A DNA stretch of 64,000 nt, taken from positions 2,177 to 66,176 of the forward strand of contig CAZFYQ010000002.1 of NCBI GenBank assembly GCA_964523905.1, read 5' to 3'. Origin of the DNA: an uncultured Gammaproteobacteria bacterium. GTDB taxonomy: Bacteria > Patescibacteriota > Microgenomatia > Daviesbacterales > UBA10151. The notes under the pieces were generated by a model. It worked only from the letters and a program-made list of their open reading frames with translations. It was not told where the DNA came from and did not search any database. Numbering within the stretch: the first letter of the stretch is position 1; the number at the start of each line of letters is the position of its first letter. Positions 1 to 64,000 of the stretch are shown piece after piece. The translations under genes and the position numbers were made by a program.

Positions 1-1
1 T

Positions 2-574
2 TTCGAAGTAGAGGAGCTTAAAACTTTAAGAAAGCTGGGTAGTAGGCTACAAGGGCATCCGCACAGGAGTGCTTTACCAGGTTTGGAAACTACCTCTGGG
101 CCTTTAGGTTGTGGTTTATCTCAGGCTTCTGGTATGGCTTTGGCTTTGAAATTAAATAATCAGCCAAACTGGGTTTATTGTTTAACTTCTGATGGTGAAC
201 ATAATGAGGGTAATACCTGGGAGGCAGTAATGTTTGCCGCCAAATATAAAATTAACAATTTAACCGTAATTATGGATCGTAATAATATTCAAATTGATGG
301 TAATACTGAGGACATTATGCCTTTAGAAAGTGTGAAGGCTAAGTATGAAGCGTTTAACTGGCACGTTTTAGAAATTAATGGCCATAATTTTGAGGAAATT
401 ATTAATGCTTGTGAGGAAGCTAAGGCAATTGAGAATAAACCAGTGCTAATTTTAGCTCATACCATCCCTGGAAAAGGGGTTAGTTTTATGGAAAATAAAT
501 TTCAGTGGCATGGCAAAGCGCCGAATAAAGAAGAAGCAGAGCAAGCTTTGGAGGAATTAAGAAATGCTAAATGA
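2..574 (+). CDS. Transketolase, N-terminal (TPP-binding) subunit; 5' end lies outside the window
   Basis: The ORF is open from the window start. The motifs GDGEHNEG and NWHV/INGHN and the PIP-like region are typical of the transketolase N-half, and it overlaps the C-terminal subunit ORF as in split tkt genes. Confidence 0.85.
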   Translation, partial: FEVEELKTLRKLGSRLQGHPHRSALPGLETTSGPLGCGLSQASGMALALKLNNQPNWVYCLTSDGEHNEGNTWEAVMFAAKYKINNLTVIMDRNNIQIDGNTEDIMPLESVKAKYEAFNWHVLEINGHNFEEIINACEEAKAIENKPVLILAHTIPGKGVSFMENKFQWHGKAPNKEEAEQALEELRNAK

Positions 575-1553
575 TCAAGCAAAGTTAAATCCAAAATTAT
601 TTGATGAGGATATTGAAAAAATTCCTTCCCGGGATGGATTTGGTCAGGGTTTGGTCATTGCAGCAGAGGAAAATGAAAATGTAGTTGGTCTTTGCGCTGA
701 TTTAACTGAATCCACACGGATGGAGGATTTTAAAAAGCAGTTTCCGGAAAGGTATTTTGAAGTAGGAGTAGCTGAACAAAACTTGGTCACAGTGGCCTCT
801 GGTATGGCTGCGGTTGGTAAAATTCCTTTTACTGCCTCATATGCTACTTTTTCACCGGGCCGCAACTGGGAACAAATTCGCACCACCATTTGTTATAACA
901 ACCAGCCAGTGAAGATTGCCGGCTCTCACGCTGGTTTATCAGTGGGACCAGACGGTGCAACACACCAGGCTTTAGAGGATGTGGCGATGATGAGAGCTTT
1001 GCCAAATATGATTGTAATTGTGCCGGTTGACAGTATTGAGGCTAAAAAAGCCACTATTGCCGCCTCTAAAAATGGTAAACCTACTTATATTCGCTTATCT
1101 AGAGAAAAAATGCCGGTTGTTACCACGGAAAATACTCCTTTTGAAATTGGTAAGGCCTATGAGTTAACAGAAGGTAATGATGTTACTGTGATTGCTTGTG
1201 GGCAAATGGTCTATCAGGCGCTGCAAAGTGCTAAACAGTTAAAAGAGCATAATATTAATGTTCGAGTAATAAATTGTTCCACTATTAAACCAATTGACAA
1301 AGAAACCATTCTAAAAGCCGCCGAGGAAACAGGAGCCATAGTAACAGTGGAAGAGCATCAAATAACCGGTGGCTTAGGTGGAGCAGTGGCAGAATTGATT
1401 TCACAGCAGTTTCCAGTGCCTTTAAAAATTATTGGAGTGGAAGATAGCTTTGGAGAATCCGGCAAGCCGGATGAACTGCATAAAAAATTTGGTTTAACTG
1501 CTGAGAATATTACCAAAGCTGTCACTCATGTTTTAAAAATGAAAGGAAAGTAA
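564..1553 (+). CDS. Transketolase, C-terminal (pyrimidine-binding/C-terminal domain) subunit
   Basis: 329 aa immediately downstream of and overlapping the N-subunit. It carries AEQN and GSHAG..GPDGATHQ motifs characteristic of transketolase/DXS C-halves. Confidence 0.85.
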   Translation: MLNDQAKLNPKLFDEDIEKIPSRDGFGQGLVIAAEENENVVGLCADLTESTRMEDFKKQFPERYFEVGVAEQNLVTVASGMAAVGKIPFTASYATFSPGRNWEQIRTTICYNNQPVKIAGSHAGLSVGPDGATHQALEDVAMMRALPNMIVIVPVDSIEAKKATIAASKNGKPTYIRLSREKMPVVTTENTPFEIGKAYELTEGNDVTVIACGQMVYQALQSAKQLKEHNINVRVINCSTIKPIDKETILKAAEETGAIVTVEEHQITGGLGGAVAELISQQFPVPLKIIGVEDSFGESGKPDELHKKFGLTAENITKAVTHVLKMKGK

Positions 1554-1554
1554 G

Positions 1555-2439
1555 GTGGATTTAAATGTATTTGAGCCGGTTTTTAAAAAACGTCCGGAAA
1601 TTAATCGGGAAATCCTAGAAAAAGATTTAGCAAGATATTATCTTCCTTTTGCCCAGAAATTAATTGATTTAAAAAAGTCCAAAAATAGCAATCAGGGTTT
1701 GATTGTTGGTGTATCTGCTATCCAAGGCGCTGGCAAAACTACCCAGGGGGAAATCATGGAACTTTTAATACAGAATTTGGGATTTTCCTCGGTGTCCTTA
1801 TCAATTGATGATCATTATTTAAGCCATGAGCAGTTAAATGAACTGCGTGAATTTGATCCTAGATATATTAGACGGGGAGTGACTCACGATATTTATTTAG
1901 CAATTGAGAATCTAAAGGCTTTACAAAATATGCAAGATGGTCAAACCGTCAAAGTACCTAGATATGATAAAGGAGCCAATAACGGTGATGGGGATTGGGT
2001 GGGATGGAAAGAAGTTACTAGAAAGCCTGCTTTCATTTTTTATGATGGCTGGATGTTAGGAGCAAAAACAGTGCAGGATGAGTCAATTTTTGAAAGCGGT
2101 TTGCCGGCGCTTGATAGCCCGGAACATATTCAATTTGCTAAAGATATTAATCGGAAATTAACCGAGTATTTACCGCTGTGGGAGCTAATTGATTTTATGA
2201 ATGTATTATATGTGCCAAATTATGAGACTTCTTTAAAGTGGAGGGATCAAGCAGAAGAAGTCTTAAGAACCAAAGGACAAGGAATGAGTAAAGAGCAGAT
2301 TAAAGAATTTGTTTATTACTTTTGGCGCTCAGTGCACCCGGCTATTCAAATTAAAAATTTGGCGCAGGATCCTCAGACTAATCAAGTGGTAGTAATTAAT
2401 GATGATCATAGTATTAAGGAGATAAAAAACCATGTTTGA
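1555..2439 (+). CDS. P-loop kinase, D-glycerate 3-kinase (GLYK)-like family
   Basis: Walker A GVSAIQGAGKTT, an SIDDHYL motif and RYDKGANNGDGDW resemble the plant/cyanobacterial glycerate 3-kinase family. Confidence 0.6.
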   Translation: MDLNVFEPVFKKRPEINREILEKDLARYYLPFAQKLIDLKKSKNSNQGLIVGVSAIQGAGKTTQGEIMELLIQNLGFSSVSLSIDDHYLSHEQLNELREFDPRYIRRGVTHDIYLAIENLKALQNMQDGQTVKVPRYDKGANNGDGDWVGWKEVTRKPAFIFYDGWMLGAKTVQDESIFESGLPALDSPEHIQFAKDINRKLTEYLPLWELIDFMNVLYVPNYETSLKWRDQAEEVLRTKGQGMSKEQIKEFVYYFWRSVHPAIQIKNLAQDPQTNQVVVINDDHSIKEIKNHV

Positions 2440-3415
2440 CCTGATCTCTATTGGGGATGTGACAGTTGATAATTACATTCATGTTAAAGATGCGGAGATT
2501 AAGTGTAATTTAGACAAAACTGACTGCAAACTTTGTTTGGAATATGGGCAAAAAATTCCGGTTGATCATTTCTCTCATCAAATTGGGGGTAATGCGGCTA
2601 ATAATGCAGTCGGCTCCTTACGTTTAAAGTTAAAGTCGGCAATTTATGTTAATGTCGGAGATGATGCCACCGGGCTTCAAATTAAATATCAGCTAAAACA
2701 AGACGGATTAGATATCGGCTATGTGGTGGTAAATAAAGGAATGGAGTCAAATCTCTCTACGGTAATTAGTTTTCAAGGAGAGCGGACAATTTTAGTTTAT
2801 CATCAGCCCTGGAAGTATCAGTTACCGGATTTGGATAAAGCTAAATGGGTTTACTTTACATCAGTTGCACCCTCGGTTGTAGATTCTAATTTAATTCCTG
2901 ATTTAATCAGATATTTAGAAAGTTCTGGCAGTAATTTGTTATACAATCCCGGAACTTTTCAGATTAAAACCGGAGTTAAAAAAAATCCCCGTTTACTATC
3001 TTTAACTAAACTGTTTATTGTTAATCTGGAAGAGGCCAAGCTTTGTTTGGGTTATAAAGAGGAAGAAGATATTCCAGTTAAGCAGCTATTAAAAAAGCTG
3101 GCAGATCTTGGTCCACAAATGGTGATTATTACCGATAGTAGTAACGGTTCATTTGGATTTGACGGAGAAAATTACTATAAACTGGGGGTTTTTCCCTCTA
3201 AAATGATTGAAGTCACCGGAGCCGGAGATGCTTATGCCACCGGAGTATTATCAGGACTGTTCCATGGTAAAGATTTAAAAGAGGCCATGAGATGGGGCGG
3301 GGTTAATAGTGCCTCAGTGATTGAATATATTGGTCCACAAAAAGGACTTTTAACATATTCTAAAATGCAGGAGAGATTAAAAGAGCATACAACTATTTTA
3401 GCCAAGGAATTTTAA
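2432..3415 (+). CDS. PfkB-family carbohydrate kinase (ribokinase-like)
   Basis: C-terminal GAGDAYATG signature of the PfkB family. It overlaps the upstream gene by 8 nt. Confidence 0.8.
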   Translation: MFDLISIGDVTVDNYIHVKDAEIKCNLDKTDCKLCLEYGQKIPVDHFSHQIGGNAANNAVGSLRLKLKSAIYVNVGDDATGLQIKYQLKQDGLDIGYVVVNKGMESNLSTVISFQGERTILVYHQPWKYQLPDLDKAKWVYFTSVAPSVVDSNLIPDLIRYLESSGSNLLYNPGTFQIKTGVKKNPRLLSLTKLFIVNLEEAKLCLGYKEEEDIPVKQLLKKLADLGPQMVIITDSSNGSFGFDGENYYKLGVFPSKMIEVTGAGDAYATGVLSGLFHGKDLKEAMRWGGVNSASVIEYIGPQKGLLTYSKMQERLKEHTTILAKEF

Positions 3416-4995
3416 GTTTTGCTGATGTGACTCAGGGAAAATTTAAAAGTAGCATCGGTTTTCTTATGAGGGTTAAAAATATCTTTTGGATCAAAAATAT
3501 TTTTTACTTGTTTAAATAGCTGATAAACATTTTCTCCGTACACTTTTTCCAAATATGGCCCCCGAATTAAGCCGTCATTGTGCTCAGCTGTTAAAGACCC
3601 TTCAAATTCTAGGACTAAATTAACTACTTTGCCCATTAGTTCCATAATTTTTTCCCTGACCTTATCATTTCTAAAATCTATTAAGGGAATAATATGGAAA
3701 TTTCCCTCCCCAATATGCCCGGCAATGGTATAAAGCATGTATGATTTGTAATTTTCTAAGAGCTTTTTTAATTTGGGTAAAAATACCGGTAGTTTCTCGG
3801 GTCTGACAATAATGTCATCAATAAAAGGAGCTGTTCGCATATCTTTGGAATGAAGTCTTAGCAGATTAAAACTTTCATGACGAACCCGCCAATACTTGTC
3901 CTCAATAGCTTGATCAGTAATTATTTTACTGTGAACATTTAATTGCTTAAGAGCTTCATGGGTTTTCTGACAAAGTTCAGTTACTTCTTGCGGGGAATCT
4001 GCGCTAAACTGGGCCATCAAAACCATGGAGGGTAAAGTACTAGTGAAAATATCTTTAGTGTCAGGTAGAAACTTTATAGCATACTGGATTGTCTCATCAT
4101 CAAAGCACTCAAAAGTTTCTGGTTTAAATTTTAAAACTTCATTTACCACTTGATCTAAATTATCCAAACTGTCTAAATTAATTACCAAAAGGGCAAAATT
4201 AGGTTTTGGCTTAATCAGTTTAAAATTAATTTCAGTGATAATTCCTAAAGTTCCTTGAGAACCGGTGATGAGCTTGGTTAAATCAAAGGTTTGTCCGTCC
4301 CAAACTTCCCATAAAAAGTATCCAGAAGAGTTTTTATGGACCTTGGGTTTGGCTTTTTGGATTAACTGCTGGTTTTCTGAAATCAACTTATAGATGTTTT
4401 TGTAAACCCTACCAAGCAGATTCTCTTGGTTTACTTTTTCCCGCAAAACTTCCGCAGAAACTGGTTCAATTAAATATTCATTGCCATCTGACAGGATAAT
4501 TTTTACTGAGTTAATGTAATTTTTTGTTTGACCATAGGATAAAGTTTTTTCTCCACCAGAGTTGTTGGCAATAATCCCTCCAACAGTGCAGATTTCCCTA
4601 GACGCTGGGTAAGACGGAAATAGCAAGCCTTTTTTTAAAGTTTCTTTTTCAAAATCGCGATAATATACACCAGGTTGAGTAATGGCAAAATCTTTTCCTA
4701 CCTCAATTATCTTATTAAAGTGTTTGGTCATGTCCAGAATAATTGAGTCATTAATGGCTCCCCCGCTCATATCAGTGCCGGCACTGCGGACGGTTAAAGA
4801 AAGTTTTTGATTATTTGAGCTTGATTGAGTAACAAATTTAACCAGGGACTTAATGTCCTCAACATCTTTGGGTGCTACGGCAATTTGTGGTTGGATTTGA
4901 AAAATAGAAGCATCAGTTGAAAATTTGTTTAAAGTTTCTGCATCCTCAGTTACTTCACCTTTGATAATTTTCAGGAGATCGTCTTTAAGGGGCAT
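3412..4995 (-). CDS. FAD-linked oxidase (GlcD / D-lactate dehydrogenase-like)
   Basis: 527 aa with a PCMH-type FAD-binding region (NNSGGEKTLSYG, GSQGTLGIITE). Confidence 0.8.
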   Translation of the reverse strand: MPLKDDLLKIIKGEVTEDAETLNKFSTDASIFQIQPQIAVAPKDVEDIKSLVKFVTQSSSNNQKLSLTVRSAGTDMSGGAINDSIILDMTKHFNKIIEVGKDFAITQPGVYYRDFEKETLKKGLLFPSYPASREICTVGGIIANNSGGEKTLSYGQTKNYINSVKIILSDGNEYLIEPVSAEVLREKVNQENLLGRVYKNIYKLISENQQLIQKAKPKVHKNSSGYFLWEVWDGQTFDLTKLITGSQGTLGIITEINFKLIKPKPNFALLVINLDSLDNLDQVVNEVLKFKPETFECFDDETIQYAIKFLPDTKDIFTSTLPSMVLMAQFSADSPQEVTELCQKTHEALKQLNVHSKIITDQAIEDKYWRVRHESFNLLRLHSKDMRTAPFIDDIIVRPEKLPVFLPKLKKLLENYKSYMLYTIAGHIGEGNFHIIPLIDFRNDKVREKIMELMGKVVNLVLEFEGSLTAEHNDGLIRGPYLEKVYGENVYQLFKQVKNIFDPKDIFNPHKKTDATFKFSLSHISKT

Positions 4996-5027
4996 GAATT
5001 TATTTTAACATATGTTACATTAGTAAT

Positions 5028-5990
5028 ATGGAGCCGAAAATCTTTGACACCATTATTATTGGAGCAGGGCCAGCTGGGATTGCCGCGGCAATTTATGCAG
5101 TGCGGAAGAACTTAAAAGTGTTAATTTTAACCAAAGATATTGGTGGTCAGGCAGCAATATCTGGAGATATTGAAAACTATCCTGGTTTTAGCTTGATTAC
5201 AGGTAGCGATTTAGCCAAGCAGTTCCGTATGGAACTGATAAATTTTGAAAATAATGGGATCTGGTTAAAAGAAGGGGTGGAGGTAACTGATTTATCCGGA
5301 GCTGATCCGGATCTGGTGGTTAAAACCTCAGACAGTAAGGAATATCATAGTAAAACCGTAATTATTGCCTCTGGCAGGATTCCCCGACTGCTGGGAGTGT
5401 CCGGGGAAAAAGAACTTTTGGGAAAAGGAGTAGCTACTTGTGCTACTTGCGACGCACCATTTTATAAAGATAAAGATGTGGCAGTTGTTGGTGGGGGAAA
5501 TTCAGCTTTGGATGCAGCTTTTTCCCTGATGAAAGTAGCTCGGTCAGTAACGATTGTGAATAATACTGATGTTTTAAGAGGTGATGAGATTTTAATGAAA
5601 AATGTTACTACTTCTCCCAAGGTAAAAATCCTTAATAATCATTCTGTTGTACAAATTCTCGGTAATGAGGCTGTGGGAGGGATTAAAATTAAAGATGCAG
5701 CCAGTGGTCAGGAAGAAGTGTTGACAGTCAGCGGAGTGTTTATTGAAATTGGCTTTAGCCCCTCAACCGGTTTTGACAAGATTACCAATAAAAATAAACA
5801 GGGAGAGATTGAAGTGGATGAATACGGTGCTACTTCGGTGCCGGGTATCTATGCTTGTGGCGATGTTAATGATCTATGGGGAGAGCAAATTGTCATTGCT
5901 GCCGGAGAAGGAGCTAAAACCGCCCTTCGTGTTGCTGAACACATCTCCAAAGTCCCCCACAGCGCATCTTCCAATATCCACGAAGGTTAG
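5028..5990 (+). CDS. trxB: Thioredoxin-disulfide reductase
   Basis: GAGPAG FAD motif, a CATC redox-active dithiol, and a second GGGNSALD NAD(P) site. Confidence 0.9.
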   Translation: MEPKIFDTIIIGAGPAGIAAAIYAVRKNLKVLILTKDIGGQAAISGDIENYPGFSLITGSDLAKQFRMELINFENNGIWLKEGVEVTDLSGADPDLVVKTSDSKEYHSKTVIIASGRIPRLLGVSGEKELLGKGVATCATCDAPFYKDKDVAVVGGGNSALDAAFSLMKVARSVTIVNNTDVLRGDEILMKNVTTSPKVKILNNHSVVQILGNEAVGGIKIKDAASGQEEVLTVSGVFIEIGFSPSTGFDKITNKNKQGEIEVDEYGATSVPGIYACGDVNDLWGEQIVIAAGEGAKTALRVAEHISKVPHSASSNIHEG

Positions 5991-6030
5991 CTCTTGCATT
6001 TTTTTGAAACAAATTCTATGATCCAAAAAT

Positions 6031-6912
6031 ATGACAACAATTGAGACTGTTGACTGGGGACTCGAAGAGGTAGGCAGTAAATTTCCCTATGATGAGCCAA
6101 TGCTAAGAACCACTGGTATCAGATTTCTTGGTAATTTTGCTGCGATTAGTAAGGATACGATCCAACCGGTATATGCACAGGATCGATTTACCGGTGAAAG
6201 TGAATTAATAGCTAATCCAAGGAGATGGACCATGACATTTAAGGCTGGTGAGGAATTAACTGCTGGACATTTTGGAGTGGTTAGAGCGGTAGATGTAGTT
6301 AACTCTGCTATAAGAGCTTCACAATTAATGGCTGAGTCAAAAATCTCTGGGTTAGCACGAAGCATTAGCGAAATAAGCGGTGGCTTTAGTTTAAAAAGGT
6401 TAATTAGGACTGGTGAAACAGCCACAGCTGCGGCATTTAAAACAGATAATGCTTTGGTAGAAGTTGGTGATGAACTAGCTGCAGAAGTCAAAGGAATAGA
6501 GCTGGACTTTGTGGAAGATAAACCAGTTAAGGGGCTGACTGTAGTGCAGCGGAATAATTTAAGGATGGAGCTTTTAGAAGGAGCAGCTCATGGTGGAGTT
6601 GGACTGGCTTTATTTGATTTAGAAAGAAGACAAGCTGAGATCAGAGCTGGTGGTGGTAAGGTTCCAGAAAGAACACCGGTTGTTCTCTATGATGGAATTG
6701 AAGGTCCAATTAGGTGGTATAGGGATGTTTTTCCTGGAGAAACTGTAGAATATTTCGTTACAAAAGTGGATCAGCCCAATCGTCAGATCATGCAGGCAGA
6801 CATTGCAGCTATCATAAAAGATGAATTAGTAATGGAAGCAAGAGGCGCAAAATGTAGAGTAAGGACTCTTGAATCTATTCAAAATGCTCACAGATTTGTT
6901 ACTGGTGTATAA
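6031..6912 (+). CDS. Hypothetical protein (293 aa)
   Basis: Long ORF with coding-like composition and no recognised motif. By eye it looks modestly GC-richer than its neighbours (not computed). Confidence 0.55.
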   Translation: MTTIETVDWGLEEVGSKFPYDEPMLRTTGIRFLGNFAAISKDTIQPVYAQDRFTGESELIANPRRWTMTFKAGEELTAGHFGVVRAVDVVNSAIRASQLMAESKISGLARSISEISGGFSLKRLIRTGETATAAAFKTDNALVEVGDELAAEVKGIELDFVEDKPVKGLTVVQRNNLRMELLEGAAHGGVGLALFDLERRQAEIRAGGGKVPERTPVVLYDGIEGPIRWYRDVFPGETVEYFVTKVDQPNRQIMQADIAAIIKDELVMEARGAKCRVRTLESIQNAHRFVTGV

Positions 6913-7630
6913 CTACTCTTGTTCCAGGGTTATCCGGGGTGGCGCGGACTGAGGTTTGGCCATCTGGGACTACTGGTCCGGCCCAGTTATATAAAGCAGT
7001 GGCATCTGCCAAGGGCTCATTAACACAGCCATGGCTCATGGGATGACCAAAGTTATTATGCCAGTAGGCTCCGTGCAAGGCATAGCCTGAATAAAAGAAT
7101 AAATCATCCGGTACATTCGGTAAATTATAATAAGTTCCCAAAGCCTGGTCTCCTCCGGTCATTCTTAATGATTTAACTTTATACCAAATATTAAAAGTAC
7201 CAACAGGAGTGGGGTGCCAAAGCCCGGAAGAAATAGGGAATTGCATGACAATCTTATTACCCTCCCAGGCTGTTAAAGTTTCCGTTTTTAAAGAAACTTC
7301 AATCCATTTTTCGACGCCAGAGGCAGTGGTAGTTCCTAAAACCGTACTGGCATTAGGTGTAGCATCTGCCAGAGCTTGAGAGTTCTGGTACTGATATGAC
7401 AAAGAGGTTTTGGGATAATCAATTACCTGGTTATTAAAAATCGCAATTGAGGCAGAATCATCAAATTTGCCATCTGATTTAGCCACCACAGCCGGATCAC
7501 AACAAGAAGTGGTCGGGTCCCCGGAGATATTTAATTTATAGACAATATCACGACGAATGGTTTGGAAATTAAAAGCCAGGAAAGCAAAAACAGCAACTAA
7601 AATGGCAATTGGCAGCAGGCGGGTTAGCAT
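6899..7630 (-). CDS. L,D-transpeptidase (YkuD domain), membrane-anchored
   Basis: N-terminal transmembrane helix and a YkuD catalytic signature HG..W.N..GHPMSHGCVN. Confidence 0.8.
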   Translation of the reverse strand: MLTRLLPIAILVAVFAFLAFNFQTIRRDIVYKLNISGDPTTSCCDPAVVAKSDGKFDDSASIAIFNNQVIDYPKTSLSYQYQNSQALADATPNASTVLGTTTASGVEKWIEVSLKTETLTAWEGNKIVMQFPISSGLWHPTPVGTFNIWYKVKSLRMTGGDQALGTYYNLPNVPDDLFFYSGYALHGAYWHNNFGHPMSHGCVNEPLADATALYNWAGPVVPDGQTSVRATPDNPGTRVVIHQ

Positions 7631-7667
7631 AAATTATGCTCCCGTCAAAGCACAATATTATTGTGAG

Positions 7668-7806
7668 GTAAATGACGAGGGGCCGTCAAGTAGCAGTTTC
7701 ACACCCTCGTCATTCTGAGGGAGAAGGTCTAAATGACCTTCGAGTTAACCGAAGAATCTCTCACGAATGTGAGTGGAAAGTCTGGTATGATAATTACTCT
7801 CACGAT
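7668..7806. repeat. Palindromic dispersed repeat element, copy A (partial, MITE-like)
   Basis: Carries the gtcattctgag terminal core, an 11-bp inverted repeat aatgacgaggg/ccctcgtcatt, hairpins gaaggtc-taaat-gaccttc and ctcac-gaat-gtgag, and the block cgaag-aatctctc. These are shared with the elements at 58606 and 26352. Confidence 0.6.
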
Positions 7807-8719
7807 GAAAAAATTGTCTGCTTTTACCTTAATTTTCCTGATTGTCTTAGGTTTTGTATTTGTTAAAAATATTTCCGGAAATATTGATAAACCGCTAATT
7901 ACTCCCCTGATTGCTACGGAGCAGGTCTTAGGAATTAATCAGTGGCTGCCGGATCTGCAAACTGCCTCTAACTCTGCCGGACCGGAAATCACTGCCCAGT
8001 CAGCTTTTTTTATTGATTCTAAAACCGGGGAAGTTTTGTATGAAAAAAATCCACACCTTAGATTACCAATTGCCTCATTAGTTAAAGTAATGACGGTATT
8101 AGTGGCTTTGGAACATAAAAGAATTGATGATAGTTTTGTAGTTTCTCAGCATGATGCAGATATGGAGCCGGATAAAATGCAGTTAATTGCCGGGGAAACA
8201 CTAACTCTAAAAGAACTGCTTTACGGAGTTTTTTTAATTTCCGGCAATGACGCAGCAGAGACAATTGCAGAAGGAACTACCGGAAATCGCCAAGAATTCA
8301 TTCAACTGATGAATGATAAAGCTAAACAACTAGGTATGAAGGATACTTTTTATGCTAACCCCACAGGTTTGGATGAAGACAGCGGCAACTCCTATTCAAG
8401 TGCTTATGATTTGTCTTTACTAACCCGTTATTTAATCCGCAATTTTCCGGAAACTGTGGATATATCTTCAACTGAACACATTATTTTACCAATTACCGAG
8501 ACTCATCAAGATTATGATCTGTATTCCGGGATTAATTTATTAACCACATACCCGGGGGTGGTTGGTTTTAAAACAGGTTATACTCCGGAAGCTGGCTTAA
8601 CCCTGATTAACTTAACCCGCAAAAATGGGCATGAAGTAATTGGAGTAATCTTGGGATCATCAGATCGCCGCGATGAAGCTAGAGAGCTGTTGGATTATAG
8701 TTTTAAAAAATTGAATTAA
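7805..8719 (+). CDS. D-alanyl-D-alanine carboxypeptidase (serine-type, PBP5-like)
   Basis: SxxK (ASLVK), SGND and KTG motifs. The start was chosen at the MKKLSAF signal peptide because the ORF-track start at 7733 would lie inside the repeat element. Confidence 0.8.
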   Translation: MKKLSAFTLIFLIVLGFVFVKNISGNIDKPLITPLIATEQVLGINQWLPDLQTASNSAGPEITAQSAFFIDSKTGEVLYEKNPHLRLPIASLVKVMTVLVALEHKRIDDSFVVSQHDADMEPDKMQLIAGETLTLKELLYGVFLISGNDAAETIAEGTTGNRQEFIQLMNDKAKQLGMKDTFYANPTGLDEDSGNSYSSAYDLSLLTRYLIRNFPETVDISSTEHIILPITETHQDYDLYSGINLLTTYPGVVGFKTGYTPEAGLTLINLTRKNGHEVIGVILGSSDRRDEARELLDYSFKKLN

Positions 8720-8724
8720 TTACC

Positions 8725-10872
8725 TTAGACTGTTGCACATTCGTACACTTCTGTTATGGCAGCAGCATATAATCGTTGTAATTCTTCAGGGCTGATAGTT
8801 ATTGCTGGTGGAATTACAGAATAAAGATCAGCGTTATCTTTAAAAGCAATTTTAATTGGATCAGTAATTTCATCTCCTTTTTTGGAAGCTTGAACATAAG
8901 TCCACCATCCTGTTTCTGGTGTTCCACCTCTTCCTTCTTCAGCACGAAGCTGATTAGCTACACGTAGTCCGTATTGTCTTTCAGCATCAGTCATATCTGG
9001 GAATCCTGCTTTTCTAAATAATTGGTCGGCTTTAGTAGAATAACCTTTGAAGATTGGTTTGCCGTCAACCCATTTATAAGGATGCTTAAACCACCGCATA
9101 CCCTCACCTCTATAAAGTGTTTGTTTATGGAGTGTATCAACTTGTTTTTTACCATCTACCAGTTCGTCTTTCAGTTCTCCTTCTTCTGTGCAGAGAACTT
9201 TTTTAAGGTTGGTTAGGATTAATAGTTCTAACCAAATTTGATCCTGTAGACTGGAGAATCTTTTAACATCTCCACCTGGAATAATTTTGTAACCTCGATC
9301 AAGGGTAATATTGTATGTCTGTTTATCAAGAGCTAGGCTAACATGAGTTTCACCTGTTTGTCTGTCAAATTTGAAGGTAGCATTTTGGTAACCCCTCTTC
9401 CTGGTATTAGGATCAAAAGAAATCCGATAACCTCTTTCACCTAAAGATCTTGTATAAATAGTCTGGATTTGTCTCCTTGCTTCCTGGGTTTTTCTAGAAA
9501 TCTCATCAAATTGCTCAGTAGAAATTACTGGCCTATGATACTCAATAATAGATGGTAATCTTCCAAGCTCTTCTTCTGTATGGGTAGGGAATACAGCAAA
9601 TACTATACTTTTACCAGCATCAAAGAAATCAAACAGACCATTTCTTAATACTGCTTCTGATAAAACTCTTTCCATCGGTACATAGAGTTTTCGCATGGGA
9701 TTGCTGGATTGTCCAGTTAATATAGCTTCTTTAACCTCATCAATAATCCAATTTCTTTGTTCTGCTGAATGGACACGTTGTGCCATTACAACCAGAGATA
9801 AATCATCATTAAGCTGAATAGGATGTTGCGTTTGTATTTCATACCCTTCTTCCTGAAGATCAATTATCTTGTTTTCCCATTTAGCCCTAAAAGCGGGATC
9901 CCCAAATTTATCTAAAACTAGTGTTCTGAGTGGTTCATTAGGGTCTCTTATAACATTATGAGGCCAATCATTGACATTGTGGGTAAGTTCATATCTATCT
10001 CTTCTTTCAGCTGTTTCCAAGAAAGTTCCTGCTGAACCAGGTAATTCCTGAACTAAATACCCCTGTTCTGTATAAACCTCAAATAAAGGTTCGGCTCTGG
10101 ATCCTAGTATAGCTCTTTGATTACCCACTAACTCATCTAATAGTCTTGATTGCACAGGAGGTAAATACCCGCCAGCCACAAATAACCGTAACATATTAGA
10201 TTTTGAACGTTCAGTGAGGGTTCCCACATAATCCATGGCAGTTAGTATAGAATGGAATCTTCCTAAATGTTTATCATCTGTAGCAAAAAATCCTGCTGTG
10301 AAATAAATAGCTGTTGGGGATGTTGCTGCAAGCCAGTCTTTTCTAAAACTTAAAATAGAAAAAAGCTCTCTTTGAACAGTTAAGTTTGAGGTATCTACCA
10401 TTGCCCAAGCAGTGTTGTATAAAAGGTCTATCGCATGATTTACTGATCTAGGGCTAGAAAATAAAGCAGCCTCTATTTTTTCAATATCCTGACCTTGTCT
10501 ACTATCCGAACCAGCAATACGAGTCATAGCCAAATTTAATATTTTCCCAGGGCCCCACATATTTAAATCTAAATTTCGGGCTAAAGCATTAGTTGTATTT
10601 CCAATAATAGCCTCTTTTGCCTCATCTGGTCTTAGATCAGTTCTTACAATGCTAACTACTCCTAAATTGTGAAGAAGTGGTCTTAGTGTTAATGGGTTAT
10701 CAAATATTTGCTGCGTAACTGAATCTAAAATTACTTGTTTTTCTGATGGCTGAGCAGTATGAAGCTCTTCCACGACATTAATAGTATCTTCCATTAATAT
10801 TGCTGGTGGTTGCATGGCCTCAAAATCACTAAGTTGGTTTCTGTCAGGTTCTAACATCAGAAAATTATACAC
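8725..10872 (-). CDS. Hypothetical large protein (715 aa), island operon member
   Basis: Long ORF with no recognisable motif, at the distal end of the minus-strand operon with the helicase-methylase fusion. Its composition differs from the flanking core genes. Confidence 0.6.
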   Translation of the reverse strand: MYNFLMLEPDRNQLSDFEAMQPPAILMEDTINVVEELHTAQPSEKQVILDSVTQQIFDNPLTLRPLLHNLGVVSIVRTDLRPDEAKEAIIGNTTNALARNLDLNMWGPGKILNLAMTRIAGSDSRQGQDIEKIEAALFSSPRSVNHAIDLLYNTAWAMVDTSNLTVQRELFSILSFRKDWLAATSPTAIYFTAGFFATDDKHLGRFHSILTAMDYVGTLTERSKSNMLRLFVAGGYLPPVQSRLLDELVGNQRAILGSRAEPLFEVYTEQGYLVQELPGSAGTFLETAERRDRYELTHNVNDWPHNVIRDPNEPLRTLVLDKFGDPAFRAKWENKIIDLQEEGYEIQTQHPIQLNDDLSLVVMAQRVHSAEQRNWIIDEVKEAILTGQSSNPMRKLYVPMERVLSEAVLRNGLFDFFDAGKSIVFAVFPTHTEEELGRLPSIIEYHRPVISTEQFDEISRKTQEARRQIQTIYTRSLGERGYRISFDPNTRKRGYQNATFKFDRQTGETHVSLALDKQTYNITLDRGYKIIPGGDVKRFSSLQDQIWLELLILTNLKKVLCTEEGELKDELVDGKKQVDTLHKQTLYRGEGMRWFKHPYKWVDGKPIFKGYSTKADQLFRKAGFPDMTDAERQYGLRVANQLRAEEGRGGTPETGWWTYVQASKKGDEITDPIKIAFKDNADLYSVIPPAITISPEELQRLYAAAITEVYECATV

Positions 10873-10892
10873 TATGGGACTAGAAGAATCAA

Positions 10893-11489
10893 CTATGAGA
10901 CTTTAGCAGCTGGCGGTTTTAATAATTCTTCGTATAGTCTTTGCAGTTCATTATCGTCATATTTATGTCCAGCAATGGTTAACAAAAATGCTTGTCTTCC
11001 CTGGAATTCAAAAGGAGATAGTTGACCAGTAGCTTTGTGATGTAATTGAGCCAATACTGCAACCTTGCTGGCAGAAACCTCTGCCTCATCTCCGTATAAG
11101 GGATTTCCTTGATGGTCAACACGTCGAAGCGAAGAGATCATAATATTTTCTGGCCCTTGTGTCTTTACAAATGTTAAAATAATTCCCCGGGAGTTATAAC
11201 AAATAATTTCTCCAGCCTCTAACGCGCCAATTTCTCTACCTCTTGACCCTCCAAACCTGCTCATAGTTTCATCAGCAGTAAAAATCACAGCTTCCTGAAT
11301 ATCAAAAGCCTGCATCCCAACGGTAGTTTCTAATCCTAGAATTTTCGCTTGACCATCATGTAGAGTAGGTTTAACTTTTTCTTTAGTTGGAATATGCGTA
11401 TACCAGTGAGCTGCCAAATCAGGGGCTACGAGTTGTCCTGGTCTATCAAAAAACCTTATTCTTTCAGCATTCATTTCTTCAACATTCAT
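10893..11489 (-). CDS. Hypothetical protein (198 aa), translationally coupled to upstream helicase-methylase gene
   Basis: Its start overlaps the stop of the upstream ORF (ATGA, 11486-11489). Confidence 0.55.
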   Translation of the reverse strand: MNVEEMNAERIRFFDRPGQLVAPDLAAHWYTHIPTKEKVKPTLHDGQAKILGLETTVGMQAFDIQEAVIFTADETMSRFGGSRGREIGALEAGEIICYNSRGIILTFVKTQGPENIMISSLRRVDHQGNPLYGDEAEVSASKVAVLAQLHHKATGQLSPFEFQGRQAFLLTIAGHKYDDNELQRLYEELLKPPAAKVS

Positions 11490-14338
11490 ATTTTTCCTTC
11501 CTGTATGTCGATCAGAATACTTCTTAATTCTCCAAACAAATGTGCAGAATTACTCTGTTCGTTTTCATTATTCCAGTACTGTATAGCCTTAAATGATAAC
11601 TCTTCAGCCATTTTCCAATCTAGAGCCCATCTTCGAATAGCCTCCCTAGTTAAACGCCTAAAAGTACCATATTCTTCCACGCCTAGATATTGCAACATTT
11701 TACTAGTTTCAGTAGAAACTTTTTCACCCTTTGCTAAATCTCTTTCTAATTTATCTTCTTTTGGCGTTGAACCAAAATTAACTATTTCCTCATCACCATT
11801 ATCAGGCGATACAATAATAAACTCCCGATGAGGAACAGGTGGGGCAGTAGTTATGATTCCTTCACCAGAACCGTTTTTATTATTGCCTAATATAACATAA
11901 TCTGCATCAGAGTCAAGTGTAAGAGGGATAGAGTCATAACTATTGCCGATTTGTGCGTCTTTAAATTTTTCTAAATTTAAGATCCAACTAATTGGTTCTC
12001 TCTTAAAATCAGTTGCCCAAACTTCTCCTGATGGGATATTTGACGTTGGCCTAAAACCAAAATCTGCTAGGGCTTTAATCCAAGCGTTAAACTGCTCACC
12101 TGTCATATAATTATGAGGAAGAGTAATACTTATTTTTCCACCTAATTTAAGAGTTCGATTTAGTTCTTTAAAAATTCTGGCTCTTTCAGAAAGCAAAACA
12201 CCCGCCTTATCATATCTAGGAGTATTATTGCTCCAGTGAATTACCAGGGAAAGATCCATGATATCAATGCTATTTGCTAAAATAGGCAAGTGAGCGGCTT
12301 CTCCGGTTACATATTGACCTTCTGTACGTTCTCTGGCCTTGGCTACTTGTAAAACTTCCTGCATCATATCTATATTGATGATTTTTTCTCCTAGCATGAT
12401 TTGTAATATACCCGCGCCTGCACCAACACTGGCAATTTTTACATCCCCACCTGTTTCTTCTTTAAATCTGTTAATTACTTGTGAAACCACTCGGGCATTA
12501 TGGCCAGCAAGACTATATTCATCATCTTTGGAATAATAAGTTGCAAAAAAATCTGCATTAGACATACCTTCAAATCCTATTTGTCTTAAAAACTGCCTAT
12601 TTTTTTCATATCCTTGAGCTCTAGTACCAGGAAAGAATTTATTAATCAAATACATTCTAGGGGTCATTGGGTAAAGACTTTGTATAACTACGCCTCGGCT
12701 ATGTGCCTTAACAAAGATTTCTTCCTCTTCTGTCAAGGGAATTCCATCTAAAACCATCTGTGAAATTAATTTCTTATATTCCAAGGCTTGGGCAATACCT
12801 TCATCAATAAAACCATAATGGGTATTGGTTGGTTCATCAGGATGAGTGGCGCGAAGAGTAATGGCTCTTACAGGAATAGTTTGTCCAGTGTTTTCATTAC
12901 GCCCCCAAGTTTGTTTTTTATCGGCATATGTATCTGGCTCATCGATATGAAATTGAATAACTTCCTCAAATTGGGCATTGGCGGCAATTGGAGGAATACT
13001 CAAGTCAATCCCTAACCTACTTGAACGCATTGTTAAAAGACTAATTAAATTTGTTGGATCAAACCTAATAGTACGAATGGCTCTTTCTCTTTCAGAAATC
13101 TCGCCTCTTCTAGGATGAGCGGAAACATTTCCATCAATTCTGGGAATGTTTTCTCCATACCAGGTTCTCAAATAATCATATAGAGAAAAAAAGGCACTAA
13201 GATCGTCTTCAAATACTGTTTCTTCCAAAGGTGAAGTGACTGAACTGGCATAAAAAGCTGAGAAAATTTCAACTTTACTTTTTCCAGCAGTTACTAGCTT
13301 ATCGAGTCTTTTCTTGAGATGAATATACTTACTGGAGTAAAGGCCTTCTTTACCTGTCCAATGCTCCTGTAAGGATCTATCAGGGGATGATTTGACTAAA
13401 GAGTCCATGCCATTGGGAAAGTTGAAAAAAGCCCAAATAGCTAAATTATCGAAACCGATTCTTACTAGGAAATCTTCATCAAAAATTTCAGCAGGGTTTT
13501 GATTTAATTTCCATTGTATAAATTGTTTTGTTGCTTCTGATAAATCTTTTTGAGCATCATCAATAGTATATAAGCCACTAATATTGGTAGATCTTGCTTC
13601 AAGTCCTTTAATTTGATTTTCAATTTTTGCTCTGGTTTTATCATCCATGCTATCTGTTTCTAGTCTACCTTTAAGTTTTGACATCATTTGGGCAACACCA
13701 TCAGGGGAATAGAATTTTCTAATTAACATCGGATCTAATGAAAGTTGCCTTAATATTTGTCTTTTAGTGATACCTTCAGGTAAGTTATCGTGATATACAA
13801 AATCATATAATGCCTTATGAAATAATGTTAACGGAACAGGTTCTACTCTTATGTCAAGTTCTGGCAATTTATCTCTAAGAATTGAATACTTATTCCATCT
13901 AGTTAGAATTCCTCTGCCATGAAGTAAACCGGAAACTAAATATGGATCATTTCTGGCAGCTCTAGTGAAATCACCCTCTTTGGGATAATCATAAGGCAAT
14001 ATAATTCTAACCGGTGAATCTAAGTCTTCTACACCATTTACTACTGCTGTGGCAGTCATAGCAATTCTAGGAGCTTCTTTTGGTAGCATTCGAGAGATAA
14101 AATGCATTAATTTAGTACAAGTAGCATCGTAATTATTTGCTAGATGAGACTCGTCATCTACTAACGAATCTACATCGGCTTTTTTAACTAGTTCACTGAG
14201 TAGTTTAAAAGAACTGTCCTTGATTCCTAAAGTACTTAATAATGAATATCCTATGATTACATACCTGGGTTTATTATCCTTGGGGGTATTTACAAATTTT
14301 TTTAAATCAGCAGTACCGACAATGGTTATAACCTCCAC
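11486..14338 (-). CDS. SNF2-family helicase (motifs Ia-VI) fused to class I SAM-dependent methyltransferase; C-terminal 950-aa portion of a frameshifted gene
   Basis: DESH (motif II) and TATAV (motif III), a helicase-C region (SSRLGIDL, QTWGR..GQ), then a SAM-binding motif VGAGAG. The reading frame continues upstream of the GTG start as ..KKHTLVVCPPGKT.. (SNF2 motif Ia) until it meets the upstream ORF. Confidence 0.75.
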   Translation of the reverse strand: MEVITIVGTADLKKFVNTPKDNKPRYVIIGYSLLSTLGIKDSSFKLLSELVKKADVDSLVDDESHLANNYDATCTKLMHFISRMLPKEAPRIAMTATAVVNGVEDLDSPVRIILPYDYPKEGDFTRAARNDPYLVSGLLHGRGILTRWNKYSILRDKLPELDIRVEPVPLTLFHKALYDFVYHDNLPEGITKRQILRQLSLDPMLIRKFYSPDGVAQMMSKLKGRLETDSMDDKTRAKIENQIKGLEARSTNISGLYTIDDAQKDLSEATKQFIQWKLNQNPAEIFDEDFLVRIGFDNLAIWAFFNFPNGMDSLVKSSPDRSLQEHWTGKEGLYSSKYIHLKKRLDKLVTAGKSKVEIFSAFYASSVTSPLEETVFEDDLSAFFSLYDYLRTWYGENIPRIDGNVSAHPRRGEISERERAIRTIRFDPTNLISLLTMRSSRLGIDLSIPPIAANAQFEEVIQFHIDEPDTYADKKQTWGRNENTGQTIPVRAITLRATHPDEPTNTHYGFIDEGIAQALEYKKLISQMVLDGIPLTEEEEIFVKAHSRGVVIQSLYPMTPRMYLINKFFPGTRAQGYEKNRQFLRQIGFEGMSNADFFATYYSKDDEYSLAGHNARVVSQVINRFKEETGGDVKIASVGAGAGILQIMLGEKIINIDMMQEVLQVAKARERTEGQYVTGEAAHLPILANSIDIMDLSLVIHWSNNTPRYDKAGVLLSERARIFKELNRTLKLGGKISITLPHNYMTGEQFNAWIKALADFGFRPTSNIPSGEVWATDFKREPISWILNLEKFKDAQIGNSYDSIPLTLDSDADYVILGNNKNGSGEGIITTAPPVPHREFIIVSPDNGDEEIVNFGSTPKEDKLERDLAKGEKVSTETSKMLQYLGVEEYGTFRRLTREAIRRWALDWKMAEELSFKAIQYWNNENEQSNSAHLFGELRSILIDIQEGKI

Positions 14339-14406
14339 TGATTCTTCATATGCTTCACGAACCTCGGCTGCCCAGTCGTAGACTGTTTTTCCTGGAGGGC
14401 AAACTA

Positions 14407-15378
14407 CTAGAGTATGTTTTTTGCCCCGGCTTTTTCCATTGCATATATAGCACCTTTTGTTTTCTGGGTTTTTGTATCTCCAATTAACAAATCCGTCATG
14501 CCGATCCCACTAGTTTTATGGGTAAATCTGTAGGCATATTCTTTTTGATGCCTGGAAGGGAAAGGAAAAGAAGCTGTTCTCTCGTCTTCGGGAATATCTT
14601 TTTGAGCTCCGGCAATAATTCTTCTAAAAACTACAGGCACTTCATCTTCTTCAATATTTCTAAAATGCCTTTCCAAATTTTCCACAAATTGCAGCTGAAC
14701 TGGATTTTGAACTTCGGTTTTTAGATGATTAAGATAAGCAAAACATTTATCAACATCTTGATTATAAATTTCCAAAACTGCATCTCTTTCAGCTTGAGTT
14801 AAAATATCTAGTACTAAACCATCTTCAAAAAGTTCTTCTGGTAACTCTGGTAGAGGAAGAAGTTTTGGTCCTTCCGCCTCTCTTTTATAGAATCTTCTGG
14901 GTCCTAAATATTCACCAACTAATCTATATGTTCCGCTGATTAGAGTTTGTTTTGTTTGTTCATCAGCATCTCTGTAACGTCTGATACCGACTATTCTTGC
15001 CATTTGCAATTGAGTTACATACGGGCTTAGCTTTTCTATTAGGTCATCCTCTTGAGTTAGTAGATCTTTGGCCCGCTCATACCTTTGGAACTCGTCCATT
15101 TCCTGCTCTTCTCTTAGCTTATAACCTTTTCCAGTACACCAAATCCTGAATTGATTTAAAGCGTCAGGATTCCCTATAAAGTTGATAATATTAAATACTT
15201 CCTGTGGCCTAACTTCAAAATTTGCGACACTACGACAGGCAGTGAATCCTACTTGTTCTTCAGGTATAAATTCAAACAACTGAGTCATTTTTGCCCTGGT
15301 AATTTCCTGACCATTAGACTCTCGACCAATTGGGGTAGGGTCCTCCCTATAAGATATAATTCTTGGCTGTCTTTCCAT
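14407..15378 (-). CDS. N-terminal 323-aa portion of the SNF2 helicase-methyltransferase gene (ends 3 codons after an A AAA AAC tract)
   Basis: Ends with a degenerate SNF2 motif-I-like segment GIGMTDLLIGDTKTQKT. The downstream ORF continues the helicase in the -1 frame. Confidence 0.65.
   Translation of the reverse strand: MERQPRIISYREDPTPIGRESNGQEITRAKMTQLFEFIPEEQVGFTACRSVANFEVRPQEVFNIINFIGNPDALNQFRIWCTGKGYKLREEQEMDEFQRYERAKDLLTQEDDLIEKLSPYVTQLQMARIVGIRRYRDADEQTKQTLISGTYRLVGEYLGPRRFYKREAEGPKLLPLPELPEELFEDGLVLDILTQAERDAVLEIYNQDVDKCFAYLNHLKTEVQNPVQLQFVENLERHFRNIEEDEVPVVFRRIIAGAQKDIPEDERTASFPFPSRHQKEYAYRFTHKTSGIGMTDLLIGDTKTQKTKGAIYAMEKAGAKNIL
14416..14423 (-). other. A6 homopolymer / A_AAA_AAC heptamer at the junction of the two helicase ORFs (candidate -1 frameshift site or indel)
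   Basis: The minus strand reads gca aaa aac ata ctc tag. Shifting -1 at AAAAAAC joins ..EKAGAK to KHTLVVCPPGKT.. with no intervening stop. Confidence 0.5.
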
Positions 15379-15444
15379 TTTGCAGATTTTACCATAAATA
15401 AGCTTATAGTTTCAATACCTAATGCTATTTTCATAAAATCATAT

Positions 15445-15473
15445 TTGACAGAAATGATAAGCATATGTTACAC
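15445..15473 (+). promoter_or_regulatory. Sigma70-like promoter (TTGACA-17-TTACAC) for divergent island gene
   Basis: A perfect -35 and a plausible -10 lie just upstream of the ATG at 15475/15487. Confidence 0.4.
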
Positions 15474-15474
15474 T

Positions 15475-17529
15475 ATGGGACCGAATATGAGTATTGATAG
15501 ACTTAATGAAGATTTGGCCAGATGGAATCAAAGTATTGATGTTGTTAGTAACAGATCAAAACTTTTTGGTACCGTAGAAGGCCCTGAACAATATAGATAT
15601 GATTTAGCCACATCCCCTGTGGAAAAATTAGGACGCGTTAAAGAGGTTATGCGGGTGAGGACAATAATTTCAGAGGTTAGTCTTCCTAGACTCAGAGAAA
15701 AGGTTGAGGATATTCAAGTTAAAATTGAACATGAAGAGTTTAAAATAAATGTAAGAAATGGGATTATGGCAGAATTTGGCATTGAGGAATTAGAAAGAGC
15801 GCATCAAGCTGGAACATTGACTGATTTTGATTTACAAGTAGTTTCAGATGCAATGGAACAGGAAATAAGAATTCGATCAGGAGAAGCTCCCCCAATAGTG
15901 AATCCCATTTTAGAAAAACCAAAGACAGAACAAGCTCCTAACCCAGCTAGAGTAGATAATGAGAAAATATTTAGCGTCACATTTCCTAATGGAAATACTG
16001 CTGAGGTTACAGATGAAAGAGATTCAAAAATACTAGGAATCCTTTCCCAAGCAATGGATGGTATGCAAAACGGCGCTATAGATATTCCACAGGATGTAAT
16101 TGTCCGGGGAGTTTTTAATAGATTTGAAGTAGGTTTAGCAGAAGACATCAGAGATAGACTCGCAGTACATGCGCAAACAGTCGATTCAGTAGGATATCAA
16201 ATTGACAGAATTGACCGAATGCCTTCAGAGCAGCATGATCGAAGATTAAGACATATCTATAGAGTTCAAGAGAAGAAACCACAATCTCCTACTGAGCGGC
16301 ATCCTTCCCCTGGAGCTAATCCAGCAGAACCAGATAAAGCTGCAAGAAGAAGTGAAGAGGAAACTCTTTCTGAATCGGAGAAAGTATTAAAGGCATTAGA
16401 TCTTTTATTAGCTGATGAAAATATAGAAGCAGCTAGAGTTGTAGATCTAATGACAGAAAGATTAGAGAAAAATTTAGGAGTTGAAGGGGTAAATCTCCTA
16501 AATACAGTAAGTTATTTAATAAAAGAATTAAATGATATTTTTGATTGCTTAAATACAGATAGAATATATCAGCCTCAGCTGGCTCTATGGGAAAGAATTC
16601 GTATTTCGTCTGGACAAAGTGAAGATTTTCTGGCTAAAAAATTCTTTGAGACAAGAGTTAAAAACTGGTATAACAGAATGGTCAATGAAGATGGTAAATC
16701 CGCTTCAGTTACTGCAACAAAAGAAGGGGAGTTATTGATAAAAAGAGCAAGGGTATATGGTGCATTTCCATTTGTTTTAAGTAATGGTGGAACATACATT
16801 GCCAAAGGTGGTGTTGCGAAAAACTTAATGGAAGTATTAATCATGAATGAAGGGCAAGGACTTACTGCAGAAATATTAGGAATGTTAGCGTACGGTGTCG
16901 GTAAAAATGAGGCTGAGAAAAGATATAATACTAAATCTGCACGGTCAGCTGCGAATAATCTTAGACTTGATCCAGAATTAGCAGAAGTTGGCTATGAGGT
17001 TGTATCCATATTGCCCGAGGGTAGACAAAGGAGTCCGGATACTAAATTCATGCTCAGGCCGATTCCAGGTGTAGCACCAGAGGCTCATAAATCAACAAAA
17101 ACTGTTATTCTAGCTGGAGCTCCAGCATTAACAAGTCCTGAGCCTGAAGGTGCAGATGTAGATGTGCCACAACGAAAAGAATCCGCTAATAAAAATCAAT
17201 TAGAGGCGGAGCTAATTCAAGTAATCGCAGAGTTTGATCTTGTAAATCAGCCTGAATTTTTGAATGGTGCGCAAGTTACTAGGGTGGTGCATAATCTAAC
17301 CGCTCAAATGCAACGTAAATTAGTTGATGAAGGTAAATATCTTCAGCCTCACCATACTGAGGGTAAACTTTGGTTTTTTACATCCAAGCAGATAGCTCAG
17401 ATGGTTTTAATCATAGATCGTATGCGAAGTGGAGGAGTTAGAAAAGATTTCCTGAAGGATTTATTTGAAGTTACTGACCGTGCATATAGTAAAGCAGAAA
17501 TAGCCGCCATTATTATGGCAAAATCCTAA
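15475..17529 (+). CDS. Hypothetical acidic protein (~685 aa), divergent from helicase-methylase operon
   Basis: The ORF-track start at 15253 overlaps the opposite-strand gene. The internal ATG at 15475 or 15487 follows the promoter. No motif recognised. Confidence 0.55.
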   Translation: MGPNMSIDRLNEDLARWNQSIDVVSNRSKLFGTVEGPEQYRYDLATSPVEKLGRVKEVMRVRTIISEVSLPRLREKVEDIQVKIEHEEFKINVRNGIMAEFGIEELERAHQAGTLTDFDLQVVSDAMEQEIRIRSGEAPPIVNPILEKPKTEQAPNPARVDNEKIFSVTFPNGNTAEVTDERDSKILGILSQAMDGMQNGAIDIPQDVIVRGVFNRFEVGLAEDIRDRLAVHAQTVDSVGYQIDRIDRMPSEQHDRRLRHIYRVQEKKPQSPTERHPSPGANPAEPDKAARRSEEETLSESEKVLKALDLLLADENIEAARVVDLMTERLEKNLGVEGVNLLNTVSYLIKELNDIFDCLNTDRIYQPQLALWERIRISSGQSEDFLAKKFFETRVKNWYNRMVNEDGKSASVTATKEGELLIKRARVYGAFPFVLSNGGTYIAKGGVAKNLMEVLIMNEGQGLTAEILGMLAYGVGKNEAEKRYNTKSARSAANNLRLDPELAEVGYEVVSILPEGRQRSPDTKFMLRPIPGVAPEAHKSTKTVILAGAPALTSPEPEGADVDVPQRKESANKNQLEAELIQVIAEFDLVNQPEFLNGAQVTRVVHNLTAQMQRKLVDEGKYLQPHHTEGKLWFFTSKQIAQMVLIIDRMRSGGVRKDFLKDLFEVTDRAYSKAEIAAIIMAKS

Positions 17530-17891
17530 AAATATCTTTCCCCGGTTTTGTTGGTAAGTTGGGAAACGACATCAATGCCTTTGGCGAAATCGGATAGCAG
17601 TTTTTTCTTGGCAGCGGTTAAGGAAACTGCCATTCTATTTAATTTTACCCCTTCCGGGTGAGTGGAGGAGACTTTCATTAAGGTAGCTGCCATTTGGTCT
17701 AACTGGTGGACTAAATGATCCAAGGCATTGGAGATGGCCGAAATTTGTCCGGCTTTGTCCAGACTTTGGAAAAAGGAATTTTTAAACAGTCTGCCAACCT
17801 GGCCATATTGAACCAGCTTTTCAAAGCGCTGAGTAGGATTTAACCCTTTTTCCCATTCTTCTAATTTTTCCTCTATTGGATCTAAGTTCAT
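17526..17891 (-). CDS. Hypothetical protein (121 aa)
   Basis: An ORF convergent with the 15475 gene, overlapping it by 4 nt. Confidence 0.45.
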   Translation of the reverse strand: MNLDPIEEKLEEWEKGLNPTQRFEKLVQYGQVGRLFKNSFFQSLDKAGQISAISNALDHLVHQLDQMAATLMKVSSTHPEGVKLNRMAVSLTAAKKKLLSDFAKGIDVVSQLTNKTGERYF

Positions 17892-17982
17892 AAGGGAATT
17901 ATAGCAAAAAAGTGAGGGGGTAATGGGTAAGGAAGCCAGGGTGGTTAGGAGGTAAGGAAGTTAGTATAGTATAGTAGGGAGG

Positions 17983-18378
17983 TTAGGGAGTAGGTCTTTT
18001 GAAAGTAGTCCAGGCCATTGATAGTTTATATAATTGCCTGCCTGTCTGGTCATACATTTTAATTAACTCATTTATTAATTCGACTTCTATCTCATAAATA
18101 TCTTTAATTTGTTCAAGGCTAACAATAGTTTCATTACATTCTCCCATGGCATCATCAATATATTTTTGAAACCCCATTTTTTGATGTCTCTTAGCATAAC
18201 CTTCTGCAATTAGTCTGGGAATAGCTTTACATGATCTACTGGTCTGATCTTTTAAGTCGTATTTTTCAGAATCCGGAAGTTTAGGAATGATTCTTTTCAT
18301 CACCTGGAGCATGCATTGGTATGAATTTTGGTAAACTTGTAAATCTCTAAAGCTGGTAATTGGTTTTTTGTTTTCCAC
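17983..18378 (-). CDS. Four-helix-bundle protein (TIGR02436 family; Avd-like / 23S rRNA IVS protein family)
   Basis: N-terminal ITSFRDLQVYQ...EKYDL.DQ..RS..AIP..IAEGY matches the four-helix-bundle family signature. Confidence 0.7.
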   Translation of the reverse strand: MENKKPITSFRDLQVYQNSYQCMLQVMKRIIPKLPDSEKYDLKDQTSRSCKAIPRLIAEGYAKRHQKMGFQKYIDDAMGECNETIVSLEQIKDIYEIEVELINELIKMYDQTGRQLYKLSMAWTTFKRPTP

Positions 18379-18433
18379 ACCTTACCCCTTTACTCTAAAC
18401 TATACTGGTTTCTTAACCCAATAACCACTAACT

Positions 18434-18462
18434 TTACCATCAGAAAGCTGCAGTAGTATAAT
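18434..18462 (+). promoter_or_regulatory. Sigma70-like promoter (TTACCA-17-TATAAT)
   Basis: Consensus -10 with a 17-nt spacer, upstream of a small ORF that has a strong SD. Confidence 0.5.
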
Positions 18463-18498
18463 AATTTCATGATTCGGAAAGTTAAGGAAGGTTACAGA

Positions 18499-18603
18499 GT
18501 GGTGGCGGAATCCGGGCGGAATATGGGGACTTATCCTACTAAAGAGCAAGCTGAAAAAAGATTAAAACAAATCCAAATGTTTAAGCACATGCGTAAGGGT
18601 TAA
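18499..18603 (+). CDS. Candidate small ORF (34 codons, GTG start) MVAESGRNMGTYPTKEQAEKRLKQIQMFKHMRKG
   Basis: SD AAGGAAGG lies 7 nt upstream of a GTG, with the promoter above it. It falls below the ORF-track size cutoff. Confidence 0.35.
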   Translation: MVAESGRNMGTYPTKEQAEKRLKQIQMFKHMRKG

Positions 18604-18669
18604 GACTACTTGTTATCCTCTTGGCCAGAACTCTTGACTTTCGGGTAAATTATGGGGTAAGGTAAATAT

Positions 18670-19497
18670 ATGGGTAAAAGCAAGAAAATTGTTGTTAAAG
18701 GCATAACAGTTACGGTAATACCTAATCAAACAAATGACTACATTTCCCTAACCGATATGTTAAAAGCCAAAGATGGAGACTTTTTTATCTCTGATTGGCT
18801 AAGAAATAGAAATACTGTAGAGTTTCTTGGTATTTGGGAAAGAGTTAACAATCCAAATTTTAATTACGGCGAATTTGCCATAATTAAAAGTCAGGCCGGA
18901 TTAAATAGCTATAAATTAAGTGTTAAAGAATGGGTAGAAAAAACTAAAGCCATTGGGTTAAGGGCTACCGCTGGTAAATACGGTGGAACATATGCTCATA
19001 AAGATATTGCCTTTGAATTTGGAATGTGGATTAGTCCTGAATTCAAGATTTATTTAATTAAAGAATTCCAAAGATTAAAAGAAGAAGAGAATGAACGATT
19101 GCGACTGGGTTGGGATTTAAAGCGAACTTTGGCGAAAGTTAATTATAAAATTCATACGGATGCAATTAAAGAACATTTAATTCCCAAGAAAATTAATAAA
19201 GAAGCAGAAACAATTATTTATGCCAGTGAGGCAGATGTTTTAAATGTAGCTTTATTCGGAATGACAGCTAAAAACTGGCGTGATGAAAATCCAAAGCAGG
19301 AGGGTAATGTAAGAGATTACGCTTCAATTGAACAGCTGATAGTTTTGACAAATCTAGAAGGAATAAATGCTGAATTTATCAGACAGGGCTTATCACAAGG
19401 TGAAAGACTAATAAAACTTAATGAAATTGCCATTTTCCAAATAAAATCTCTTCTTAATAATCCTACTATGAAAAAGTTAATTCAAAAAAGAAAATAA
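18670..19497 (+). CDS. KilA-N domain protein
   Basis: The N-terminal ~130 aa match the KilA-N domain (YISLTDMLKA, AGKYGGTYAHKDIAFEFGMWISPEF) found in phage and mobile-element proteins. Confidence 0.8.
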   Translation: MGKSKKIVVKGITVTVIPNQTNDYISLTDMLKAKDGDFFISDWLRNRNTVEFLGIWERVNNPNFNYGEFAIIKSQAGLNSYKLSVKEWVEKTKAIGLRATAGKYGGTYAHKDIAFEFGMWISPEFKIYLIKEFQRLKEEENERLRLGWDLKRTLAKVNYKIHTDAIKEHLIPKKINKEAETIIYASEADVLNVALFGMTAKNWRDENPKQEGNVRDYASIEQLIVLTNLEGINAEFIRQGLSQGERLIKLNEIAIFQIKSLLNNPTMKKLIQKRK

Positions 19498-19500
19498 CTC

Positions 19501-19526
19501 ATGTCCACATTGTATTTTCCCAAAAA
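19501..19526 (+). repeat. 26-bp direct repeat copy 1 (atgkccacattgtattttcccaaaaa)
   Basis: 25/26 identical to 20241-20266, and duplicates the first 8 codons of the DUF4258 gene. Confidence 0.8.
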
Positions 19527-19610
19527 CCCACCTAATTCTATTTTTAATTTCAAGCTTTTTTCTTACTTTTTTCTAAATAGATGTTGACAGTTAGTTGATA
19601 AAGTTTAACA

Positions 19611-19868
19611 ATGAAAGTATACTTTGTACCCATGCCAAAAGCTTTAAAAAAATATATTTCTCGAGATAAAGACATTCTGGGTGGAACACCTGTAATTTCT
19701 GGTACCAGAATCCCTATAGAACGAATCTATGAACTTATAAAACAAGGTGAGCCTTTGGAAAAACTGCAAGCTGATTACTCATGGGTAGATAAAAAGAAAA
19801 TTCAATTTGTAATTGCATATTTAATGGAAGCTGGACTTAATGAGTACAAGAAAGTCCAAAAAATATAA
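19611..19868 (+). CDS. DUF433 domain protein (antitoxin-like)
   Basis: ILGGTPVISGTRIPIERI matches the DUF433 core, and it overlaps the downstream DUF5615 gene. Confidence 0.75.
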   Translation: MKVYFVPMPKALKKYISRDKDILGGTPVISGTRIPIERIYELIKQGEPLEKLQADYSWVDKKKIQFVIAYLMEAGLNEYKKVQKI

Positions 19869-20229
19869 GTTGCTCCTTGATGAAGGGCTGCATCTGCCCA
19901 AGTCTTATCCGAAAACAAATCAATATTACGATTTAAAACATATTTCTCAGACTAAATTTAGAGCTAAACCGGATGCGGATATCTACCAATTGGCTGATAA
20001 TGAAAAAAGATTCCCGGTGGTATTTAACACAAAGGATTTCAAGCCCCTTATCTCAAAAAACAGAATGTCAGTCATTGCATTATCAACAAACTTAACAGAT
20101 AAGGAAGCTGATCTTAAAATATCAAAATCCTTAAGAGAATTATCTACTATGCAGGAAAAGGGATGTCTAATATCAATTAGTAAGACAGGAATTACGATCA
20201 AACTTTCTCAAAATACAGTGGAGAATTAA
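19840..20229 (+). CDS. DUF5615 (Mut7-C-like RNase fold) protein, toxin-like partner of DUF433
   Basis: N-terminal KLLLDEGLHLP and a C-terminal NTKDF motif. The DUF433-DUF5615 gene pair is widely conserved. Confidence 0.65.
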   Translation: MSTRKSKKYKLLLDEGLHLPKSYPKTNQYYDLKHISQTKFRAKPDADIYQLADNEKRFPVVFNTKDFKPLISKNRMSVIALSTNLTDKEADLKISKSLRELSTMQEKGCLISISKTGITIKLSQNTVEN

Positions 20230-20240
20230 AGATAACATAT

Positions 20241-20266
20241 ATGGCCACATTGTATTTTCCCAAAAA
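20241..20266 (+). repeat. 26-bp direct repeat copy 2
   Basis: See copy 1 at 19501-19526. Confidence 0.8.
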
Positions 20267-20477
20267 AACTAGAGAGGGGATGGTTAGAAAAGGCATTTCT
20301 GAAAGTGATATTGAAGATGTGTATGCCAGTGGGGAATACCATCAGGCAGGAGATTCGCATATGATGCTTAAAAGATATAAATCCCAAGGATTTGAAATTG
20401 GATTATATTATATTCCGGATGATCGCATTAGTGGCCGTAACGTAGTCATTGCCACTTGGAAAAGAAAAATTACCTAA
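20241..20477 (+). CDS. DUF4258-like small protein (toxin-like)
   Basis: 78 aa with an ..MVRKGISESDIEDV.. / ..VVIATWKR pattern typical of DUF4258. Its first 26 nt are duplicated at 19501. Confidence 0.5.
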   Translation: MATLYFPKKTREGMVRKGISESDIEDVYASGEYHQAGDSHMMLKRYKSQGFEIGLYYIPDDRISGRNVVIATWKRKIT

Positions 20478-20735
20478 TTAGCGATATTTTTTAGGTGTTA
20501 TTTTGAAAGGATTAGAGTACCCTTTTTTGCCAGTGAAGGGGTTTACATTTCCTTTCGTTGAAAAATTATCAAACTTGGTTTTATTTGGTGATGTTTTAAA
20601 ATGCGGTGTAACATAAGTACCTTTTTTTGTTGTATAGCCTCTAACTCTTTGCAAAGCTTGAGCGTTAGAAACTGAAGTTAAAGAAAAAGATAAAACTATC
20701 AAAAAGGCAATTAAATTGAAAATAAGTTTTCTCAC
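20478..20735 (-). CDS. Small secreted basic protein (85 aa, signal peptide)
   Basis: N-terminal hydrophobic signal ending in an AQA motif, followed by a Lys/Gly-rich mature region. Confidence 0.5.
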   Translation of the reverse strand: MRKLIFNLIAFLIVLSFSLTSVSNAQALQRVRGYTTKKGTYVTPHFKTSPNKTKFDNFSTKGNVNPFTGKKGYSNPFKITPKKYR

Positions 20736-20777
20736 AACAGGATTATAGCATGTATAAAATTCTGATATAATTTCGCT

Positions 20778-22379
20778 GTGAACCTAAAAAATATTTTCAA
20801 ATCTTTTAAAACAGTAGAGAATAAAAATAAAGTGGAAAAAATAGTTAATATCCCTAAACCAAAAGTCCCTGAAGCTTTATCAGAAAGTCCGAAAAAACCA
20901 GTTTTGGCTGATACTTTAGCCCAAAATATCACAGGCAAAGGGACTGTTTGGAAGTATCCACCACTCTCTCTTTTATCAGATAAAGTTGGTCCTCCAGCGG
21001 ATAGAGGAGACGTTAGAAAATCTGCTTCCACTATAGAAAAGGCCTTTGATTCATTCGGCATACAAGCCAGAGTAGCTGAAGTAAATGGTGGTCCGTCTGT
21101 AACGCAGTATGCCCTAGAAGTGGCATCGGGAACAAATATAGCCAAACTTATTAATTTCCAACAGGATATTGCTATGGCTTTGGCGTCCAGTACTGGGACT
21201 GTAAGAATAGAAGCTCCAATTCCTGGAAAATCTTTAGTAGGTATTGAAGTTCCAAACAGATCGTTGGAAATTGTAGGATTAAAACAGATTTTAGCATCGG
21301 ATGAAATGAGTAGACATAAATCAAAGCTGGCGGTAGCACTAGGTAGAGATTCTGCTTCTAGACCAATCGTAATGGATATAGATAAAATGCCATATCTTTT
21401 AATTGCTGGTACATCAGGTTCAGGAAAATCAGTATGTATCCATAGCCTAGTTGCATCATTGCTCTTTAGAAATTCACCTGATGAACTAAAGTTAATTCTA
21501 GTTGATCCTTCAAGGGTAGAATTGGGATTATATAACAGTGTCCCCCATCTCCTAACCCCAGTTATTACTGAACCAGAAAAAGCGGTCAGTGCCTTAAAAT
21601 GGATTATGGCAGAAATGGATAGAAGATATAAATTATTTCAAAGCGTTGGAGTGAGAAATATACAAGGATACAGCGATATAAGTGGTTACCAAGCTTTACC
21701 ATACGTTGTAATTTTCATTGATGACCCCGGTCTGCTCATTCAATTTGCCCCAGTTGAAATCGAAGATGCGCTAGTTCGTATAACCCAAATGGGAAGAGCA
21801 GTGGGAATACATTTAGTGATGACTACTCAACGACCCTCGATAGATGTTATATCAGGTTTAATCAAGGCTAAAATTCCAGGAAGAATATCGTTTCTTCTCC
21901 CGAGTATAACCGATTCTATGGTCATTCTTGATCAACCTGGAGCAGAGAAACTATTGGGAAGAGGAGATATGTTATTTTATCCTCCAGATGCATCAAAGCC
22001 GATGAGGATCCAGGGAATTTTTGTACAAGATTCTGAAATAAGTAATTTAACCAAATACTTGAAAGAATTCAGTAGTGTTCCACAATATACTGCGGAAGTA
22101 ACAGAGATGCCGGTAGGGAAGTGGAATCAAAAAGGCGGGGATGGGGGAGACAGAGATCAATTATTTGAAGAAGCAGTTAGAACTATTTGTCAGTATGATC
22201 GGGCTTCAGCATCCTTACTGCAACGAAGACTTAAAGTTGGCTATGCCAGAGCCGCTAGAATTCTAGACGAGTTAGAAGTAGCCGGAATTGTTGGTCCGGG
22301 TGAAGGATCAACACAAAGAGACGTACTTGTGAAGGATTCTGAAGAGTTTCTAAAGGATTTTAGTAATAAATCTAGATAA
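20778..22379 (+). CDS. ftsK: FtsK/SpoIIIE-family DNA translocase (motor + gamma domain; no N-terminal membrane domain in this ORF)
   Basis: Walker A GTSGSGKS, an FtsK alpha/beta region, and a C-terminal winged-helix gamma domain (LLQRRLKVGYARAARILDELE). GTG start. Confidence 0.85.
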   Translation: MNLKNIFKSFKTVENKNKVEKIVNIPKPKVPEALSESPKKPVLADTLAQNITGKGTVWKYPPLSLLSDKVGPPADRGDVRKSASTIEKAFDSFGIQARVAEVNGGPSVTQYALEVASGTNIAKLINFQQDIAMALASSTGTVRIEAPIPGKSLVGIEVPNRSLEIVGLKQILASDEMSRHKSKLAVALGRDSASRPIVMDIDKMPYLLIAGTSGSGKSVCIHSLVASLLFRNSPDELKLILVDPSRVELGLYNSVPHLLTPVITEPEKAVSALKWIMAEMDRRYKLFQSVGVRNIQGYSDISGYQALPYVVIFIDDPGLLIQFAPVEIEDALVRITQMGRAVGIHLVMTTQRPSIDVISGLIKAKIPGRISFLLPSITDSMVILDQPGAEKLLGRGDMLFYPPDASKPMRIQGIFVQDSEISNLTKYLKEFSSVPQYTAEVTEMPVGKWNQKGGDGGDRDQLFEEAVRTICQYDRASASLLQRRLKVGYARAARILDELEVAGIVGPGEGSTQRDVLVKDSEEFLKDFSNKSR

Positions 22380-22408
22380 TCCTTCAAGATGGTTGTATGA
22401 TTAAATGA

Positions 22409-22660
22409 GTGAAAAGATTCTTAATAACTTTGGTTTTAAGTGTTTTGGTATGGCTATCAAGTGGAATTATTCAGCTTCTAGTTCAAAAGGATGTCGTTTC
22501 AGGATTCTTTTCGTTTGGTGGATCGTGTGAAATAACCGGTTATCCTATTGCACTGTGTATTTCCAGTCACGACAATTTAATGTTTATTGTCTTGAGTATA
22601 ATCAATATTGCCTTTTGGTTTTGGCTAATCCATTTTCTTGGAAGACGACTTGTTAAATAA
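22409..22660 (+). CDS. Small membrane protein (83 aa)
   Basis: Two hydrophobic segments. Confidence 0.4.
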   Translation: MKRFLITLVLSVLVWLSSGIIQLLVQKDVVSGFFSFGGSCEITGYPIALCISSHDNLMFIVLSIINIAFWFWLIHFLGRRLVK

Positions 22661-25591
22661 TTGTTTAACTTCTCGAAAAACAAAAGTTCTAATTGGCATC
22701 AGAGTAAATCCTAATAGCAGTAAAGTTAGCATACCAATTCCGCCGGAAACTATTAGTAAACCATTGAAAGTTTGTTTAGAAGTATCTAATTCCTTCATCG
22801 CCAGATTATCCCTAATTTCTTGGTTTACCTGAGCAGGACTTTTAAAAGTCACTCCCAGAACTGCAGGAGTTACTGGGATAAAGCTGTAAAAGGGGTGTGT
22901 TGCCTGGCTCCTGGCAATTACCGGTTCCAGAGGAAAATTGGTGGGAATAACCGTCGGACTCAAAGTTGAAGAAACTGCAGTGGGGGTTGGTGAAGGAGTA
23001 GGAGTGGTAGTTGGATCAGGGGTGTGAGTGGGTGTTGGTGACGGAGTGGGCGCGGCAATATTAAAAGTAATAGTTTGGGGTACTTCCTGGTTACCGGATT
23101 TATCAGTAGACATTACCTGTAGGGTAGTAGTACCAGCAGTAGAAATTGTAAAAGGCGCAACATAAGTCTGCACTGTCACACCATTATCCAAACTGTATTC
23201 AGTTTTTAAAATACCTGATCCGCTATCAGTGCCAGTTAAAGTAACTATAACTAGACCAGTATAAAAACCAGAAGAGTCTTTAGTCCCGGTAATAACAACT
23301 TGGGTTACTGGAGCTGTAAAATCTGTGGCAGTTGTAGCACTGGTGGGTGGAATAGTATTGCCACCCTGGCTTAAGAATGGGGGAGTATCAGAGTTGGTAT
23401 CTAAAGTTAAATCAATCTCGCTATTATCCGGCAAAGGCAGATTTTGATAAGTACTGGTTTGAGAGATTTGATCAGTTTTATAAACTCGTACTTTTAGATT
23501 AGTGGTTTTTTTAGTGGTGGTGGACGTTTTTTTAGTGACTTTAGCTTTAACTTTAACACCTTTTTTAACAAAAGCTTGTTTAGTATTACCAGTACTGCTG
23601 CAAGTGACTCCGGGAATATTTTGTTCCAGCTGACCCTGAGCATTTTGACCACAATGATTGCCAGCATCATCATATAAATCTAAACTGCCATCATCTAAAG
23701 TTAATTGTTGGCCTTCTAAAACAATTTTCTGATCTTTAACCTGAGTTGGCAAAGAATTATCATCATTTAAGATAGATTTAACAGTTAACATGGCGGAGCC
23801 GGAAGCATTAACTAAATCAGTATGTCCTTGTTCCACATAGTAAATCTTGGTAGCTCCTGATAAGTCCTGAGTATCTGTTTTTAAAGACGCGCTATATAAA
23901 GGTACAGTATTATCACCGTTAACATAAATCTCATCGGTTTTAGGCAGTAAATTAATTGGCCAGGTGATCCACCAGGTTTCATCAATCTGGCCTAAGGTCG
24001 GTTGAGCAGTGCCGACTATTTCGTAAATTTTTACTCCGTTAGTTTGACTAGAAGTTGAATCCAAAACATTATGTAACTGCTCACCGAAATTATAGACAGT
24101 CATGTTATAGCCCAGATTCGTTAATAAAGTTTTAGTTTCCGAATAATTTAAAGCGCCGGAAAATTGGTTATTATCAATATCGCGATCATCACGGTATGGA
24201 TAAGGATGGTCGATATCAGAGTTATTGTATAAATCGAAATATTTTGTAGATGGAACCAAAGAAAATTGTGAAGGAAAATTCTGTATGACGTCTTTGACTT
24301 CAGTGCCATTAACACCGATATTGATAATTTTAAAATACCATCTACCCAATGGTTCACCGTAAACAATAGCTTTTATTGCAGAAGGTGCTCCTAAATGTGG
24401 AGTACCTAATTCTATCAATTTGTTAACCTTAGAGGCTTTGGTGGTATCGGTTATGTAGTTTCTGGCAATTAGACCACCCATAGAATGGGTCACCAGGTTA
24501 ACTTTGGTTTGCCCGGAAGCGGTTTTAGCAGATTCTATTAACTGATCCAAAGCTGTTTGGTTACTGCGGACATCTTTCCGCCAGTCATAATTAAATACAA
24601 AGTAATTTGTGCCTTTGGTATAACCCATTTGGGTAAAAAAGTTATCAATATCCCCATATCCAAAAGAAGTTAAATTGCCGGTTAAACCAATGGCCGCGCT
24701 TGATGTCACCCCATCCTGATTCATCCGTAGTACATCAAAATAATCATCATCCCCTAAAGCTGCTGCCTGATCCTGGTTAACCCAAATCTTTTCATTGTTG
24801 GTATAGCCGTGAGAAAAAATGCCGCCATGACCGTTATCCGTAGACCAGATAATATCCTGTGAGGCCTTCATTTCTGAGCCACCAATTCCGGGAATAAATA
24901 TCACTGGTAAGCGCGGTGGCGGCGGGGGAGGCGCATTATTATTTAATACAAAGTAGAGGTCATCTTTGGCTGTGGTAAAAATATTACAGCCGTTATTGCT
25001 GCTGGTTGATCCGTAAACATAAGAGGCAGGAGAGCAGATGCCATTATCAAAAGCGTAACGTACTCCCCCGCCTGTGAAGTAATCAGTACTTGGTTTACCA
25101 GAGTAGGTAGCTGAACCCAGTAGTAGTGCACCGGAGCCGGAATTGCTTTGGTTAGCATTAGATAGCTGGATTAGATAGCGATGTCCGGTAATGAAATTAT
25201 AATTTCGGCAGGAAAAATCAAGAGTGACATCCTCATAACCTGAAGGTAGCCCGGTGGTAGTAAAAGTGAGGCCGTTTAACGGGTCAGATGAGTTGGTAAC
25301 ACAAGCATAAACAAAGGAATTGTTGTTATCTTTATCAAAAATCCGGGAATTTAAAGCCGTAAAATTAAACTGATTAGTGTTAGGCCTGCTGGTAGAAACC
25401 CGGAAGGTAAAGTTTTGTAAAGTACCGGATAAATTATTGCCCAGTTCCTGAATTGATTCCCAGACATTTAAAGAAGAAGAATAGTCAGTGGTTTGTTGAG
25501 CAATGGTGACTGCTTCAACCGGCAAAATGGTAACTGTAAGAATTGTTACCACAAAGATTAGACCCTTAAGTAGAAAGATGGGCAGTTTCAC
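22625..25591 (-). CDS. Secreted/surface alpha/beta-hydrolase (lipase/PGAP1-like GHSMGG motif) with Ig-like domains, Pro/Thr-rich linker and C-terminal TM anchor
   Basis: Signal peptide, LVTHSMGGL (GxSxG), beta-rich repeats, a PTPSPTPT linker and a C-terminal hydrophobic helix. Confidence 0.7.
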   Translation of the reverse strand: MKLPIFLLKGLIFVVTILTVTILPVEAVTIAQQTTDYSSSLNVWESIQELGNNLSGTLQNFTFRVSTSRPNTNQFNFTALNSRIFDKDNNNSFVYACVTNSSDPLNGLTFTTTGLPSGYEDVTLDFSCRNYNFITGHRYLIQLSNANQSNSGSGALLLGSATYSGKPSTDYFTGGGVRYAFDNGICSPASYVYGSTSSNNGCNIFTTAKDDLYFVLNNNAPPPPPPRLPVIFIPGIGGSEMKASQDIIWSTDNGHGGIFSHGYTNNEKIWVNQDQAAALGDDDYFDVLRMNQDGVTSSAAIGLTGNLTSFGYGDIDNFFTQMGYTKGTNYFVFNYDWRKDVRSNQTALDQLIESAKTASGQTKVNLVTHSMGGLIARNYITDTTKASKVNKLIELGTPHLGAPSAIKAIVYGEPLGRWYFKIINIGVNGTEVKDVIQNFPSQFSLVPSTKYFDLYNNSDIDHPYPYRDDRDIDNNQFSGALNYSETKTLLTNLGYNMTVYNFGEQLHNVLDSTSSQTNGVKIYEIVGTAQPTLGQIDETWWITWPINLLPKTDEIYVNGDNTVPLYSASLKTDTQDLSGATKIYYVEQGHTDLVNASGSAMLTVKSILNDDNSLPTQVKDQKIVLEGQQLTLDDGSLDLYDDAGNHCGQNAQGQLEQNIPGVTCSSTGNTKQAFVKKGVKVKAKVTKKTSTTTKKTTNLKVRVYKTDQISQTSTYQNLPLPDNSEIDLTLDTNSDTPPFLSQGGNTIPPTSATTATDFTAPVTQVVITGTKDSSGFYTGLVIVTLTGTDSGSGILKTEYSLDNGVTVQTYVAPFTISTAGTTTLQVMSTDKSGNQEVPQTITFNIAAPTPSPTPTHTPDPTTTPTPSPTPTAVSSTLSPTVIPTNFPLEPVIARSQATHPFYSFIPVTPAVLGVTFKSPAQVNQEIRDNLAMKELDTSKQTFNGLLIVSGGIGMLTLLLLGFTLMPIRTFVFREVKQLFNKSSSKKMD

Positions 25592-25642
25592 TTTAGGCTT
25601 ACATAATTACTGTACCACTTTAGAGGAAAATGTGGTATAAAA

Positions 25643-26353
25643 GTGGGGATGTTTACTAACCAGAAAGTGTTAGCTTTAATTTTAATAGTTTTCCTAATTG
25701 GAGCAGCCGGTTATTTTACAGTTTCCAAGTTTAAAGCAGATGTGTCTGATGCCGGAGTGTCACCAACTCCCACTCCCCCTGCTCTAAGTTTTACCTTTAG
25801 CGCTAATTCCCAAACTCCGGCACCTGGCCAAACCGGACAAGCAGGTCAAACTCAACCTGCTCAATCACTGCCTTTGGAACATAACAAACATTTGGATAAA
25901 TTCCCCGGACTACTAGCCCCGGATGTGTTAGCCAATAAATCCGCCTTAATTCAAACTAAAAAGGGTAATATTTCTTTGCAGATTTATCCAGAGGCCACCA
26001 AAGCTGCTTCTAATTTTTTGCTGCTAGCTGCTAATGGATTTTATGATGGATTAACGTTTCATCGGGTGGAGGATTGGGTGGTACAGGGTGGGGACCCTGA
26101 TGGTACAGGACGCGGTGGGCCAGGATATCAGTTTGAAGATGAGCCGGTGACCAGATCATACACACAAGGGATTGTGGCCATGGCTAATGCCGGACCCAAT
26201 ACCAATGGCTCACAGTTTTTTATTTTGAAAAAAGATTATCCGCTGCCACCTAACTATACTATCTTTGGCAACGTGGTTTCCGGTATGGATGTGGTGTCTC
26301 AAATCGCCGTAGGTGATGTGATGCAAAAGGTGACAATACAAAACCTTAAATAG
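25643..26353 (+). CDS. ppiB: Peptidyl-prolyl cis-trans isomerase, cyclophilin type, membrane-anchored
   Basis: An FHRV...GGDP.GTG.GGPGY...ANAGPNTNGSQFFI cyclophilin core, with an N-terminal TM helix. Confidence 0.85.
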   Translation: MGMFTNQKVLALILIVFLIGAAGYFTVSKFKADVSDAGVSPTPTPPALSFTFSANSQTPAPGQTGQAGQTQPAQSLPLEHNKHLDKFPGLLAPDVLANKSALIQTKKGNISLQIYPEATKAASNFLLLAANGFYDGLTFHRVEDWVVQGGDPDGTGRGGPGYQFEDEPVTRSYTQGIVAMANAGPNTNGSQFFILKKDYPLPPNYTIFGNVVSGMDVVSQIAVGDVMQKVTIQNLK

Positions 26354-26379
26354 ATTCTTACGCTACGCTTCAGAATGAC
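26352..26379. repeat. Palindromic dispersed repeat, copy C (3' arm only: agattctt-acgctacgct-tcagaatgac)
   Basis: Near-identical to the 3' arm of the 58606-58691 element (agattctt-cgcttcgc-tcagaatgac). It starts at the ppiB stop codon. Confidence 0.6.
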
Positions 26380-26445
26380 AGGGGGGTACCACATCTTGTA
26401 TATTGACACTTCATGATATCAACATGTTATGTTAATATAGGTAAT

Positions 26446-26886
26446 GTGAAATGTCCTTTCTGTGCAAGCGATTTAAGCAAAGTAGTTGATAAAAGGTCAG
26501 TAACTGGACGGGGTGAAATCAGAAGACGAAGGCAGTGTCTTAAGTGTGATAAAAGATTTACCACGTATGAGTCTTTGGCTCAACTACAACTGGCGGTGCT
26601 AAAAAAAGACGGCACCAGACAGGCATTTGATGGGGAAAAGATTAGGAGAGGGTTAATTAGGGCTTTGGAAAAACGGCCGGGAATAGAAAAAGTGGGCACT
26701 ATTGTGGATCGGATTGAAGGTAGAATTAGGGCTAGAAGACTTAGTGAAATTGAGTCAGCCACTTTAGGAAAATGGGTGCTGTCAGAGCTGAAAAAATTGG
26801 ATGCGGTGGCATATCTTCGATATGTTAGTGTCTACCGATCTTTTGGAGACTTAAAAGACTTTAGTAAAGAATTAGAAACACTATGA
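26446..26886 (+). CDS. nrdR: Transcriptional repressor NrdR
   Basis: A zinc ribbon KCPFC...CLKC followed by an ATP-cone. GTG start chosen to give the canonical MKCPFC N-terminus; the ORF-track start is 26413. Confidence 0.85.
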   Translation: MKCPFCASDLSKVVDKRSVTGRGEIRRRRQCLKCDKRFTTYESLAQLQLAVLKKDGTRQAFDGEKIRRGLIRALEKRPGIEKVGTIVDRIEGRIRARRLSEIESATLGKWVLSELKKLDAVAYLRYVSVYRSFGDLKDFSKELETL

Positions 26887-29800
26887 AAACAAAATCAAAG
26901 AGTAAATCAATATCACAAATCGTTACAATGCCCAGGGTTAATGGACAAAGAAAAACTAATGGTCATAACGATGAAAGAACTTTTGAAACCAGGTTTACGC
27001 CCCGCTATAAAAAAATGCCAGCTTTGCCTCAGGGTTTACCAGAGCCATCATTTTCTGAATCTTCCAATAAAATTTTAATTGAAAGATATTTGTTAAAAGG
27101 CGGTAATTTGGAAGTGGTAGAAACCGTGGCTGAAAGGTTTTGGCATATAGCCTATGACATTGCCTCCGGTGATATGGATTTTGGTGCCTCTGAAAAAGAT
27201 GTCACAGAACTTGCCAAAGGGTTTTTCTCTGTGATGGTTAATCAACAATTTTTACCTAACTCCCCCACCATCATGAATGCTGGAAAGCAAAATGGTTTGC
27301 AATATTCCGCTTGTTTTGTGTTGCCGGTGGGGGATTCTTTGCCGGAGATTTTTGACTCTGTTAAATATGCTGCTTTAATTCATCAAACCGGTGGCGGAAC
27401 CGGTTTTGCATTTTCCAGGCTTCGCGCAGCCGGTTCTATTGTAAATACCACTGGTGGTGTGGCTTCCGGGCCAGTATCATTCCTGCGGGTGTTTAATGCT
27501 GCTACTGAATCTATTAAACAAGGTGGCACCAGAAGAGGAGCTAATATGGGAATTTTGCGGGTGGATCATCCGGATGTAATGGAATTTATCCGCTGTAAAG
27601 CAGAGCTGGATGATTTAAATAAACCAGTTTATGAAGGAGTGGCACCATTACTTGCCGATGACAGCGCCAGAAGCTATTTTAAGACGCTTTTGTTGGATAA
27701 ACAAATTGCCAACTTTAATATTTCCGTGGCCATTACTGATAAGTTCATGAAAGCTTTGCAAACTGATGGCGATTTTGATTTGATTGCTCCTCATGATGGC
27801 TCAGTAGTGGGACAGTTAAATGCTAAGGCAGTGTTTGATGAGATTATTGAACGGGCTTGGGCAACCGGAGACCCGGGATTGATTTTTATTGACCGCATTA
27901 ATAACTCCCCTGCCAACCCGGTACCATCTTTGGAAACCATTGAATCCACTAATCCTTGTGTTACTGGAGATACTTTAGTTGCAACAGATAATGGATGGCA
28001 ACGTGCAGATAGTATTAAAATAGGTGATAGAATCAGCACTGTATTAGGCAGTGGTGAAGTAGATCAGGTAGAAGTATATGAGGATCGCTCTGTTTTTAAA
28101 GTAAAATTTTCTGATGGTGCAGAAATAAGAGCAACGGCCGCCCACCAATTTCATGCTATTGTTCATGAGCAGAGAACCAAAAATTCAGCCAATAAACAAT
28201 TTTCCCCAATAAAACTCGAGGATTTAAAGGTAGGAGATATGGTGAGGATAGCACCTGCCATTATGCCTGATAATGCTGTTTCTGATCTACCTACGGGATG
28301 GACAGAAAGAGAATATGGTTTTTTTGTCGGAGTGCTTTTAGGGGATGGTTGTATTACTGAAAAAACCTTAACAAGAAATGTAGTAAAGGTAGCAGTAAAC
28401 ACTAATGAAAAGGAATGGACTGAAATCATTAAGAATGTTTTACACAAGGCGGGTTCAAAGGTAGTAAACCTTGATCGTAGCGCTGGTTTTTCTGCTAATT
28501 TAACAGTACAAAATGCCGGGGGTGCAGCAATGTTGGTTAGAAACTCTTTTTTGAAACCTGCCTATTCTTACGAGAAAAGTATACCTTTAGAATACCAGAA
28601 TACTAACAGACAGTTTTTATCAGGACTTTTAGATGGACTTTATTCAACAGACGGAAATGTAAATTTAACCAGTACACATCCTTTTTTAAGATTAAAAACT
28701 ACTAGTAAAAAACTAGCTCAAGATTTACGCAGAATTTTATTATCTTTTGGTATTCATGGAAGAATAGTTACTATTAAAAAGGTTGCTGATAGTCATATAG
28801 GAGATAGAATAATCACCGCGAAACATATTCAATATGAAGTGATAGTTTCTGGATCAAGCATGAAAACTTTTGCTCAACAAATTACTCTTTCTCATCCTGA
28901 TAAACAAAAAAGAATACAGCGGGCTCAGCTGACTTTTGCTTTAACGGGTAACACTTGGTTATCACAAATTACCTCCATTGAACCAGATGGTATAGAAAAA
29001 GTATACGATTTGCATGAACCAGTTTCAGATACCTGGTTAACAGAGGGTGTAGTTAGCCGTGGATGTGGCGAGCAACCATTGGCTCCTTGGGATGCATGTA
29101 ATTTGGGATCAATTAATTTGGGTAAATTTGTCTTGGCTGATGGATCAGATGTAGATTGGGAAGGATTAAAATCAGTCACTCACCAGGCAGTGCACTTTTT
29201 GGATAATGTAGTGCAAACCAATCCGTATACTTTAAAGCCAATTTATGATGAAGTTCACAACAACCGCCGAATTGGTTTAGGGGTAATGGGTTGGGCAGAT
29301 ATGCTGTTTTTACTGCAAATTCCCTATGATTCTGAGGAAGCTTTGGAACTAGGAGAAAAAGTGATGAAATTTATTAATGATGAAGGTCATATGGAATCTG
29401 AAGACCTAGCTAGCAAAAGAGGACCCTTCCCTAACTGGATAAACTCAATTTATGCCCAAAAAGGTCATAAATCCTTTAAAGCCAGACCAGATGGATCCTT
29501 TGCCTTTGAAGGTGGTCGGCCAATTAGAAATTCTACCGTCACTACCATTGCACCAACAGGGACAATTTCGATTATTGGTGATTGTTCATCGGGAATTGAG
29601 CCGGTCTTTGCTTTGGCTTATATTCACCGCGCTAAAAAAGCCGGGGATGAAATGCGATATTTAACTATTGCTAATAAAACCTTTGATCAAATTGCCAAAA
29701 GAGAAGGTTTTTGGTCACCGGATTTAGCTCAAAAAGTAATGGATAATGGATCTGTGTTTGGTTTGGATGATGTGCCTCAAAACTGGCAGAAAGTGTTTAC

Positions 29801-30641
29801 TACTGCCCCGCAAATTTCTCCGGATTATCATGTCAGGATGCAGGCCGCTTTTCAAAGATATACTGATAATGGAGTTTCCAAAACCATTAATTTGCCAAAC
29901 TGGGCCACCCGTGATGATGTTAGAAATGCTTACCTTTCTGCTTGGGATACTGGTTGTAATGGTATTACCATTTATAGAGATGGTAGTAAAACCACTCAGG
30001 TATTAAATGTTTCTTCTACTTTAAAACCAGCTCAAGTGGCTGCTGAGGAAGTGCCAGTCGCTGCCAGGCCAATGATTTTACGGGGTCGCACTTATAAAAT
30101 TACTACCCCGGTGGGAGAAGCATTTATTACTATTAATCGAGATGAAGGGGATCAGCCATTTGAAGTATTTATTACGGTTGGAAAGGGTGGCATGCACACT
30201 ATGGCTGATGCTGAGGCCATGGGAAGACTCGTATCTTTGTCTTTAAGACTTTCTCGCGCCGGAGGAGAAAGTACTGCTAAAGAAATTGCAGGGAAGATTG
30301 CTGAGCAGCTGCGGGGAATTGGTGGATCATCTCATGTTGGATTTGGTAAAAACAGGGTGATGAGTTTGGCCGATGCGATTGCCAAGGTTTTATCAGAGGA
30401 TATGGCGGTGGGTATAAATAATGAAGGTTTAGAGAATACTGAACCAATACCTCTAAATTTAACTATGAGTAATGGTGAGCAGAAGTTAGATACTGGAAAT
30501 TTGAAGTTGGAAGATCAAGCTTCTAGCCTCTCGCTTCCAGTTTCTAGCAATGCTGATCTTTGTCCAGAATGTGGCTCCGCTACTTTCGTAATGGAAGAGG
30601 GCTGTAAGAAATGTCATAGCTGTGGGTACAGTATGTGCTAA
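26883..30641 (+). CDS. nrdJ: Class II (adenosylcobalamin-dependent) ribonucleotide reductase NrdJ, interrupted by an in-frame intein
   Basis: The NPCGEQPL active-site motif is split as ..STNP | intein | CGEQPL.., with a C-terminal CxxC..CxxC zinc ribbon. The ATG overlaps the nrdR stop (ATGA). Confidence 0.9.
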   Translation: MKTKSKSKSISQIVTMPRVNGQRKTNGHNDERTFETRFTPRYKKMPALPQGLPEPSFSESSNKILIERYLLKGGNLEVVETVAERFWHIAYDIASGDMDFGASEKDVTELAKGFFSVMVNQQFLPNSPTIMNAGKQNGLQYSACFVLPVGDSLPEIFDSVKYAALIHQTGGGTGFAFSRLRAAGSIVNTTGGVASGPVSFLRVFNAATESIKQGGTRRGANMGILRVDHPDVMEFIRCKAELDDLNKPVYEGVAPLLADDSARSYFKTLLLDKQIANFNISVAITDKFMKALQTDGDFDLIAPHDGSVVGQLNAKAVFDEIIERAWATGDPGLIFIDRINNSPANPVPSLETIESTNPCVTGDTLVATDNGWQRADSIKIGDRISTVLGSGEVDQVEVYEDRSVFKVKFSDGAEIRATAAHQFHAIVHEQRTKNSANKQFSPIKLEDLKVGDMVRIAPAIMPDNAVSDLPTGWTEREYGFFVGVLLGDGCITEKTLTRNVVKVAVNTNEKEWTEIIKNVLHKAGSKVVNLDRSAGFSANLTVQNAGGAAMLVRNSFLKPAYSYEKSIPLEYQNTNRQFLSGLLDGLYSTDGNVNLTSTHPFLRLKTTSKKLAQDLRRILLSFGIHGRIVTIKKVADSHIGDRIITAKHIQYEVIVSGSSMKTFAQQITLSHPDKQKRIQRAQLTFALTGNTWLSQITSIEPDGIEKVYDLHEPVSDTWLTEGVVSRGCGEQPLAPWDACNLGSINLGKFVLADGSDVDWEGLKSVTHQAVHFLDNVVQTNPYTLKPIYDEVHNNRRIGLGVMGWADMLFLLQIPYDSEEALELGEKVMKFINDEGHMESEDLASKRGPFPNWINSIYAQKGHKSFKARPDGSFAFEGGRPIRNSTVTTIAPTGTISIIGDCSSGIEPVFALAYIHRAKKAGDEMRYLTIANKTFDQIAKREGFWSPDLAQKVMDNGSVFGLDDVPQNWQKVFTTAPQISPDYHVRMQAAFQRYTDNGVSKTINLPNWATRDDVRNAYLSAWDTGCNGITIYRDGSKTTQVLNVSSTLKPAQVAAEEVPVAARPMILRGRTYKITTPVGEAFITINRDEGDQPFEVFITVGKGGMHTMADAEAMGRLVSLSLRLSRAGGESTAKEIAGKIAEQLRGIGGSSHVGFGKNRVMSLADAIAKVLSEDMAVGINNEGLENTEPIPLNLTMSNGEQKLDTGNLKLEDQASSLSLPVSSNADLCPECGSATFVMEEGCKKCHSCGYSMC
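27957..29063 (+). mobile_element. Intein with LAGLIDADG homing-endonuclease domain inside nrdJ (369 aa)
   Basis: Block A CVTGDTLV, block B RATAAHQF, LAGLIDADG blocks YGFFVGVLLGDGCI and FLSGLLDGLYSTDGNV, and block F/G-like KVYDLHEPVSDTWLTEGVVSRG followed by the extein Cys. Confidence 0.85.
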
Positions 30642-30649
30642 CATTTCTT
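30604..30649 (+). other. Hairpin 1 spanning nrdJ last codons and stop (9-bp stem aagaaatgt/acatttctt)
   Basis: Perfect inverted repeat enclosing the codons for HSCGYSMC and the stop. Confidence 0.6.
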
Positions 30650-30662
30650 GCGACCTGCGGTC

Positions 30663-30710
30663 TTAAAAAGTGCCACAGTTGCGGCTACTCAATGTGCTAG
30701 GCACTTTTTG
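30663..30710 (+). terminator. Hairpin 2 (10-bp stem aaaaagtgcc/ggcacttttt + T-run), probable intrinsic terminator; encodes a recoded copy of KKCHSCGYSMC*
   Basis: Perfect 10-bp stem followed by tttttg. The loop and stem read K K C H S C G Y S M C stop in the -1 frame relative to nrdJ. Confidence 0.6.
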
Positions 30711-30775
30711 CGCTAGCTCCACAACTTTACCTTGCTTATTAAAATTATTTGTAATACGATTTAAGAACTTATCAC

Positions 30776-31270
30776 ATGAAACCGGAAAATAATTCTCTTT
30801 GGGAAGGTTTTGAGCATATATTGTTGTTTATTAGCTTAGGTGTAATGGCAACTTCTTTAGGACTGATCCTCCATTTTTTCGTAGATAAATGGTATCCGGG
30901 TACTCCTACAGGAATAGCTTCCTATATAGGATCAGCTCTTCTTTATCAGGCCCCTTTACTTAGAGGATATCTTGCGGGTTTAATAGTTTCCTATCCTTTA
31001 TTTTCTTTCTTTTTCTTAAGAACTGTAAATAGAATAAGGAAGAATCCAGAATTAAAACATTTGCATTCCAGAAAAATTCTAATTTATGCTACTTTGGTTA
31101 TTACATTCTTAATAGTAATTATTAACACTATCTCATTAGTTTATGGTTTTTTAGGCGGCAATGTAACCTACAATTTTGTCCTTCATTTTTTGGTAACAGT
31201 AGGAATTAGCGGGATCATATTTGGTTATTATTTAAATGAAGTCAGAGGGGAGATAGGTACCCATGTATAA
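30776..31270 (+). CDS. Membrane protein (164 aa, 4 predicted TM helices)
   Basis: Hydrophobic helices; no motif recognised. Confidence 0.5.
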   Translation: MKPENNSLWEGFEHILLFISLGVMATSLGLILHFFVDKWYPGTPTGIASYIGSALLYQAPLLRGYLAGLIVSYPLFSFFFLRTVNRIRKNPELKHLHSRKILIYATLVITFLIVIINTISLVYGFLGGNVTYNFVLHFLVTVGISGIIFGYYLNEVRGEIGTHV

Positions 31271-31865
31271 ATACATAGTTTTCATAATTCTACTGGGAGT
31301 ATTGGTTGCTGGAATAAGTTATGAAACTTTGAAAATTACTGGAAATCCTATTTCTCAACAGGCAATAGCATCGGATAACTCAAAATTATTAGACTTTAGT
31401 CTAATACAGTCTGCTGTAGAACATTATTATCAGGATAAAAAGAAATTACCGGATAATTTATCCGTCGTTAAAGATCAACTAACCCTAAAAGATCCTAAAG
31501 TACTACAGGACTATAAGTATGAAATAGCCTCGGATTCTGCCTATAAACTTTGTGCGGAATTTTCAACCGATTCTACAAAGACTCAAAATGATTCATCGGT
31601 TTACTACCTCGCTCCCTTAAAAACTCATAAAAAGGGATTTGATTGTATAACTTATGATTTGCCTGTTTACTTACTCCCCAGTCCTACCTCTCAACCAATT
31701 CCTACTTCAATACCCGCTAATTGCCGAAATTTTGATGGAAACCTAGATGCCTGTGATTCACATGGGATAGCTAGCCTAGTCGGGGGAGGAAATTGTGCTT
31801 ATTATTTATGTTCAAATCAATGTTGGCCAAAAGGTACTCCTAATAGCGTTGCATGTCCGAAATAA
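31263..31865 (+). CDS. Secreted/membrane-anchored cysteine-rich protein (200 aa)
   Basis: N-terminal hydrophobic helix and multiple C-terminal Cys residues. It overlaps the upstream gene by 8 nt. Confidence 0.5.
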   Translation: MYKYIVFIILLGVLVAGISYETLKITGNPISQQAIASDNSKLLDFSLIQSAVEHYYQDKKKLPDNLSVVKDQLTLKDPKVLQDYKYEIASDSAYKLCAEFSTDSTKTQNDSSVYYLAPLKTHKKGFDCITYDLPVYLLPSPTSQPIPTSIPANCRNFDGNLDACDSHGIASLVGGGNCAYYLCSNQCWPKGTPNSVACPK

Positions 31866-31893
31866 GTATTATTTAGGATTCACACTCAAAATA

Positions 31894-32574
31894 TTAATAC
31901 ACTAGAGGTAAGGATTTTAAGAATTCAATCTTTTTTTTAGCCTGTTCGATAAAATCTTTATCATTTTGATCGTGAGTGACTAACTCATTTTTCGCTACTT
32001 CCAAAGTATCCCCTAGTGCAATTGTTATATGTACCCGGTAGTTATCATATTGACCAGAAGGTATTCCACCGTTTTTATAAACTGGCTGTGCGGTGGCGAT
32101 TGCAATAGCAGATATTCCCATTCTATTTTCTGATTGATCAAAAATTTGACCATAAGGATAATAAGGTCCAACGGGAGTTGGATGTAAATTGGCAGCCCGT
32201 ATTTTACCGTTATCTCTGACTATTTTGTAGCTTATTGGTGCACGATCTCCCAAGGCTCTTAGAGGGTTTAGATATCTGCTAGTTCGCAAAAAATGACGTT
32301 CTTCATCTAGATCAGGGATTCTTGAATACAGCATAAGTTCCATTTGAGGAGGCTTTGGTGCCGGTGCAGCCCGAAAAGCCACCACAATCCAATTGGGGTT
32401 GCCTATTCTGTCATGACCCATCCATTCTTCGATATCACTAATTACGTCTTTACTATGATCAGGTAAGCAACTTAACTGGTCTGTCCACCCAGGCTTTGCC
32501 TTATAAGGAGTAACTAGTATTCCTTTTCTAACACCTTCCATTCCAAAATCTGAAGTAAGTTCTCGAGTAAGCAT
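31894..32574 (-). CDS. Hypothetical protein (226 aa)
   Basis: ORF with coding-like composition; I could not recognise a family. Confidence 0.5.
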   Translation of the reverse strand: MLTRELTSDFGMEGVRKGILVTPYKAKPGWTDQLSCLPDHSKDVISDIEEWMGHDRIGNPNWIVVAFRAAPAPKPPQMELMLYSRIPDLDEERHFLRTSRYLNPLRALGDRAPISYKIVRDNGKIRAANLHPTPVGPYYPYGQIFDQSENRMGISAIAIATAQPVYKNGGIPSGQYDNYRVHITIALGDTLEVAKNELVTHDQNDKDFIEQAKKKIEFLKSLPLVY

Positions 32575-32633
32575 ACGAAAATTATATAGGATATTTTGAG
32601 CTTGTCAAATTGCGCTTGTGATAAAATCAGCTC

Positions 32634-33167
32634 ATGGATTTGGAAAAAGGGTTGGTAATTTTATACACTGGGGAGGGAAAGGGGAAAACTACAGCGGCTT
32701 TAGGGATCATTCTTCGTGCAGTTGGCTATAAAAAGAAATGTTTAATGGTGCAGTTTGGTAAAGCCTGGTTTACTGGGGAACTAGCTGGTATTAAAAAACT
32801 GGCACCTGATGTCAAAATTATTCAAGGTGGTAAGGGCTTTATAAATTTACTGGGGGATAAAACACCAATTGCCAAACATAAAAAAGCAGCTCAGGAAGCT
32901 TTTGATATATTATATAAGGAAGTTACCTCAGGCAAATGGGATATTGTAGTGGCTGATGAAATTGTTGGTGCTGTGGCTGGCGGAATGGTAAAAGAAACAG
33001 CAGTTTTAAGCCTTATCTCAGAAAAACCCGCTAAACTGGATCTTGTTTTAACCGGCCACCATGCGACTAAGAAGCTGATTAAGACAGCAGATTTAGTAAC
33101 AGAGATGACTGAGATTAAACATCCATATCAAAAAGGAATTTTAGCAAAACAGGGTATTGACTTTTAG
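32634..33167 (+). CDS. cobO: Cob(I)alamin/corrinoid adenosyltransferase (CobA/CobO/BtuR family)
   Basis: The P-loop YTGEGKGKTTAALG is typical of BtuR/CobO, and the size (177 aa) is right. Confidence 0.8.
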   Translation: MDLEKGLVILYTGEGKGKTTAALGIILRAVGYKKKCLMVQFGKAWFTGELAGIKKLAPDVKIIQGGKGFINLLGDKTPIAKHKKAAQEAFDILYKEVTSGKWDIVVADEIVGAVAGGMVKETAVLSLISEKPAKLDLVLTGHHATKKLIKTADLVTEMTEIKHPYQKGILAKQGIDF

Positions 33168-33205
33168 CACTCAGACTGGTATATTGCTAATTAACGTAAA
33201 AATTT

Positions 33206-35632
33206 ATGGCCGATTTCATTAAACCAACCATACCTTCTTCACCAGTAGCTCTAAAACCTACTATGCCTGTGGGACCACTTCGAGATACAGTTATTTTTCC
33301 AGGAAACTCAGTACCAATTATTTCCGGTCGACCAAAATCCAAAGCTGCAATAGAATTAGCCTGGAATTCTGATAAATTAATTGTTTTTGTCACCCAAAAA
33401 AATTCCCGCATTGAAGACCCCACTGATAAAGACCTCTACAGGGTTGGTACTGTTTGTTTAATCCGTCGGGTGGTTAAAAATCCGGAAGGTGATTATACTT
33501 TGCAGGCTGAAGGTATTTCCCGGGTATTTTTGAAAAACTTTAACCAAGCAGATCCATATTTGGAAGCAGAAATTGAAGAAATCCCCGAACTTTATGAAAG
33601 AAATGAACAAACTGAGGCTTTAATTAGAACTGTCAGAGAACAGGTCAAGCGCTTTTTAGAACTGGGTGGTAATCCTTTCTTTGACCAAAGCAATTTTGCC
33701 AACTGGTCTTTATTTACTTACTCTGATGATCCTAATCAACTGGTCAATTCTGTCACTCAATCAATTGACTTTAAAACCATCGACAAACAACAAATCCTGG
33801 AAATGGTCTCAGCAGTTGATCGTTTGCAACGTTTAACTGAGCTGTTAGCCAAAGAAATCCGCATTATGGAAATTTCCCAGAAAATTTCCTCACAAACTCA
33901 TGAGCGGGTTTCCAAAATGACCAAGGAAGCCATTTTGCGGGAGCAAATGAAAAGCATTGAAGAAGAATTAGGCGGAGCAGATTCTGAACACCAGGAAATC
34001 CATGAATTTGAAGAAAAGATCAAGCGGGCTGGTATGCCTAAAGAAGTATTGGATAAAGCTAAAAAAGAGCTCTCACGCTTGGCCAAGATGTCCACTTACA
34101 ATCCGGAAGCTGGTTATATTAGAAATTATCTGGAATGGTTAACAGATCTTCCCTGGAAACTGGATACTTCCGGTAAAATTGACCTGAAAAAAGCCGAGGA
34201 AATTTTAGATGAAGATCACTATGGTTTAAAAAAGGTCAAAGAAAGAATTGTCGAATATTTAGCAGTGCATAAACTGTCCGGAAAAATGCGCGGACCAATT
34301 CTTTGTTTTGTGGGTCCTCCGGGTGTTGGTAAAACCTCCATTGGTAAATCAATTGCCAGAGCATTGGATAGAAAATTCATCAAAGTTTCTCTGGGAGGAA
34401 TCAGGGATGAGGCAGAAATTAGGGGACACAGGAGAACCTATGTTGGTTCCATGCCAGGACGTATTATCCAAGGGATTAAACAAGCAGAGGCTACCAATCC
34501 GGTGTTTATGTTAGATGAAATTGATAAGATCGGTGCTGATTACCGCGGGGATCCCTCTGCTGCACTTTTGGAAGCCTTGGATCCGGAACAAAATGAAAAC
34601 TTTTCCGATCATTATTTGGAAGTGCCCTATGACCTGTCAAATGTGATGTTTATAACAACTGCCAATATTTTGGATACTATTCCCCCGGCTCTTAGAGACC
34701 GTTTAGAGATTATCCGTTACCCGGGTTATACCGAAGATGAGAAATTCCATATTGCCAAAAATTTCTTAATCCCCAAACAAGTAGAAAATCATGGTCTAAA
34801 AAAAGAGCAGATTGAATTTACAGATGAAGCTATCCGGGCAGTGATTAGAGAATACACCAGAGAAGCTGGAGTCAGAAGCTTGGAAAGAGAGCTGTCAGCC
34901 ATTATGCGAAAAGTGGCTAGAAAAATCGCTGAATCCAGTGCCAAAGTAGAAAAAGCCTTAATTTCACCGGATGATGTGCACAAAGCCCTGGGGCCAATTA
35001 AATTCCTACCGATTTTGGCAGAAAAAGAAGATGAAATTGGTATGACTACTGGGCTATCCGTGACTGAGGCAGGTGGGGAAGTACTATTTATAGAAGTAAC
35101 TTTAATGCCGGGTAAAGGCAGTCTATTACTGACCGGACAACTGGGAGATGTGATGAAAGAATCCGGACAAGCAGCGATGTCATATGTCAGGTCCAATTGG
35201 CAGCATTTGGGTTTGCCGGAAAAGTTTTTCCAAAAAGTGGATGTCCATGTTCATGTTCCGGAAGGTGCTATACCAAAGGATGGTCCATCAGCTGGTATTA
35301 CTTTAACTACTGCCATTGTCTCAGCTTTTACTAAAATTCCGGTAAGACGCGATGTGGCCATGACCGGAGAAGTTACTTTAAGAGGCAGAGTTTTAGAAAT
35401 TGGTGGATTAAAAGAAAAAGTTTTGGCAGCACATAGAGCTGGTGTTAAGACTATTATTGCTCCGGCTGATAATGAAAAAGATTTGGAAGATTTGCCGGAA
35501 TATGTGGTCAAAGATTTAAACTTTGTCTGGGTCAGACACATGGATGAGGTGTTAAACGTTGCATTAATCCGTCCGCCGCATGCCCAAGCTCCAAAACGTG
35601 TCCAAATGCATCCCCAACCGGCTCTAGCATAA
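33206..35632 (+). CDS. lon: ATP-dependent Lon protease
   Basis: Lon N domain, AAA+ Walker [10 protein letters not shown], and a protease domain with catalytic PKDGPSAG. Confidence 0.9.
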
Positions 35633-35696
35633 ATACTTCACCCTTGACGCTTTGGGTCTTCTAGTGTAAATTTGAAGTTACTGCCTCTTATATTTC

Positions 35697-37703
35697 ATGA
35701 ATTTCATTGTAAATAATACTAATTTAATTATCTGGGCCGGAGTGGCGGCCTCGCTTTTGTATGGTCTTTGGCTGATTATCGATATTATGAAACGTCCGGC
35801 CGGGGATGAAAAAATGCAGGAAATTGCCGCTGCTATTCAAGAAGGAGCTGCAGCTTACTTAAAAAGACAATATTCCGTGGTAGCTATCGTGGCCTTGGTC
35901 ATGGCTGTGATTTTATTCTGGGGTTTGGGTAAAAATACCGCCATTGGATTTCTAATTGGAGCAGTGCTGTCTGCTTTGGCCGGCTTTGTGGGAATGAGTG
36001 TGGCTGTTCGCAGTAATGTGCGGGTAGCAGAAGCCGCTAAAAAAGGTTTAGCAGAAGCTTTTTCCCTGGCTTATAAAGGTGGGGCAGTGACTGGATTTAT
36101 TGTGGTTGGCCTGGCACTAGGCTCTGTAATTGGTTTTTATCAATATACTGGCGGAGATTTGAAAGCTTTAGTGGGGCTTGGTTTTGGAGGATCTTTAATT
36201 TCCGTATTCGCCAGACTGGGTGGGGGAATTTTTACCAAAGGCGCTGATGTGGGAGCGGATTTAGTGGGTAAACTGGAAGCAGGAATTCCGGAAGATGATC
36301 CGCGGAATCCAGCTGTAATTGCTGATAATGTGGGAGATAATGTGGGTGATGATGCCGGCATGGCAGCTGATATTTTTGAAACATATGTAGTAACTGCCAT
36401 TGCCGCAATTTTACTTGGGCAACTGCTGTTGCCAGCCTATACCAAAGCCTTACTGTTTCCAGAGGTGTTACTTTCAGCCGGCGTGTTTGCTTCGATTTTA
36501 GGAAGTATTCTAGTTAAAATTTCCGGTAAAAACATCATGGGCGCTTTATACAAAGGTCTTGGCATTGCAGCTGTAGCATCTTTAATTTTGTTTTACCCGG
36601 TAACCCAGGCTTTAATGGGAGATAATGGGCTCTATTCTACTTTAAATCTCTTTCTTTCAGCACTAGTCGGAGTAGTTGTGACTGGGGCCATTTTTTGGAT
36701 TACTGAATACTATACCGGTACCCAGTATAGCCCAGTAGCACACATTGCTGCAGCTTCCAAAACCGGACATGCTACTAATATTATTGCCGGTCTGGCTGTG
36801 TCTATGAAATCAACTTTTTTCCCAGTGCTTTTAATCTCCATGGCTGTGTTAGTTAGTTATTCCTTAGCCGGGTTATATGGAATTGCCATGGCTGCTGTGG
36901 CTATGCTTTCCTTGGCCGCAACAGTGGTGACCATTGATGCTTTTGGACCAATTACTGACAATGCCGGTGGAATTGCTGAGATGGCTAATTTACCGGCTAA
37001 AGTACGGGCAGTGACTGATCCGCTTGATGCAGTGGGAAATACCACTAAAGCAGTTACCAAAGGTTATGCCATTACCTCAGCAGGTCTTGCAGCCTTGGTT
37101 TTGTTTGCTTCATACCAGCAGGAATTTTTAGCTTTGGGTCAGCAATTACAATTTAATTTGGGTGATCCTAAAGTATTAGTAGGACTGCTCTTAGGTGGAT
37201 CCTTACCCTATCTATTTGCCTCTTTTGCTATGGAAGCAGTGGGAAATGCCGGTGCAGCAGTGGTGGAAGAAGTTAGGCGTCAGTTTAGAGAAATTAAAGG
37301 AATTATGGAAGGCACTGCCAAGCCTGATTATGCTCAGTGTGTGGAGATTGTCACCAAAGCCGCTCAAAAAGAAATGTTAGTGCCGGCTATTATTCCGGTT
37401 GCAGCTCCAATTATTGTCGGGCTTTTGCTAGGGCCTGTGGCCTTAGGTGGAATGCTGGTGGGAACAATTGTGACTGGTATTTTTGTAGCAGTTTCCATGA
37501 CTACTGGTGGAGCAGCCTGGGATAATGCTAAAAAGTATATTGAATCCGGAAAATTTGGTGGTAAAGGCTCGGATGCTCACAAAGCTGCCGTGACTGGTGA
37601 CACTGTTGGTGATCCATACAAAGATACCGCTGGCCCTGCTATTAATCCAATGATTAAAGTAGTCAATATTGTGGCGCTTTTATTAGTACCTTTTCTTCAC
37701 TAA
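35697..37703 (+). CDS. hppA: Membrane-bound H+(or Na+)-translocating pyrophosphatase
   Basis: Many TM helices and the [10 protein letters not shown] acidic motif of V-PPases. Confidence 0.9.
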
Positions 37704-37706
37704 ATT

Positions 37707-38135
37707 TTATTGTTGGGTTGGGGTAGGTGGAGGTGTGGGGGAACCGCCAAACAGAGCGTTTTTGACCTCAGTTACTACTTGATCAGGAGTGTATGATGCT
37801 TTAATTAAATAAGCCTGGGCGCCCAGTTCAAATCCTTCTTTAATCACTGCTTCCTGGCCTAAATTGGTCAGTAAAATAGTAATCATTTTGGAATTAGGAT
37901 TTAAGGTTTTAAACTCTCGAAGTAGTTGTAGCCCATTAATTCCCGGCAACATGATATCTAAAAGCAGTAAATCAAAGGTTTCGGCTTTTAACATGGCCAA
38001 CCCGGTTTGACCATCAGCGGCGCTTTTAACCACAAAGCCTTCTTTAGTTAACTGCCTAACATAGAGCTCCCTAATAAAGTCTTCATCCTCAACTAGCAGG
38101 ATTTTTTTAGTGGCATTAATATCTTGTGGTCCCAT
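37707..38135 (-). CDS. Response regulator, single receiver domain (CheY-like)
   Basis: The DEDF...D...K receiver signature; 142 aa with no output domain. Confidence 0.8.
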   Translation of the reverse strand: MGPQDINATKKILLVEDEDFIRELYVRQLTKEGFVVKSAADGQTGLAMLKAETFDLLLLDIMLPGINGLQLLREFKTLNPNSKMITILLTNLGQEAVIKEGFELGAQAYLIKASYTPDQVVTEVKNALFGGSPTPPPTPTQQ

Positions 38136-38162
38136 AACTATATGTACTTTAACTAATTGCGG

Positions 38163-39611
38163 CTAATAATTCAATCCGCCTTCTTGAATTTGTGCTCCCA
38201 CAAACTTATTTCCTTCCAAAGACCCAGAGCTAATGGTGTTAATTGGCAAAGTAAAGTAAAACTTACTACCTTTTCCCTCAATCGATTCCACCCAGATTTT
38301 GCCGTTTAATTTTTCAATAATTGATTTACTAATGTATAACCCCAGTCCTGTTCCTTTACTGGCTTGTTGGGTTTGGTTGGACACCCTAAAAAACTTGGTA
38401 AATAAATGGGGAATGGCATCTTTGGGGATTCCCACCCCGGTATCAGTTACACAAGTAGTGACAGAATCAGCCGTAGACTCAATGGAAAGCTCGACCTTAC
38501 CCCCGGCACCTGTATAGTTAATGGCATTGGCAATTAGATTGGTGACTACCTCAGCAATACGGATGGGATCGGCAATTACCTTTGGTAAGGTGGGCGGTGC
38601 TTTTAAAGTTAAAATAATTTGTTTTTGATTGGCCTGGGCTTTTAAATCCTCAATTGCCTTAGTGGCCAGTGGTAAATAATCCATTACTTGTGGGGAAACT
38701 GACATTTCTTCCCGTTCAATTTTATTAACATTCAACAGATTTTGCACTAAAAATAACAATTGTTTGGCCGAAATCTCTGCTTTATCTGTTAAATCCAGCT
38801 CCTCTTTAGGCAATTTATCTTTATTTTCTTCATTGAAGACTGATAAATAGCCAATGATCGAAGTTAAAGGAGTACGGAGTTCATGAGAGGCCATTGAAAC
38901 AAAATCCAGCTTCATTTTTTCCAGCTCTTCTTCTTTGGACAAGTCATGTAAAATTAAAATACAATCCAAATTGGTTTGGACAGTGGGTTTTACTTTGGAA
39001 GAAACAATATTGACCGGGGTTTGTTTACCCTGGTTACCGGTAAGCTTGACAGCTTTTCGAAAATCCATATCACAATAGGTTTTGGGTAACACCTCATAAC
39101 CATCAATCATCACATGTAGTAGGCTATCAATTCTTTGTCCCAGAAGCTGTGCAGATGTAAAACCAGTAATTTCCTCAGCTGCCCGGTTAGCAAACAAGAT
39201 ATTCTTGTTAAAATCTAAGGTAATAATGCCATCAATTAAAGAAGACAATACTTCTTCAGTTTTGTTTTTTTCCTGGATAGCCCTCTGGGTATCCGTTTCC
39301 ATTTTCTGGAAAGACCCGGCTAATTTATCCGCCATTTGGTTAAAGGAATTAGCCACTTGTTCAAATTCATCTCCGGATCTAATATCTGCCCGTTTGTTAA
39401 AATTACCATTACCTAAATCTTGGGCGCTTTTGATTAAATCCTTAAATGGCTTTAAAAAAATATACATGGCAAAGACAGCAAAAATAGTAGAAAACACTGC
39501 CGCTCCTAAAGCCACTACCAAGCTATGAAATAAATAAATGGAGATTATAGAAGGGCCTAAGATAGCAATTGCGCAGATTATGGATAATTTAATAAGCAGG
39601 GAATTTTTCAT
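38163..39611 (-). CDS. Sensor histidine kinase (TM, HAMP, PAS, HisKA, HATPase_c)
   Basis: H-box SHELRTPL, an N box, and a G-box GTGLGL. Confidence 0.85.
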   Translation of the reverse strand: MKNSLLIKLSIICAIAILGPSIISIYLFHSLVVALGAAVFSTIFAVFAMYIFLKPFKDLIKSAQDLGNGNFNKRADIRSGDEFEQVANSFNQMADKLAGSFQKMETDTQRAIQEKNKTEEVLSSLIDGIITLDFNKNILFANRAAEEITGFTSAQLLGQRIDSLLHVMIDGYEVLPKTYCDMDFRKAVKLTGNQGKQTPVNIVSSKVKPTVQTNLDCILILHDLSKEEELEKMKLDFVSMASHELRTPLTSIIGYLSVFNEENKDKLPKEELDLTDKAEISAKQLLFLVQNLLNVNKIEREEMSVSPQVMDYLPLATKAIEDLKAQANQKQIILTLKAPPTLPKVIADPIRIAEVVTNLIANAINYTGAGGKVELSIESTADSVTTCVTDTGVGIPKDAIPHLFTKFFRVSNQTQQASKGTGLGLYISKSIIEKLNGKIWVESIEGKGSKFYFTLPINTISSGSLEGNKFVGAQIQEGGLNY

Positions 39612-39653
39612 CCAACTTTAAGCGTAACAAAGCCAGGTAGGGTAATCAAGGGC

Positions 39654-40877
39654 TCAAAGCTCGTTTGTTAGCTTTAGTTTATAAAAGTAATAAACAAAAA
39701 GAATCATTGAAGCGTAATAGATGTAAATTCCAATTTGTGATCCACCAATAAAGTCCGGTTGGAAAATCCAGGCTTGAAACCATAACATTGCAGCTCCCAC
39801 AATAATTGTTACTAATTTCCTTTGATAATTAATCAGATCAGGTAAACATAAGACGGCTGCCAGTACCAGTCCGTTGGCGTACCTGCCAATATTGGCATAC
39901 ATTACAAAATCATCTGGGATTAAGCTAAGTAGCAACAGTAGATGAATTCCTAAAATGGCAACTGCCGGAGTTAACCGGTTATTTTTAATCAAAACCATCG
40001 GGATGATTCCGGTAATTAGCGCCGGAAGCATAACCAAAGTCATCGGGTTAGTCCAGGGCCATAAATAAGGAAGAATTGGGGGAAATGATAAGTGAGCTGA
40101 AAGATCGGGAGTGTAATAAATATTTAAGAAGATAAAATACAACAGGAATGGAACAAGGATTATTAAAGTTGCGAATAATCCTCTCTTCCAATATTGATTA
40201 ATTTGTATCTGTTTATCAGCTGATGTTTTAAATATTAAAGAGCCCATAAACACTAAAGAAAATACCGCTGTTAATTCTCGGGTAAAAATAGCCAAGGAAA
40301 ACATCAAGACAGAAATAGCTAGTTTACTGATCTTTTTTGAGTCAAAAAAGAAAACTCCGGCCATGGTTAAAAAATATGCTAGTGATTCATTTAAATCATG
40401 GGCCATTGAGACCCAGACCCCGGGGTAAAAACCATAAATTAAACTATAGTAAGGAGATAAATTAAATCTTTGTAGATATTTACTTAATAAATAAACAGTG
40501 CCGATAATGCTGGCAATGTTAATGATTAACAGGTTATAGGCAATCAAATTTTGCTTGCCAAATGAAAATACCCTGGTCATTAAAGGATAAAACACTCGGG
40601 CCATCCGGTAAGGTGGATCATCAATGTAGGAAAAAGCATGAATAGGATCCAGGGCTAAATAGTAAAAAAATTGCCCGTCATAACCGTAGCCTTTTTGGGC
40701 ATATTTTGACAGATTATTAATCACTGGACTGCTATAACTTTTTTGTACAAAATGGCTACCGATATAGATAAAATCATGAATATCAAAAAAAGGTAGAACG
40801 ATTAATAACCAACAAAGAATTGCAAAACCGGAAATTAAAGCCGGAAATACTGCAGAATATTTTAAGAAAAACTTCAC
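39654..40877 (-). CDS. Polytopic membrane protein (possible GT-C-type glycosyltransferase)
   Basis: About 10 TM helices. The assignment rests on topology only. Confidence 0.5.
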   Translation of the reverse strand: MKFFLKYSAVFPALISGFAILCWLLIVLPFFDIHDFIYIGSHFVQKSYSSPVINNLSKYAQKGYGYDGQFFYYLALDPIHAFSYIDDPPYRMARVFYPLMTRVFSFGKQNLIAYNLLIINIASIIGTVYLLSKYLQRFNLSPYYSLIYGFYPGVWVSMAHDLNESLAYFLTMAGVFFFDSKKISKLAISVLMFSLAIFTRELTAVFSLVFMGSLIFKTSADKQIQINQYWKRGLFATLIILVPFLLYFIFLNIYYTPDLSAHLSFPPILPYLWPWTNPMTLVMLPALITGIIPMVLIKNNRLTPAVAILGIHLLLLLSLIPDDFVMYANIGRYANGLVLAAVLCLPDLINYQRKLVTIIVGAAMLWFQAWIFQPDFIGGSQIGIYIYYASMILFVYYFYKLKLTNEL

Positions 40878-40910
40878 ATCCTTACTATACCAAAATAATA
40901 GTTAATGATA

Positions 40911-41279
40911 TTAAACTTTATCAAGATAATTAAAAAAAGCATTCATGGGTTTCCAGTGACCACCTTCATCTAATTTGCAAATATTAATACCCGTGGCTGT
41001 TAAAAGAAGCTCAGTTCCACCCATAGCTAGATTAATAGCCGTCATCGTTTTTCTTACAACTGAAAACCTATATGCAGGGTAGCTTGATATGGAAAATATT
41101 GCTTCTGCTTCTTTCCATGCAAGAGGAAGGCCCCTAATTATTCCTTTTGTTCTCAGTGGTCTTAATACTGGTTCAGATAGACTGATCTCATCAGCTGTTC
41201 CAGTAGACGTTCTTTGATTTATGTATCTTTCCTGAAGAAAGCCAATGACTTTTCCAGACCAAGGTTGTTGCTCTTTCAT
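40911..41279 (-). CDS. Hypothetical protein (122 aa)
   Basis: ORF only. Confidence 0.4.
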   Translation of the reverse strand: MKEQQPWSGKVIGFLQERYINQRTSTGTADEISLSEPVLRPLRTKGIIRGLPLAWKEAEAIFSISSYPAYRFSVVRKTMTAINLAMGGTELLLTATGINICKLDEGGHWKPMNAFFNYLDKV

Positions 41280-41283
41280 CTTT

Positions 41284-41345
41284 GGTACCGCGTACCGGAT
41301 TTGTTCATCCCGATAGTGATCGGGATGCTTTGCGAAGCAAAGAGC
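41284..41345 (-). repeat. Three consecutive hairpins immediately 3' of tRNA-Glu (ggtac-cgc-gtacc; catcccgat-agtg-atcgggatg; gctttgc-gaa-gcaaagagc)
   Basis: Perfect inverted repeats read directly from the sequence. They may act as terminator or processing structures. Confidence 0.5.
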
Positions 41346-41357
41346 GGTGATTTCAGT

Positions 41358-41428
41358 AGCTCCGACGGGAATCGAACCCGTGTTTCAGCGTTGAGAACGC
41401 CGTGTACTAACCGTTATACGACGGAGCC
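41358..41428 (-). tRNA. tRNA-Glu (anticodon CUC), no encoded CCA
   Basis: Manual cloverleaf: acceptor GGCTCCG/CGGAGCT, D-stem GTAT/GTAC with a GG loop, anticodon stem CGGCG/CGCTG with loop TTCTCAA, and T-arm ACGGG-TTCGATT-CCCGT. Confidence 0.8.
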
Positions 41429-41500
41429 TTTGAGCCTAAATTATAGCATGTTTACTGCTCAATTGACTTACGTATGAATTTAGAATAAAATCTGCGCAAA

Positions 41501-41989
41501 GTGACAAAAATTAAAGTTTCTGTAAGAAATATAAAAAATACCTACCTGACTTCACAGGGTTTATCTGAGGTGAAAACCGAATTTGATTTCCTTAAAAAGG
41601 AAAAAAGAGCGGAAATTGCTGAAAGAATCCGCCAGGCCAGAGAATATGGGGATTTAACTGAAAACTCCGAATATGATAGCGCTATGGAAGATCAATCTTT
41701 AATGGAAAACCGGATTGCTGAACTGGAAGAAATTTTAAAACATGCCAAAGTGATTGTTGGAAAAAACCAGGAGGATTTTGTGATCATTGGTTCCACAGTC
41801 AAAATTGAAATGGATGATGGCATTGATGAATTTACCATTGTTGGTAGGGTAGAGGCAGACCCTTCTAAAAAAAGAATTTCCAACGAATCCCCTCTTGGTT
41901 TGGCACTACTTGGTGCTAAAGAAGGTGAGGAGGTAGAAGTAACTACCCCGATAGTGAGATACAAATGTAAGGTTTTAAATATTAAATAA
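41501..41989 (+). CDS. greA: Transcription elongation factor GreA
   Basis: Coiled-coil N domain with the acidic tip, and a C-terminal FKBP-like domain. Confidence 0.85.
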   Translation: MTKIKVSVRNIKNTYLTSQGLSEVKTEFDFLKKEKRAEIAERIRQAREYGDLTENSEYDSAMEDQSLMENRIAELEEILKHAKVIVGKNQEDFVIIGSTVKIEMDDGIDEFTIVGRVEADPSKKRISNESPLGLALLGAKEGEEVEVTTPIVRYKCKVLNIK

Positions 41990-41990
41990 C

Positions 41991-43286
41991 ATGAAAAAGC
42001 CGCTCATTTTGTTTTATCCTAATCTGCCAAAATTATCAAAAAACGAAATGGAAGTTTTGGATTTACTAATAGATGCTGGTAAATTAATTGTCCCAATTTA
42101 CCTTGAGCAGGAAAAATATGCTGAAAGTCAAATAAACAAAGCTGAACTTGAGAGAGCAGCCAAAAATAATCCTGCCATATTTGATCCGTATACTGTAGTA
42201 GAAAAAATAGAAGGGAAAATAGTCGCAACCCCTTATCATATAAAATATGCCAAACTTCTCAAACCGATTGCAAAAAAATTAATTGAAGCCAGTAAGTTAA
42301 CTACAAATAAAGAATTTGGTAACGCTCTAAAAATACAGGCAGAAGCTCTATTAAATGGCACTTATGATCAGGCAACTATTAATTGGTTAAAAACAAAGCA
42401 ATATATTCTAGATATATCAATACTTCCACTTAAGCCTTCGGATAATAGGATGCCTTTTTCCAAAGCCTCCTATCAGGCATGGGTGGGAGTAGTGGATGTT
42501 GAGGGAACCAAAAGGTTCCATACTTACAAAGATGTCACTCTTAGTTCTATGAGACATGGAGTCCTTCCAGAAAATAGAATTGATAATCCCGAAAAAATAA
42601 AAGGTAAGGTTTTAGATATTGTGATATTGTCTGGATTTATGGCCAGAACCAAATTTGCCGGGGTTCATTTACCAACAGATGTAGCTATTGTTGAAAAATA
42701 CGGATCAGAAATTACACTGTTTAATCAGGCTAATGATTTGAAAGTTAAAGAGCAAATCATCCCTGTATTTGATAAAATCTTCTCACCAGAATTTAAGGAA
42801 GGATTTAGCTTTGAGGATTTAAGAAGAGGTTATTTGCGAGCAGTGGCACTACACGAGCTAGCCCACAGCTATCTATATTACAAGAATGCGTCGCAAAAAT
42901 TACAGGATTTGTTTCCAATCATTGATGAACTTGCTGCAACTGCCTTAGGTTTAAGATTATCAGGCTCCTTACTTTTGATAGATCGGATAACGGAAAAGCA
43001 GTTAGAATCAATGATTGTGGCGTATTTATGCAGAAGTTTCTATTACACTTTAAACGCTAATACCTCTCAGCATCCTTTGCGTAATTATGCTGTTGGTGGA
43101 AATATACTAATCAATTTTATGTTTCAACATGGAGCAATAAAAAAATCAGAGAAATATGTTGTACTGAATTTTATGAAGATATTTGTCTGTCTGCATGATT
43201 TATCTGACATGTTGGAAAAAATATTATCCTCTGAAACAAGAAAAGATGCTGAAAAATTTATTGTAAAATACGGAAAGCTTAACTAA
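41991..43286 (+). CDS. Hypothetical protein with HExxH motif (VALHELAHS), possible metallopeptidase-like
   Basis: 431 aa. The single HELAH motif is the only recognisable feature. Confidence 0.5.
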   Translation: MKKPLILFYPNLPKLSKNEMEVLDLLIDAGKLIVPIYLEQEKYAESQINKAELERAAKNNPAIFDPYTVVEKIEGKIVATPYHIKYAKLLKPIAKKLIEASKLTTNKEFGNALKIQAEALLNGTYDQATINWLKTKQYILDISILPLKPSDNRMPFSKASYQAWVGVVDVEGTKRFHTYKDVTLSSMRHGVLPENRIDNPEKIKGKVLDIVILSGFMARTKFAGVHLPTDVAIVEKYGSEITLFNQANDLKVKEQIIPVFDKIFSPEFKEGFSFEDLRRGYLRAVALHELAHSYLYYKNASQKLQDLFPIIDELAATALGLRLSGSLLLIDRITEKQLESMIVAYLCRSFYYTLNANTSQHPLRNYAVGGNILINFMFQHGAIKKSEKYVVLNFMKIFVCLHDLSDMLEKILSSETRKDAEKFIVKYGKLN

Positions 43287-43315
43287 AATCTAAATAACCG
43301 TAGAAATTGCCCGAA

Positions 43316-43344
43316 TTGCACTTTTATATAGCAGGCTGTATAAT
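43316..43344 (+). promoter_or_regulatory. Strong sigma70-like promoter TTGCAC-17-TATAAT; downstream ATG only ~8 nt after the -10 (leaderless)
   Basis: Read directly from the sequence; no SD fits before the ATG at 43353. Confidence 0.55.
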
Positions 43345-43352
43345 CCGTTGAT

Positions 43353-44162
43353 ATGTCCGTGGATTCTATGGAAAAATTAATTGGAATACGATCAGTCGAT
43401 CATAATGGTTTCAAAGCAGATTTTTTGTGGGGTGATGCAATAATAAACCAAAAAGAACCTTTAAGTGCTCTGATGAGTCATGTAGATGCAGATGTTTTTA
43501 AAAAAGACGTTCCTCAAGCCATTGCAACAGTTGAGCGTAGATTTGCTTTGATAGAGAAATCTGCAGCTCATGCCAATAGCACTAGTATGATTTTATACAG
43601 ATATCCCAGTGATCCAATAGGTGAGATTGCATCGTATCATGCTTATTCCCTTCAGCAGGAACTGGAAGTGGAAACCTCTAAAGGACCACGAATTGTTTTA
43701 CTTGTGGTAGTAAGATCTTTTGGGGTAGATTTTCGAGACCATGGTTTAGGAAGATATGATATTCAGCAAGGCCCAGTTAGACATCCAGCAGCTACAGCGA
43801 TAATGTATAGAACTATCAGTCCTGCTGCAGCTTGGTCTGTATATCAGGCAGATGTAGTAAATCCTCGAGTCCATTTTCCTTGGCAATGGGCATCTTTGTA
43901 CGGGGAGAATGCTGAGGCAGAGTTAGCAGGGGAAATTAAGGATGCAGGTTTTAAAGAATTAAAATCAGTAGGAATAGCAAAGGCAAAACGTCCTCCGGAT
44001 AGCTCTACAGGAGCTGCAATTGCAGATGATAGACCAAATTTGGCATATGAAGTTAAACCTGGACATACAGCTACTGAGGAAATTGGTGGATATATTACTA
44101 CAGTGCTTAAGGCAGTTCCTTCAAGAGGAGATAGGATATATAGTGTTGGTTTGCTTGAATAA
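43353..44162 (+). CDS. Hypothetical protein (269 aa)
   Basis: ORF with no recognised motif. By eye it looks somewhat GC-richer than its neighbours (not computed). Confidence 0.5.
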   Translation: MSVDSMEKLIGIRSVDHNGFKADFLWGDAIINQKEPLSALMSHVDADVFKKDVPQAIATVERRFALIEKSAAHANSTSMILYRYPSDPIGEIASYHAYSLQQELEVETSKGPRIVLLVVVRSFGVDFRDHGLGRYDIQQGPVRHPAATAIMYRTISPAAAWSVYQADVVNPRVHFPWQWASLYGENAEAELAGEIKDAGFKELKSVGIAKAKRPPDSSTGAAIADDRPNLAYEVKPGHTATEEIGGYITTVLKAVPSRGDRIYSVGLLE

Positions 44163-44203
44163 ATCTTCTTTCAAAAAACTTCAGCTTCGAGTATACTTTA
44201 GGC

Positions 44204-45658
44204 ATGCCTTTAGAGAGTTTACAAAAAGAACGCCTTAAAAAGTTAAAAAATATTCAAAGCCTGGGGATTAATCCCTATCCTTCCAAAACTGTCCGCAAAG
44301 AAACTATTGCCGTGGCCCGCAAAATGATGGGTAAAAAGGTTTTTGTGGTGGGAAGAATTAGGTCGCTTCGTCCCCACGGAAAAATTGCTTTTTTAGATAT
44401 TGAAGATGCCACTGGTAAAATCCAGCTATTTTTTAGAGAAGACTTATTAAAAGATAAATTTGAAATTTTGCCAAATCTTGATTTAGGAGATTTTATACAA
44501 GTTTCGGGTGAAATAATTAAAACCCAATCCGGTGAGATTACTGTCAGCGCCTCAGATTTTACCATTTTAAGTAAAAGTCTTCGTCCTTTGCCTTCGTCAT
44601 GGTATGGACTTAAAGACGTTGAAGAAAGATATCGTCACCGCTATATTGATTTACTAATGAATCCAGAAGTTCGTTCGACCTTGGAATACCGTTCCAAAAT
44701 AACTGCCGCCATCCGCAATTTTTTAATTAACAAAAAAGGCTATTTTGAAGTGGAAAATCCGGTGTTACAACCTTTATATGGGGGGACCAGGGCCCGGCCT
44801 TTTAAAACTCATCATAATTCCTTAAGAATGGATTTATATCTTCGCATTTCCAATGAACTATATTTAAAAAGATTAATTGTCGGTGGTTTTGAAAAAGTTT
44901 TTGAAATGGGACACACTTTTCGAAATGAAGGAATGGACAGAAATCATAATCCGGAATTTACAATGCTGGAAACCATGGAAGCATATATTAATTATGAAGG
45001 GAACATGGATTTGATTGAAGAAATGTTTGAATATGTATCCAAGGAAGTTTTTGGAAAAACTAAACTGGAATATCAGGGTATGGTAATTGATTACAAAAGT
45101 CCTTGGCCAAGAATTAAACTAACTGATTTGTTTAAAAAATATACCGGGGTCCATTTTCATGAAATTAATACTTTAGAAAAAGCCACTACTTTAGCTAAAA
45201 GCTTGGGAGTAGAGATTAAAGATTTTATGACAGATGGGGAAATTTTGTTAGAAATTTTTGAGAAAAAATGTACTAGCCAGTTGATTCAACCAACTTTTGT
45301 TTATGATTACCCGGCGGATTTTTACCCTTTGGCTAAAAGAAAAGCCGATGATCCGAAATTTGTGGAAAGTTTTGATATTTATGTTGCCGGAATGGAAATG
45401 GGTACTAATTATACTGAACAAAATGATCCGCAGGAACTACGTTTAGCTTGGCAAAAGGAAAAACAAAAAGCCAAAGATGGTAATCAAGAAGCCCAAAAAA
45501 TTGATGAAGATTTTCTGGAAGCTTTGGAATATGGCATGCCACCAACCTCCGGAATAGGTCCGGGAGTTGATCGTTGGATAATGGTGATGACTAATTCCCC
45601 TGCCATTGCTGATGTGATCCCCTTCCCAATGTTAAAGCCAGAAAAGAAAAGTAAATGA
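44204..45658 (+). CDS. lysS: Lysyl-tRNA synthetase, class II
   Basis: N-terminal OB anticodon-binding domain and class II motifs 1-3 (FRNEG, GGLGIDR-like GIGPGVDR). Confidence 0.9.
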   Translation: MPLESLQKERLKKLKNIQSLGINPYPSKTVRKETIAVARKMMGKKVFVVGRIRSLRPHGKIAFLDIEDATGKIQLFFREDLLKDKFEILPNLDLGDFIQVSGEIIKTQSGEITVSASDFTILSKSLRPLPSSWYGLKDVEERYRHRYIDLLMNPEVRSTLEYRSKITAAIRNFLINKKGYFEVENPVLQPLYGGTRARPFKTHHNSLRMDLYLRISNELYLKRLIVGGFEKVFEMGHTFRNEGMDRNHNPEFTMLETMEAYINYEGNMDLIEEMFEYVSKEVFGKTKLEYQGMVIDYKSPWPRIKLTDLFKKYTGVHFHEINTLEKATTLAKSLGVEIKDFMTDGEILLEIFEKKCTSQLIQPTFVYDYPADFYPLAKRKADDPKFVESFDIYVAGMEMGTNYTEQNDPQELRLAWQKEKQKAKDGNQEAQKIDEDFLEALEYGMPPTSGIGPGVDRWIMVMTNSPAIADVIPFPMLKPEKKSK

Positions 45659-46245
45659 GATTAACGGATTTAAAAAAGATATTAAAAGTTTTCTTAACTT
45701 TGCAGTGGACTAAAGAACTTCCTCGTCAAGGTTTTATTGCCATGGGGTTTAAGAGAAATGAGGCAGATTCGGTGGCGGCTCATTCTTTTTCAACAGCCTT
45801 ACTAGCCTATTTTTTAGCCAAACAATTACAAAAAGAAGGGACTAAAATTGATCCAGACCGGGTCTTAAAAATGGGTTTGGTCCATGATATTGGTGAAACG
45901 ATTGTGGGAGATGTGGGCACTTTTGTTAAAGGGATGGCTGGAGGAGTATTTAAAAATATTGAAGAAGAAGGGGTCAAGGCTTTGGTGGCCGGAATCAATT
46001 CCGAAGAGGAAATTATATCCCTGGTACATGAGTATAATGAAAGAGCTACTATTGAGGCCCGGGTGGTTAAGGCTGCGGATAACCTGGATGCCTTAGCTCA
46101 AGCTAAAGGTGTACCTGGGGCAGCAAGTGCGATAAAATATTTTAAGCAGATGTATCATATTACTAAATTTGATTGGCACAAAACTGCCGTTGATTTAATA
46201 GTAAATGACAAAGTAGAGCCATCCCGGGAATGGCAGAAAGCATAA
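45655..46245 (+). CDS. HD-domain phosphohydrolase
   Basis: H...HD...D pattern (HSFSTA, LVHDIGE). Confidence 0.7.
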   Translation: MRLTDLKKILKVFLTLQWTKELPRQGFIAMGFKRNEADSVAAHSFSTALLAYFLAKQLQKEGTKIDPDRVLKMGLVHDIGETIVGDVGTFVKGMAGGVFKNIEEEGVKALVAGINSEEEIISLVHEYNERATIEARVVKAADNLDALAQAKGVPGAASAIKYFKQMYHITKFDWHKTAVDLIVNDKVEPSREWQKA

Positions 46246-47478
46246 ATGTTAGATATTAATTTTATTAGGCAAAATATTGATAAGGTAAAAAAATCTATTG
46301 ATGCCAGAAAATCTGATGTAGATTTAGAAAAACTTTTAAAACTGGATGATAAGAGAAAAGACTTAATTCAAAAAGTAGATTTACTTCGCGCTAAAAGAAA
46401 CGAAGCAGCAAAGGCCCGTGATATTGAGGTTGGTAAAGCAGTAAAACTTGAATTGGATCTGCTGGAAAAAGAGCTGAGTGATGTAGAAAAAAGTTGGAAT
46501 GAGCTGATGCTACTGGTTCCGAATGTTATCTTGGATGATGTACCAATTGGAGATGCCAGTAATAATAAAGTTATTAAAACAGAAGGAAAAATTCCTAAAT
46601 TTGATTTTAAAATTAAAGACCATTTAGAACTGGGAAAACTGCTAGACATTATTGATTTTGACAGAGGCGTAAAAGTAGGAGGATATAGGAGTTATTATTT
46701 AAAAAATGAAGGTGCCAAATTACACTGGGCTGTTTTAAATTTTGCCCTAGATTATGTTTCCAGAAAAGGGTATGAAGTAGTAGTTCCTCCAGTGATTGAT
46801 CGAAGTTTTGCGCTCCTTGGTGGCGGGCAATTTCCTTGGGGTGAAGAAGATACCTACAAGGTAGGAGATGATGAATATTTAGTAGGCACCGCCGAGATTC
46901 CCTTAATGGCTATGCATGCTGACGAGACTTTTAATATTAAAGATTTGCCAAAAAAATATGTGGCAATGTCTCCTTGTTTTAGAACAGAGATTGGATCATA
47001 TGGTAAAGACACCAAAGGATTATATAGGGTTCATGAATTTTTTAAGGTAGAGCAGGTGATTTTAGCAGAGGCAGATGAAAAAGAGTCTTTAGGATTTTTT
47101 GAAGATTTACTGGATAATGCGGAAGGTATTTTGCAGGAACTTGACCTACCTTATCAAGTTGTTTGTTTATCATCTGTAGACATGGGTAAAAAAGCTGCTT
47201 TAACTTATGATATTGAAACCTGGATGCCAGGAAGAGAAGCTTACGGGGAAACACATTCTAATTCGATGGTACTGGATTTTCAAACTCGCAGATTAAAAAT
47301 TAAATACAAAGATGAAGAGGGGAATGTTAGATATTGTTATGCTTTAAATAACACTGCTATTGCCTCACCCAGAATTCTAATCGCTCTTTTGGAGAATTTT
47401 CAGCAGGCAGATGGATCTGTAAAGATTCCTGAAGTGTTACAAAAATATACCGGCTTTTCCGAGATTAAACCCCAATAA
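46246..47478 (+). CDS. serS: Seryl-tRNA synthetase
   Basis: N-terminal coiled-coil arm and class II core motifs. Confidence 0.9.
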   Translation: MLDINFIRQNIDKVKKSIDARKSDVDLEKLLKLDDKRKDLIQKVDLLRAKRNEAAKARDIEVGKAVKLELDLLEKELSDVEKSWNELMLLVPNVILDDVPIGDASNNKVIKTEGKIPKFDFKIKDHLELGKLLDIIDFDRGVKVGGYRSYYLKNEGAKLHWAVLNFALDYVSRKGYEVVVPPVIDRSFALLGGGQFPWGEEDTYKVGDDEYLVGTAEIPLMAMHADETFNIKDLPKKYVAMSPCFRTEIGSYGKDTKGLYRVHEFFKVEQVILAEADEKESLGFFEDLLDNAEGILQELDLPYQVVCLSSVDMGKKAALTYDIETWMPGREAYGETHSNSMVLDFQTRRLKIKYKDEEGNVRYCYALNNTAIASPRILIALLENFQQADGSVKIPEVLQKYTGFSEIKPQ

Positions 47479-48756
47479 CTAATGACCTGAGGCAGTTGCC
47501 TGTTGCTGGGCTGCTCTTTGTTTTAAGATATCAGCTGCAGAAGATGGGGCAGCAGTATTTCCCTGAATTTGTCCAAAATTAGCAGAACCTGATGCAACTG
47601 GCTGAGGAATTGGGGTTGATGTCGGGATTACCGGAGCAGCTGTTGGCTCAGTGGCCTGAGTGGTTGCCGGAATTGAGGTGGTGGTTTTGGGTGGTTGACC
47701 AATGCCCAAGATAAAGTAAGCTGAAGCTGCTGCTACGATTACTAGCAAACCAATTCCCAGGCCAATTAACCATTTGGGAATAGATTTATGAGCTTCGGTT
47801 GGTACGGTTGGTACTTCAGGATTAGATAGGGGCGTGACTAAAGAGTCATCACCAAAAGCAGCAGGAGATGAGGCGTTACTGTCAGTAGCAGCCGGGGTTT
47901 CGCTTTGGTTAGGAGAAAGTAAATGGGAAAAATCTGTTGGAGCAGTGGGATTAGTGTCAGTATTTACTACTGAATTAGCATCCTGTGTCACCGGAGTATC
48001 CATTGCATAAGGACTGGAGGTTGGTCCGCTGGCAGCAGTTTGATCTATTGATGGAAAAGTGGGTGTAGGTACTGGATTGGCTGGAGGAGTTTGGCTCCAA
48101 GGATTATCTAACGGAGAAGTTGTTGGTGGGGCTGAAACATTATTTAAGGCACTGGTTGGATCAACCGGAGAAGGTGGAGCTGCAGTAGGTTCAGCCGGTG
48201 GCCAGGCAGGTGTAGGAGCCAGGTTACTGACAGGATAATCCATACTAGGAGCGCTTGGTGCAGGAGCTGGTGTTGGTTCAGGCATGGTAGGAGTTGTCAC
48301 TGGTTCTGGTGTAGGGGTTGGCAAAGGTTGCGCAGCAGGGGGCCAGGACGGTGTTGGTGTAGGAAGCGGTGGTAAAACCGGCTCCGGAGTACTAGCTGAG
48401 GGAGCTTGCGGCGTCGACATAGGTGACCAAGGGTTTGAGGCAGTAGCATCTGGCATGTTGGCAGCGGGATTTACTGCCGGAGGCCAACCACTGGGAGCAG
48501 CGCTTGGCCAAGCAGGAGCTGGTTGCGGAGCAGGCATACTTGGTTGGGGCATAGGAGCAGCAAAGCTGGGTTCAGGAGTTGGTGGGGTAAAACTGGGTGG
48601 AGGTGGGTAGCTAGGCGGTGGCGCAAAAGGTGGCGGTGGACTAGCCGGTGGCATATTGCCATTGGGAGAAAGCGGATCTGGTGTCGGTGGAGTGGCTCCA
48701 ACAGGAGAGGCAAAAGGATTAGGATTATTAGGATTTGGATTGTTTGAATTATCCAT
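47479..48756 (-). CDS. Proline/alanine/threonine-rich low-complexity protein with single TM helix near C-terminus
   Basis: PxP repeats throughout, and a hydrophobic helix WLIGLGIGLLVIVAAASAYFIL. Its biased composition is what generates the antisense ORFs in the track. Confidence 0.6.
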   Translation of the reverse strand: MDNSNNPNPNNPNPFASPVGATPPTPDPLSPNGNMPPASPPPPFAPPPSYPPPPSFTPPTPEPSFAAPMPQPSMPAPQPAPAWPSAAPSGWPPAVNPAANMPDATASNPWSPMSTPQAPSASTPEPVLPPLPTPTPSWPPAAQPLPTPTPEPVTTPTMPEPTPAPAPSAPSMDYPVSNLAPTPAWPPAEPTAAPPSPVDPTSALNNVSAPPTTSPLDNPWSQTPPANPVPTPTFPSIDQTAASGPTSSPYAMDTPVTQDANSVVNTDTNPTAPTDFSHLLSPNQSETPAATDSNASSPAAFGDDSLVTPLSNPEVPTVPTEAHKSIPKWLIGLGIGLLVIVAAASAYFILGIGQPPKTTTSIPATTQATEPTAAPVIPTSTPIPQPVASGSANFGQIQGNTAAPSSAADILKQRAAQQQATASGH

Positions 48757-48847
48757 TTGGGCAGTTTTAAAGTCACTGTAAGTGTATTTAAATTTAGATT
48801 TATTGTCAATATTATCTTTTATATCAATCTGTTAAAATATACAGATT

Positions 48848-51589
48848 ATGCTTGGAATATTTGGAAAACTATTAGATTCTAATGAGCGGGAGATTAATAA
48901 GTATAAGCCTCTAATTTCCCAGATTAATGATTTAGAAAAAAAGGTCTCGAAGCTAACTGACACTCAGCTTAAAGGTAAATTTGCCGAGTTTAAAGCAAAG
49001 TTCGAAAAAGGGGAAACGTTGGATTCAATGTTACCGGAAGTATTTGCTTTGGTTAGGGAGGCGGCGGGGAGGACTTTAAAGCTTCGCCATTTTGATGTGC
49101 AGTTAATTGCCTCAATTACTTTGCACCAGGGTAAAATTGCTGAACAACGTACTGGTGAAGGAAAAACCCTTTCCGCTACTCCAGCCTTGTTTTTAAATGC
49201 CATTGCCGGCAAAGGCGTGCATCTGGTAACAGTTAATGATTATCTGGCTCGTCGTGATTGTGGCTGGATGGGTCCGGTGTTTAATGCACTCGGTGCAACT
49301 GTGGCCACCATTATTCATGATCAGGCCTTTATTTTCGATCCCAAACATAAAGATACTTCACATGATGATAAAAGACTGCAGCATCTTCGTCCAGTGTCTC
49401 GTAAAGAAGCTTATGAGGCTGATATCACATATGGCACTAATAACGAATTTGGTTTTGATTATCTTAGAGATAACATGGCTTTTCGGCTGTCAGATCAATC
49501 TCAAAGAGGCCATTTCTTTGCGGTAGTAGATGAGGTGGACTCAATCTTAATTGATGAGGCCCGGACACCTTTGATTATTTCCCAGCCAGCCCAGGAAGCA
49601 ACTGATAAATATTATCAATTTTCCAAAATTATGGATGGATTGTCCCCGGCTGATTATGTGGTGGATGAAAAACTGCGCACTGCTCATTTAACCGAAGGCG
49701 GGATTTTAAAAATTGAAAAACAGCTAGGTGTGGATAATTTGTATGAAAAGGATTTTTCAACGTTACATCATTTGGAAGAGGCTTTAAAAGCCCGGACTTT
49801 GTTTCAAAAAGATAAAGATTATGTGGTTAAAGATGGGGAAGTGATTATTGTTGATGAATTTACCGGCCGGTTAATGATGGGAAGACGTTATTCCGAAGGT
49901 TTGCATCAGGCTATTGAAGCCAAAGAAGGGGTACCAATTCAACAAGAATCCCAAACGCTAGCGACTATTTCTTTTCAAAATTACTTTAGACTGTATCAAA
50001 AATTAGCCGGTATGACTGGGACTGCGGCCACTGAGGCAGAAGAGTTTAATAAAATTTATAAACTGGAAGTAGTGGTGATTCCCACAAATAATCCAATGGT
50101 CAGAGAGGATCATCCGGATTCAATTTATAAAACAGTAGCCGGAAAATATACTGCCGTGGCTAATTTGGTGGCAGAGCTTCATGAAAAAGGTCAGCCGGTT
50201 TTGGTAGGTACCACATCGATTGATAAAAATGAATTCTTGTCAGATCTTTTAAAACGCAAAGGGATTTCCCATGCTTTGTTAAATGCTAAAAATCATGAAA
50301 AAGAAGCGGAAATTATTTCTAAAGCAGGTGAAAAAGGTGCTGTAACTGTAGCCACTAATATGGCTGGTCGGGGTGTTGATATCGTGATGGGTAAAGGTGC
50401 CAAAGAATTGGGAGGTCTGTATGTGATTGGTACTGAGCGTCATGAATCAAGGCGAATTGATAATCAACTTCGAGGTCGGTCCGGCCGTCAGGGAGACCCA
50501 GGAGCTTCTCGGTTTTTTGTATCTTTGGAAGATGATTTAATGCGGATTTTTGGTGGAGAACAAGTGTCTAAGGTGATGGATTTTTTGAAAATGCCGGAAG
50601 ATACCCCGATTGAACATGGTTTGGTTTCCAAAGCTATTGAAGGCGCGCAGAAAAAAGTGGAGGGGCATAATTTTGATATCAGAAAGCACACTGTGGAATA
50701 CGATGATGTGATGAATCAGCAAAGGCAGATTATTTATGAAATCAGGAAAAAAGTTTTGGAAGTAGCAGAAAGTAAAGAGGAATCTTTAAAACAGGAGCTT
50801 TTGGAAAAAATTGAAAGAGAAATTACCAGTTTAGTATTAATTAATACTGAGGAAGAAACCAATGCGGAAAAAATTATTGAAGAATTTACCACTATTGTAC
50901 CTTTAGATGAACATGGCAAAAAAGATATGGCTTCCCAAATTAAAATTTCTCCGGGAACAGAGGCGATCACGAAATTTTTGATTGATTCCAGTTTGAATTT
51001 TTATAATCAAAGAGAGCAGCATGTAGGACCAGAGGTGGCTAGGCAAATGGAAGTATTTGTTTACTTAAACACCATTGATACTTTATGGATTGAACACTTA
51101 GATACTATGGATGATTTGCGGTCTGGTATTGGTCTGCGGGGATATGCCCAGCGTGATCCGTTAATTGAATATAAGCGTGAAGGTTTTGATTTATTTGAAA
51201 AATTAATGGTGGAAGTGGATTATGAAATAGTTCATCGGATTTATAAAATAGCTGAACAAGGTCAGCAGCCAATGATTGCCGCAGATCCAATCAGATTAGA
51301 CCAGGCAGTGGAAGTCCGTCCCAATGTTGATATTAGTCTTGAACAGGAAACTTCTGATCCTAGAGTATCCCACCTCCCAGGTGAAGTTGAAGAAGTTACA
51401 TCAGTCGGACACCTGGGAGGTGAAAGCGGAGAAACCAAAGTGACTATTGAAAGAGGTGGTCAAGTAATAGCCCAAGAAACCTATGGTTCCACTGGTCAAT
51501 TAAATAATGCTCATGGTAAATTAGGCCGCAATGATCCTTGCTGGTGCGGGTCTGGTAAAAAATATAAAAAGTGCCATTATCCTAATTAA
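48848..51589 (+). CDS. secA: Preprotein translocase ATPase SecA
   Basis: DEAD-like motor motifs and a C-terminal zinc-binding CWCGSGKKYKKCH. Confidence 0.95.
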   Translation: MLGIFGKLLDSNEREINKYKPLISQINDLEKKVSKLTDTQLKGKFAEFKAKFEKGETLDSMLPEVFALVREAAGRTLKLRHFDVQLIASITLHQGKIAEQRTGEGKTLSATPALFLNAIAGKGVHLVTVNDYLARRDCGWMGPVFNALGATVATIIHDQAFIFDPKHKDTSHDDKRLQHLRPVSRKEAYEADITYGTNNEFGFDYLRDNMAFRLSDQSQRGHFFAVVDEVDSILIDEARTPLIISQPAQEATDKYYQFSKIMDGLSPADYVVDEKLRTAHLTEGGILKIEKQLGVDNLYEKDFSTLHHLEEALKARTLFQKDKDYVVKDGEVIIVDEFTGRLMMGRRYSEGLHQAIEAKEGVPIQQESQTLATISFQNYFRLYQKLAGMTGTAATEAEEFNKIYKLEVVVIPTNNPMVREDHPDSIYKTVAGKYTAVANLVAELHEKGQPVLVGTTSIDKNEFLSDLLKRKGISHALLNAKNHEKEAEIISKAGEKGAVTVATNMAGRGVDIVMGKGAKELGGLYVIGTERHESRRIDNQLRGRSGRQGDPGASRFFVSLEDDLMRIFGGEQVSKVMDFLKMPEDTPIEHGLVSKAIEGAQKKVEGHNFDIRKHTVEYDDVMNQQRQIIYEIRKKVLEVAESKEESLKQELLEKIEREITSLVLINTEEETNAEKIIEEFTTIVPLDEHGKKDMASQIKISPGTEAITKFLIDSSLNFYNQREQHVGPEVARQMEVFVYLNTIDTLWIEHLDTMDDLRSGIGLRGYAQRDPLIEYKREGFDLFEKLMVEVDYEIVHRIYKIAEQGQQPMIAADPIRLDQAVEVRPNVDISLEQETSDPRVSHLPGEVEEVTSVGHLGGESGETKVTIERGGQVIAQETYGSTGQLNNAHGKLGRNDPCWCGSGKKYKKCHYPN

Positions 51590-51634
51590 TCAGTCAGCTT
51601 GGATATCCGCTTCGACTTCATGTAATATTAATCT

Positions 51635-54600
51635 ATGCCCGAAATAGCAGATGTAGCAGTTCTAGATAAAGTGGCAATAAGTTTAGCCCCGCGTGATAAT
51701 GACCCAGCAAAATTTAATGGTGATATCGCTGATGAATTTTCGCAAACAAATATTGAGCCACTAACTCCTATGAAGGGAGCAATTGTGATTCTGGTAAAAG
51801 AAGGGTTTAATCAACCTCAGATAGAACATAATTTCTACAATGAAATGCAGCAGGAAATGGCCTACTTTTCTCGTACCAGAGATTTAGAAATAGGTAGTGA
51901 AAGAACCAATTTTTTGGAACAAAGAATAATTGATCCTTTAATGCCTACCCTTGAGAGCCAAGGGGTTAGTAGACCAAGGATAGTGATTATGAGAAAAGGA
52001 GAAGAACCAGAGGCTTTTGTGATGCCTGATGGAACAATCTTTTTATCCCAATCTTTAATTAATTCACTAGATACTATCGATGAGATTGGCGGTGTGGTAG
52101 CTCATGAATTAGGCCACTTAATTAATAGAACTTTCAATAAAAAAGTTGAAGCTAACCAAGCTAGTAAAATGGGTGTGGGTTGGTTGCATGAGGCAGCTTC
52201 CGACATGGGGGCACAAGCATTGCTAGAAAGGGCAAATTTAAATTCATATGCCTTTGGTGATGCTATAAAAAAAATTGCAAGAGTTTCAAGAGATATTGAA
52301 CACCAAACTGGTTTAATTAGGGCGGTTGAAGTAAATGCAATGCATAGTGCTATTAACTTTAGTACTAGTAATAAAACACCAGAAAAAATTACCGATCATC
52401 ATCAAAGCCTCTATCATGAATTAACCCCAACTAATTTGGAATTATTGAATGTAGCAATTACCACTGGAAATAAGGAAAGATTTTTAGAGGGAATTGCTAA
52501 ACTTCATCCTAAAGACTTGGAAAAAATCTATAAGACTGGTTATTTCAGACAAAGTCACTTAGATAGATCTTTCATAAACGCTTCACTTGCTGAATTAGTT
52601 TCAAAAAGATTACACACAGCAGGATATAGTGATGCTGAAATAGCTGGTTTTCTAATCTATACAGGAGGACTCCTCTCGAAAGTAAATTTTCCTAATTCGG
52701 AGATGGTTTCCCAATTGGGCGATTTTTTTACCAGGGATGACCGAGACATTGTTCATTATAGAATGTATAGAGAAATATTCCAAAATAGATTCTCTTCTGA
52801 TGAGCCAACAGTTCTTACCTACGTCAATTATTTGAAAAGTCAAATGTTCATTGAAGGAACAGAATACCCAGGTAGGATAATGCCTATAACTGAGGAGGTT
52901 TTGCTAGATACTCTTTATAAAGTTACCCATGTTGAATTACCGGCTGATAAGCGTAGTTATAAACATACTATAGAAAGTGTAGTTAAGGATTGTCTATTTG
53001 TTTACATAAAGCAAAAATATGGTGTGATGCAAGATACCGTTAATATTCCTGTTGCTGAAATTACCCCCTTTTTAGAAAAGGTAAAACAGAAAGATATTCC
53101 AATATTTAATTACTTTAATAAGGAAATAGAAAATCCAGAATTGATTTCTTTATTTAAACAGATTTTACTTCCTCCTGAAGTAAGGTTGAAGGTAGGATTT
53201 CAAGATATTGATGCTTTTTTCGAATTAATTGATGATCCTGAATTTTCTAGAGGAGATTTCGCTAAAAAGTTAACATGGGAAGTGCATCAATTAAATGAGT
53301 ATTTCAACCAAGAAAGCATAACCGATTCTAAAAGAGGTGAATATATTAGTTATATTTTTAACAAAATTGATCAGCTGCAAAATATCAGCGTAGACAGATC
53401 AATACTTGCAACCTTAAGTCCAGATAAAGCGAAAAGCCCTGGAGAACAGGGCAGGGAATATAACGATGCTTTAGTTAGGTTTAACCTTAAAATGATTTAT
53501 GCGGCAAATGTATTTGAAAAAGACGGTGAGGAGTACTACAGGTATCTTAATCAAGCCATGGTCGAATCTAATATTCCCTTTGAAGATTTATCATTTGAGC
53601 AGCTAATTAATATTTCTCAAGGACTACTAGAATCAGAGAGTGACAGATCACCTCACTTTATCAGTTATTTGCAAGAAGGTTCCGGGGGATCCCTTGCATT
53701 TCACCATAAAGCAGAATGGGGGGTTACTGACTTTACCAAATTTTCAGAGTTGCCATTAATTAGAGCAGCCATTAACAAACAAGAGCACTTAAATTTTAGC
53801 AACATAGCAGAATTAAATAACCATGTAATAACTCTTTTAAGAGAAGCTGTAATTGATTCACAAGCAAATACTATTACACTACCATATAAAGGAATGCATT
53901 TCGGATTATATGAAACAAGTATAAAATCCCTTATTTTTGGTAAAGGTATCAGAAAAGAATTTATCAGATTACTGAACCAGGGTGTGCCAGTTGGAGAATA
54001 TGATGAGGTCTATCACTTTTTGTCTCGCCATTTCGCTGATAGTCAGGAAACAAAATCCATTATGAGAGAAATCAGTAAAAGATATTTGCAGTCAGATGCA
54101 TCATTAGAGGAAAAAACAACATATTTACGAGCCAATTTTTCAATGATAGGGCCTGAAGGAATGGTAATGTTGGGAAATCAAATTGATACTATGGCTGATT
54201 ATTTAGCATTTAGAAAAGAAATGGGTGAGCATTTACAAAAATCTTTAAATGGTTCTTTAACAACCTCTCTTATTGCCGCAGCAGATTTTACTACATCTCA
54301 AATACCTGAAAAAGATCAATTATTTAATACATGTTCAGAAGATCCGGAGGAAAGCAAACATGATACAACCAATTTTGCGAACAAATGGTTGCAAACGAAC
54401 TTTAGTTATATGGGGGGCTTTATTGCTTTTGATAATAAAACAAAAACAATAGTAGTTGATGAAAGGGAGAGGGGAGCTTTTAGATCTTTCGCGGATATAA
54501 TTTCCTCATTAAAAGATTTAACTAATATCCAAAGAATAGCAGTGGCTTTAAAAGCTTTAGTAGATCAGGATGGAGCTCTAGCTAATTCCGATAATAAAGA

Positions 54601-56305
54601 AATATTGGCAAAGAGGGTAATTAGTTCCCTAGATGTTAATGATAATTTTATTCACGCTGTTTTAAAAACCGCTATCACCCTTGAGGATCCGGAGCAAGGT
54701 GTTGGATATGAAGATATTATTGCTTTTCCTGTAGCTAGAATGATTGCCCCGCTTTTATTTAATTCCTTAGATGTTAATTCATTAGACTTTTCGGACATAT
54801 CTACCCCCCAACCCAATTGGCATGTAGATAAAAGTAAATTACCAGATGAAGCTGATTTACCTAGAATTTTAACTGCGGATACAAGGGCGCTACTATTTTT
54901 CGGTAGGAGATTTATTGATGATCCTAATTCCTTGTTGGCGAGATTAGCAGGTGAAAGCAACGATGAGTATTATGAATCATTGAGATTGTTAAGAGAAAAT
55001 TTTCCTCAGTTAATTACAACCAAAATTGAGGAAGGATCAGGTTCAGAATTAGCTCCGGCTACCGAGGCGGTTATCAAAGGTATTGAGACAACGGCATTAG
55101 GTATTAGAACCTTACAACTAGCTAGGCAGCTATACGATTTTCCACCTGCGATTGATAGAAGATTATCAAATTTACTTGATGCTAACCCGGGTATAGAAAA
55201 GATTTTACTTTGGGAAAATTTAGTAAAGTTATCAGGAGAAAAGCCAGAAGTAAAAGATTATTTGGAGGGAGTGGTTGAAATAAAACAAAAATTAGGCGGA
55301 GGAAGCTTGTATACGGTTTTTGAAGCCTTAGTTAATGATGGTCAGGGTGGATATAAAAGAACAGTTATAAAATATCTAAATCCTAATGCCATTAGTTTAA
55401 TTAAAAAAGCTTATGCATTAGGTCATGATACTTTGGAACAAGTCAAAGAAGATACAACTTCTCCAGAATTTACTGATCGTGTGAGACAAAGAAGATTTGC
55501 TGATCTGGGTTTACTTTTGCTTGATTTATCACAAGCATGGTGCATTAAGGACATTTCAGACAAAACATTTTTGGAGGATGATAGAAATTTCAGACAGACT
55601 ATTAATGAATTTAATCAAAAACTAGGAAGTAATGTTTTCTTTGCACCTGAAATTGATTTTAATTCCACTGACCTTAAATCAGAATCATTATCCGAAGACC
55701 CAACTCTTAATAAAGTTTTAAATGATGACAGCATAGAACCTGCGATTAAGAAACAAGCAATTGAATATATCACCAGGTTTTATGCTTACCAGATGAGGAA
55801 TCAAGCCATTAAAGATGCCGATGGTAAGAGACACTATTTGCTGCATTCAGATCCTCATCCAGGAAACTTTACTGTAAAAATAGAAGATGGACAGATCATT
55901 CGTATAGGCATTCTGGATCGAAACATGTATCTTAATTTATCAGATGCGCAAATAGCAGCAGTTGCTCCTTTAGTTAAAGAACAAGGCAATTTTGGATTTG
56001 TGGTAACTTTTGTTAATCAAATATTAGAACTTGATAAAGAAAGAAATCCAGACAGGAAAGTAACCCTAATGGAAAAACTTAAATTTGGTAATAAATTTGT
56101 CCGCGAGTTGGCTAGACAATATGGACCGAAAGCTTTAGCAACTGGTGGAGTAGACAGCATGGTGCTTTTACGAAGCTTATTTGAATCATTTATTGCTGAG
56201 GGGTTGGCGATTCCTTTAGAATTGCAGCTGGCCATTAAAAATATTCAAGCAATGAAAGAACTCTCAAAGCGTCATGGTTTTAAATTTGAAGATAGTTTTA
56301 AATAG
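51635..56305 (+). CDS. Giant hypothetical protein (1556 aa) with single HExxH motif (AHELGHL) near N-terminus
   Basis: An uninterrupted 4.7-kb ORF with no other recognisable domain. Confidence 0.6.
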   Translation: MPEIADVAVLDKVAISLAPRDNDPAKFNGDIADEFSQTNIEPLTPMKGAIVILVKEGFNQPQIEHNFYNEMQQEMAYFSRTRDLEIGSERTNFLEQRIIDPLMPTLESQGVSRPRIVIMRKGEEPEAFVMPDGTIFLSQSLINSLDTIDEIGGVVAHELGHLINRTFNKKVEANQASKMGVGWLHEAASDMGAQALLERANLNSYAFGDAIKKIARVSRDIEHQTGLIRAVEVNAMHSAINFSTSNKTPEKITDHHQSLYHELTPTNLELLNVAITTGNKERFLEGIAKLHPKDLEKIYKTGYFRQSHLDRSFINASLAELVSKRLHTAGYSDAEIAGFLIYTGGLLSKVNFPNSEMVSQLGDFFTRDDRDIVHYRMYREIFQNRFSSDEPTVLTYVNYLKSQMFIEGTEYPGRIMPITEEVLLDTLYKVTHVELPADKRSYKHTIESVVKDCLFVYIKQKYGVMQDTVNIPVAEITPFLEKVKQKDIPIFNYFNKEIENPELISLFKQILLPPEVRLKVGFQDIDAFFELIDDPEFSRGDFAKKLTWEVHQLNEYFNQESITDSKRGEYISYIFNKIDQLQNISVDRSILATLSPDKAKSPGEQGREYNDALVRFNLKMIYAANVFEKDGEEYYRYLNQAMVESNIPFEDLSFEQLINISQGLLESESDRSPHFISYLQEGSGGSLAFHHKAEWGVTDFTKFSELPLIRAAINKQEHLNFSNIAELNNHVITLLREAVIDSQANTITLPYKGMHFGLYETSIKSLIFGKGIRKEFIRLLNQGVPVGEYDEVYHFLSRHFADSQETKSIMREISKRYLQSDASLEEKTTYLRANFSMIGPEGMVMLGNQIDTMADYLAFRKEMGEHLQKSLNGSLTTSLIAAADFTTSQIPEKDQLFNTCSEDPEESKHDTTNFANKWLQTNFSYMGGFIAFDNKTKTIVVDERERGAFRSFADIISSLKDLTNIQRIAVALKALVDQDGALANSDNKEILAKRVISSLDVNDNFIHAVLKTAITLEDPEQGVGYEDIIAFPVARMIAPLLFNSLDVNSLDFSDISTPQPNWHVDKSKLPDEADLPRILTADTRALLFFGRRFIDDPNSLLARLAGESNDEYYESLRLLRENFPQLITTKIEEGSGSELAPATEAVIKGIETTALGIRTLQLARQLYDFPPAIDRRLSNLLDANPGIEKILLWENLVKLSGEKPEVKDYLEGVVEIKQKLGGGSLYTVFEALVNDGQGGYKRTVIKYLNPNAISLIKKAYALGHDTLEQVKEDTTSPEFTDRVRQRRFADLGLLLLDLSQAWCIKDISDKTFLEDDRNFRQTINEFNQKLGSNVFFAPEIDFNSTDLKSESLSEDPTLNKVLNDDSIEPAIKKQAIEYITRFYAYQMRNQAIKDADGKRHYLLHSDPHPGNFTVKIEDGQIIRIGILDRNMYLNLSDAQIAAVAPLVKEQGNFGFVVTFVNQILELDKERNPDRKVTLMEKLKFGNKFVRELARQYGPKALATGGVDSMVLLRSLFESFIAEGLAIPLELQLAIKNIQAMKELSKRHGFKFEDSFK

Positions 56306-56307
56306 CA

Positions 56308-57108
56308 ATGGTTAAGTATCAAAGTGAGTTAACTCCAGACTGGGTAAAACTTAAATTACCAAAAAGACCCAAAGATGCGAATAAGGGGACTTTTGGGAAG
56401 GTGTTGGTAATTGCGGGATCCAAAAATTATCCAGGAGCTGCATATCTTGCATGTGCCGGCGCATATCGAGTCGGAGCAGGGCTGGTTAGTCTAATTACTT
56501 CCCCTGAGGTAAAAATAATTGTTTCCCGGATGTTACCGGAACTCACCTTTCTAACAAAACCAGATCCAAATTATGATGTTTTATTATTTGGTCCGGGTTT
56601 AGGAGAAAAAGTAAGTCCCAAATTTATTAACAATTTAACTACTGCTGTAATTGATGGTGATGGTTTGCAGTTTTTTGATAAAAGAAAAAAACCGGCTGTT
56701 TTAACACCACATCCAAAAGAAATGTCTGGCATGACTGGAATTAGTGTTGAAGAAATTCAAAAAAATAGAGAAAAAATAGCTAAAGAATTTGCAAAAAAGT
56801 GGAATAAAGTAGTGGTTATAAAAGGAGCAGAAACTGTGATTGCCTCCCCCAGCGGAGAAGTTAAAGTTTCTCCTTTTGTAAATCCCCTACTTGCTACTGC
56901 CGGAACAGGAGATGTTTTAAGTGGAATTATTGCGGGATTAATTGTCCAGGGATTAAATAATTTTGATGCTGCTTGTGTTGGTGTTTATTTACATGGTCTG
57001 GCTGCGGAAATGTTAAAGAAAAAATTTGGGGATCGGGGAATGCTGGCGTCTGATTTATTAGCGCAGTTGCCAAAAGCTACTGTACATATCCAAACATTGA
57101 ATCAGTGA
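56308..57108 (+). CDS. nnrD: ADP/ATP-dependent NAD(P)H-hydrate dehydratase (YjeF C-terminal domain)
   Basis: GSKNYPGAAYL, GPGLG and GTGDVLSG motifs. Confidence 0.8.
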   Translation: MVKYQSELTPDWVKLKLPKRPKDANKGTFGKVLVIAGSKNYPGAAYLACAGAYRVGAGLVSLITSPEVKIIVSRMLPELTFLTKPDPNYDVLLFGPGLGEKVSPKFINNLTTAVIDGDGLQFFDKRKKPAVLTPHPKEMSGMTGISVEEIQKNREKIAKEFAKKWNKVVVIKGAETVIASPSGEVKVSPFVNPLLATAGTGDVLSGIIAGLIVQGLNNFDAACVGVYLHGLAAEMLKKKFGDRGMLASDLLAQLPKATVHIQTLNQ

Positions 57109-58549
57109 CATTAGTATCCGGGGTCTGACAGCTTTGATCGATTTTATCTTGGCTTGGAATATGGGCTGGAGGGATTAAACCAATGTGGCCGAATTTTTGC
57201 GTCACTTCTTTTTCGGATAATTCATCAGGAATAACAATGTTATAAACTGGCACATTAATTGTGGGATGGACTAAATGTAATTTGGCCAGCCAAAAGAAAT
57301 ATCTAAAGCCAACATTTTCACCAGGAGCAGTTATATAAGAAACTCCAAAACAAGGAAAGCCTTTGGAAGTTGAATCCTGTTTGATATATTCCACTAATCC
57401 TTTTCTTTCCAAATAACCTTTGTGATATAAATTAACTGTCATCATGTATTCGGCATTTTTAACAGCCACTGTAATTAATAGTAGAGCGACAACAATTTTT
57501 ATTAACTGATTTTTCTGACTTAAATACCCCAAAGCCAAACTAACAAAGGCAATTAAGATTACATTAATATTGGAAAAATAATATTCGGAGATTGGAGAAG
57601 AAGTAACAGAGAAAAATATAATCACTCCCAAAATCCATCCATATAGGGGCCATAAATCTTTTACAGAAATAATTTTGCTTTTGATTAATGAAAAAGGGAT
57701 TAGTAAGATTAAAATTACAAAGAAGATATTATTGGTTACTACAAAACTCTGTGGAGCAAATAGTAGAGAGTTAGTGTTTTGAGTGATCATTGAAAGAACA
57801 TGGATAAATTTGGATATCCCGGTTGGTCCCTCATGTGGTGTGGTGAAATTTTGCACTAAAGCAATGCTTTGTTGGAAATGATGTCTAACTTCAAATAAAA
57901 CTAAAGGTAGTGATGGAATAATAAAGGCAATTAACGATAAACTTAATTGTTTGACAGTTGGAATTTTTTTAGAAACCAGCACGGCAATTGGGATTGCAAT
58001 TAATGTCGGAATTAATGCAATATGGACATGCCAGATCAGCCCTACGAGTAAACCAAGTAATGGGAGGACTTGGTAATTTTTCCGGGAAATCATAATGATG
58101 GCGTAAAAATACCAAACAGCCCAAATAGAAGTAGTAACAGTAGGAACAGACCAACGATCGGCGCCAACAGTTGTTAGTAAGACTGCATATAAAAAAACTC
58201 CAATCAATCCGGTTTCTTTGTTAAATAGCTTTGATAGAACCAGATAATAACTAAGAATAGTAAATAGTCCCAAGATAGTTACCGGAATTAAAGCGCCAAC
58301 AGGGTCCATATTGGTCAGTAGAAAAAAGGGGACCAGTGAGTAATAAAATAGCGGGCCAATAAAAATTCCCGGAGCAGAAGTAAGTTGTCCGATTAATCGA
58401 AAATGATGATTAACTACTATATCTTTGACCATCCAGGAATATAAATCTTGATCATGGGCATAGTCATAGCGCTCTACAATCATGTAAGTTCTAAAAAATA
58501 AACCTACTAGTAAAATTAGTCCAAGCAGTATCAGGTGATAGCGGCGCAT
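57077..58549 (-). CDS. Polytopic membrane glycosyltransferase, GT39/GT83 (ArnT/PMT)-like
   Basis: The N-terminal loop carries a D-rich motif (YDYAHDQD) after TM1, followed by many TM helices. It is a paralog of the 62430 gene. Confidence 0.6.
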   Translation of the reverse strand: MRRYHLILLGLILLVGLFFRTYMIVERYDYAHDQDLYSWMVKDIVVNHHFRLIGQLTSAPGIFIGPLFYYSLVPFFLLTNMDPVGALIPVTILGLFTILSYYLVLSKLFNKETGLIGVFLYAVLLTTVGADRWSVPTVTTSIWAVWYFYAIIMISRKNYQVLPLLGLLVGLIWHVHIALIPTLIAIPIAVLVSKKIPTVKQLSLSLIAFIIPSLPLVLFEVRHHFQQSIALVQNFTTPHEGPTGISKFIHVLSMITQNTNSLLFAPQSFVVTNNIFFVILILLIPFSLIKSKIISVKDLWPLYGWILGVIIFFSVTSSPISEYYFSNINVILIAFVSLALGYLSQKNQLIKIVVALLLITVAVKNAEYMMTVNLYHKGYLERKGLVEYIKQDSTSKGFPCFGVSYITAPGENVGFRYFFWLAKLHLVHPTINVPVYNIVIPDELSEKEVTQKFGHIGLIPPAHIPSQDKIDQSCQTPDTNVTDSMFGYVQ

Positions 58550-58605
58550 TTATATTTGATAGTAACAGCTTGAATTTGAATGTGCAAACAGTTCCTGCTA
58601 CTATT

Positions 58606-58691
58606 GTCATCCTGAGGACAAAGTCCGAAGGATCTCTCGCGAATGCGAGACTCAAACAAGTTGAGAGATTCTTCGCTTCGCTCAGAATGAC
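58606..58691. repeat. Palindromic dispersed repeat element, copy B (complete, 86 bp, 11-bp terminal inverted repeats gtcatcctgag/ctcagaatgac)
   Basis: Foldable as an outer 11-bp stem plus an inner 10-bp stem (cgaaggatct/agattcttcg) enclosing two hairpins (ctcgc-gaat-gcgag and ctcaa-acaag-ttgag). Confidence 0.65.
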
Positions 58692-58697
58692 ATAAAG

Positions 58698-59450
58698 ATG
58701 ATTATTATTGCAATCAAGACCAGAAAATTTTTACCGCCAAAAGATAATTTGGAGGATTTACTAAATAGTATTAAATCTATATCAGAGAACTCAGTGGTAG
58801 CAATAACTTCTAAAGTAGTATCGATTACAGAAGGCAGATGCATTCCCACTATGAATATGGCTGAAAAAGATTTGTTGGCAATAAAAGAGGCAGATAAATA
58901 TATTCCAAGAGAGGATTCTCCAAATGGTTTAGTTTTAACGACTATTAAAAATAATCTAATTGTGGCCTCTTCCGGAATTGATGAAAGCAATGCCAATGAT
59001 TTTTTAATTTTATGGCCGGAAGATCCATATGCCTCAGCTAAAAAAATCTGGCAATTATTAAAACAAAAATTTAATCTGAAAAATTTGGGAATTATTATTA
59101 CTGATTCCCGATTAGTGCCACTTCGCCGTGGAGTAGTGGGACTGGCTTTATCATTTTATGGTTTCAAACCCTTAAAAGATTATCGAGGTAAAAAAGATTT
59201 ATTTGGCCGGGAATTTAAAATGGAAACTACTAATTTACCGGATGCCTTGGCAACTGCAGCTGTTTTAGAAATGGGGGAAGGGGATGAAAGTAAGCCTTTG
59301 GCTGTGATTTCTGAATTAACAGATATTGAATTTATTCAGACAGATTACCAACCGGAAACTTTGGATGATACTTTTGAAATTCCAGAAAAAGAAGATATGT
59401 TTTATCCAATTTTTTCAAAGGCTAACTGGAAGAAGGGTGGATCTACTTAA
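58698..59450 (+). CDS. F420-0:gamma-glutamyl ligase (CofE)-like family protein
   Basis: The IIITDSR...GVVGLAL pattern resembles CofE-family proteins. Confidence 0.55.
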   Translation: MIIIAIKTRKFLPPKDNLEDLLNSIKSISENSVVAITSKVVSITEGRCIPTMNMAEKDLLAIKEADKYIPREDSPNGLVLTTIKNNLIVASSGIDESNANDFLILWPEDPYASAKKIWQLLKQKFNLKNLGIIITDSRLVPLRRGVVGLALSFYGFKPLKDYRGKKDLFGREFKMETTNLPDALATAAVLEMGEGDESKPLAVISELTDIEFIQTDYQPETLDDTFEIPEKEDMFYPIFSKANWKKGGST

Positions 59451-59495
59451 GTTTTAAAATTTTAGCTAACGCAGTTGGCCAAATGCTATCGACAC

Positions 59496-60770
59496 CTATC
59501 TAACCAACCACCCGTTAAATATAGTATTGGAGCTTTCTGTTGGACCTTGTTGATAAAATGGGGTCAACTGCTTTGTATCTAAACTAATTGTATAATAAGT
59601 GCCGGTATTTGTAATACCTTTTGTTTTATCAATAGGTATATTCCCTAAGGTTAATACCCCAACAAACAGATATTTACTATCTGGTGACCAGGCAGCAGTA
59701 TTGATGTCATTACCTGTAGGCTCTTCCAGTAAAACATCTGGCTTATTAGTTTTTAAATTGAAAAGATATAATTTTGAGCTATTTGGAGCTTCAACAAAAG
59801 AGAGATAATTATTATCTGTAGAGATACTGAAGTTTTGAGGATTTGTATTATTACCCATATCAAATAATTCTTTCTCAGTTCCGTTACTCAAATTAATCTC
59901 AACAATTTTTTGATTACTCATGGGCACCGAATAACCGTTTATGTTTGAGGAACCAATTGTTTGCTTGATGAGATAACCCTTTGAAAAATCAGATGTTAAT
60001 ACAGAAGGAATGTCCCCATTAGTAGATATTGTTTTTTGTTGACCATTAGATAAATCTATAGTTACTAGTTTTTGAGCAACATTATTCCCATTTTTTTCTG
60101 TGAGAATTCCATATATGATATTTTTATTAGCATCAAAGCCTAAGAGTTTAAATTTTAGGGAGGTTTGGCTTGGTACAGGAATGTTAATTTTTGTCTTAGT
60201 ATTATTACTACCATCCTTATTAACAATGTATAAGCTGTGTTTTGCCGATTTAAGAAAATTGTTAATATCACTGATTCCTAAAACTATATAGATAAATTTT
60301 TGGCTGTTGCTGGACCAAATAAAGTCATCAATTGCATCATAGGTAGTTGCTTGAAAAACTTTCCCTGGTTTTAAAATTTGCTGGCTACTAGATATTTCTA
60401 GATTTTTAGGAAATCCAATCCCTCCAGAAACGCCGCCGGAGAGTTTCGCCACATATTTTCCATCTGGTGAGGGAAGATAACCTACGGTACTGCTGGAACT
60501 AGCTTCTAAGGTAACTTTATTTAATCCTCCTTGTTCAGCCATATAAAAAGAAGGCCTAATAAATTGTCTATCTGAATAAATAATTTCATATTTGGGAGCG
60601 GGGGTTGGTAAAGGTAGGACCTTTGATCCGATTTGGTTAGGTAATACATTTTTATAAAAGATAAACCATCCTCCCAAAATTCCTAATATAATTATGATCC
60701 CCAAAATGATGGCTACTGAAGCAAAACCTTTTTCTTTATTCATTAATTTACTGTAATTGTTGCTGTACAA
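59496..60770 (-). CDS. Membrane-anchored periplasmic beta-propeller protein (TolB/PD40-like repeats)
   Basis: N-terminal TM helix and WSPDSKYL-type PD40 repeat signatures. Confidence 0.55.
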   Translation of the reverse strand: MYSNNYSKLMNKEKGFASVAIILGIIIILGILGGWFIFYKNVLPNQIGSKVLPLPTPAPKYEIIYSDRQFIRPSFYMAEQGGLNKVTLEASSSSTVGYLPSPDGKYVAKLSGGVSGGIGFPKNLEISSSQQILKPGKVFQATTYDAIDDFIWSSNSQKFIYIVLGISDINNFLKSAKHSLYIVNKDGSNNTKTKINIPVPSQTSLKFKLLGFDANKNIIYGILTEKNGNNVAQKLVTIDLSNGQQKTISTNGDIPSVLTSDFSKGYLIKQTIGSSNINGYSVPMSNQKIVEINLSNGTEKELFDMGNNTNPQNFSISTDNNYLSFVEAPNSSKLYLFNLKTNKPDVLLEEPTGNDINTAAWSPDSKYLFVGVLTLGNIPIDKTKGITNTGTYYTISLDTKQLTPFYQQGPTESSNTIFNGWLVR

Positions 60771-61426
60771 ACATCGGATTCCAAGCCAGCATGGGTTTGT
60801 AAATGCATTTTGGCAGTATAATTTCCGCTACTGGAAAAAGTATAGGGGGAGGGATGCTGGCTTGAAGTATCATAAGATGTATCCCAGTTGCCGTCACCAT
60901 TAAAATCCCATTGCACATTAGTTACATAATCGTTACCTCCATAACCGGTGTTATACCAGGAAGCTCCATAGACAAAGTTTACTGATAAAGGTGCAGGGCC
61001 ACTGGAAGGAGTAGTCTGTATTAGACAAACTACCTTAGGAGATGGAGTAGGGGTAGCAGTAGGAGGTGGTATAGGAGTGGAGGTAGGAATTGTAGTGGGA
61101 GCTGCTGTCTGGGGTCTGGTAGTAGGGGTTGGGGATAATTGTTGCGTACTTGTCGTGTTGGTGTTACTACTAGTGGGCTTGGTAGTTGGGGTGGGAGCTT
61201 TTGTTGGAATAATTGTTGTTGATTTAGGTGCAGCTGTTGCTGTCGGAGTTCTTGTGACAGATGTATTTGCATTACTACTAGCTAAGTTGGTATCGCCAGT
61301 GATAGGAGTAGGGTTTTTAGTATTTGATCCAAGTGTGATCCAGGCAATTGCGCTGCCAATAATCAGGAATGACCCGGCAGCCAAAAGTACAAGTATTATT
61401 GGAACAAAACCTTTTTGGGTAGGCAT
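60743..61426 (-). CDS. Membrane-anchored Thr/Pro-rich protein with C-terminal PKD domain
   Basis: TM helix, a TPTPT linker, and the PKD signature WDFNGDG. Confidence 0.65.
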   Translation of the reverse strand: MPTQKGFVPIILVLLAAGSFLIIGSAIAWITLGSNTKNPTPITGDTNLASSNANTSVTRTPTATAAPKSTTIIPTKAPTPTTKPTSSNTNTTSTQQLSPTPTTRPQTAAPTTIPTSTPIPPPTATPTPSPKVVCLIQTTPSSGPAPLSVNFVYGASWYNTGYGGNDYVTNVQWDFNGDGNWDTSYDTSSQHPSPYTFSSSGNYTAKMHLQTHAGLESDVCTATITVN

Positions 61427-61479
61427 TAATTAAATCTTAACACAAATTATTGAAGGGATTTGAAGAACTCTCTAACCGA

Positions 61480-62400
61480 TTAGGTTATAGTCTTTTGAAA
61501 AAAGTTTATGGTTTTTTTAAGGCCTTCTTCTAAATCAACTTCCGGGTTCCAGCCCAGTTCTTGTTTAATTTTGCCGGAGGAGGCAACTAAGGAGGGAACA
61601 TCCCCTTTTCTCTCACCCTTATCATCAATGGGAACTTCATATCCTAGTTCTTTAAATATCAGATGGACCAGGTCAATAACTTTAATACCGGTTTCAGTGC
61701 CAACATTATAAACATGATATCCGGTTAAATTTAAAGGTAAGACATGGGCTTTGGCTAAATCTTCAATATAAATAAAATCCCGGGTCTGCTCCCCCTTCCA
61801 AAACAAGGGGATAGGTTGTTTGTTTAAGGCCGCTTTAATTAAATTAGGAATAGCATGAGTTTCCGGGCTGTGCAATTCTCCTGGGCCATAAGGATTAAAG
61901 TAGCGCAAAATTATTACATCAAATCCATACAGATTATGGTAAAGCTTACAAAATTGCTCCATGTTTACTTTAGTTAAACCATAAGGGTTTTGCTGTTCAC
62001 CTAAAGCGTCATCTTCAGTAATTGGCAATTTGGTAGGGACTCCGTAAACACAGGCACTGGAAGAGAAAATGATTTTTTTAACACCGGTATTTTTCATTCC
62101 CTCCAGTAATTTAACAGTTCCTAAAATATTATTTTCTACAAAGGCCACCGGATTTTTTACTGACTCCCCTACCTCTATTAAAGAGGCCATGTGGATTACT
62201 GCCTCATGTCCTGGTAAAGATTCTTCCAGCTTTTTCTGGTCAAGTAAATCTCCAGAAATAAAAGTGGCCCTTGAGTCAACACTGTCCTGGTGGCCGTTTG
62301 AGAGGTTATCAAAAACCGTGACACTATGTCCGGCATCTAATAATAGTTTAGTAACATGGGAACCGATAAAGCCGGCTCCGCCAGTAACAAAAATCTTCAC
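61480..62400 (-). CDS. galE: NAD-dependent epimerase, UDP-glucose 4-epimerase family
   Basis: GGAGFIGSH Rossmann motif and a YxxxK catalytic pair. Confidence 0.8.
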   Translation of the reverse strand: MKIFVTGGAGFIGSHVTKLLLDAGHSVTVFDNLSNGHQDSVDSRATFISGDLLDQKKLEESLPGHEAVIHMASLIEVGESVKNPVAFVENNILGTVKLLEGMKNTGVKKIIFSSSACVYGVPTKLPITEDDALGEQQNPYGLTKVNMEQFCKLYHNLYGFDVIILRYFNPYGPGELHSPETHAIPNLIKAALNKQPIPLFWKGEQTRDFIYIEDLAKAHVLPLNLTGYHVYNVGTETGIKVIDLVHLIFKELGYEVPIDDKGERKGDVPSLVASSGKIKQELGWNPEVDLEEGLKKTINFFQKTIT

Positions 62401-62429
62401 AATAGAAATTTTAACACAAATACGTTAAA

Positions 62430-63965
62430 TTGAAGACTGTGAAAAACAAACTGATTTTTGGGATTTTAATTATTGGCATTGTATATCGCTTGTTTTTAAC
62501 TGCCAACGGTAATTTCCTATTCAATATGGATAATGCCAGGGATATGTTAGATGTTCGGGAGATGGTGGTCTTACACAAACTAAGACTTACCGGACCAACC
62601 TCGGCTATTACAGGATTATTTAATGGTCCGGCTTGGTATTATTTGTTGGCGGTCCCCTTTTTATTGTCTGGGGGTAGTCCATATGCTGAGATTTTAATGG
62701 AGATAATTCTTTGGGCAATTGGTGGATATTTTTTACTTAAATTAGTTAGCAAATGGGGAAGTTTACTGATTTTACCAATTGGAGGAGTGTGGATTGCTTC
62801 TAATTATATAACCTTAACTAATTTATACGCTTTTAATCCTAACCCGGTAACTTTACTAGCTCCTTTATTTATTTTTCTGTTACTTAAGTTTTTGGAAACA
62901 GGTAAATCATTATATGGAATCTCGGTTTGGTTTTTAGCAGGATTATTTTTTAACTTTGAAATGAATGCCGGAGTGTTTATGCCGGTAATTATTTTAGTCA
63001 GTATTATTCTGTCAAAGAATTTAAAACTTTTGAAACAAAAAACTTTCTGGGCTGGTTTAGCTGCTTTTGTTATTACTTTGTTGCCTCAGATTTTATTTGA
63101 TTTAAAGCATCAATTTCTGATGAGTAAAGCAGTTTTAGTTTTTTTACATGATGGAAATGGCGGAGGAAAATTTAATCCACTTCTTCGAATTCCAACAATT
63201 GCCGGGGATTTTTTTAATACTTTTATTCCAACATTAATGAACCATCAGACCTTGTCAGTAATTCTTTTACTGTTATTTTTGGTGGTCGTTTTAAAAAAGT
63301 GGAGACAGATTTTAGAAAAAGATTTACTAGTATTAATTTCTTTAATTTATATCTTGGTACCCTTTTTAGGTTATTTAATAATTCCGGTCACAGTTAACCC
63401 TTGGCATTTGGGAGGAGAAATGAGTGTTTCTCTAATTCTCTTAGGATATTTACTGGAAGAAATTTGGCATCTAAATTGGAGGGGAAAAATAGTGAGTGTG
63501 GTCCTGGGAATATTTTTAGTAATCTATGCCATCAGTAACGTAGTTCATTTCTTTGTCAGCGATTTTGGAAAACCCAGTGGTGACCCTTCTTTATACAGAA
63601 ATGAAACAGCTGCCATAGATTATGTATATCAAAAGGCTAATGGTAAAAACTTTAAGGTCTATACTTATCTTCCTTCAGTTTATGATTTTCCTTACCAATA
63701 TTTATTTTGGTGGTATGGTAAAAAAACATATGGATATATTCCCGGTGACTATGCTTATTCTCCTAATAAACCTCCGTATGTTGCTAGTCAAAGTCAGTTT
63801 TATGGGTCCCAGACTAATTATTCCGGACTGGTTTTTTTAATTAAAGAACCGGATCATAACTATACCCGCCCTGGTTGGGAAGGCGCTTTTGTAAAATTAC
63901 CTACAATTAGTACCCAAATGGTTGGCCCTATTGAAGTAGAAATCAGAAAAGAACACCCTCAATAG
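62430..63965 (+). CDS. Polytopic membrane glycosyltransferase-like protein, paralog of 57077..58549
   Basis: Shares an N-terminal pattern with the 57077 protein (D-rich loop, then RLxGxxTSAxGxFxGPxxYYxLxVPFxLL). Confidence 0.55.
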   Translation: MKTVKNKLIFGILIIGIVYRLFLTANGNFLFNMDNARDMLDVREMVVLHKLRLTGPTSAITGLFNGPAWYYLLAVPFLLSGGSPYAEILMEIILWAIGGYFLLKLVSKWGSLLILPIGGVWIASNYITLTNLYAFNPNPVTLLAPLFIFLLLKFLETGKSLYGISVWFLAGLFFNFEMNAGVFMPVIILVSIILSKNLKLLKQKTFWAGLAAFVITLLPQILFDLKHQFLMSKAVLVFLHDGNGGGKFNPLLRIPTIAGDFFNTFIPTLMNHQTLSVILLLLFLVVVLKKWRQILEKDLLVLISLIYILVPFLGYLIIPVTVNPWHLGGEMSVSLILLGYLLEEIWHLNWRGKIVSVVLGIFLVIYAISNVVHFFVSDFGKPSGDPSLYRNETAAIDYVYQKANGKNFKVYTYLPSVYDFPYQYLFWWYGKKTYGYIPGDYAYSPNKPPYVASQSQFYGSQTNYSGLVFLIKEPDHNYTRPGWEGAFVKLPTISTQMVGPIEVEIRKEHPQ

Positions 63966-64000
63966 TAATTTTTCTTTGATTATTTTCTAAAGATTCAAAG

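What the first reader, a model, noticed from the sequence alone, without database searches (positions are those of the whole stretch)
7668..7806. Dispersed palindromic MITE-like repeat family (core gtcatyctgag ... ctcagaatgac), three copies in intergenic leaders
The complete 86-bp copy B (58606-58691) has 11-bp terminal inverted repeats and folds into an outer stem, an inner 10-bp stem and two small hairpins with GAAT/ACAAG loops. Copy A (7668-7806, in the leader between the L,D-transpeptidase and carboxypeptidase genes) shares the 5' core gtcattctgag, the cgaag-aatctctc block and a ctcac-gaat-gtgag hairpin. Copy C (26352-26379, nrdR leader) matches the 3' arm agattctt..cgct..tcagaatgac. All three lie in 5' leaders or divergent promoter regions, which suggests either a miniature transposable element or a structured cis-regulatory or small-RNA motif. 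I do not recognise it as any named element.
Basis: seen in the sequence. Interest (0 to 1): 0.6.

Follow-up and report, generated by a model that had tools for sequence, protein, structure and literature searches.

The report
Hairpin repeats of the Ssn nuclease
The three "MITE-like" copies are short DNA hairpin repeats of a family described in 2025 (Ssn-related motifs), which flank and are cut by a small single-strand-DNA nuclease; here they are gene-less remnants inserted between ordinary genes of a candidate-phylum bacterium.

Summary
The window holds four copies of one hairpin unit at three sites: A (7709-7760, +), B (58606-58636, + and 58665-58691, -) and C (26351-26379, -, degenerate).

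The unit is (T)GTC-[A NNNN]-GA-G[variable hairpin]C-GA-[NNNN T]-CTC. Its helix covaries strongly: Y/R pairing held in 286 of 296 units, and all 7 pairs changed on both sides.

It is not window-specific. It occurs across most bacterial phyla, CPR bacteria and phage contigs.

In related loci the same unit flanks, in inverted orientation, a 90-100 aa single-domain GIY-YIG gene. That is the SRM-ssn-SRM architecture of Chenal et al. 2025 (Ssn ssDNA nucleases; Neisseria NTS/dRS3).

Copy B keeps exactly the two non-coding ends of such an element with the gene deleted. Copy A is a solo left end. Copy C is a decayed solo unit.

Orthologous intergenic regions in relatives lack the elements, so there are empty sites at A and B.

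No ssn gene lies in the window.

This subclass (tandem G·A stem, GCGNAGC mini-hairpin loop) is missed by the published SRM search string (0 of 641 units).

Verdict: a new member of a known kind, of moderate interest.

The parts
7709..7760 (+). SRM unit A: GTCATTCTGAG, a 30-nt inner hairpin (GAAGGTC-TAAAT-GACCTTC), then CGAAGAATCTC. It is the left-end type unit of an SRM-ssn-SRM element with the gene and right end missing.
   Evidence: The same unit plus hairpin lies directly upstream of ssn in L374, L375, L316 and L318. It is absent from the orthologous site in L372.
7760..7773 (+). Left-end-associated hairpin CTCAC-GAAT-GTGAG.
   Evidence: The combination AAGRATCTCTCRCGAATGYGAG is found in more than 120 metagenome stretches, and R/Y always covary. 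It precedes the ssn start codon by about 12 nt in L374, L375, L316 and L318.
58606..58636 (+). SRM unit B-left: GTCATCCTGAG-GACAAAGTC-CGAAGGATCTC (ATCCT/AGGAT helix type).
58636..58649 (+). Left-end-associated hairpin CTCGC-GAAT-GCGAG. It differs from copy A by a compensatory A-T to G-C change.
58651..58665 (+). Right-end-associated hairpin CTCAA-ACAAG-TTGAG. In autonomous elements this hairpin lies between the ssn stop codon and the right unit.
   Evidence: L316: ctgaaacaagttca followed by GAGATTCTTCG...
58665..58691 (-). SRM unit B-right: the minimal 27-nt form GTCATTCTGA-GCGAAGC-GAAGAATCTC (ATTCT/AGAAT helix type, GCGAAGC mini-hairpin).
   Evidence: It forms a heterotypic doublet with B-left, as do 99 of 124 doublets elsewhere. 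The whole 86-nt element is missing from the orthologous intergenic region in L364, L366, L367 and L369.
26351..26379 (-). SRM unit C, degenerate: GTCATTCTGAaGCGTAGCGtAAGAATCTa. Its 3' end overlaps the TAG stop (26351-26353) of the PPIase-like ORF 25643-26353.

Best explanation
The three sites carry Ssn-related motif (SRM) repeats. These are REP-like hairpin units that serve as the cis sites of a small single-domain GIY-YIG nuclease, Ssn.

The full element is unit(+), the hairpin TCRCGAATGYGAG, an ssn gene of about 92 aa, a small hairpin, then an inverted unit(-).
- Copy B is that element with the gene deleted, so it is non-autonomous and MITE-like.
- Copy A is a solo left end.
- Copy C is a decayed solo unit.

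Proposed mechanism. When the GTCAT strand is single-stranded (replication, repair or DNA uptake), each unit folds into a hairpin. The hairpin has a 5-bp AT-capped helix, a tandem sheared G·A pair and an inner variable hairpin. Ssn, made elsewhere in the genome, binds the hairpin. It reads the GTC just 5' of it and the C just 3' of it, and nicks the ssDNA a few nucleotides upstream.

Shown here:
- the hairpin, by covariation;
- the physical linkage to ssn;
- copy-paste spread within genomes;
- insertion polymorphism at sites A and B.

Taken from the literature for other SRM subclasses: ssDNA-only binding and cleavage, and modulation of natural transformation.

Inferred:
- that this subclass is cut by its cognate Ssn;
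- that Ssn drives the spread of the repeats;
- that the window's genome encodes an Ssn outside these 64 kb.
For: Structure
- Y6/R22 pairing is C-G in 148 units, T-A in 138 and mismatched in 10.
- More than ten Watson-Crick helix variants occur: TTCT/AGAA, TCCT/AGGA, TTCC/GGAA, TGCT/AGCA, CCCT/AGGG and others.
- On 77 distinct 27-nt units, 91.5% of cells are paired and all 7 pairs change on both sides. The covariation score is 0.402 against 0.186 for shuffles (0 of 500 reach it), and slid controls score 0.155 or less.

Linkage to ssn
- 13 GIY-YIG ORFs of 92-102 aa lie in the motif-fetched loci (PF01541 confirmed on five tested).
- 7 of the 13 have a strict-pattern sense unit within 120 nt upstream (binomial P about 2e-10).
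- 3 more have variant units, and inverted units follow the stop codon.
- Loci fetched by protein alone show the same architecture: Daviesbacteria L374 and L375 and viral contig L380.
- The other protein-fetched ssn loci carry other SRM subclasses.
- The protein of L213, which is flanked by NTS-type hairpins, is 56% identical to the L345 protein, which is flanked by our type.

Mobility
- Within-genome copies share lineage-specific inner hairpins, and the similarity stops exactly at T|GTCAT and ATCTC| (L007, L114, L063, L091).
- The orthologous intergenic spacer is 60-75 nt in four relatives and 148 nt in the window, which equals 62 nt plus the 86-nt element.
- Site A is empty in L372, holds a doublet in L373 and is decayed in L371.
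- One ssn element is inserted antisense into the S10 operon.

Literature
- PMC11893778 defines NTS as CGTCATTCCCGCGMAVGCGGGAATCYRG.
- It shows that the GTC upstream of the palindrome matters for cleavage and that the C after it is the most important base for binding.
- It shows ssDNA-only activity and the NTS-ssnA-NTS architecture.
- Close homologues of the ssn proteins are named as from Candidatus Daviesbacteria, the window's lineage.
Against: - No ssn gene lies in the 64-kb window, and the rest of the genome could not be read.
- The published degenerate SRM search string matches none of the window copies and 0 of 641 units of this type. Membership therefore rests on architecture and on the shared GTC-palindrome-C frame.
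- CDD family cd10448, which defines Ssn, could not be assigned with the tools available.
- No Ssn of this subclass has been tested biochemically.
- Nearest-neighbour DNA folding gives single units only -2 to -5 kcal/mol, no better than shuffles.
- The same folding favours the long inter-unit fold for B (-20 kcal/mol). The evidence for the unit hairpin is therefore evolutionary, not thermodynamic.
- How copies spread is unknown, and I found no target-site duplication.
Confidence: 0.82

Rival explanations
1. A structured cis-regulatory RNA or small RNA motif that acts in the 5' leaders of the adjacent genes.
For: - The units lie in leaders or intergenic regions.
- There is strong helix covariation.
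- In phage contigs, units often sit 7-20 nt upstream of an RBS and ATG in the sense orientation.
- The RNA fold of B is better than shuffles.
Against: - There is no Rfam match, even at E <= 10.
- Units occur in both orientations relative to neighbouring genes: 64 same/same against 58 opposite/opposite.
- Neighbouring genes are unrelated to each other.
- The orthologous leaders of the same genes in relatives lack the element.
- The minimal loop GCGNAGC is the classic DNA mini-hairpin (PMC13037366).
- SsnA does not bind RNA.
Confidence: 0.05
2. A classical MITE: a deletion derivative of a DDE-transposase insertion sequence, moved by cut-and-paste through its terminal inverted repeats.
For: - B has 11-bp terminal inverted repeats and TG...CA-like termini (TGTCAT...ATGACA).
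- Insertion polymorphism is seen.
- Convergent doublets are common (124).
Against: - No target-site duplication is visible at B.
- Most copies are single units with a sharp 3' end at CTC and no second repeat arm.
- The helix sequence varies with compensation, which argues for structure recognition and against duplex sequence recognition.
- The gene found between inverted units is a GIY-YIG nuclease.
- No transposase family recurs near the units.
Confidence: 0.03
3. REP/BIME-type repeats served by a RAYT (HUH Y1 transposase of the IS200/IS605 superfamily).
For: - The anatomy is very similar: a conserved 5' tetranucleotide, an imperfect hairpin, GCGNAGC-type loops as in enterobacterial REPs, and inverted heterotypic doublets like Y/Z REPs in BIMEs.
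- The location bias is also similar: 44 units in convergent against 24 in divergent intergenic regions.
Against: - The 5' motif is (T)GTCA, not GTAG.
- No recurrent family of any kind (so no shared transposase) emerged when all ORFs of the first 240 fetched loci were clustered; Pfam was run only on the largest, phage, clusters and on a few copy-dense loci and showed no Y1 transposase there. This test has low power.
- The gene actually bracketed by the units is GIY-YIG.
Confidence: 0.03
4. Chance resemblance among three loosely similar intergenic sequences.
For: The 11-mer count in the window is only marginally above shuffles.
Against: - Several hundred units with conserved unspecified positions and covariation exist in public data.
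- The 22-nt A/B-specific extension alone recurs in more than 120 metagenome stretches.
Confidence: 0.01

Closest known systems
Ssn-related motifs (SRM) / Neisseria Transformation Sequence (NTS, a subset of dRS3) with SsnA GIY-YIG ssDNA nucleases (Chenal et al., Nat Commun 2025, PMC11893778)
   Same: - The frame is identical: pyrimidine-GTC, then a palindrome that begins AT and ends AT, then C.
- The repeat is 20-50 nt and forms a hairpin.
- It is oriented.
- It is mostly intergenic.
- It is multi-copy.
- Inverted copies flank a single-domain GIY-YIG gene of about 94 aa.
- The distribution across phyla is wide.
   Different: - The stem is ATYCT-GA-G...C-GA-AGRAT, with a tandem G·A mismatch and often a GCGNAGC mini-hairpin, instead of the G+C-rich ATTCCCGCG stem.
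- The published search string HGTCWYN(0-2)YYVSBRHN(0-5)WNVSBRGN(0-2)RNCYNB matches 0 of 641 units.
- The hosts include CPR bacteria and phage contigs.
- No biochemistry exists for this subclass.
- The window itself has no ssn gene.
REP/BIME repeats and RAYT transposases (Nunvar et al. 2010, PMC2817692; REPINs)
   Same: - A conserved 5' tetranucleotide plus an imperfect hairpin.
- GCGNAGC-like loops.
- Inverted doublets of two unit types.
- An extragenic location.
- A single protein gene flanked by the repeats.
- A presumed ssDNA hairpin substrate.
   Different: - The protein is a GIY-YIG nuclease, not an HUH Y1 transposase.
- The 5' motif is GTCA, not GTAG.
- The same unit sequence is shared across phyla rather than being species-specific.
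MITEs and the palindrome-associated elements (PATEs) of IS200/IS605
   Same: - Copy B is a short, non-coding internal-deletion derivative that keeps both ends of a gene-carrying element.
- It shows insertion polymorphism between relatives.
   Different: - No target-site duplication.
- No DDE or HUH transposase.
- Single units, not only end pairs, are the commonest form.
d(GCGNAGC) extraordinarily stable DNA mini-hairpin (Hirao; review PMC13037366)
   Same: The loop of the minimal 27-nt unit is GCGNAGC in 104 of the 27-nt units tabulated (N = C 44, A 34, T 16, G 10).
   Different: The mini-hairpin is only the tip of a larger conserved structure. Many units replace it with longer variable hairpins.

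Membership tests
SRM / Ssn system (Chenal et al. 2025) | Conserved GTC immediately 5' of the palindrome. In Neisseria it is needed for cleavage and it gives the repeat its orientation. | tested here: met
   All four window units begin (C/T)GTCAT. GTC was fixed in my search patterns, but the -1 pyrimidine (T 78%, C 18%) was not specified.
SRM / Ssn system (Chenal et al. 2025) | A hairpin-forming inverted repeat of 20-50 nt. | tested here: met
   Covariation on 77 distinct units: 91.5% of cells paired, 7 of 7 pairs with changes on both sides, 0 of 500 shuffles reaching the score. Y/R pairing held in 286 of 296 units. Unit lengths run from 27 to about 53 nt.
SRM / Ssn system (Chenal et al. 2025) | Conserved C immediately 3' of the palindrome, the most important base for SsnA binding. 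| tested here: met
   ...AGRAT-C-TC is present in A, B-left, B-right and C. This position was fixed by my patterns, so conservation outside the window is by construction.
SRM / Ssn system (Chenal et al. 2025) | Match to the published degenerate SRM search sequence HGTCWYN(0-2)YYVSBRHN(0-5)WNVSBRGN(0-2)RNCYNB. | tested here: not met
   There is no match for any window copy, although the NTS positive control matches. 0 of 641 units of this type match, while other SRM subclasses next to ssn do match. This string is an operational search tool, not the biological definition of the family.
SRM / Ssn system (Chenal et al. 2025) | Inverted repeats flank a single-domain GIY-YIG gene of about 94 aa (NTS-ssnA-NTS). 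| tested here: met
   Met in related loci: L287, L316, L318, L345, L218, L233, L339. Also met in protein-fetched L374, L375 and L380. PF01541 covers the whole protein. Not met inside the window, which has no ssn ORF.
SRM / Ssn system (Chenal et al. 2025) | [quoted passage not shown] | not testable with these tools
   No CDD library is available. Indirect evidence: 56% identity to a protein flanked by NTS-type hairpins, and only weak similarity (E 1e-5) to the UPF0213/YhbQ-type structures 1zg2 and 1ywl.
SRM / Ssn system (Chenal et al. 2025) | Sequence-specific binding and cleavage of ssDNA only, on one strand, a few nt upstream of the repeat. | not testable with these tools
   This needs purified protein and oligonucleotides. 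It has been shown only for four NTS-type homologues.
Classical MITE (DDE transposon derivative) | Terminal inverted repeats plus a target-site duplication. | tested here: not met
   B has 11-bp inverted termini, but no duplication is visible at the filled versus empty sites. A and C have a single arm only.
REP / RAYT | A 5' GTAG tetranucleotide and association with a Y1 (HUH) transposase gene. | tested here: not met
   The 5' motif is GTCA. Clustering all ORFs of the first 240 fetched loci gave no recurrent family apart from phage structural genes, and Pfam, run only on the largest clusters and a few copy-dense loci, showed no Y1 transposase. That search had low power. The bracketed gene is GIY-YIG.
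Rfam structured RNA families | A match to a curated covariance model. | tested here: not met
   Only a tRNA reaches the gathering threshold in the window. There is nothing credible at E <= 10 around A or B.

The most novel reading that the evidence does not exclude
SRM-ssn-SRM units may be genuine, currently active transposable elements whose only protein is a ~92-aa GIY-YIG single-strand nuclease. That would be a transposition mode distinct from the DDE, HUH, serine and tyrosine classes.

The CTGAG...CGAAG subclass would then be a pan-bacterial and phage-borne lineage that leaves MITE-like doublets (window copy B) and solo ends (A, C).

Several observations here go beyond the published hypothesis of an IS-like, possibly domesticated element:
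- the heterotypic pairing of units in doublets;
- insertion into hairpin loops;
- insertion into the S10 operon;
- clean filled and empty sites.
Probability: 0.35. Interest if true: 0.7.

Novelty: new member of a known kind. Interest (0 to 1): 0.35.

Why it matters
For this window, the finding removes a puzzle. The three "unnamed" palindromes are remnants of a recently described nuclease-plus-repeat system. They are not regulatory RNAs. They also explain a mis-called gene start: the public 328-aa carboxypeptidase call begins inside copy A.

More broadly, four points matter.
- The published SRM search string misses this subclass, yet both row-capped scans (viral contigs and species-representative genomes) filled their 120-locus limits with it; totals and its rank among SRM subclasses were not measured.
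- This subclass reaches CPR bacteria and phages.
- Filled and empty orthologous sites, together with gene-less doublets, support the idea that these elements move.
- The unit combines two unusually stable DNA motifs, a tandem sheared G·A pair and the GCGNAGC mini-hairpin. That is relevant to anyone who wants new Ssn enzymes with new specificities as ssDNA tools.

Tried and rejected
- Rfam at the gathering threshold and at E <= 10 gave only a tRNA and noise.
- Literature searches for the literal DNA strings and for peptides that spurious translations of the repeat would give found nothing relevant.
- A hammerhead ribozyme was considered because of GUC, CUGA and GA[stem]GAA. I rejected it: CUGAnGA is absent from most units, there is no stem I, and no Rfam hammerhead model hits.
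- A K-turn or L7Ae-type site was rejected because there is no 3-nt bulge.
- An intrinsic terminator was rejected because there is no T-run; the 3' flank has no conservation.
- A CRISPR array was rejected because the tandem array in L034/L109 has identical spacers.
- I looked for a RAYT or transposase by clustering all ORFs of the first 240 fetched loci. Only phage structural genes recur.
- I looked for empty sites among related phage contigs. The orthologous intergenic region is too diverged to give clean junctions.
- BLAST of the 30-nt consensus against phage and plasmid records found unannotated copies in Planktothrix, Calothrix, Oscillatoria, Granulicella, Hymenobacter and Phocaeicola plasmids, but no annotation to lean on.
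- Nearest-neighbour folding of single units is not better than shuffles, so I did not use energy as evidence.
Only 64 kb of the genome is available, and the collection scans stop at 120 rows.

Full report
**1. What is in the window**

A pattern search and several relaxed scans find exactly four copies of one unit and no other fragments.
- A: 7709-7760 (+), GTCATTCTGAG, a 30-nt inner hairpin, then CGAAGAATCTC. It is followed by the hairpin CTCAC-GAAT-GTGAG (7760-7773).
- B-left: 58606-58636 (+), followed by CTCGC-GAAT-GCGAG and then CTCAA-ACAAG-TTGAG.
- B-right: 58665-58691 (-). This is the minimal 27-nt form GTCATTCTGAGCGAAGCGAAGAATCTC.
- C: 26351-26379 (-), a degenerate unit whose end supplies the TAG stop of the upstream PPIase-like ORF.

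A and B lie between divergent genes. C lies between co-directional genes. Rfam has nothing at any of these sites.

**2. The real unit and its structure**

I scanned public collections with GTCATYCTGAGN{3,30}AAGRATCTC. It also hit the limit in species-representative genomes (120 loci). The genome hits cover:
- Chloroflexota, Acidobacteriota, Nitrospirota and Omnitrophota;
- Ignavibacteria, Bacteroidota, Verrucomicrobiota and Planctomycetota;
- Clostridia, and alpha-, gamma- and delta-proteobacteria;
- Cyanobacteria and Eggerthellaceae;
- the CPR groups Saccharibacteria and Komeilibacteria.

By my own arithmetic, a pattern this specific would give roughly a hundred chance hits in 596 Gb, so counts alone prove nothing. 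The unspecified features do.
- In 296 non-redundant units, the free Y and R positions pair as C-G (148) or T-A (138), with only 10 mismatches.
- The base before GTC is T in 78% of units and C in 18%.
- CG precedes AAGRAT in 283 of 296 units.
- Conservation stops dead at both ends.

By-catch in the same loci shows many other Watson-Crick helix variants: TTCC/GGAA, TGCT/AGCA, CCCT/AGGG, TTTC/GAAA, CTCT/AGAG, TGTC/GACA and others.

A formal count on 77 distinct 27-nt units gives these results:
- 91.5% of cells are paired;
- all seven pairs change on both sides;
- the covariation score is 0.402, against 0.186 for shuffles (0 of 500 reach it);
- slid controls score 0.155 or less.

The unit is therefore (T)GTC-[A NNNN]-GA-G[variable hairpin]C-GA-[NNNN T]-CTC. 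That is a 5-bp helix, a tandem G·A, and an inner hairpin.
- In the minimal form, the inner hairpin is GCGNAGC. It was seen in 104 of the 27-nt units tabulated.
- GCGNAGC is the known extraordinarily stable DNA mini-hairpin (PMC13037366).

Nearest-neighbour energies for single units are unimpressive. The case for the hairpin is evolutionary.

**3. It behaves like a repeat that copies itself**

- About two thirds of units are intergenic by a crude ORF call.
- They occur in both orientations relative to neighbouring genes.
- They are commoner between convergent genes than between divergent ones (44 against 24).
- Copies within one contig share lineage-specific inner hairpins, while their flanks are unrelated. 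The similarity ends exactly at T|GTCAT and ATCTC| (L007, L114, L063, L091).
- Units pair up far more often convergently (124) than divergently (9) or in tandem (14).
- 99 of the 124 convergent doublets combine two different helix types, typically ATCCT with ATTCT. Window copy B does the same.
- That pairing puts mismatches into any long inter-unit fold. It also recalls the Y/Z REP pairs of BIMEs.

**4. The partner gene**

Most of those hits are B-like composites: a unit, then TCGCGAATGCGAG, then a small hairpin with an AACAAG or ACATTCG loop, then an inverted unit.

In several hits, a small ORF sits where the centre of the composite would be.
- An HMM search of all six-frame segments found 13 such ORFs (92-102 aa), and none in the window.
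- Pfam, run on five of them, calls each a single GIY-YIG domain.
- Seven have a strict-pattern sense unit within 120 nt upstream (P about 2e-10).
- Three more have variant units.
- Inverted units follow the stop codon.

Loci fetched by protein similarity alone confirm the architecture without motif ascertainment.
- Two Candidatus Daviesbacteria loci, L374 and L375, show it. In L375 the element sits antisense between rpsJ and rplC.
- Viral contig L380 shows it too.
- The other protein-fetched loci carry other hairpin subclasses of the same GTC-palindrome-C frame.

**5. What is known**

A literature search on GIY-YIG plus repeats found Chenal et al. 2025 (PMC11893778). Their main points are these.
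- The Neisseria NTS (CGTCATTCCCGCGMAVGCGGGAATCYRG, a subset of dRS3) and related "Ssn-related motifs" flank ssnA.
- ssnA encodes a 94-aa single-domain GIY-YIG protein (cd10448).
- SsnA binds the hairpin only as ssDNA, and only on one strand. It cuts a few nt upstream.
- Cleavage depends mainly on the three bases 5' of the palindrome.
- Binding depends most on the C just 3' of the palindrome.
- In N. meningitidis the system lowers transformation by NTS-containing DNA.
- The authors note the IS-like NTS-ssnA-NTS architecture and the REP/RAYT analogy.

Our unit has the same frame: GTC, a palindrome running AT...AT, then C. It has the same gene architecture. The protein of L213, flanked by NTS-type hairpins, is 56% identical to one flanked by our type. 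Similarity to the UPF0213/YhbQ structures is only weak.

The published degenerate search string, however, matches none of the window copies and 0 of 641 units of this type. It does match NTS and several other subclasses.

**6. Reading the window copies**

- Copy B contains exactly the non-coding left end (unit plus TCGCGAATGCGAG) and right end (small ACAAG-loop hairpin plus inverted unit) that bracket ssn in L316, L287, L318, L374 and L375. The gene is gone.
- Copy A is the left end alone.
- Copy C is a decayed single unit.

The window comes from a Daviesbacteria-like CPR genome (source names). Ssn homologues 70-78% identical to the query are named from Daviesbacteria.

Orthologous loci show that the elements are insertions.
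- The divergent glycosyltransferase-like / F420-ligase-like spacer is 60-75 nt in four relatives (70-80% protein identity). It is 148 nt in the window.
- Alignment A1 shows a clean 86-nt block between ...GCTACTATT and ATAAAGATG, with no visible duplication.
- At site A, one relative is empty (L372), one has a doublet (L373) and one has a decayed copy (L371).

**7. Mechanism, with what is shown and what is inferred**

Shown here:
- the hairpin structure, by covariation;
- linkage to ssn;
- within-genome proliferation;
- filled and empty sites;
- gene-less derivatives.

Shown by others for other subclasses: ssDNA-only binding and upstream nicking by Ssn, and an effect on transformation.

Inferred:
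- that an Ssn encoded outside these 64 kb recognises A, B and perhaps C when the GTCAT strand is single-stranded;
- that Ssn is responsible for the spread of the repeats.

By analogy, the predicted nick positions are just 5' of 7709 (+), just 5' of 58606 (+), just above 58691 (-) and just above 26379 (-).

**8. Rivals**

- A cis-regulatory RNA is unlikely. Units occur in both orientations, they are absent from orthologous leaders, there is no Rfam family, and the loop is DNA-type.
- A DDE-type MITE is unlikely. There is no duplication, single-arm copies are the commonest form, the helix covaries, and the partner gene is a GIY-YIG nuclease.
- REP/RAYT is the nearest analogue in anatomy. It fails on the 5' motif and on the partner gene.

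**9. Verdict**

They are Ssn-related motif repeats of a subclass that the published search pattern does not capture, in a CPR host. That makes them a new member of a known kind. The open and more interesting question is whether SRM-ssn-SRM units truly transpose using only a ~92-aa GIY-YIG nuclease.

Noticed in passing
window 26883-30641 (+): The 1252-aa ribonucleotide-reductase-like ORF downstream of nrdR contains an intein-like insert (…NPCVTGDTLV … VVSRGCGEQ…), judging from the translation alone.
   Followed up: no
window 7733-8719 (+): The public gene call for the D-Ala-D-Ala carboxypeptidase (P0121, 328 aa) starts inside SRM copy A. Relatives are 303-306 aa and start at the ATG equivalent to 7805. 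The call is therefore probably a spurious N-terminal extension through the repeat.
   Followed up: partly
window 7636-7700: The leader GCTCCCGTCAAAGCACAAT..ATTGTGAGGTAAATGAC..CGTCAAGTAGCAGTTT is conserved in three relatives, including the one with an empty site (alignment A2). It is probably the promoter or operator of the divergent L,D-transpeptidase and carboxypeptidase genes.
   Followed up: partly
L375/L376/L377 1240-1830 (Candidatus Daviesbacteria RIFCSPLOWO2_02_FULL_36_7): A complete unit-ssn-unit element sits antisense between rpsJ and rplC, inside the otherwise universally conserved S10 ribosomal-protein operon.
   Followed up: partly
L034 7496-7705 and L109 9726-9935 (viral contigs): Four head-to-tail copies (57-nt period) of a 39-nt unit plus an identical 18-nt spacer. 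This is a tandem-array form of the repeat that I saw nowhere else.
   Followed up: no
L006, L039, L107; L256, L280, L319, L327, L264, L283 (and others): - Nested copies: a GTCATTGYGAG...CGAAGCAATCTC unit carries a GTCATTCTGAG unit in its loop.
- B-like composites lie inside a larger palindrome (ACGAATTTCGCAG.../...TGCGAAACTCGT or CAGGACTTACGCA.../...TGCGTAACTCCTG).

This could mean a preference for inserting into hairpin loops.
   Followed up: no
all fetched loci: In convergent doublets the two units are of different helix types in 99 of 124 cases, typically ATCCT/AGGAT with ATTCT/AGAAT. Unit frequencies would predict fewer. This disfavours a perfect long palindrome and is so far unexplained.
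   Followed up: partly
L046, L092, L107, L038, L047, L113, L055 (related tailed-phage contigs): The same intergenic slot, upstream of a conserved structural-module gene beginning M(T/S/G)KSKIE, holds different things in different phages. Some have a single unit, some a decayed unit, and some an unrelated AATCTC-rich palindrome.
   Followed up: partly
L121 (Logan contig SRR9179560_1583510), position 1-37: A short-read assembly of the same organism breaks 37 nt upstream of the F420-ligase-like gene, within copy B. Many ssn homologues also sit on contigs of about 1 kb. Both fit a multi-copy repeat that breaks assemblies.
   Followed up: no

Follow-up and report, generated by a model that had tools for sequence, protein, structure and literature searches.

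Genes and features of the region

The window (the whole stretch of DNA that was analysed, 64,000 nucleotides) contains a region that had been taken for one accessory island at 8725-20480. These limits are not a unit of gain or loss: the "island" is two things, a long-resident operon module (8725-17529) and a separate variable hotspot (17530-25640). Their features are as follows.

8725..10872, minus strand: 715-aa protein, third operon gene; residues ~30-340 form an ARM/HEAT-like alpha-solenoid
10893..11489, minus strand: 198-aa protein, second operon gene; predicted AAG (methylpurine DNA glycosylase)/FMT-C-like fold
11486..15378, minus strand: fusion of an SNF2-type ATPase and a class I SAM methyltransferase; reading through gives ~1297 aa
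14407-15378, minus strand: fusion, ORF part 1, 323 aa (N-terminal domain and Walker A)
11486-14338, minus strand: fusion, ORF part 2, 950 aa (motif Ia onward, RecA2, methyltransferase, C-terminal domain)
14416..14424, minus strand: frameshift site, GC-A-AAA-AAC, then ATACTCTAG
15379..15471, no strand: divergent intergenic region between the fusion gene and the 685-aa gene, one promoter-like site per strand
15472..17529, plus strand: 685-aa protein (680 aa from the ATG at 15487 in the database call), lineage-specific, fast-evolving and divergent from the operon
17530..25640, no strand: window-specific variable segment, from the 685-aa gene to the PPIase gene, a unit separate from the operon
17983..18378, minus strand: 131-aa four-helix-bundle protein of the 23S rRNA IVS family (PF05635 4.8e-21; TIGR02436 59.5 bits)
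18670..19497, plus strand: 275-aa KilA-N protein, PADLOC candidate PDC-S22 (PF04383 4.5e-25; PDC-S22 3.4e-132; phrog_2657 2.3e-59)
19501..20266, plus strand: DUF433 (19611-19868) and DUF5615 (19840-20229) gene pair (Pfam)

The largest gene had been described as an SNF2-helicase/SAM-methyltransferase fusion. The domain pair is indeed present, but not as a single intact ORF, as a frameshift inside RecA lobe 1 splits off the 323-aa ORF. In the fused product the Pfam model SNF2-rel_dom spans the junction (30.3 bits, cut-off 24.9) and Methyltransf_11 reaches 38.9 bits (cut-off 21.2); across the family, which consists of 29 protein clusters in 5.8 billion, the former is found in 28 of 29 members and the latter in 27 of 29. 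Uninterrupted homologs of the fusion measure 1270-1320 aa. For the ATPase, profile searches against the PDB return SSO1653, Mot1 and ISWI; the methyltransferase hits 3l8d, 1vl5, LahSB and YcgJ. With SNF2-rel_dom above its gathering score and motifs I, II, III, V and VI conserved, the first half belongs to the SNF2 family of ATPases; conserved motor residues include the Walker A lysine K306, DE 409-410, MTAT, L789, G790, Q823, R827, G832 and Q833. Most members carry M, Q or R in place of the glycine that precedes the Walker A lysine, and just 2 of the 29 give a Helicase_C match.

The second half is a class I SAM methyltransferase, given a Methyltransf_11 score above the gathering threshold together with SAM-binding motifs that are invariant in the family alignment (GxGxG with G986 and G988, and D1004), which points to a catalytic enzyme. 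Its designation as a DNA methylase is not supported: the domain is Methyltransf_11/BioC/UbiE-like and the (D/N/S)PP(Y/F) motif is absent from the alignment. BioC and UbiE, the nearest named families, both score far below their cut-offs, and methyltransferases of the Methyltransf_11 class are of the small-molecule/peptide type. An N6A/N4C DNA amino-methyltransferase (R-M, DISARM, BREX or DarB type) was considered and rejected, as neither a (D/N/S)PP(Y/F/W) motif nor a recognisable target-recognition domain was found.

At the frameshift the 0 frame ends at a TAG (14407-14409) and the -1 frame reads on as HTLVVCPPGK. Relative to the related locus L016 the window carries two extra nucleotides at this site; relative to an L015-like NHTLV sequence it is one nucleotide short. 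The reading frame is unbroken here in all 28 homologs. A programmed -1 ribosomal frameshift was rejected: the phase of the slippery heptamer A AAA AAC would allow a -1 slip, but folding downstream of it does not exceed that of shuffled sequences (z +0.25) and the arrangement is not conserved in homologs. With RecA lobe 1 interrupted, the system is therefore inactive in the window, barring an error of assembly or a -1 slip that bypasses the frameshift. Neither the frameshift nor the glycosylase-like fold of the 198-aa protein figured in the preliminary description.

The tight operon packing noted earlier is confirmed, with the stop of the fusion and the start of the 198-aa gene overlapping as ATGA. 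For the predicted model of the 198-aa protein the AAG family is the best match, with formyltransferases scoring lower, and the predicted fold is that of AAG; the N-terminal FFxRPxxVAxDL motif of its family aligns specifically to AAG proteins. Sequence similarity is low: the protein is 15% identical to human/bacterial AAG (MPG; Pur_DNA_glyco), Pfam Pur_DNA_glyco is undetected in 12 of 12 family members even at E <= 10, and hhalign of the two families gives short local matches only (probabilities 0.5% and 1.4%). AAG is a base-excision repair family whose active-site set comprises the catalytic E125 (IVETEAY motif), Y127, H136, Y159, the intercalating Y162 and N169. A manual collinear alignment (198-aa protein/AAG) pairs E66/E123, V68/E125, F or Y70/Y127, Y or F98/Y159 and R101/Y162. 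In this tentative alignment Glu125 corresponds to a hydrophobic residue; Glu66, beside that position, is kept in 10 of 12 sequences. The IVETEAY motif becomes IEEVVLY in the family consensus, and R or H occupies the hairpin tip where AAG has its intercalating tyrosine. The canonical catalytic Glu is not evident, and glycosylase activity is putative.

The statement that the partner proteins lack a family assignment was borne out by Pfam, NCBIfam, PHROGs and PADLOC, all of which came back empty. Beyond its solenoid, the 715-aa protein has a C-terminal alpha/beta domain that matches no known fold; its family shows an expansion, with 1-3 paralogs present. The 685-aa protein was said to be acidic; at pI 5.5 it is mildly so, like its neighbours. 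An exhaustive HMMER search found four representatives of its family in 1.84 billion proteins, and all three relatives (L013, L014/L016 and L015) are likewise divergent from the helicase-methyltransferase gene. An 869-aa gene in the same position in L001 gives a weak reciprocal match (E 0.005). The intergenic region holds the promoter-like sites TTGAAA-18-TAAAAT (minus) and TTGACA-18-TACACT (plus), the -10 element of the latter abutting the first ATG of the 685-aa gene. The promoter hexamers reported for this gene exist, but their frequency is not above that of shuffled sequences (2 against 1.8 expected). No nuclease domain was found in the four proteins, and no toxin-like effector in the module.

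Composition, synteny and distribution

The region had been singled out by eye as AT-rich, with many AGA codons and few CCGG motifs. Its GC content is barely lower than elsewhere (36.5% against 38.4%, rank 25 of 209 segments) and its tetranucleotide distance is no outlier in the windowed comparison. The other two traits are real: there are 17 CCGG sites against a median of 48 (the lowest of 209 segments of the same length), and AGA makes up 0.55-0.65 of Arg codons per gene (0.14-0.5 in the left flank). GC3 per gene is 0.23-0.26, compared with 0.31-0.38 in the left flank. Elsewhere in the window the same low-GC3/low-CCGG signature is seen in ftsK and at 41991-43286, 46246-47478 and 51635-56305. 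Since L016 and L004 also show the bias in a milder form, with CCGG below the flanks, it does not indicate that the region arrived recently.

Related contigs have the module in the same position, with the S11 carboxypeptidase on one side and the PPIase-NrdR-RNR genes on the other: it adjoins the carboxypeptidase in L015/L020, L016-19 and L021 and the PPIase in L013, L014 and L016. The module has therefore been inherited with its neighbours across ~35% housekeeping-protein divergence, and the notion of one mobile island at 8725-20480 fails for 8725-17529. We also rejected recent horizontal acquisition of 8725-17529, in view of this shared site and of the lack of an integrase, a flanking tRNA or flanking repeats. 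The absence of an integrase had been noted before and was reproduced with Pfam; the sole tRNA found by scanning lies at 41356, 21 kb from the region, and no repeats flank it. Identity to L015 is 39-52% for the module proteins and 29% for the 685 family, compared with 63-67% for flanking housekeeping proteins.

Daviesbacteria, Roizmanbacteria and their relatives together have 14 distinct loci with the three-gene core (a fusion of ~1300 aa, a ~190-aa and a ~720-aa protein), in housekeeping surroundings. The fusion and the 198-family gene are together in 14 of 14 loci and the 715-family gene is present in 13; in one lineage the third gene has been replaced, and L028 carries a split variant. Overall, the module was found in 5 of 185,579 species genomes and on 10 metagenome contigs. 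No relatives were found in IMG/VR (2.9 million viral contigs), and tblastn (E <= 1e-5) gave no match in INPHARED (50,697 phage records) or PLSDB (72,556 plasmid records). The neighbours are in most loci housekeeping and not defence genes. Four loci have recombination genes nearby: in L002 ruvA lies on one side of the module and ruvC on the other, in L001 and L004 recG is four or five genes away, and in L021 the neighbour is rusA. L010 has relaxase-like and coupling-protein genes beside the module, and L012 has a coupling-protein gene there. The operon is chromosomal, vertically retained and patchily distributed, a rare and uncharacterised gene set of Microgenomates (CPR) bacteria.

A segment lacking in relatives, as the preliminary description envisaged, does exist, but it is 17530-25640, which shares just a part of the flagged region and runs through ftsK to the lipase-like gene. 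The PPIase homolog follows the 685-family gene directly in L013, L014 and L016-19, and two other genes lie between them in L015. In the window the interval holds the IVS-type four-helix gene, KilA-N/PDC-S22, DUF433/DUF5615, ftsK and the lipase-like gene, and its small genes are an independent variable hotspot outside the operon. Of the identifications proposed for them, KilA-N (PF04383, 4.5e-25) and the DUF433/DUF5615 pair agree with Pfam; a 26-nt direct repeat stands on either side of the pair (19501-19526 and 20241-20266, 96% identity). An Avd-like identity of the 131-aa protein is not supported (NF033474 13.9 bits, cut-off 80), which leaves a generic PF05635/TIGR02436 four-helix bundle, and no reverse transcriptase was matched by Pfam among the region's proteins. 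The "DUF4258" gene at 20241-20477 likewise found no support in Pfam.

Relation to known systems

No known defence system matches the module above the level of single domains. DISARM, to which an affinity had been suggested, also pairs an SNF2-family ATPase with a methyltransferase; its DrmD and DrmMI/MII are separate proteins, however, whereas motor and methyltransferase form one polypeptide here, its methyltransferases are N6A or C5 enzymes and not of the Methyltransf_11 type, and its core genes DrmA and DrmB (DUF1998), like DrmC, are absent here, the partners being an AAG-fold (predicted) and a solenoid protein. In 17 of 29 family members the SNF2 domain matches DrmD models weakly (best 1e-9), and there are weak hits to ZorD and DpdE models; in the window DrmD_b scores 14.7 bits against an NCBIfam cut-off of 950. 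DISARM was rejected, as PADLOC and Pfam reveal no DrmA, DrmB or DrmC among the window's proteins and no DUF1998 in module-adjacent genes of related loci.

A helicase-like ATPase and a methyltransferase also share one polypeptide in the phage P1 DarB type, the second affinity proposed earlier. The 950-aa ORF matches phrog_62 ('DNA helicase') weakly (2.4e-8 over 120 residues). A DarB-like anti-restriction protein of a phage or plasmid was rejected, given the lack of relatives in phages, plasmids and IMG/VR, the chromosomal and syntenic position of the gene and the different methyltransferase class.

The PADLOC mad2 model matches the methyltransferase domains of 15 of 29 members weakly (best 5e-8; E 0.003 for the copy in the window). 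In MADS, Mad2 is the DNA methyltransferase that marks self (bioRxiv 10.1101/2023.03.30.534895), but of the 492 profile positions only 292-417, the SAM-binding core, are matched, and all other mad genes are absent here. Precedents for base-excision immunity are the R.PabI-type restriction glycosylases (PMC10273834), in which R.PabI is paired with a methyltransferase (PMC10273834), and Brig1 (PMC11078745). The R.PabI family, Brig1 and Dag1/2 share with the present module the concept of a glycosylase fold that discriminates DNA by base modification (PMC10273834, PMC11078745, bioRxiv 10.1101/2025.10.29.685425). They have other folds than the AAG/FMT-C-like one predicted here, and consist of one or two genes, with no motor protein among their products. 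A 2025 survey (bioRxiv 10.1101/2025.10.29.685425) does not mention AAG, alkyladenine or methyladenine.

Possible functions of the module

Tentatively, we read 8725-17529 as a new system of DNA surveillance, coupled to methylation and acting by base flipping or base excision, that may work like restriction-modification. The SNF2-type motor would track along double-stranded DNA, as its family membership suggests, and the fused class I methyltransferase domain may mark bases, its substrate being our suggestion. The 198-aa protein with its AAG-like fold might then flip purines and read or excise them according to methylation state; the 715-aa solenoid protein could act as scaffold or target selector, and the product of the divergent 685-aa gene as a lineage-specific accessory or regulator. 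What speaks for such a system, with the same reserve, is the linkage of the genes, the conservation of motor and methyltransferase motifs, the weak Mad2 matches, the precedent of base excision and an evolution of the accessory type. The latter is seen in a rate faster than that of the flanks, in rarity, in the 715 paralogs, in the split variant of L028 and in the relaxase-like/coupling neighbours of L010 and L012. Against it stand the lack of a nuclease domain, the small-molecule/peptide type of the methyltransferase, the hydrophobic equivalent of Glu125, the housekeeping neighbours and the replaced Walker A glycine; the recombination genes near four loci fit repair equally well. The earlier suggestion of an undescribed defence, anti-defence or mobile module thus stands as a reasonable DNA-surveillance or defence candidate, and is not supported, given the same site in relatives, as a mobile island. 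A specific version, which we regard as improbable, is a "write-then-excise" immunity confined to CPR: the SNF2-methyltransferase would deposit m3A/m7G-type methylpurines on invading DNA, the solenoid protein would select the invader and the AAG-fold partner would turn the marks into abasic sites, so that the invader is destroyed without a classical nuclease; conversely, the methyl mark might protect self from a purine-excising AAG-like restriction glycosylase.

Somewhat less probable than a surveillance system is a role in DNA repair or genome maintenance, where a Mfd/RapA/CSB/Rad5-type SNF2 motor would recruit the AAG-like glycosylase to alkylated purines, with the methyltransferase-like domain sensing SAM or regulating and the solenoid as scaffold. 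The base-excision repair family being the best match of the 198-aa model, the stable synteny among housekeeping genes, the ruvA/ruvC, recG and rusA neighbours and the lack of a nuclease or toxin-like effector would all suit it. For a core repair function, however, occurrence in 5 of 185,579 species and at 10 metagenome loci is much too sparse; the module also changes faster than the flanking genes, has expanded 715-family paralogs and a replaced third gene in one lineage, and its invariant SAM-binding motifs point to catalysis instead of sensing. It might also be argued that an FMT-C-like 198-aa protein binds tRNA or rRNA, with Methyltransf_11 methylating RNA and the ATPase remodelling RNA/RNP, in RNA modification or ribosome/tRNA maturation. 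We think this improbable: SNF2 ATPases are double-stranded DNA translocases, AAG outscores the formyltransferases and the FFxRPxxVAxDL motif aligns to AAG specifically, the rarity of the module and its rapid change speak against a part in translation, and the neighbours vary between loci.

Least probable is a recently acquired mobile island with a phage/plasmid-type anti-restriction or DISARM-like helicase-methylase. CCGG, GC3 and AGA usage do depart from the left flank, TA, KilA-N and IVS-type genes adjoin the module, L010 and L012 have their relaxase-like and coupling-protein neighbours, and DrmD, ZorD and DpdE match weakly; but the flanking genes are the same in L015/L020, L016-19 and L021, integrase, flanking tRNA and flanking repeats are lacking, searches of IMG/VR, INPHARED (phages) and PLSDB (plasmids) turn up no relatives, the DISARM core genes are absent and DrmD reaches 14.7 bits where the cut-off is 950, and L016 and L004 show a milder CCGG bias too.

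For the scanning of genomes, the lesson is that composition judged by eye (CCGG, AGA) flagged an old syntenic segment, the gained or lost segment being the one adjoining it. The defence biology of CPR bacteria has been inferred largely from canonical R-M and CRISPR genes. If methylation-linked surveillance is true, the module would be among very few candidate systems specific to these bacteria, and a base-flipping protein of the AAG fold and a non-canonical methyltransferase fused to a motor would join the mechanisms of self/non-self discrimination.

A fusion gene in two halves

The operon (8725-17529) comprises a gene for an SNF2-type ATPase joined to a Methyltransf_11-type methyltransferase, two further genes on the same strand and a divergent gene:

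8725-10872, minus strand: 715-aa ORF
10893-11489, minus strand: 198-aa ORF, its start overlapping the stop of the 950-aa ORF as ATGA
11486-14338, minus strand: 950-aa ORF, C-terminal part of the fusion gene
14407-15378, minus strand: 323-aa ORF, N-terminal part of the fusion gene
15472-17529, plus strand: divergent 685-aa ORF, from the ATG at 15472 (680 aa in the database call, from the ATG at 15487)

Judged from their sequences, the 950-aa and 323-aa ORFs are one gene in two halves. The 323-aa ORF terminates as ...LLIGDTKTQKTKGAIYAMEKAGAKNIL*, and the -1 frame reads on as HTLVVCPPGKTVYDW... into the 950-aa ORF. The joined product counts 1297 aa and reaches the Pfam cut-offs for SNF2-rel_dom (30.3 bits against 24.9, at residues 314-526 across the junction) and Methyltransf_11 (38.9 bits against 21.2), while neither piece separately reaches the SNF2 model. 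The break does not fall on a domain boundary: it lies inside RecA lobe 1, in the interval between Walker A and motif Ia, and the same position is uninterrupted in 28 of 28 recovered homologs. Compared with the closest intact relative, L016 (...GGG ACT AAA ACC ACT TTG GTA GTT...; L001 to L035 denote related loci or contigs carrying homologs), the window has two additional nucleotides, and compared with an L015-like sequence (...GGNHTLVF...) it is one nucleotide short.

The site reads A AAA AAC in the 0 frame, a canonical slippery heptamer in the correct phase, where a -1 slip would yield ...AKNHTLVVCPP.... Nonetheless, the 76 nt downstream fold like shuffled sequences (z +0.25), so that a stimulatory structure is missing there, and the feature is not conserved in the homologs. 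For these reasons programmed frameshifting is not our preferred explanation, and we take the frameshift to be a mutation or an assembly error. If real, the event would be recent, given that the remainder of the fusion gene and the partner genes are intact. The key gene appears to be broken in this genome. In another lineage, L028 and likewise L029, the fusion gene also consists of two ORFs (662 and 643 aa, overlapping at ATGACTAA, 8331-8338 in L028), with a family alignment that is continuous over the junction; this split may reflect a frameshift or a true arrangement as two genes. Apparent decay in L035 (helicase of 1072 + 254 aa, 198-family gene of 115 + 50 aa) is explained by scaffold gaps: the contig, with 10 Ns in it, shares 99.97% identity with L016, where the genes are intact, and this artefact is therefore no evidence of pseudogenisation.

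The N-terminal (about 290 aa) and C-terminal (about 200 aa) domains of the fusion gave no match. Nearest to the SNF2 core in the PDB are SSO1653, Mot1 and ISWI (E about 1e-5). The methyltransferase is of class I. Its closest PDB entries are 3l8d, 1vl5, LahSB (a peptide methyltransferase) and YcgJ, its closest NCBIfam families BioC and UbiE, and none of these comes near the cut-off. Its SAM-binding residues are invariant in the family alignment, and a (D/N/S)PP(Y/F) motif was not found in that alignment.

Partner proteins and distribution

For the 198-aa protein the predicted fold, that of a methylpurine DNA glycosylase (AAG; Pfam Pur_DNA_glyco), and a predicted nucleic-acid-binding character are well supported. 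Sequence profiles did not detect Pur_DNA_glyco in the 198 family (the homologs of this protein). With hhalign, the 198 and AAG families share two short collinear segments: an N-terminal one (FFDRPxxxVAxDL against FFxxPAVxVAxxL), and one in which SRG...PGEIICYxSRG is paired with RNRG...PGTLYVYIIYG of the DNA-intercalating hairpin of AAG. Invariant in the 198 family are F14, G46, T75, R78, R83, F107, K109, N115 and G128.

Residue pairs of AAG and the 198 family, from a hand extension of the hhalign segments; the pairs are inferred and do not constitute a structural alignment.
AAG Y127: F/Y70
AAG Y159: Y/F98
AAG Y162: R101 (H in other members)
AAG E123: E66 (kept in 10/12)
AAG E125 (catalytic): V68

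With the 715-aa protein as query a word-indexed search gave P0030 alone, as did a search with a concatenated 198 + 715 alignment. Kinship of the 715 family to the 685-aa protein or to the 869-aa (L001), 878-aa (L007) and 782-aa (L012) proteins was rejected after negative HMM and hhalign comparisons. A PD-(D/E)xK reading of the motif QDQAWLELLxLSHLKK was also discarded, as the model puts this motif on a helix. The 685-aa protein has four representatives in an exhaustive search of 1.84 billion proteins, and the genes of its relatives all point away from the fusion gene.

Relatives that match the fusion over its full length (36-67% identity) form 29 clusters among 5.8 billion. Pattern scanning of 185,579 species genomes yielded 5 loci (two Daviesbacteria, one Roizmanbacteria and two MAGs labelled "uncultured Gammaproteobacteria"), and 241 million metagenome records yielded 10; after removal of duplicates, 14 distinct loci are left, the window included. 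A 198-aa homolog (186-210 aa) lies directly 3' of the fusion gene in all 14, and one to three 715-aa homologs are present in 13. There are two in L008 and three in the Daviesbacteria locus L010 (7776-23135), where the paralogs surround the fusion gene, one of them upstream; in the Roizmanbacteria locus L012/L025 the third gene is an unrelated 782-aa gene.

The neighbours are mostly housekeeping genes that vary by lineage: rnc on one side and rpsP-KH-trmD on the other in L001 and L004, ruvA and ruvC in L002, ychF-rpsF in L022 and bipA in L028. Closely downstream in L010 are genes for a Replic_Relax protein and for a coupling protein of TraG/VirD4-like type, and a homolog of the latter gene lies upstream in L012 (Roizmanbacteria, 7348-16374). 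Adjoining the L002 operon is a stand-alone Methyltransf_11/TehB-type methyltransferase gene (2012-2734, 240 aa).

A resident operon beside a variable hotspot

The preliminary description had treated 8725-20480 as a single accessory island of atypical composition. Gene order in the relatives leads to a different division. In L015/L020 the series Pyr_redox, MgtE, YkuD and S11 carboxypeptidase is followed by genes of 714 aa (minus), 187 aa (minus), a 1302-aa fusion (minus) and 905 aa (plus), which matches the order in the window. Identity to L015 amounts to 63-67% for the flanking housekeeping proteins, against 39-52% for the operon proteins and 29% for the divergent gene of the 685 family. The closest relatives, L016-19 (63% identity for the fusion, 58% for the 715 family), have RNR, NrdR, PPIase and a 698-aa gene, then a 1316-aa fusion, 186-aa and 722-aa genes and a convergent gene; in L021 a convergent S11 carboxypeptidase gene again lies beyond the 715-family gene. 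The 685-family gene is followed directly in L013, L014 and L016 by a homolog of the PPIase gene (25643-26353 in the window), after which NrdR and RNR come in the order seen in the window. From this synteny we conclude that 8725-17529 has been resident at the site since these lineages diverged. The window's own ORF at the ribonucleotide-reductase position directly after nrdR (26883-30641, plus strand) is unusually long with 1252 aa, possibly owing to an insertion or intein.

Window-specific DNA is instead found at 17530-25640, a segment absent from the relatives, with ten genes between the 685-family and PPIase genes: a 121-aa ORF, an IVS-type protein (the PF05635 four-helix protein to the right of the 685-aa ORF), a KilA-N protein of the same family as PADLOC candidate PDC-S22 (3.4e-132), a DUF433/DUF5615 pair, ORFs of 78, 85 and 83 aa, a 533-aa FtsK (alpha, beta and gamma domains, but lacking the membrane domain at the N-terminus) and a 988-aa hydrolase of LCAT/PGAP1-like type. 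The 78-aa ORF, previously read as a DUF4258 gene, has no Pfam match. The junction is empty in L013, L014 and L016 and holds two different genes in L015, a stand-alone Methyltransf_11/TehB-type methyltransferase adjoining the operon (12718-13497, 259 aa) and a 691-aa protein; hence it acts as a variable hotspot. A 26-nt direct repeat (96% identical, 19501-19526 and 20241-20266) brackets the DUF433/DUF5615 pair; one copy forms the start of the 78-aa gene and the other lies directly past the KilA-N stop codon as its duplicate. This bracketing suggests insertion of the pair as a cassette. Searches of the window showed neither the operon nor the 17530-25640 segment to be marked by an integrase gene, a tRNA close by or repeats at its ends.

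The compositional claims stood in part. GC content of 8725-20480 is 36.5% against 38.4% in the remaining window (rank 25 of 209 same-length segments) and its tetranucleotide distance is mid-range. The scarcity of CCGG was confirmed (17 sites against a median of 48, the minimum of all same-length segments; 8 in the operon), as were the codon features: GC3 is 0.23-0.26 in operon genes compared with 0.31-0.38 in left-flank genes, and AGA accounts for 0.55-0.65 of Arg codons compared with 0.14-0.5. The signature of low GC3 and few CCGG sites also marks other genes of the window: ftsK (with high AGA as well) and those at 41991-43286, 46246-47478 and 51635-56305. In L016 and L004 the operon copies show a milder bias, with CCGG lower than in the flanks; we therefore regard the bias as a property of the operon genes rather than a mark of recent arrival. 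The window as a whole has 281 CCGG sites; these 4.4 per kb are about 3.4 times the density of about 1.3 per kb that a GC content of 38% would predict, and in the operon the frequency is merely at expectation. A 425-aa ORF (47479-48756, minus strand) has a GC content of 51.7% (window mean 38%) and contains a single Arg codon, in surroundings where GC skew is strong; Rfam gave no rRNA gene beneath it at 47.5-48.8 kb.

Possible functions of the operon

The operon is tightly linked, with translationally coupled genes. At family level the catalytic motifs of its predicted SNF2 motor are intact, and the domain fused to the motor is a SAM-dependent methyltransferase. The partners are a protein with a modelled AAG fold and a solenoid protein whose paralogs tend to multiply. 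It is rare and evolves faster than its flanks; its synteny is stable in one clade, it occupies other sites elsewhere, and conjugation-type genes are occasionally adjacent.

We tentatively propose, as a possible reading, a restriction-modification-like DNA-surveillance system, in which the parts would act together on DNA: the SNF2 motor would track along it, bases would be methylated, and flipped-out bases would be read or excised. Its evolutionary behaviour is typical of defence genes, and base-excision immunity has precedents in the R.PabI family (PMC10273834), Brig1 (PMC11078745) and Dag1/2 (bioRxiv 10.1101/2025.10.29.685425). Against this proposal, no nuclease or other effector domain was found in the operon proteins, the methyltransferase class is non-canonical, a catalytic Glu is not evident in the AAG-like protein and the neighbours are mostly housekeeping genes. 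A mechanistically new system that writes and then excises, or protects from excision, is improbable. The occurrence of ruvA/ruvC, recG and rusA nearby in four loci argues for a repair or maintenance machine, which we consider rather unlikely, and an RNA-modification complex is a distinctly weaker candidate. Least probable is the mobile anti-restriction or DISARM-like island first envisaged: an uncharacterised candidate system is upheld, but neither recent acquisition nor an affinity to DarB or DISARM. What probability these readings leave over falls to something else.

Resemblance to known systems is at the level of domains only, with weak family-level matches of the SNF2 part to DrmD, ZorD and DpdE and of the methyltransferase part to Mad2 (best 5e-8), the self-marking DNA methyltransferase of MADS. 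None of the tests placed the operon in DISARM, DarB, MADS or canonical R-M, or the four-helix protein in Avd, and literature searches returned no description of the gene combination. On the surveillance reading the operon would be a variant within the "motor plus methyltransferase DNA-surveillance systems", an undescribed gene combination with an unexpected component of predicted glycosylase fold and a very narrow distribution in uncultivated hosts.

What the first reader, a model, noticed from the sequence alone, without database searches (positions are those of the whole stretch)
14339..14510. SNF2 helicase-methylase gene split by a -1 frameshift at an A AAA AAC heptamer
The 323-aa ORF ends 3 codons after the sequence gca-aaa-aac (minus strand). 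The -1 frame of the 950-aa ORF is open upstream of its GTG all the way back to this point and reads ..KKHTLVVCPPGKTVYDW.., a good SNF2 motif Ia. The upstream ORF ends with a motif-I-like segment. A -1 slip on A_AAA_AAC (the classic X_XXY_YYZ shape) would give a single fused protein of about 1290 aa. Alternatives are a homopolymer sequencing or assembly error, a genuine pseudogene, or phase-variable expression of a defence gene through the A6 tract.
Basis: seen in the sequence. Interest (0 to 1): 0.6.

Follow-up and report, generated by a model that had tools for sequence, protein, structure and literature searches.

The report
Broken SNF2-methyltransferase gene, not programmed frameshift
A large helicase-like/methyltransferase gene of an uncultured groundwater-type (CPR) bacterium is cut in two by a small insertion or deletion beside a run of six A's; every known relative has it as one intact gene, so this is an ordinary one-off lesion or assembly error, not a designed ribosomal frameshift.

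Summary
On the minus strand a 323-aa ORF (15378..14407) ends three codons after gca-aaa-aac. The next frame is open from 14509 and continues into the 950-aa ORF (14338..11486). Joined, the two give a ~1296-aa protein: an SNF2-fold ATPase plus a class-I SAM methyltransferase. The break lies inside the first RecA lobe, between motif I and motif Ia.

The programmed-frameshift reading is not supported:
- All other family members that cover this point read through it in one frame. That is about 26 full-length proteins of 1269-1319 aa, 13 independent loci, and every representative in an exhaustive search of 1.84 billion proteins.
- None of the sequenced loci has the heptamer.
- No RNA structure lies 3' of the heptamer (z = +0.4), and Rfam finds nothing.
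- A_AAA_AAN occurs in frame 40 times in this window.
- A -1 slip would add a residue that no orthologue has. The window carries a 2-nt surplus against its closest relative.

Best reading: a recent, lineage-specific indel at or beside the A-run. It is either a real inactivating mutation (most likely) or an assembly error. Trace -1 slippage on the low-efficiency A_AAA_AAC heptamer is possible but unproven. The "defence gene" label is also unsupported. Interest is low.

The parts
14407..15378 (-). 5' fragment ORF (323 aa): family-specific helical N-terminal domain, strand beta1, the P-loop (motif I, GDTKTQKT) and its helix. It ends AGAKNIL*.
   Evidence: The start MERQPRIISYREDPT matches the orthologue L010 (MERGPKIISYREDPT). 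It aligns to residues 1-322 of the 1255-1313-aa relatives. Secondary structure is taken from the model of P0002.
14416..14422 (-). Heptamer A_AAA_AAC in the 0 frame (Lys-Asn codons). The A6 run is 14417..14422.
   Evidence: The loci read at DNA level have 3-5 A's here, for example ACT AAA ACC, GCA AAA ACC or GCC AAG GCA, and none has a slippery heptamer.
14411..14424 (-). Junction zone GCA AAA AAC ATA CT, where homology to the family passes from frame 0 (G-A-K) to the -1/+2 frame (T-L-V-V). It holds 2 nt more, or 1 nt fewer plus one extra codon, than every orthologue.
   Evidence: Protein alignment. DNA alignment with L001 shows a 2-nt gap opposite 'AT'. Codon comparison of 13 loci.
14404..14409 (-). 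Premature 0-frame stop TAG, followed by a second in-frame TAG. In the true frame these bases are C-TA-GTA-GTT (Leu-Val-Val).
14339..14415 (-). Conserved coding segment that belongs to neither annotated ORF: (H)TLVVCPPGKTVYDWAAEVREAYEES, which is strand beta2 / motif Ia. It is translated only if the frame is changed.
   Evidence: It keeps the family-invariant residues C326, P327, W335 and E338. There is no ATG/GTG/TTG in this frame between 14509 and 14338.
11486..14338 (-). 3' fragment ORF (950 aa from the GTG): the rest of SNF2 lobe 1 (DESH box, MTATAVVN), lobe 2, a class-I SAM methyltransferase domain and a C-terminal domain.
   Evidence: It is 62-66% identical to L010/L001, with no further stops or frameshifts.
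14510..14512 (-). Last stop codon of the downstream frame. It sets the 5' limit of the 100-nt zone (14509..14410) in which both frames are open.
15386..15415 (-). Promoter-like site (TTGAAA, 18-nt spacer, TG-TAAAAT) just upstream of the gene's ATG. This is a consensus match only.
10893..11489 (-). Conserved 198-aa partner gene, intact. Its start overlaps the stop of the SNF2-MTase gene.
   Evidence: An orthologue follows the SNF2-MTase gene in 14 of the 16 loci; the other two end inside or just after that gene. No hit in Pfam, NCBIfam, PADLOC or PDB.
8725..10872 (-). Conserved ~715-aa partner gene, intact.
   Evidence: Orthologues lie downstream in 11 loci, and L004/L011 carry 3 copies. It is 58% identical to P0039. 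No family hits.

Best explanation
This is a single, recent, lineage-specific indel in a gene that is normally one ~1300-aa ORF. It is not a programmed recoding site.

The lesion. Relative to all orthologues, the window carries two surplus nucleotides in GCA-AAA-AAC-AT-ACT. Possible histories are A4 to A6, or an AT/TA/CA insertion beside the A-run. Less parsimoniously, one A was lost from an A7 run in a lineage that had gained a codon.

The consequence. The ribosome reads ...GAKNIL and stops at TAG 14409..14407. That yields a 323-aa fragment holding only the N-terminal domain, strand beta1 and the P-loop helix. The remaining 975 codons have no start codon until GTG 14338. Motif Ia is therefore lost, and an ATPase core cannot form from independent products.

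My commitment. I take this to be a real inactivating mutation captured in this genome: a very young pseudogene or null allele. At most, trace full-length protein comes from unstimulated -1 slippage on the low-efficiency A_AAA_AAC heptamer.

Shown: the split, its exact place, the single-ORF state of all relatives, and the lack of stimulators.
Inferred: that the indel is real and not an assembly error, that it is recent, and that the gene is functionally off.

The confidence given (0.5) is for the real-mutation reading specifically. 'Non-programmed indel, real or artefactual' taken together is about 0.8.
For: 1. Single ORF is the rule.
- 26 of 29 hits are proteins of 1269-1319 aa. The exceptions are the window's own 950-aa ORF, P0002 and P0026 (1142 aa), and the last two both read through the junction.
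- P0002 (66% identity, the closest relative) looks shortened only because of a run of N in its scaffold.
- All 13 loci that cover the junction are in one frame there.
- An exhaustive phmmer search with the 323-aa ORF found 14 representatives. Among the family members (E up to 7.5e-09), none apart from the window's own protein ends at the junction.

2. The break is inside a fold.
- It lies in the loop between the P-loop helix (H326-336) and strand beta2 (E342-346) of RecA lobe 1, in the model of P0002 (pLDDT 83).
- That model is an SNF2 fold (Foldseek probability 1.0 against ISW1, SNF2h, INO80, CSB and Rad54).
- PF00176 is matched across the junction.

3. Length. All orthologues have G-x-K-x-[T/P]-L-V-V. 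Frame 0 gives GAKN and the other frame gives (H)TLVV, so a 2-nt surplus restores the family length and a -1 shift does not.

4. Recency.
- There is no other stop or frameshift in 3.9 kb.
- Identity to L010 is as high after the break as before it (50-79% against 56-78% per 100 aa).
- The untranslated 25-codon segment keeps four family-invariant residues.
- Both partner genes are intact.

5. No recoding apparatus.
- Folding the 86 nt 3' of the heptamer gives z = +0.41, and 137 of 200 shuffles fold as well.
- In the 171-nt fold, the only local hairpin consumes the heptamer itself.
- No Rfam element is found.

6. Assembly quality. The assembly is otherwise clean. The large genes (RNR, Lon, H+-PPase, SecA, FtsK and others) match their Pfam models end to end. 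This junction is the clear outlier in a frameshift-signature scan. A 2-nt non-homopolymer error would be unusual for a short-read consensus (general knowledge).
Against: - No reads or second assembly of the same strain could be examined. The only independent contig of this organism (Logan SRR9179560, L017, 100% identical over 1577 nt) stops 2.8 kb short of the site. An assembly or consensus artefact is therefore not excluded.
- The gene is otherwise perfectly preserved, which is what one would also see if the break were not real or were functionally bypassed.
- The indel sits on a bona fide slippery heptamer. IS1 uses A_AAA_AAC without a known stimulator (PMC4066793), so some rescue is mechanistically possible.
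- CPR genomes are streamlined, and this cassette looks vertically inherited. Loss of such a gene would be somewhat unexpected.
Confidence: 0.5

Rival explanations
1. Assembly or sequencing artefact. The organism's real gene is intact, and the 1-2-nt discrepancy beside the A-run arose in base-calling, consensus building, or local mis-assembly of a strain-mixed metagenome bin.
For: - The source is evidently a metagenome-assembled genome of an uncultured CPR bacterium. Relatives are Daviesbacteria/Roizmanbacteria MAGs, and the 137.8-kb contig is held only in NCBI.
- The discrepancy touches a homopolymer.
- The gene shows no other decay, and the untranslated segment keeps the invariant residues.
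- All relatives are intact.
- A Logan contig of the same strain diverges at one end, which hints at strain heterogeneity in the sample.
Against: - The rest of the 64-kb window shows no comparable frameshift signature, even though it holds 185 A/T runs of 6 or more. One further, weaker candidate junction (61426..59496) was not followed up.
- The most parsimonious difference is 2 nt, which is not the typical single-base homopolymer error.
- A6 is short for Illumina-type errors (general knowledge).
Confidence: 0.3
2. Functional -1 ribosomal frameshifting on A_AAA_AAC. This could be truly programmed, or 'compensatory' slippage that keeps a broken gene partly working. It would give the 323-aa product plus some ~1297-aa fusion reading ...GAKNHTLVV....
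For: - The heptamer has the X_XXY_YYZ form in the correct frame, 3 codons before the stop, and a -1 shift is the direction needed.
- A_AAA_AAC is a proven bacterial shift site in IS1 with no established stimulator (PMC4066793).
- In E. coli it gives more than 0.10% frameshifting without stimulators (PMC4066793).
- The downstream 975 codons are intact.
- Compensatory frameshifting is documented in small-genome symbionts (PMC5009743).
- The extra residue would fall in a surface loop before beta2.
Against: - It is not conserved. No orthologue read at DNA level has the heptamer, and no relative has the split.
- There is no 3' hairpin or pseudoknot and no Rfam frameshift element.
- The G-rich stretch lies only 1-2 nt upstream. 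That is not the roughly 10-14 nt spacing that stimulates -1 shifts in dnaX (general knowledge), and this genome rarely uses Shine-Dalgarno sequences.
- The motif is described as 'of low efficiency' in E. coli.
- 40 in-frame A_AAA_AAN heptamers occur in ordinary genes of this window.
- The product would be one residue longer than every family member.
- A 323-aa fragment ending after a P-loop helix has no obvious use as the major product.
Confidence: 0.08
3. Phase-variable (contingency) expression. The A-run changes length at high frequency, switching a defence-type gene on and off.
For: - The frameshift is at an A-run.
- SNF2 proteins occur in defence systems. Some family members give weak PADLOC hits to DrmD, ZorD and DpdE, with a best E-value of 1e-9.
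Against: - A6 is far below the tract lengths of about 8-9 or more that drive phase variation (general knowledge), and it is one of 185 runs of 6 or more in the window.
- The tract is only 3-5 A in the relatives read at DNA level.
- A 1-nt change gives a length the family never has.
- The window's protein has no specific PADLOC hit, and its partners have none.
- The methyltransferase is of the generic BioC/UbiE-like class I type, not matched by a DNA-methyltransferase model.
- The cassette sits next to D-Ala-D-Ala carboxypeptidase and L,D-transpeptidase genes in the window and in L007, L008 and L010, which indicates vertical inheritance.
Confidence: 0.03
4. Genuine gene fission. The 323-aa and 950-aa products are made separately and reassemble into a working enzyme.
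For: A distant relative is naturally split into two translationally coupled ORFs with an ATGACTAA overlap. This is seen on two independent contigs, L015 and L016, so the family can tolerate a fission.
Against: - That fission is at residue ~665, in the long helical region between the two RecA lobes (model of P0002). It is not inside lobe 1.
- Here there is no start codon for 57 codons of the downstream frame, so 25 conserved residues, including motif Ia and four invariant positions, would be lost.
- No promoter-like site lies near 14338, and no Shine-Dalgarno-like sequence precedes the GTG.
- No other family member ends or starts here.
Confidence: 0.03

Closest known systems
Frameshifted pseudogene or assembly indel in a bacterial MAG (the ordinary case)
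   Same: A single indel at or beside a short homopolymer. There is a premature stop a few codons later, the downstream frame is intact, and all orthologues are single ORFs.
   Different: Nothing distinguishes it so far, except that the indel happens to leave a canonical slippery heptamer in frame.
IS1 insA-insB' -1 frameshift at A_AAA_AAC (also IS3/IS911 and dnaX at A_AAA_AAG)
   Same: The heptamer is identical to that of IS1. The shift is -1, the 0-frame stop follows shortly after, the fusion product carries the catalytic part, and IS1 also lacks a known stimulator (PMC4066793).
   Different: In IS1 the two-ORF layout and the heptamer are conserved across the family, and the upstream product (InsA) has a function of its own. 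Here the layout is unique to one genome, the upstream product ends inside a RecA fold, and the shift adds a residue that no homologue has.
Compensatory frameshifting or transcriptional slippage in reduced genomes (Buchnera/Blochmannia poly(A) tracts; 'savior' indels; PMC5009743)
   Same: A small-genome, host-associated-type bacterium with an indel in an A-run of an otherwise conserved gene.
   Different: In the bacterial transcription-slippage examples the review gives, the runs are 9 As or Ts; here the run is only A6. No evidence of rescue is available.
Defence-system SNF2 proteins (DISARM DrmD with DrmMI methylase, Zorya ZorD, Dpd DpdE)
   Same: An SNF2-type ATPase associated with a methyltransferase activity. 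Many family members give weak PADLOC hits.
   Different: The hits are generic SNF2 similarity (best 1e-9, and none for the window's own protein). The methyltransferase is of the generic class I type (PF08241). The partner genes DrmA/B/C or ZorA/B/C are absent, and the actual partners (~195 aa and ~725 aa) are unknown families. The locus is syntenic with cell-wall genes.
Eukaryotic and bacterial SNF2 translocases (ISWI, SNF2h, INO80, CSB, Rad54; Sulfolobus Rad54-like 1z63)
   Same: A two-lobe RecA core with SNF2-specific helical insertions. Foldseek gives probability 1.0 and target TM-score up to 0.76. PF00176 is matched in 27 of 27 members. A DExH box and a P-loop lysine are present.
   Different: Sequence identity is very low (12-16%). 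The P-loop is atypical (GDTGTMKT against the usual GLGKT). The ~290-aa helical N-terminal domain is unique, and a methyltransferase is fused at the C-terminus.

Membership tests
Programmed -1 ribosomal frameshift site | Slippery heptamer X_XXY_YYZ in the 0 frame within the overlap of the two ORFs | tested here: met
   A_AAA_AAC at 14422..14416, 3 codons before the stop. Such heptamers are common here, however: 223 in frame per 20,392 codons.
Programmed -1 ribosomal frameshift site | Stimulatory RNA structure (hairpin or pseudoknot) 5-9 nt downstream | tested here: not met
   The 86 nt 3' of the heptamer fold at -18.5 kcal/mol against a shuffle mean of -19.8, z = +0.41. The 171-nt context gives z = -0.61, and its local hairpin pairs the heptamer itself. 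Pseudoknots were not explicitly modelled.
Programmed -1 ribosomal frameshift site | Upstream Shine-Dalgarno-like stimulator at about 10-14 nt (dnaX/IS911 type) | tested here: not met
   Only GGGG lies 1-2 nt upstream, and GGAAAAAG at about 10 nt is weak. Gene starts in this window mostly lack Shine-Dalgarno sequences.
Programmed -1 ribosomal frameshift site | Conservation of the two-ORF layout and the shift site among orthologues | tested here: not met
   Apart from the window's own ORF, all 28 database proteins read through the junction, as do the 13 loci that cover it; none of those loci has the heptamer. An exhaustive search finds no other family protein ending there. No same-species genome was available.
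Programmed -1 ribosomal frameshift site | Demonstrated trans-frame product | not testable with these tools
   This needs proteomics, ribosome profiling or a reporter assay.
SNF2/Swi2 family ATPase (SF2) | SNF2-rel_dom profile match above the curated threshold, spanning motifs I-III | tested here: met
   PF00176 scores 29.3 bits against a cut-off of 24.9 at residues 313-525 of the joined protein, and 27 of 27 members match. Neither fragment alone matches.
SNF2/Swi2 family ATPase (SF2) | Two RecA-like lobes with SNF2-specific insertions (fold) | tested here: met
   The AF2 model of the closest relative, P0002, has pLDDT 83.4 and pTM 0.79. The listed Foldseek PDB hits are almost all SNF2 remodellers, with E down to 2.6e-16 and target TM-score up to 0.76.
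SNF2/Swi2 family ATPase (SF2) | Catalytic motifs: P-loop lysine and DExH box | tested here: met
   T304/K306 and D408/E409 are invariant in the family and present in the window (GDTKTQKT; DDESH). ATPase activity itself was not tested.
Class I SAM-dependent methyltransferase | Methyltransf_11 profile match above threshold | tested here: met
   PF08241 scores 39.2 bits against a cut-off of 21.2. The weak NCBIfam and PDB similarity is to BioC/UbiE-type enzymes. The substrate is unknown, and no DNA-methyltransferase model was matched.
Known anti-phage defence system (DISARM / Zorya / Dpd) | Specific PADLOC model hits for the SNF2 protein and presence of the system's other genes | tested here: not met
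   The window protein gives only mad2 at E = 0.003. Family members give generic DrmD, ZorD and DpdE hits no better than 1e-9. The neighbours have no PADLOC hits.
Phase-variable contingency locus | Long simple-sequence tract whose length varies between strains or reads | tested here: not met
   The tract is A6, one of 185 A/T runs of 6 or more in the window. Relatives read at DNA level have 3-5 A. Read-level variation was not testable.

The most novel reading that the evidence does not exclude
The indel is real, and the organism still makes a small but useful amount of full-length enzyme by unstimulated -1 slippage on A_AAA_AAC. That would be a 'pseudo-pseudogene': compensatory frameshifting in a streamlined CPR bacterium, analogous to IS1 transposase dosing or to rescue in endosymbionts. 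It would also throttle a vertically inherited SNF2-methyltransferase cassette of unknown function.
Probability: 0.07. Interest if true: 0.5.

Novelty: already known. Interest (0 to 1): 0.15.

Why it matters
As it stands, this matters mainly for annotation. The two ORFs should be described as one disrupted gene (pseudogene or frameshift), not as two proteins and not as a recoding event.

If the minority reading were true, it would be a first hint of compensatory frameshifting in Candidate Phyla Radiation bacteria.

Separately, the gene belongs to a small family of about a dozen 50%-identity clusters. It is part of a conserved, uncharacterised three-to-four-gene cassette in Microgenomates-type bacteria. 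That cassette may deserve study in its own right, but not because of the frameshift.

Tried and rejected
1. Looking for the same strain or species to see the state of the site.
- Exact look-up of the 950-aa product found no contig on record.
- A protein-pattern scan of JGI metagenomes with the joined protein found nothing.
- A word-indexed search with a 261-aa junction query found only the window's own ORF and one fragment.
- The exact look-up of the 198-aa neighbour gave a Logan contig (SRR9179560) 100% identical to the window, but it covers only 9994..11570.
- A text search for that run accession found no paper.

2. The apparent split of the closest relative (P0002, 1072 aa, followed by a 254-aa ORF) looked like a second broken copy. 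It is a scaffold gap of N's.

3. I first favoured a plain 'AT' insertion on the basis of L001. L007 and L014 read G-G-N-H-T-L-V-F (AAT CAT ACC), so an A4-to-A6 expansion is equally good. The exact indel cannot be assigned.

4. Rfam at a permissive threshold gave only chance hits.

5. Function of the partner genes.
- Pfam, NCBIfam, PADLOC and a PDB profile search were all empty.
- The last homologue search for the 715-aa protein returned one hit.
- The single-sequence model of the 198-aa protein is unusable (pLDDT 37).
- The full-length joined protein exceeded the 1200-residue limit, so P0002 was modelled instead.

6. Literature searches for this family in CPR, or for frameshifting in CPR, found nothing relevant.
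Full report
**Observation**

On the minus strand the sequence reads ...ATG GAA AAA GCC GGG GCA AAA AAC ATA CTC TAG TAG TTT GCC....
- The 323-aa ORF (15378..14407) ends ...MEKAGAKNIL*.
- The A6 tract is 14422..14417, and A_AAA_AAC occupies 14422..14416 in the 0 frame.
- The neighbouring (-1) frame has its last stop at 14512..14510. From 14509 it reads ...GKKHTLVVCPPGKTVYDWAAEVREAYEESVEVITIVG... straight into the 950-aa ORF, whose listed start is the GTG at 14338.
- That GTG is the first ATG/GTG/TTG in the frame, 57 codons after it opens. Both frames are open over 100 nt.

The description in the finding is accurate.

**What the gene is**

The window is chromosomal DNA of a low-GC (~38%) bacterium. 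It carries Lon, SecA, H+-pyrophosphatase, FtsK and an intein-containing ribonucleotide reductase. The named relatives of the gene are Candidatus Daviesbacteria and Roizmanbacteria MAGs.

- Neither fragment alone hits an SNF2 model. The 950-aa ORF hits only Methyltransf_11.
- Joined, the protein matches PF00176 SNF2-rel_dom across the junction (residues 313-525, 29.3 bits against a cut-off of 24.9) and PF08241. All 27 aligned family members match PF00176.
- A profile of the family finds the Sulfolobus Rad54-like protein, Mot1 and ISWI in the PDB.
- An AlphaFold model of the closest relative (P0002; pLDDT 83.4, pTM 0.79) matches SNF2 remodellers by Foldseek at probability 1.0 and target TM-score up to 0.76.
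- The P-loop (GDTKTQKT, invariant T and K), the DExH box (DDESH) and MTATAVVN are present.
- The methyltransferase is a generic class-I domain with weak BioC/UbiE-type similarity. No DNA-methyltransferase model is matched.

So "SNF2 helicase-methylase" is right at the fold and family level. "Defence gene" is not shown.

**Where the frame changes**

In the family alignment the consensus is ...YAMEAAG-x-K-x-[T/P]-L-V-V-C-P....
- The window follows it in frame 0 up to G-A-K(-N), and in the other frame from (H-)T-L-V-V-C-P-P-G. The switch therefore lies within GCA AAA AAC ATA CT (14424..14411).
- In the model this is the loop between the P-loop helix (326-336) and strand beta2 (342-346) of RecA lobe 1. 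The break is in the middle of a domain.
- Every orthologue has exactly four residues from the G to the T/P.
- A -1 slip, or a lost A from an A7 run, gives GAK(N/K)HTLVV, which is one residue too many. Removing two nucleotides gives GAKNTLVV or GAKHTLVV, which is the family length.
- The DNA alignment with the closest relative places a 2-nt gap opposite 'AT'.
- L007 and L014 read GGT GGG AAT CAT ACC, so an A4-to-A6 expansion before CAT is just as good.
- The window protein and L010 differ by 12 other indels over ~1300 residues. A lineage-specific extra codon exactly here would have a chance of about 3%.

I conclude that the lesion is most parsimoniously a 2-nt gain at or beside the A-run. A 1-nt loss cannot be excluded.

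**Is the split conserved?**

No.
- Of 29 database hits, 26 are proteins of 1269-1319 aa. The exceptions are the window's own 950-aa ORF, P0026 (1142 aa, reads through the junction) and P0002.
- P0002 looked split (1072 aa plus a 254-aa ORF), but the break is a run of N in the scaffold.
- A further 15 loci were retrieved from GTDB genomes and JGI metagenomes. With L001, all 13 loci that cover the junction are in one frame there, including L010 at 63% identity.
- An exhaustive phmmer search of 1.84 billion representatives with the 323-aa ORF returned 14 proteins. Apart from the window's own, every family member among them (E up to 7.5e-09) continues past the junction.
- None of the sequenced loci has a slippery heptamer at the site. 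They have 3-5 A's there, for example ACT AAA ACC, GCA AAA ACC, GCC AAG GCA.
- One distant relative, seen on two independent contigs (L015 and L016), is naturally split. That split is at residue ~665, between the two RecA lobes, with an ATGACTAA start/stop overlap. It is a proper fission at a domain boundary, unlike the situation here.

**Recoding signals**

- The 86 nt downstream of the heptamer fold no better than shuffles (z = +0.41).
- In a 171-nt context (z = -0.61) the only local hairpin pairs GGGGCAAA with UUUGCCC. It therefore sequesters the heptamer and does not follow it.
- Rfam gives only chance hits.
- The G-rich stretch is 1-2 nt upstream, not at the spacing that stimulates -1 shifts. 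Gene starts here mostly lack Shine-Dalgarno sequences.
- In-frame X_XXY_YYZ heptamers are common in this AT-rich genome: 223 in 20,392 codons, including 40 A_AAA_AAN and 6 A_AAA_AAC.
- In E. coli, A_AAA_AAC is a low-efficiency motif (more than 0.1% without stimulators). It is nevertheless used by IS1, where no stimulator is known (PMC4066793).

Trace slippage is therefore mechanistically plausible, but nothing marks this site as selected for it.

**Real mutation or artefact?**

The gene is otherwise pristine.
- There is no other stop or frameshift.
- Identity to L010 is as high after the break as before it.
- The 25 codons that neither ORF covers keep the family-invariant residues C326, P327, W335 and E338.
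- Both downstream partner genes are intact.

This means the lesion is either very recent or not real.

The rest of the window looks clean.
- The large genes match their Pfam models end to end.
- A scan for frameshift-like ORF junctions singles out this site. One weaker candidate lies at 61426..59496.

A 2-nt difference is not the typical short-read homopolymer error, so I lean toward a real mutation.

I could not reach read-level evidence. The only independent contig of this strain (Logan, SRR9179560; 100% identical over 1577 nt) ends 2.8 kb from the site. Searches for other copies failed.

**Context**

The gene heads a conserved cassette: the SNF2-MTase gene, then a ~195-aa gene, then a ~725-aa gene.
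- The ~195-aa gene follows in 14 of the 16 loci, and the ~725-aa gene in 11.
- L004 and L011 carry three ~725-aa paralogues.
- A divergent ~760-aa gene has matches in L010 and L014.
- The partners have no Pfam, NCBIfam, PADLOC or PDB matches.
- In the window and in L007, L008 and L010 the cassette lies next to D-Ala-D-Ala carboxypeptidase and L,D-transpeptidase genes that are 58-73% identical. This indicates vertical inheritance and argues against a mobile defence island.
- PADLOC similarity is generic SNF2 only.

**Verdict**

The headline interpretation (programmed -1 frameshift) is not supported. The best explanation is a one-off indel in a normally single-ORF gene.

| Reading | Confidence |
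|---|---|
| Real recent inactivating mutation | ~0.5 |
| Assembly artefact | ~0.3 |
| Functional or compensatory -1 slippage | ~0.08 |
| Phase variation | ~0.03 |
| Functional two-piece enzyme | ~0.03 |

This is an ordinary phenomenon, and interest is low. Read pile-ups at 14411..14424 would settle it.

Noticed in passing
window 8725-17529 (8725-10872 -, 10893-11489 -, 11486-15378 -, ~15472-17529 +); also L001-L016: A conserved, uncharacterised cassette in Microgenomates-type CPR genomes: SNF2-like ATPase/class-I methyltransferase (~1300 aa), then a ~195-aa protein, then a ~725-aa protein, in some loci with a divergent ~760-aa gene. The three partners have no hit in Pfam, NCBIfam or PADLOC. 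The family is small: 11 clusters at 50% identity with E below 1e-30 in 1.84 billion representatives.
   Followed up: partly
L015 6960-6990 and L016 6960-6990: A distant relative (40% identity), seen on two independent metagenome contigs, has the same gene naturally split at residue ~665, between the two RecA lobes. The start and stop overlap (..TAT GAC TAA / ATG ACT AAC..), which looks like a genuine translationally coupled fission.
   Followed up: partly
L004 3767-14840 and L011 2767-13820: The ~725-aa partner gene is present in three paralogous copies, one upstream and two downstream of the SNF2-MTase gene. This suggests a diversifying component.
   Followed up: no
window 26883-30641 (+): The ribonucleotide reductase large subunit (1252 aa) is interrupted by an intein with a LAGLIDADG homing-endonuclease domain and carries a C-terminal TSCPD domain.
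   Followed up: no
window 17983-20229: A small accessory-looking cluster beside the cassette: a 23S rRNA intervening-sequence protein (PF05635), a KilA-N domain protein, and an overlapping DUF433/DUF5615 pair that looks toxin-antitoxin-like.
   Followed up: no
window 59496-61426 (-): Two unknown ORFs (227 aa and 424 aa, no Pfam hits) whose frames are both open over 82 nt. The downstream ORF's first start is a TTG 19 codons into its frame. This could be a second frameshifted gene or just overlapping genes. It bears on assembly quality.
   Followed up: no
window gene starts, e.g. 15378 (-), 33206 (+), 35697 (+), 48848 (+): Most gene starts inspected lack a Shine-Dalgarno sequence. The SNF2-MTase ATG lies only about 7 nt after a -10-like TAAAAT, which suggests a leaderless or short-leader mRNA.
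   Followed up: no
L017 1578-1599 against window ~9972-9993: The Logan contig from run SRR9179560 is 100% identical to window 9994-11570, but its last 22 nt do not match. This is either strain heterogeneity or a contig-end artefact. It identifies a public read set that contains this organism.
   Followed up: partly
window 51635-56305 (+): A giant 1556-aa ORF whose only recognisable part is an M48 peptidase domain near the N-terminus (residues 98-185).
   Followed up: no
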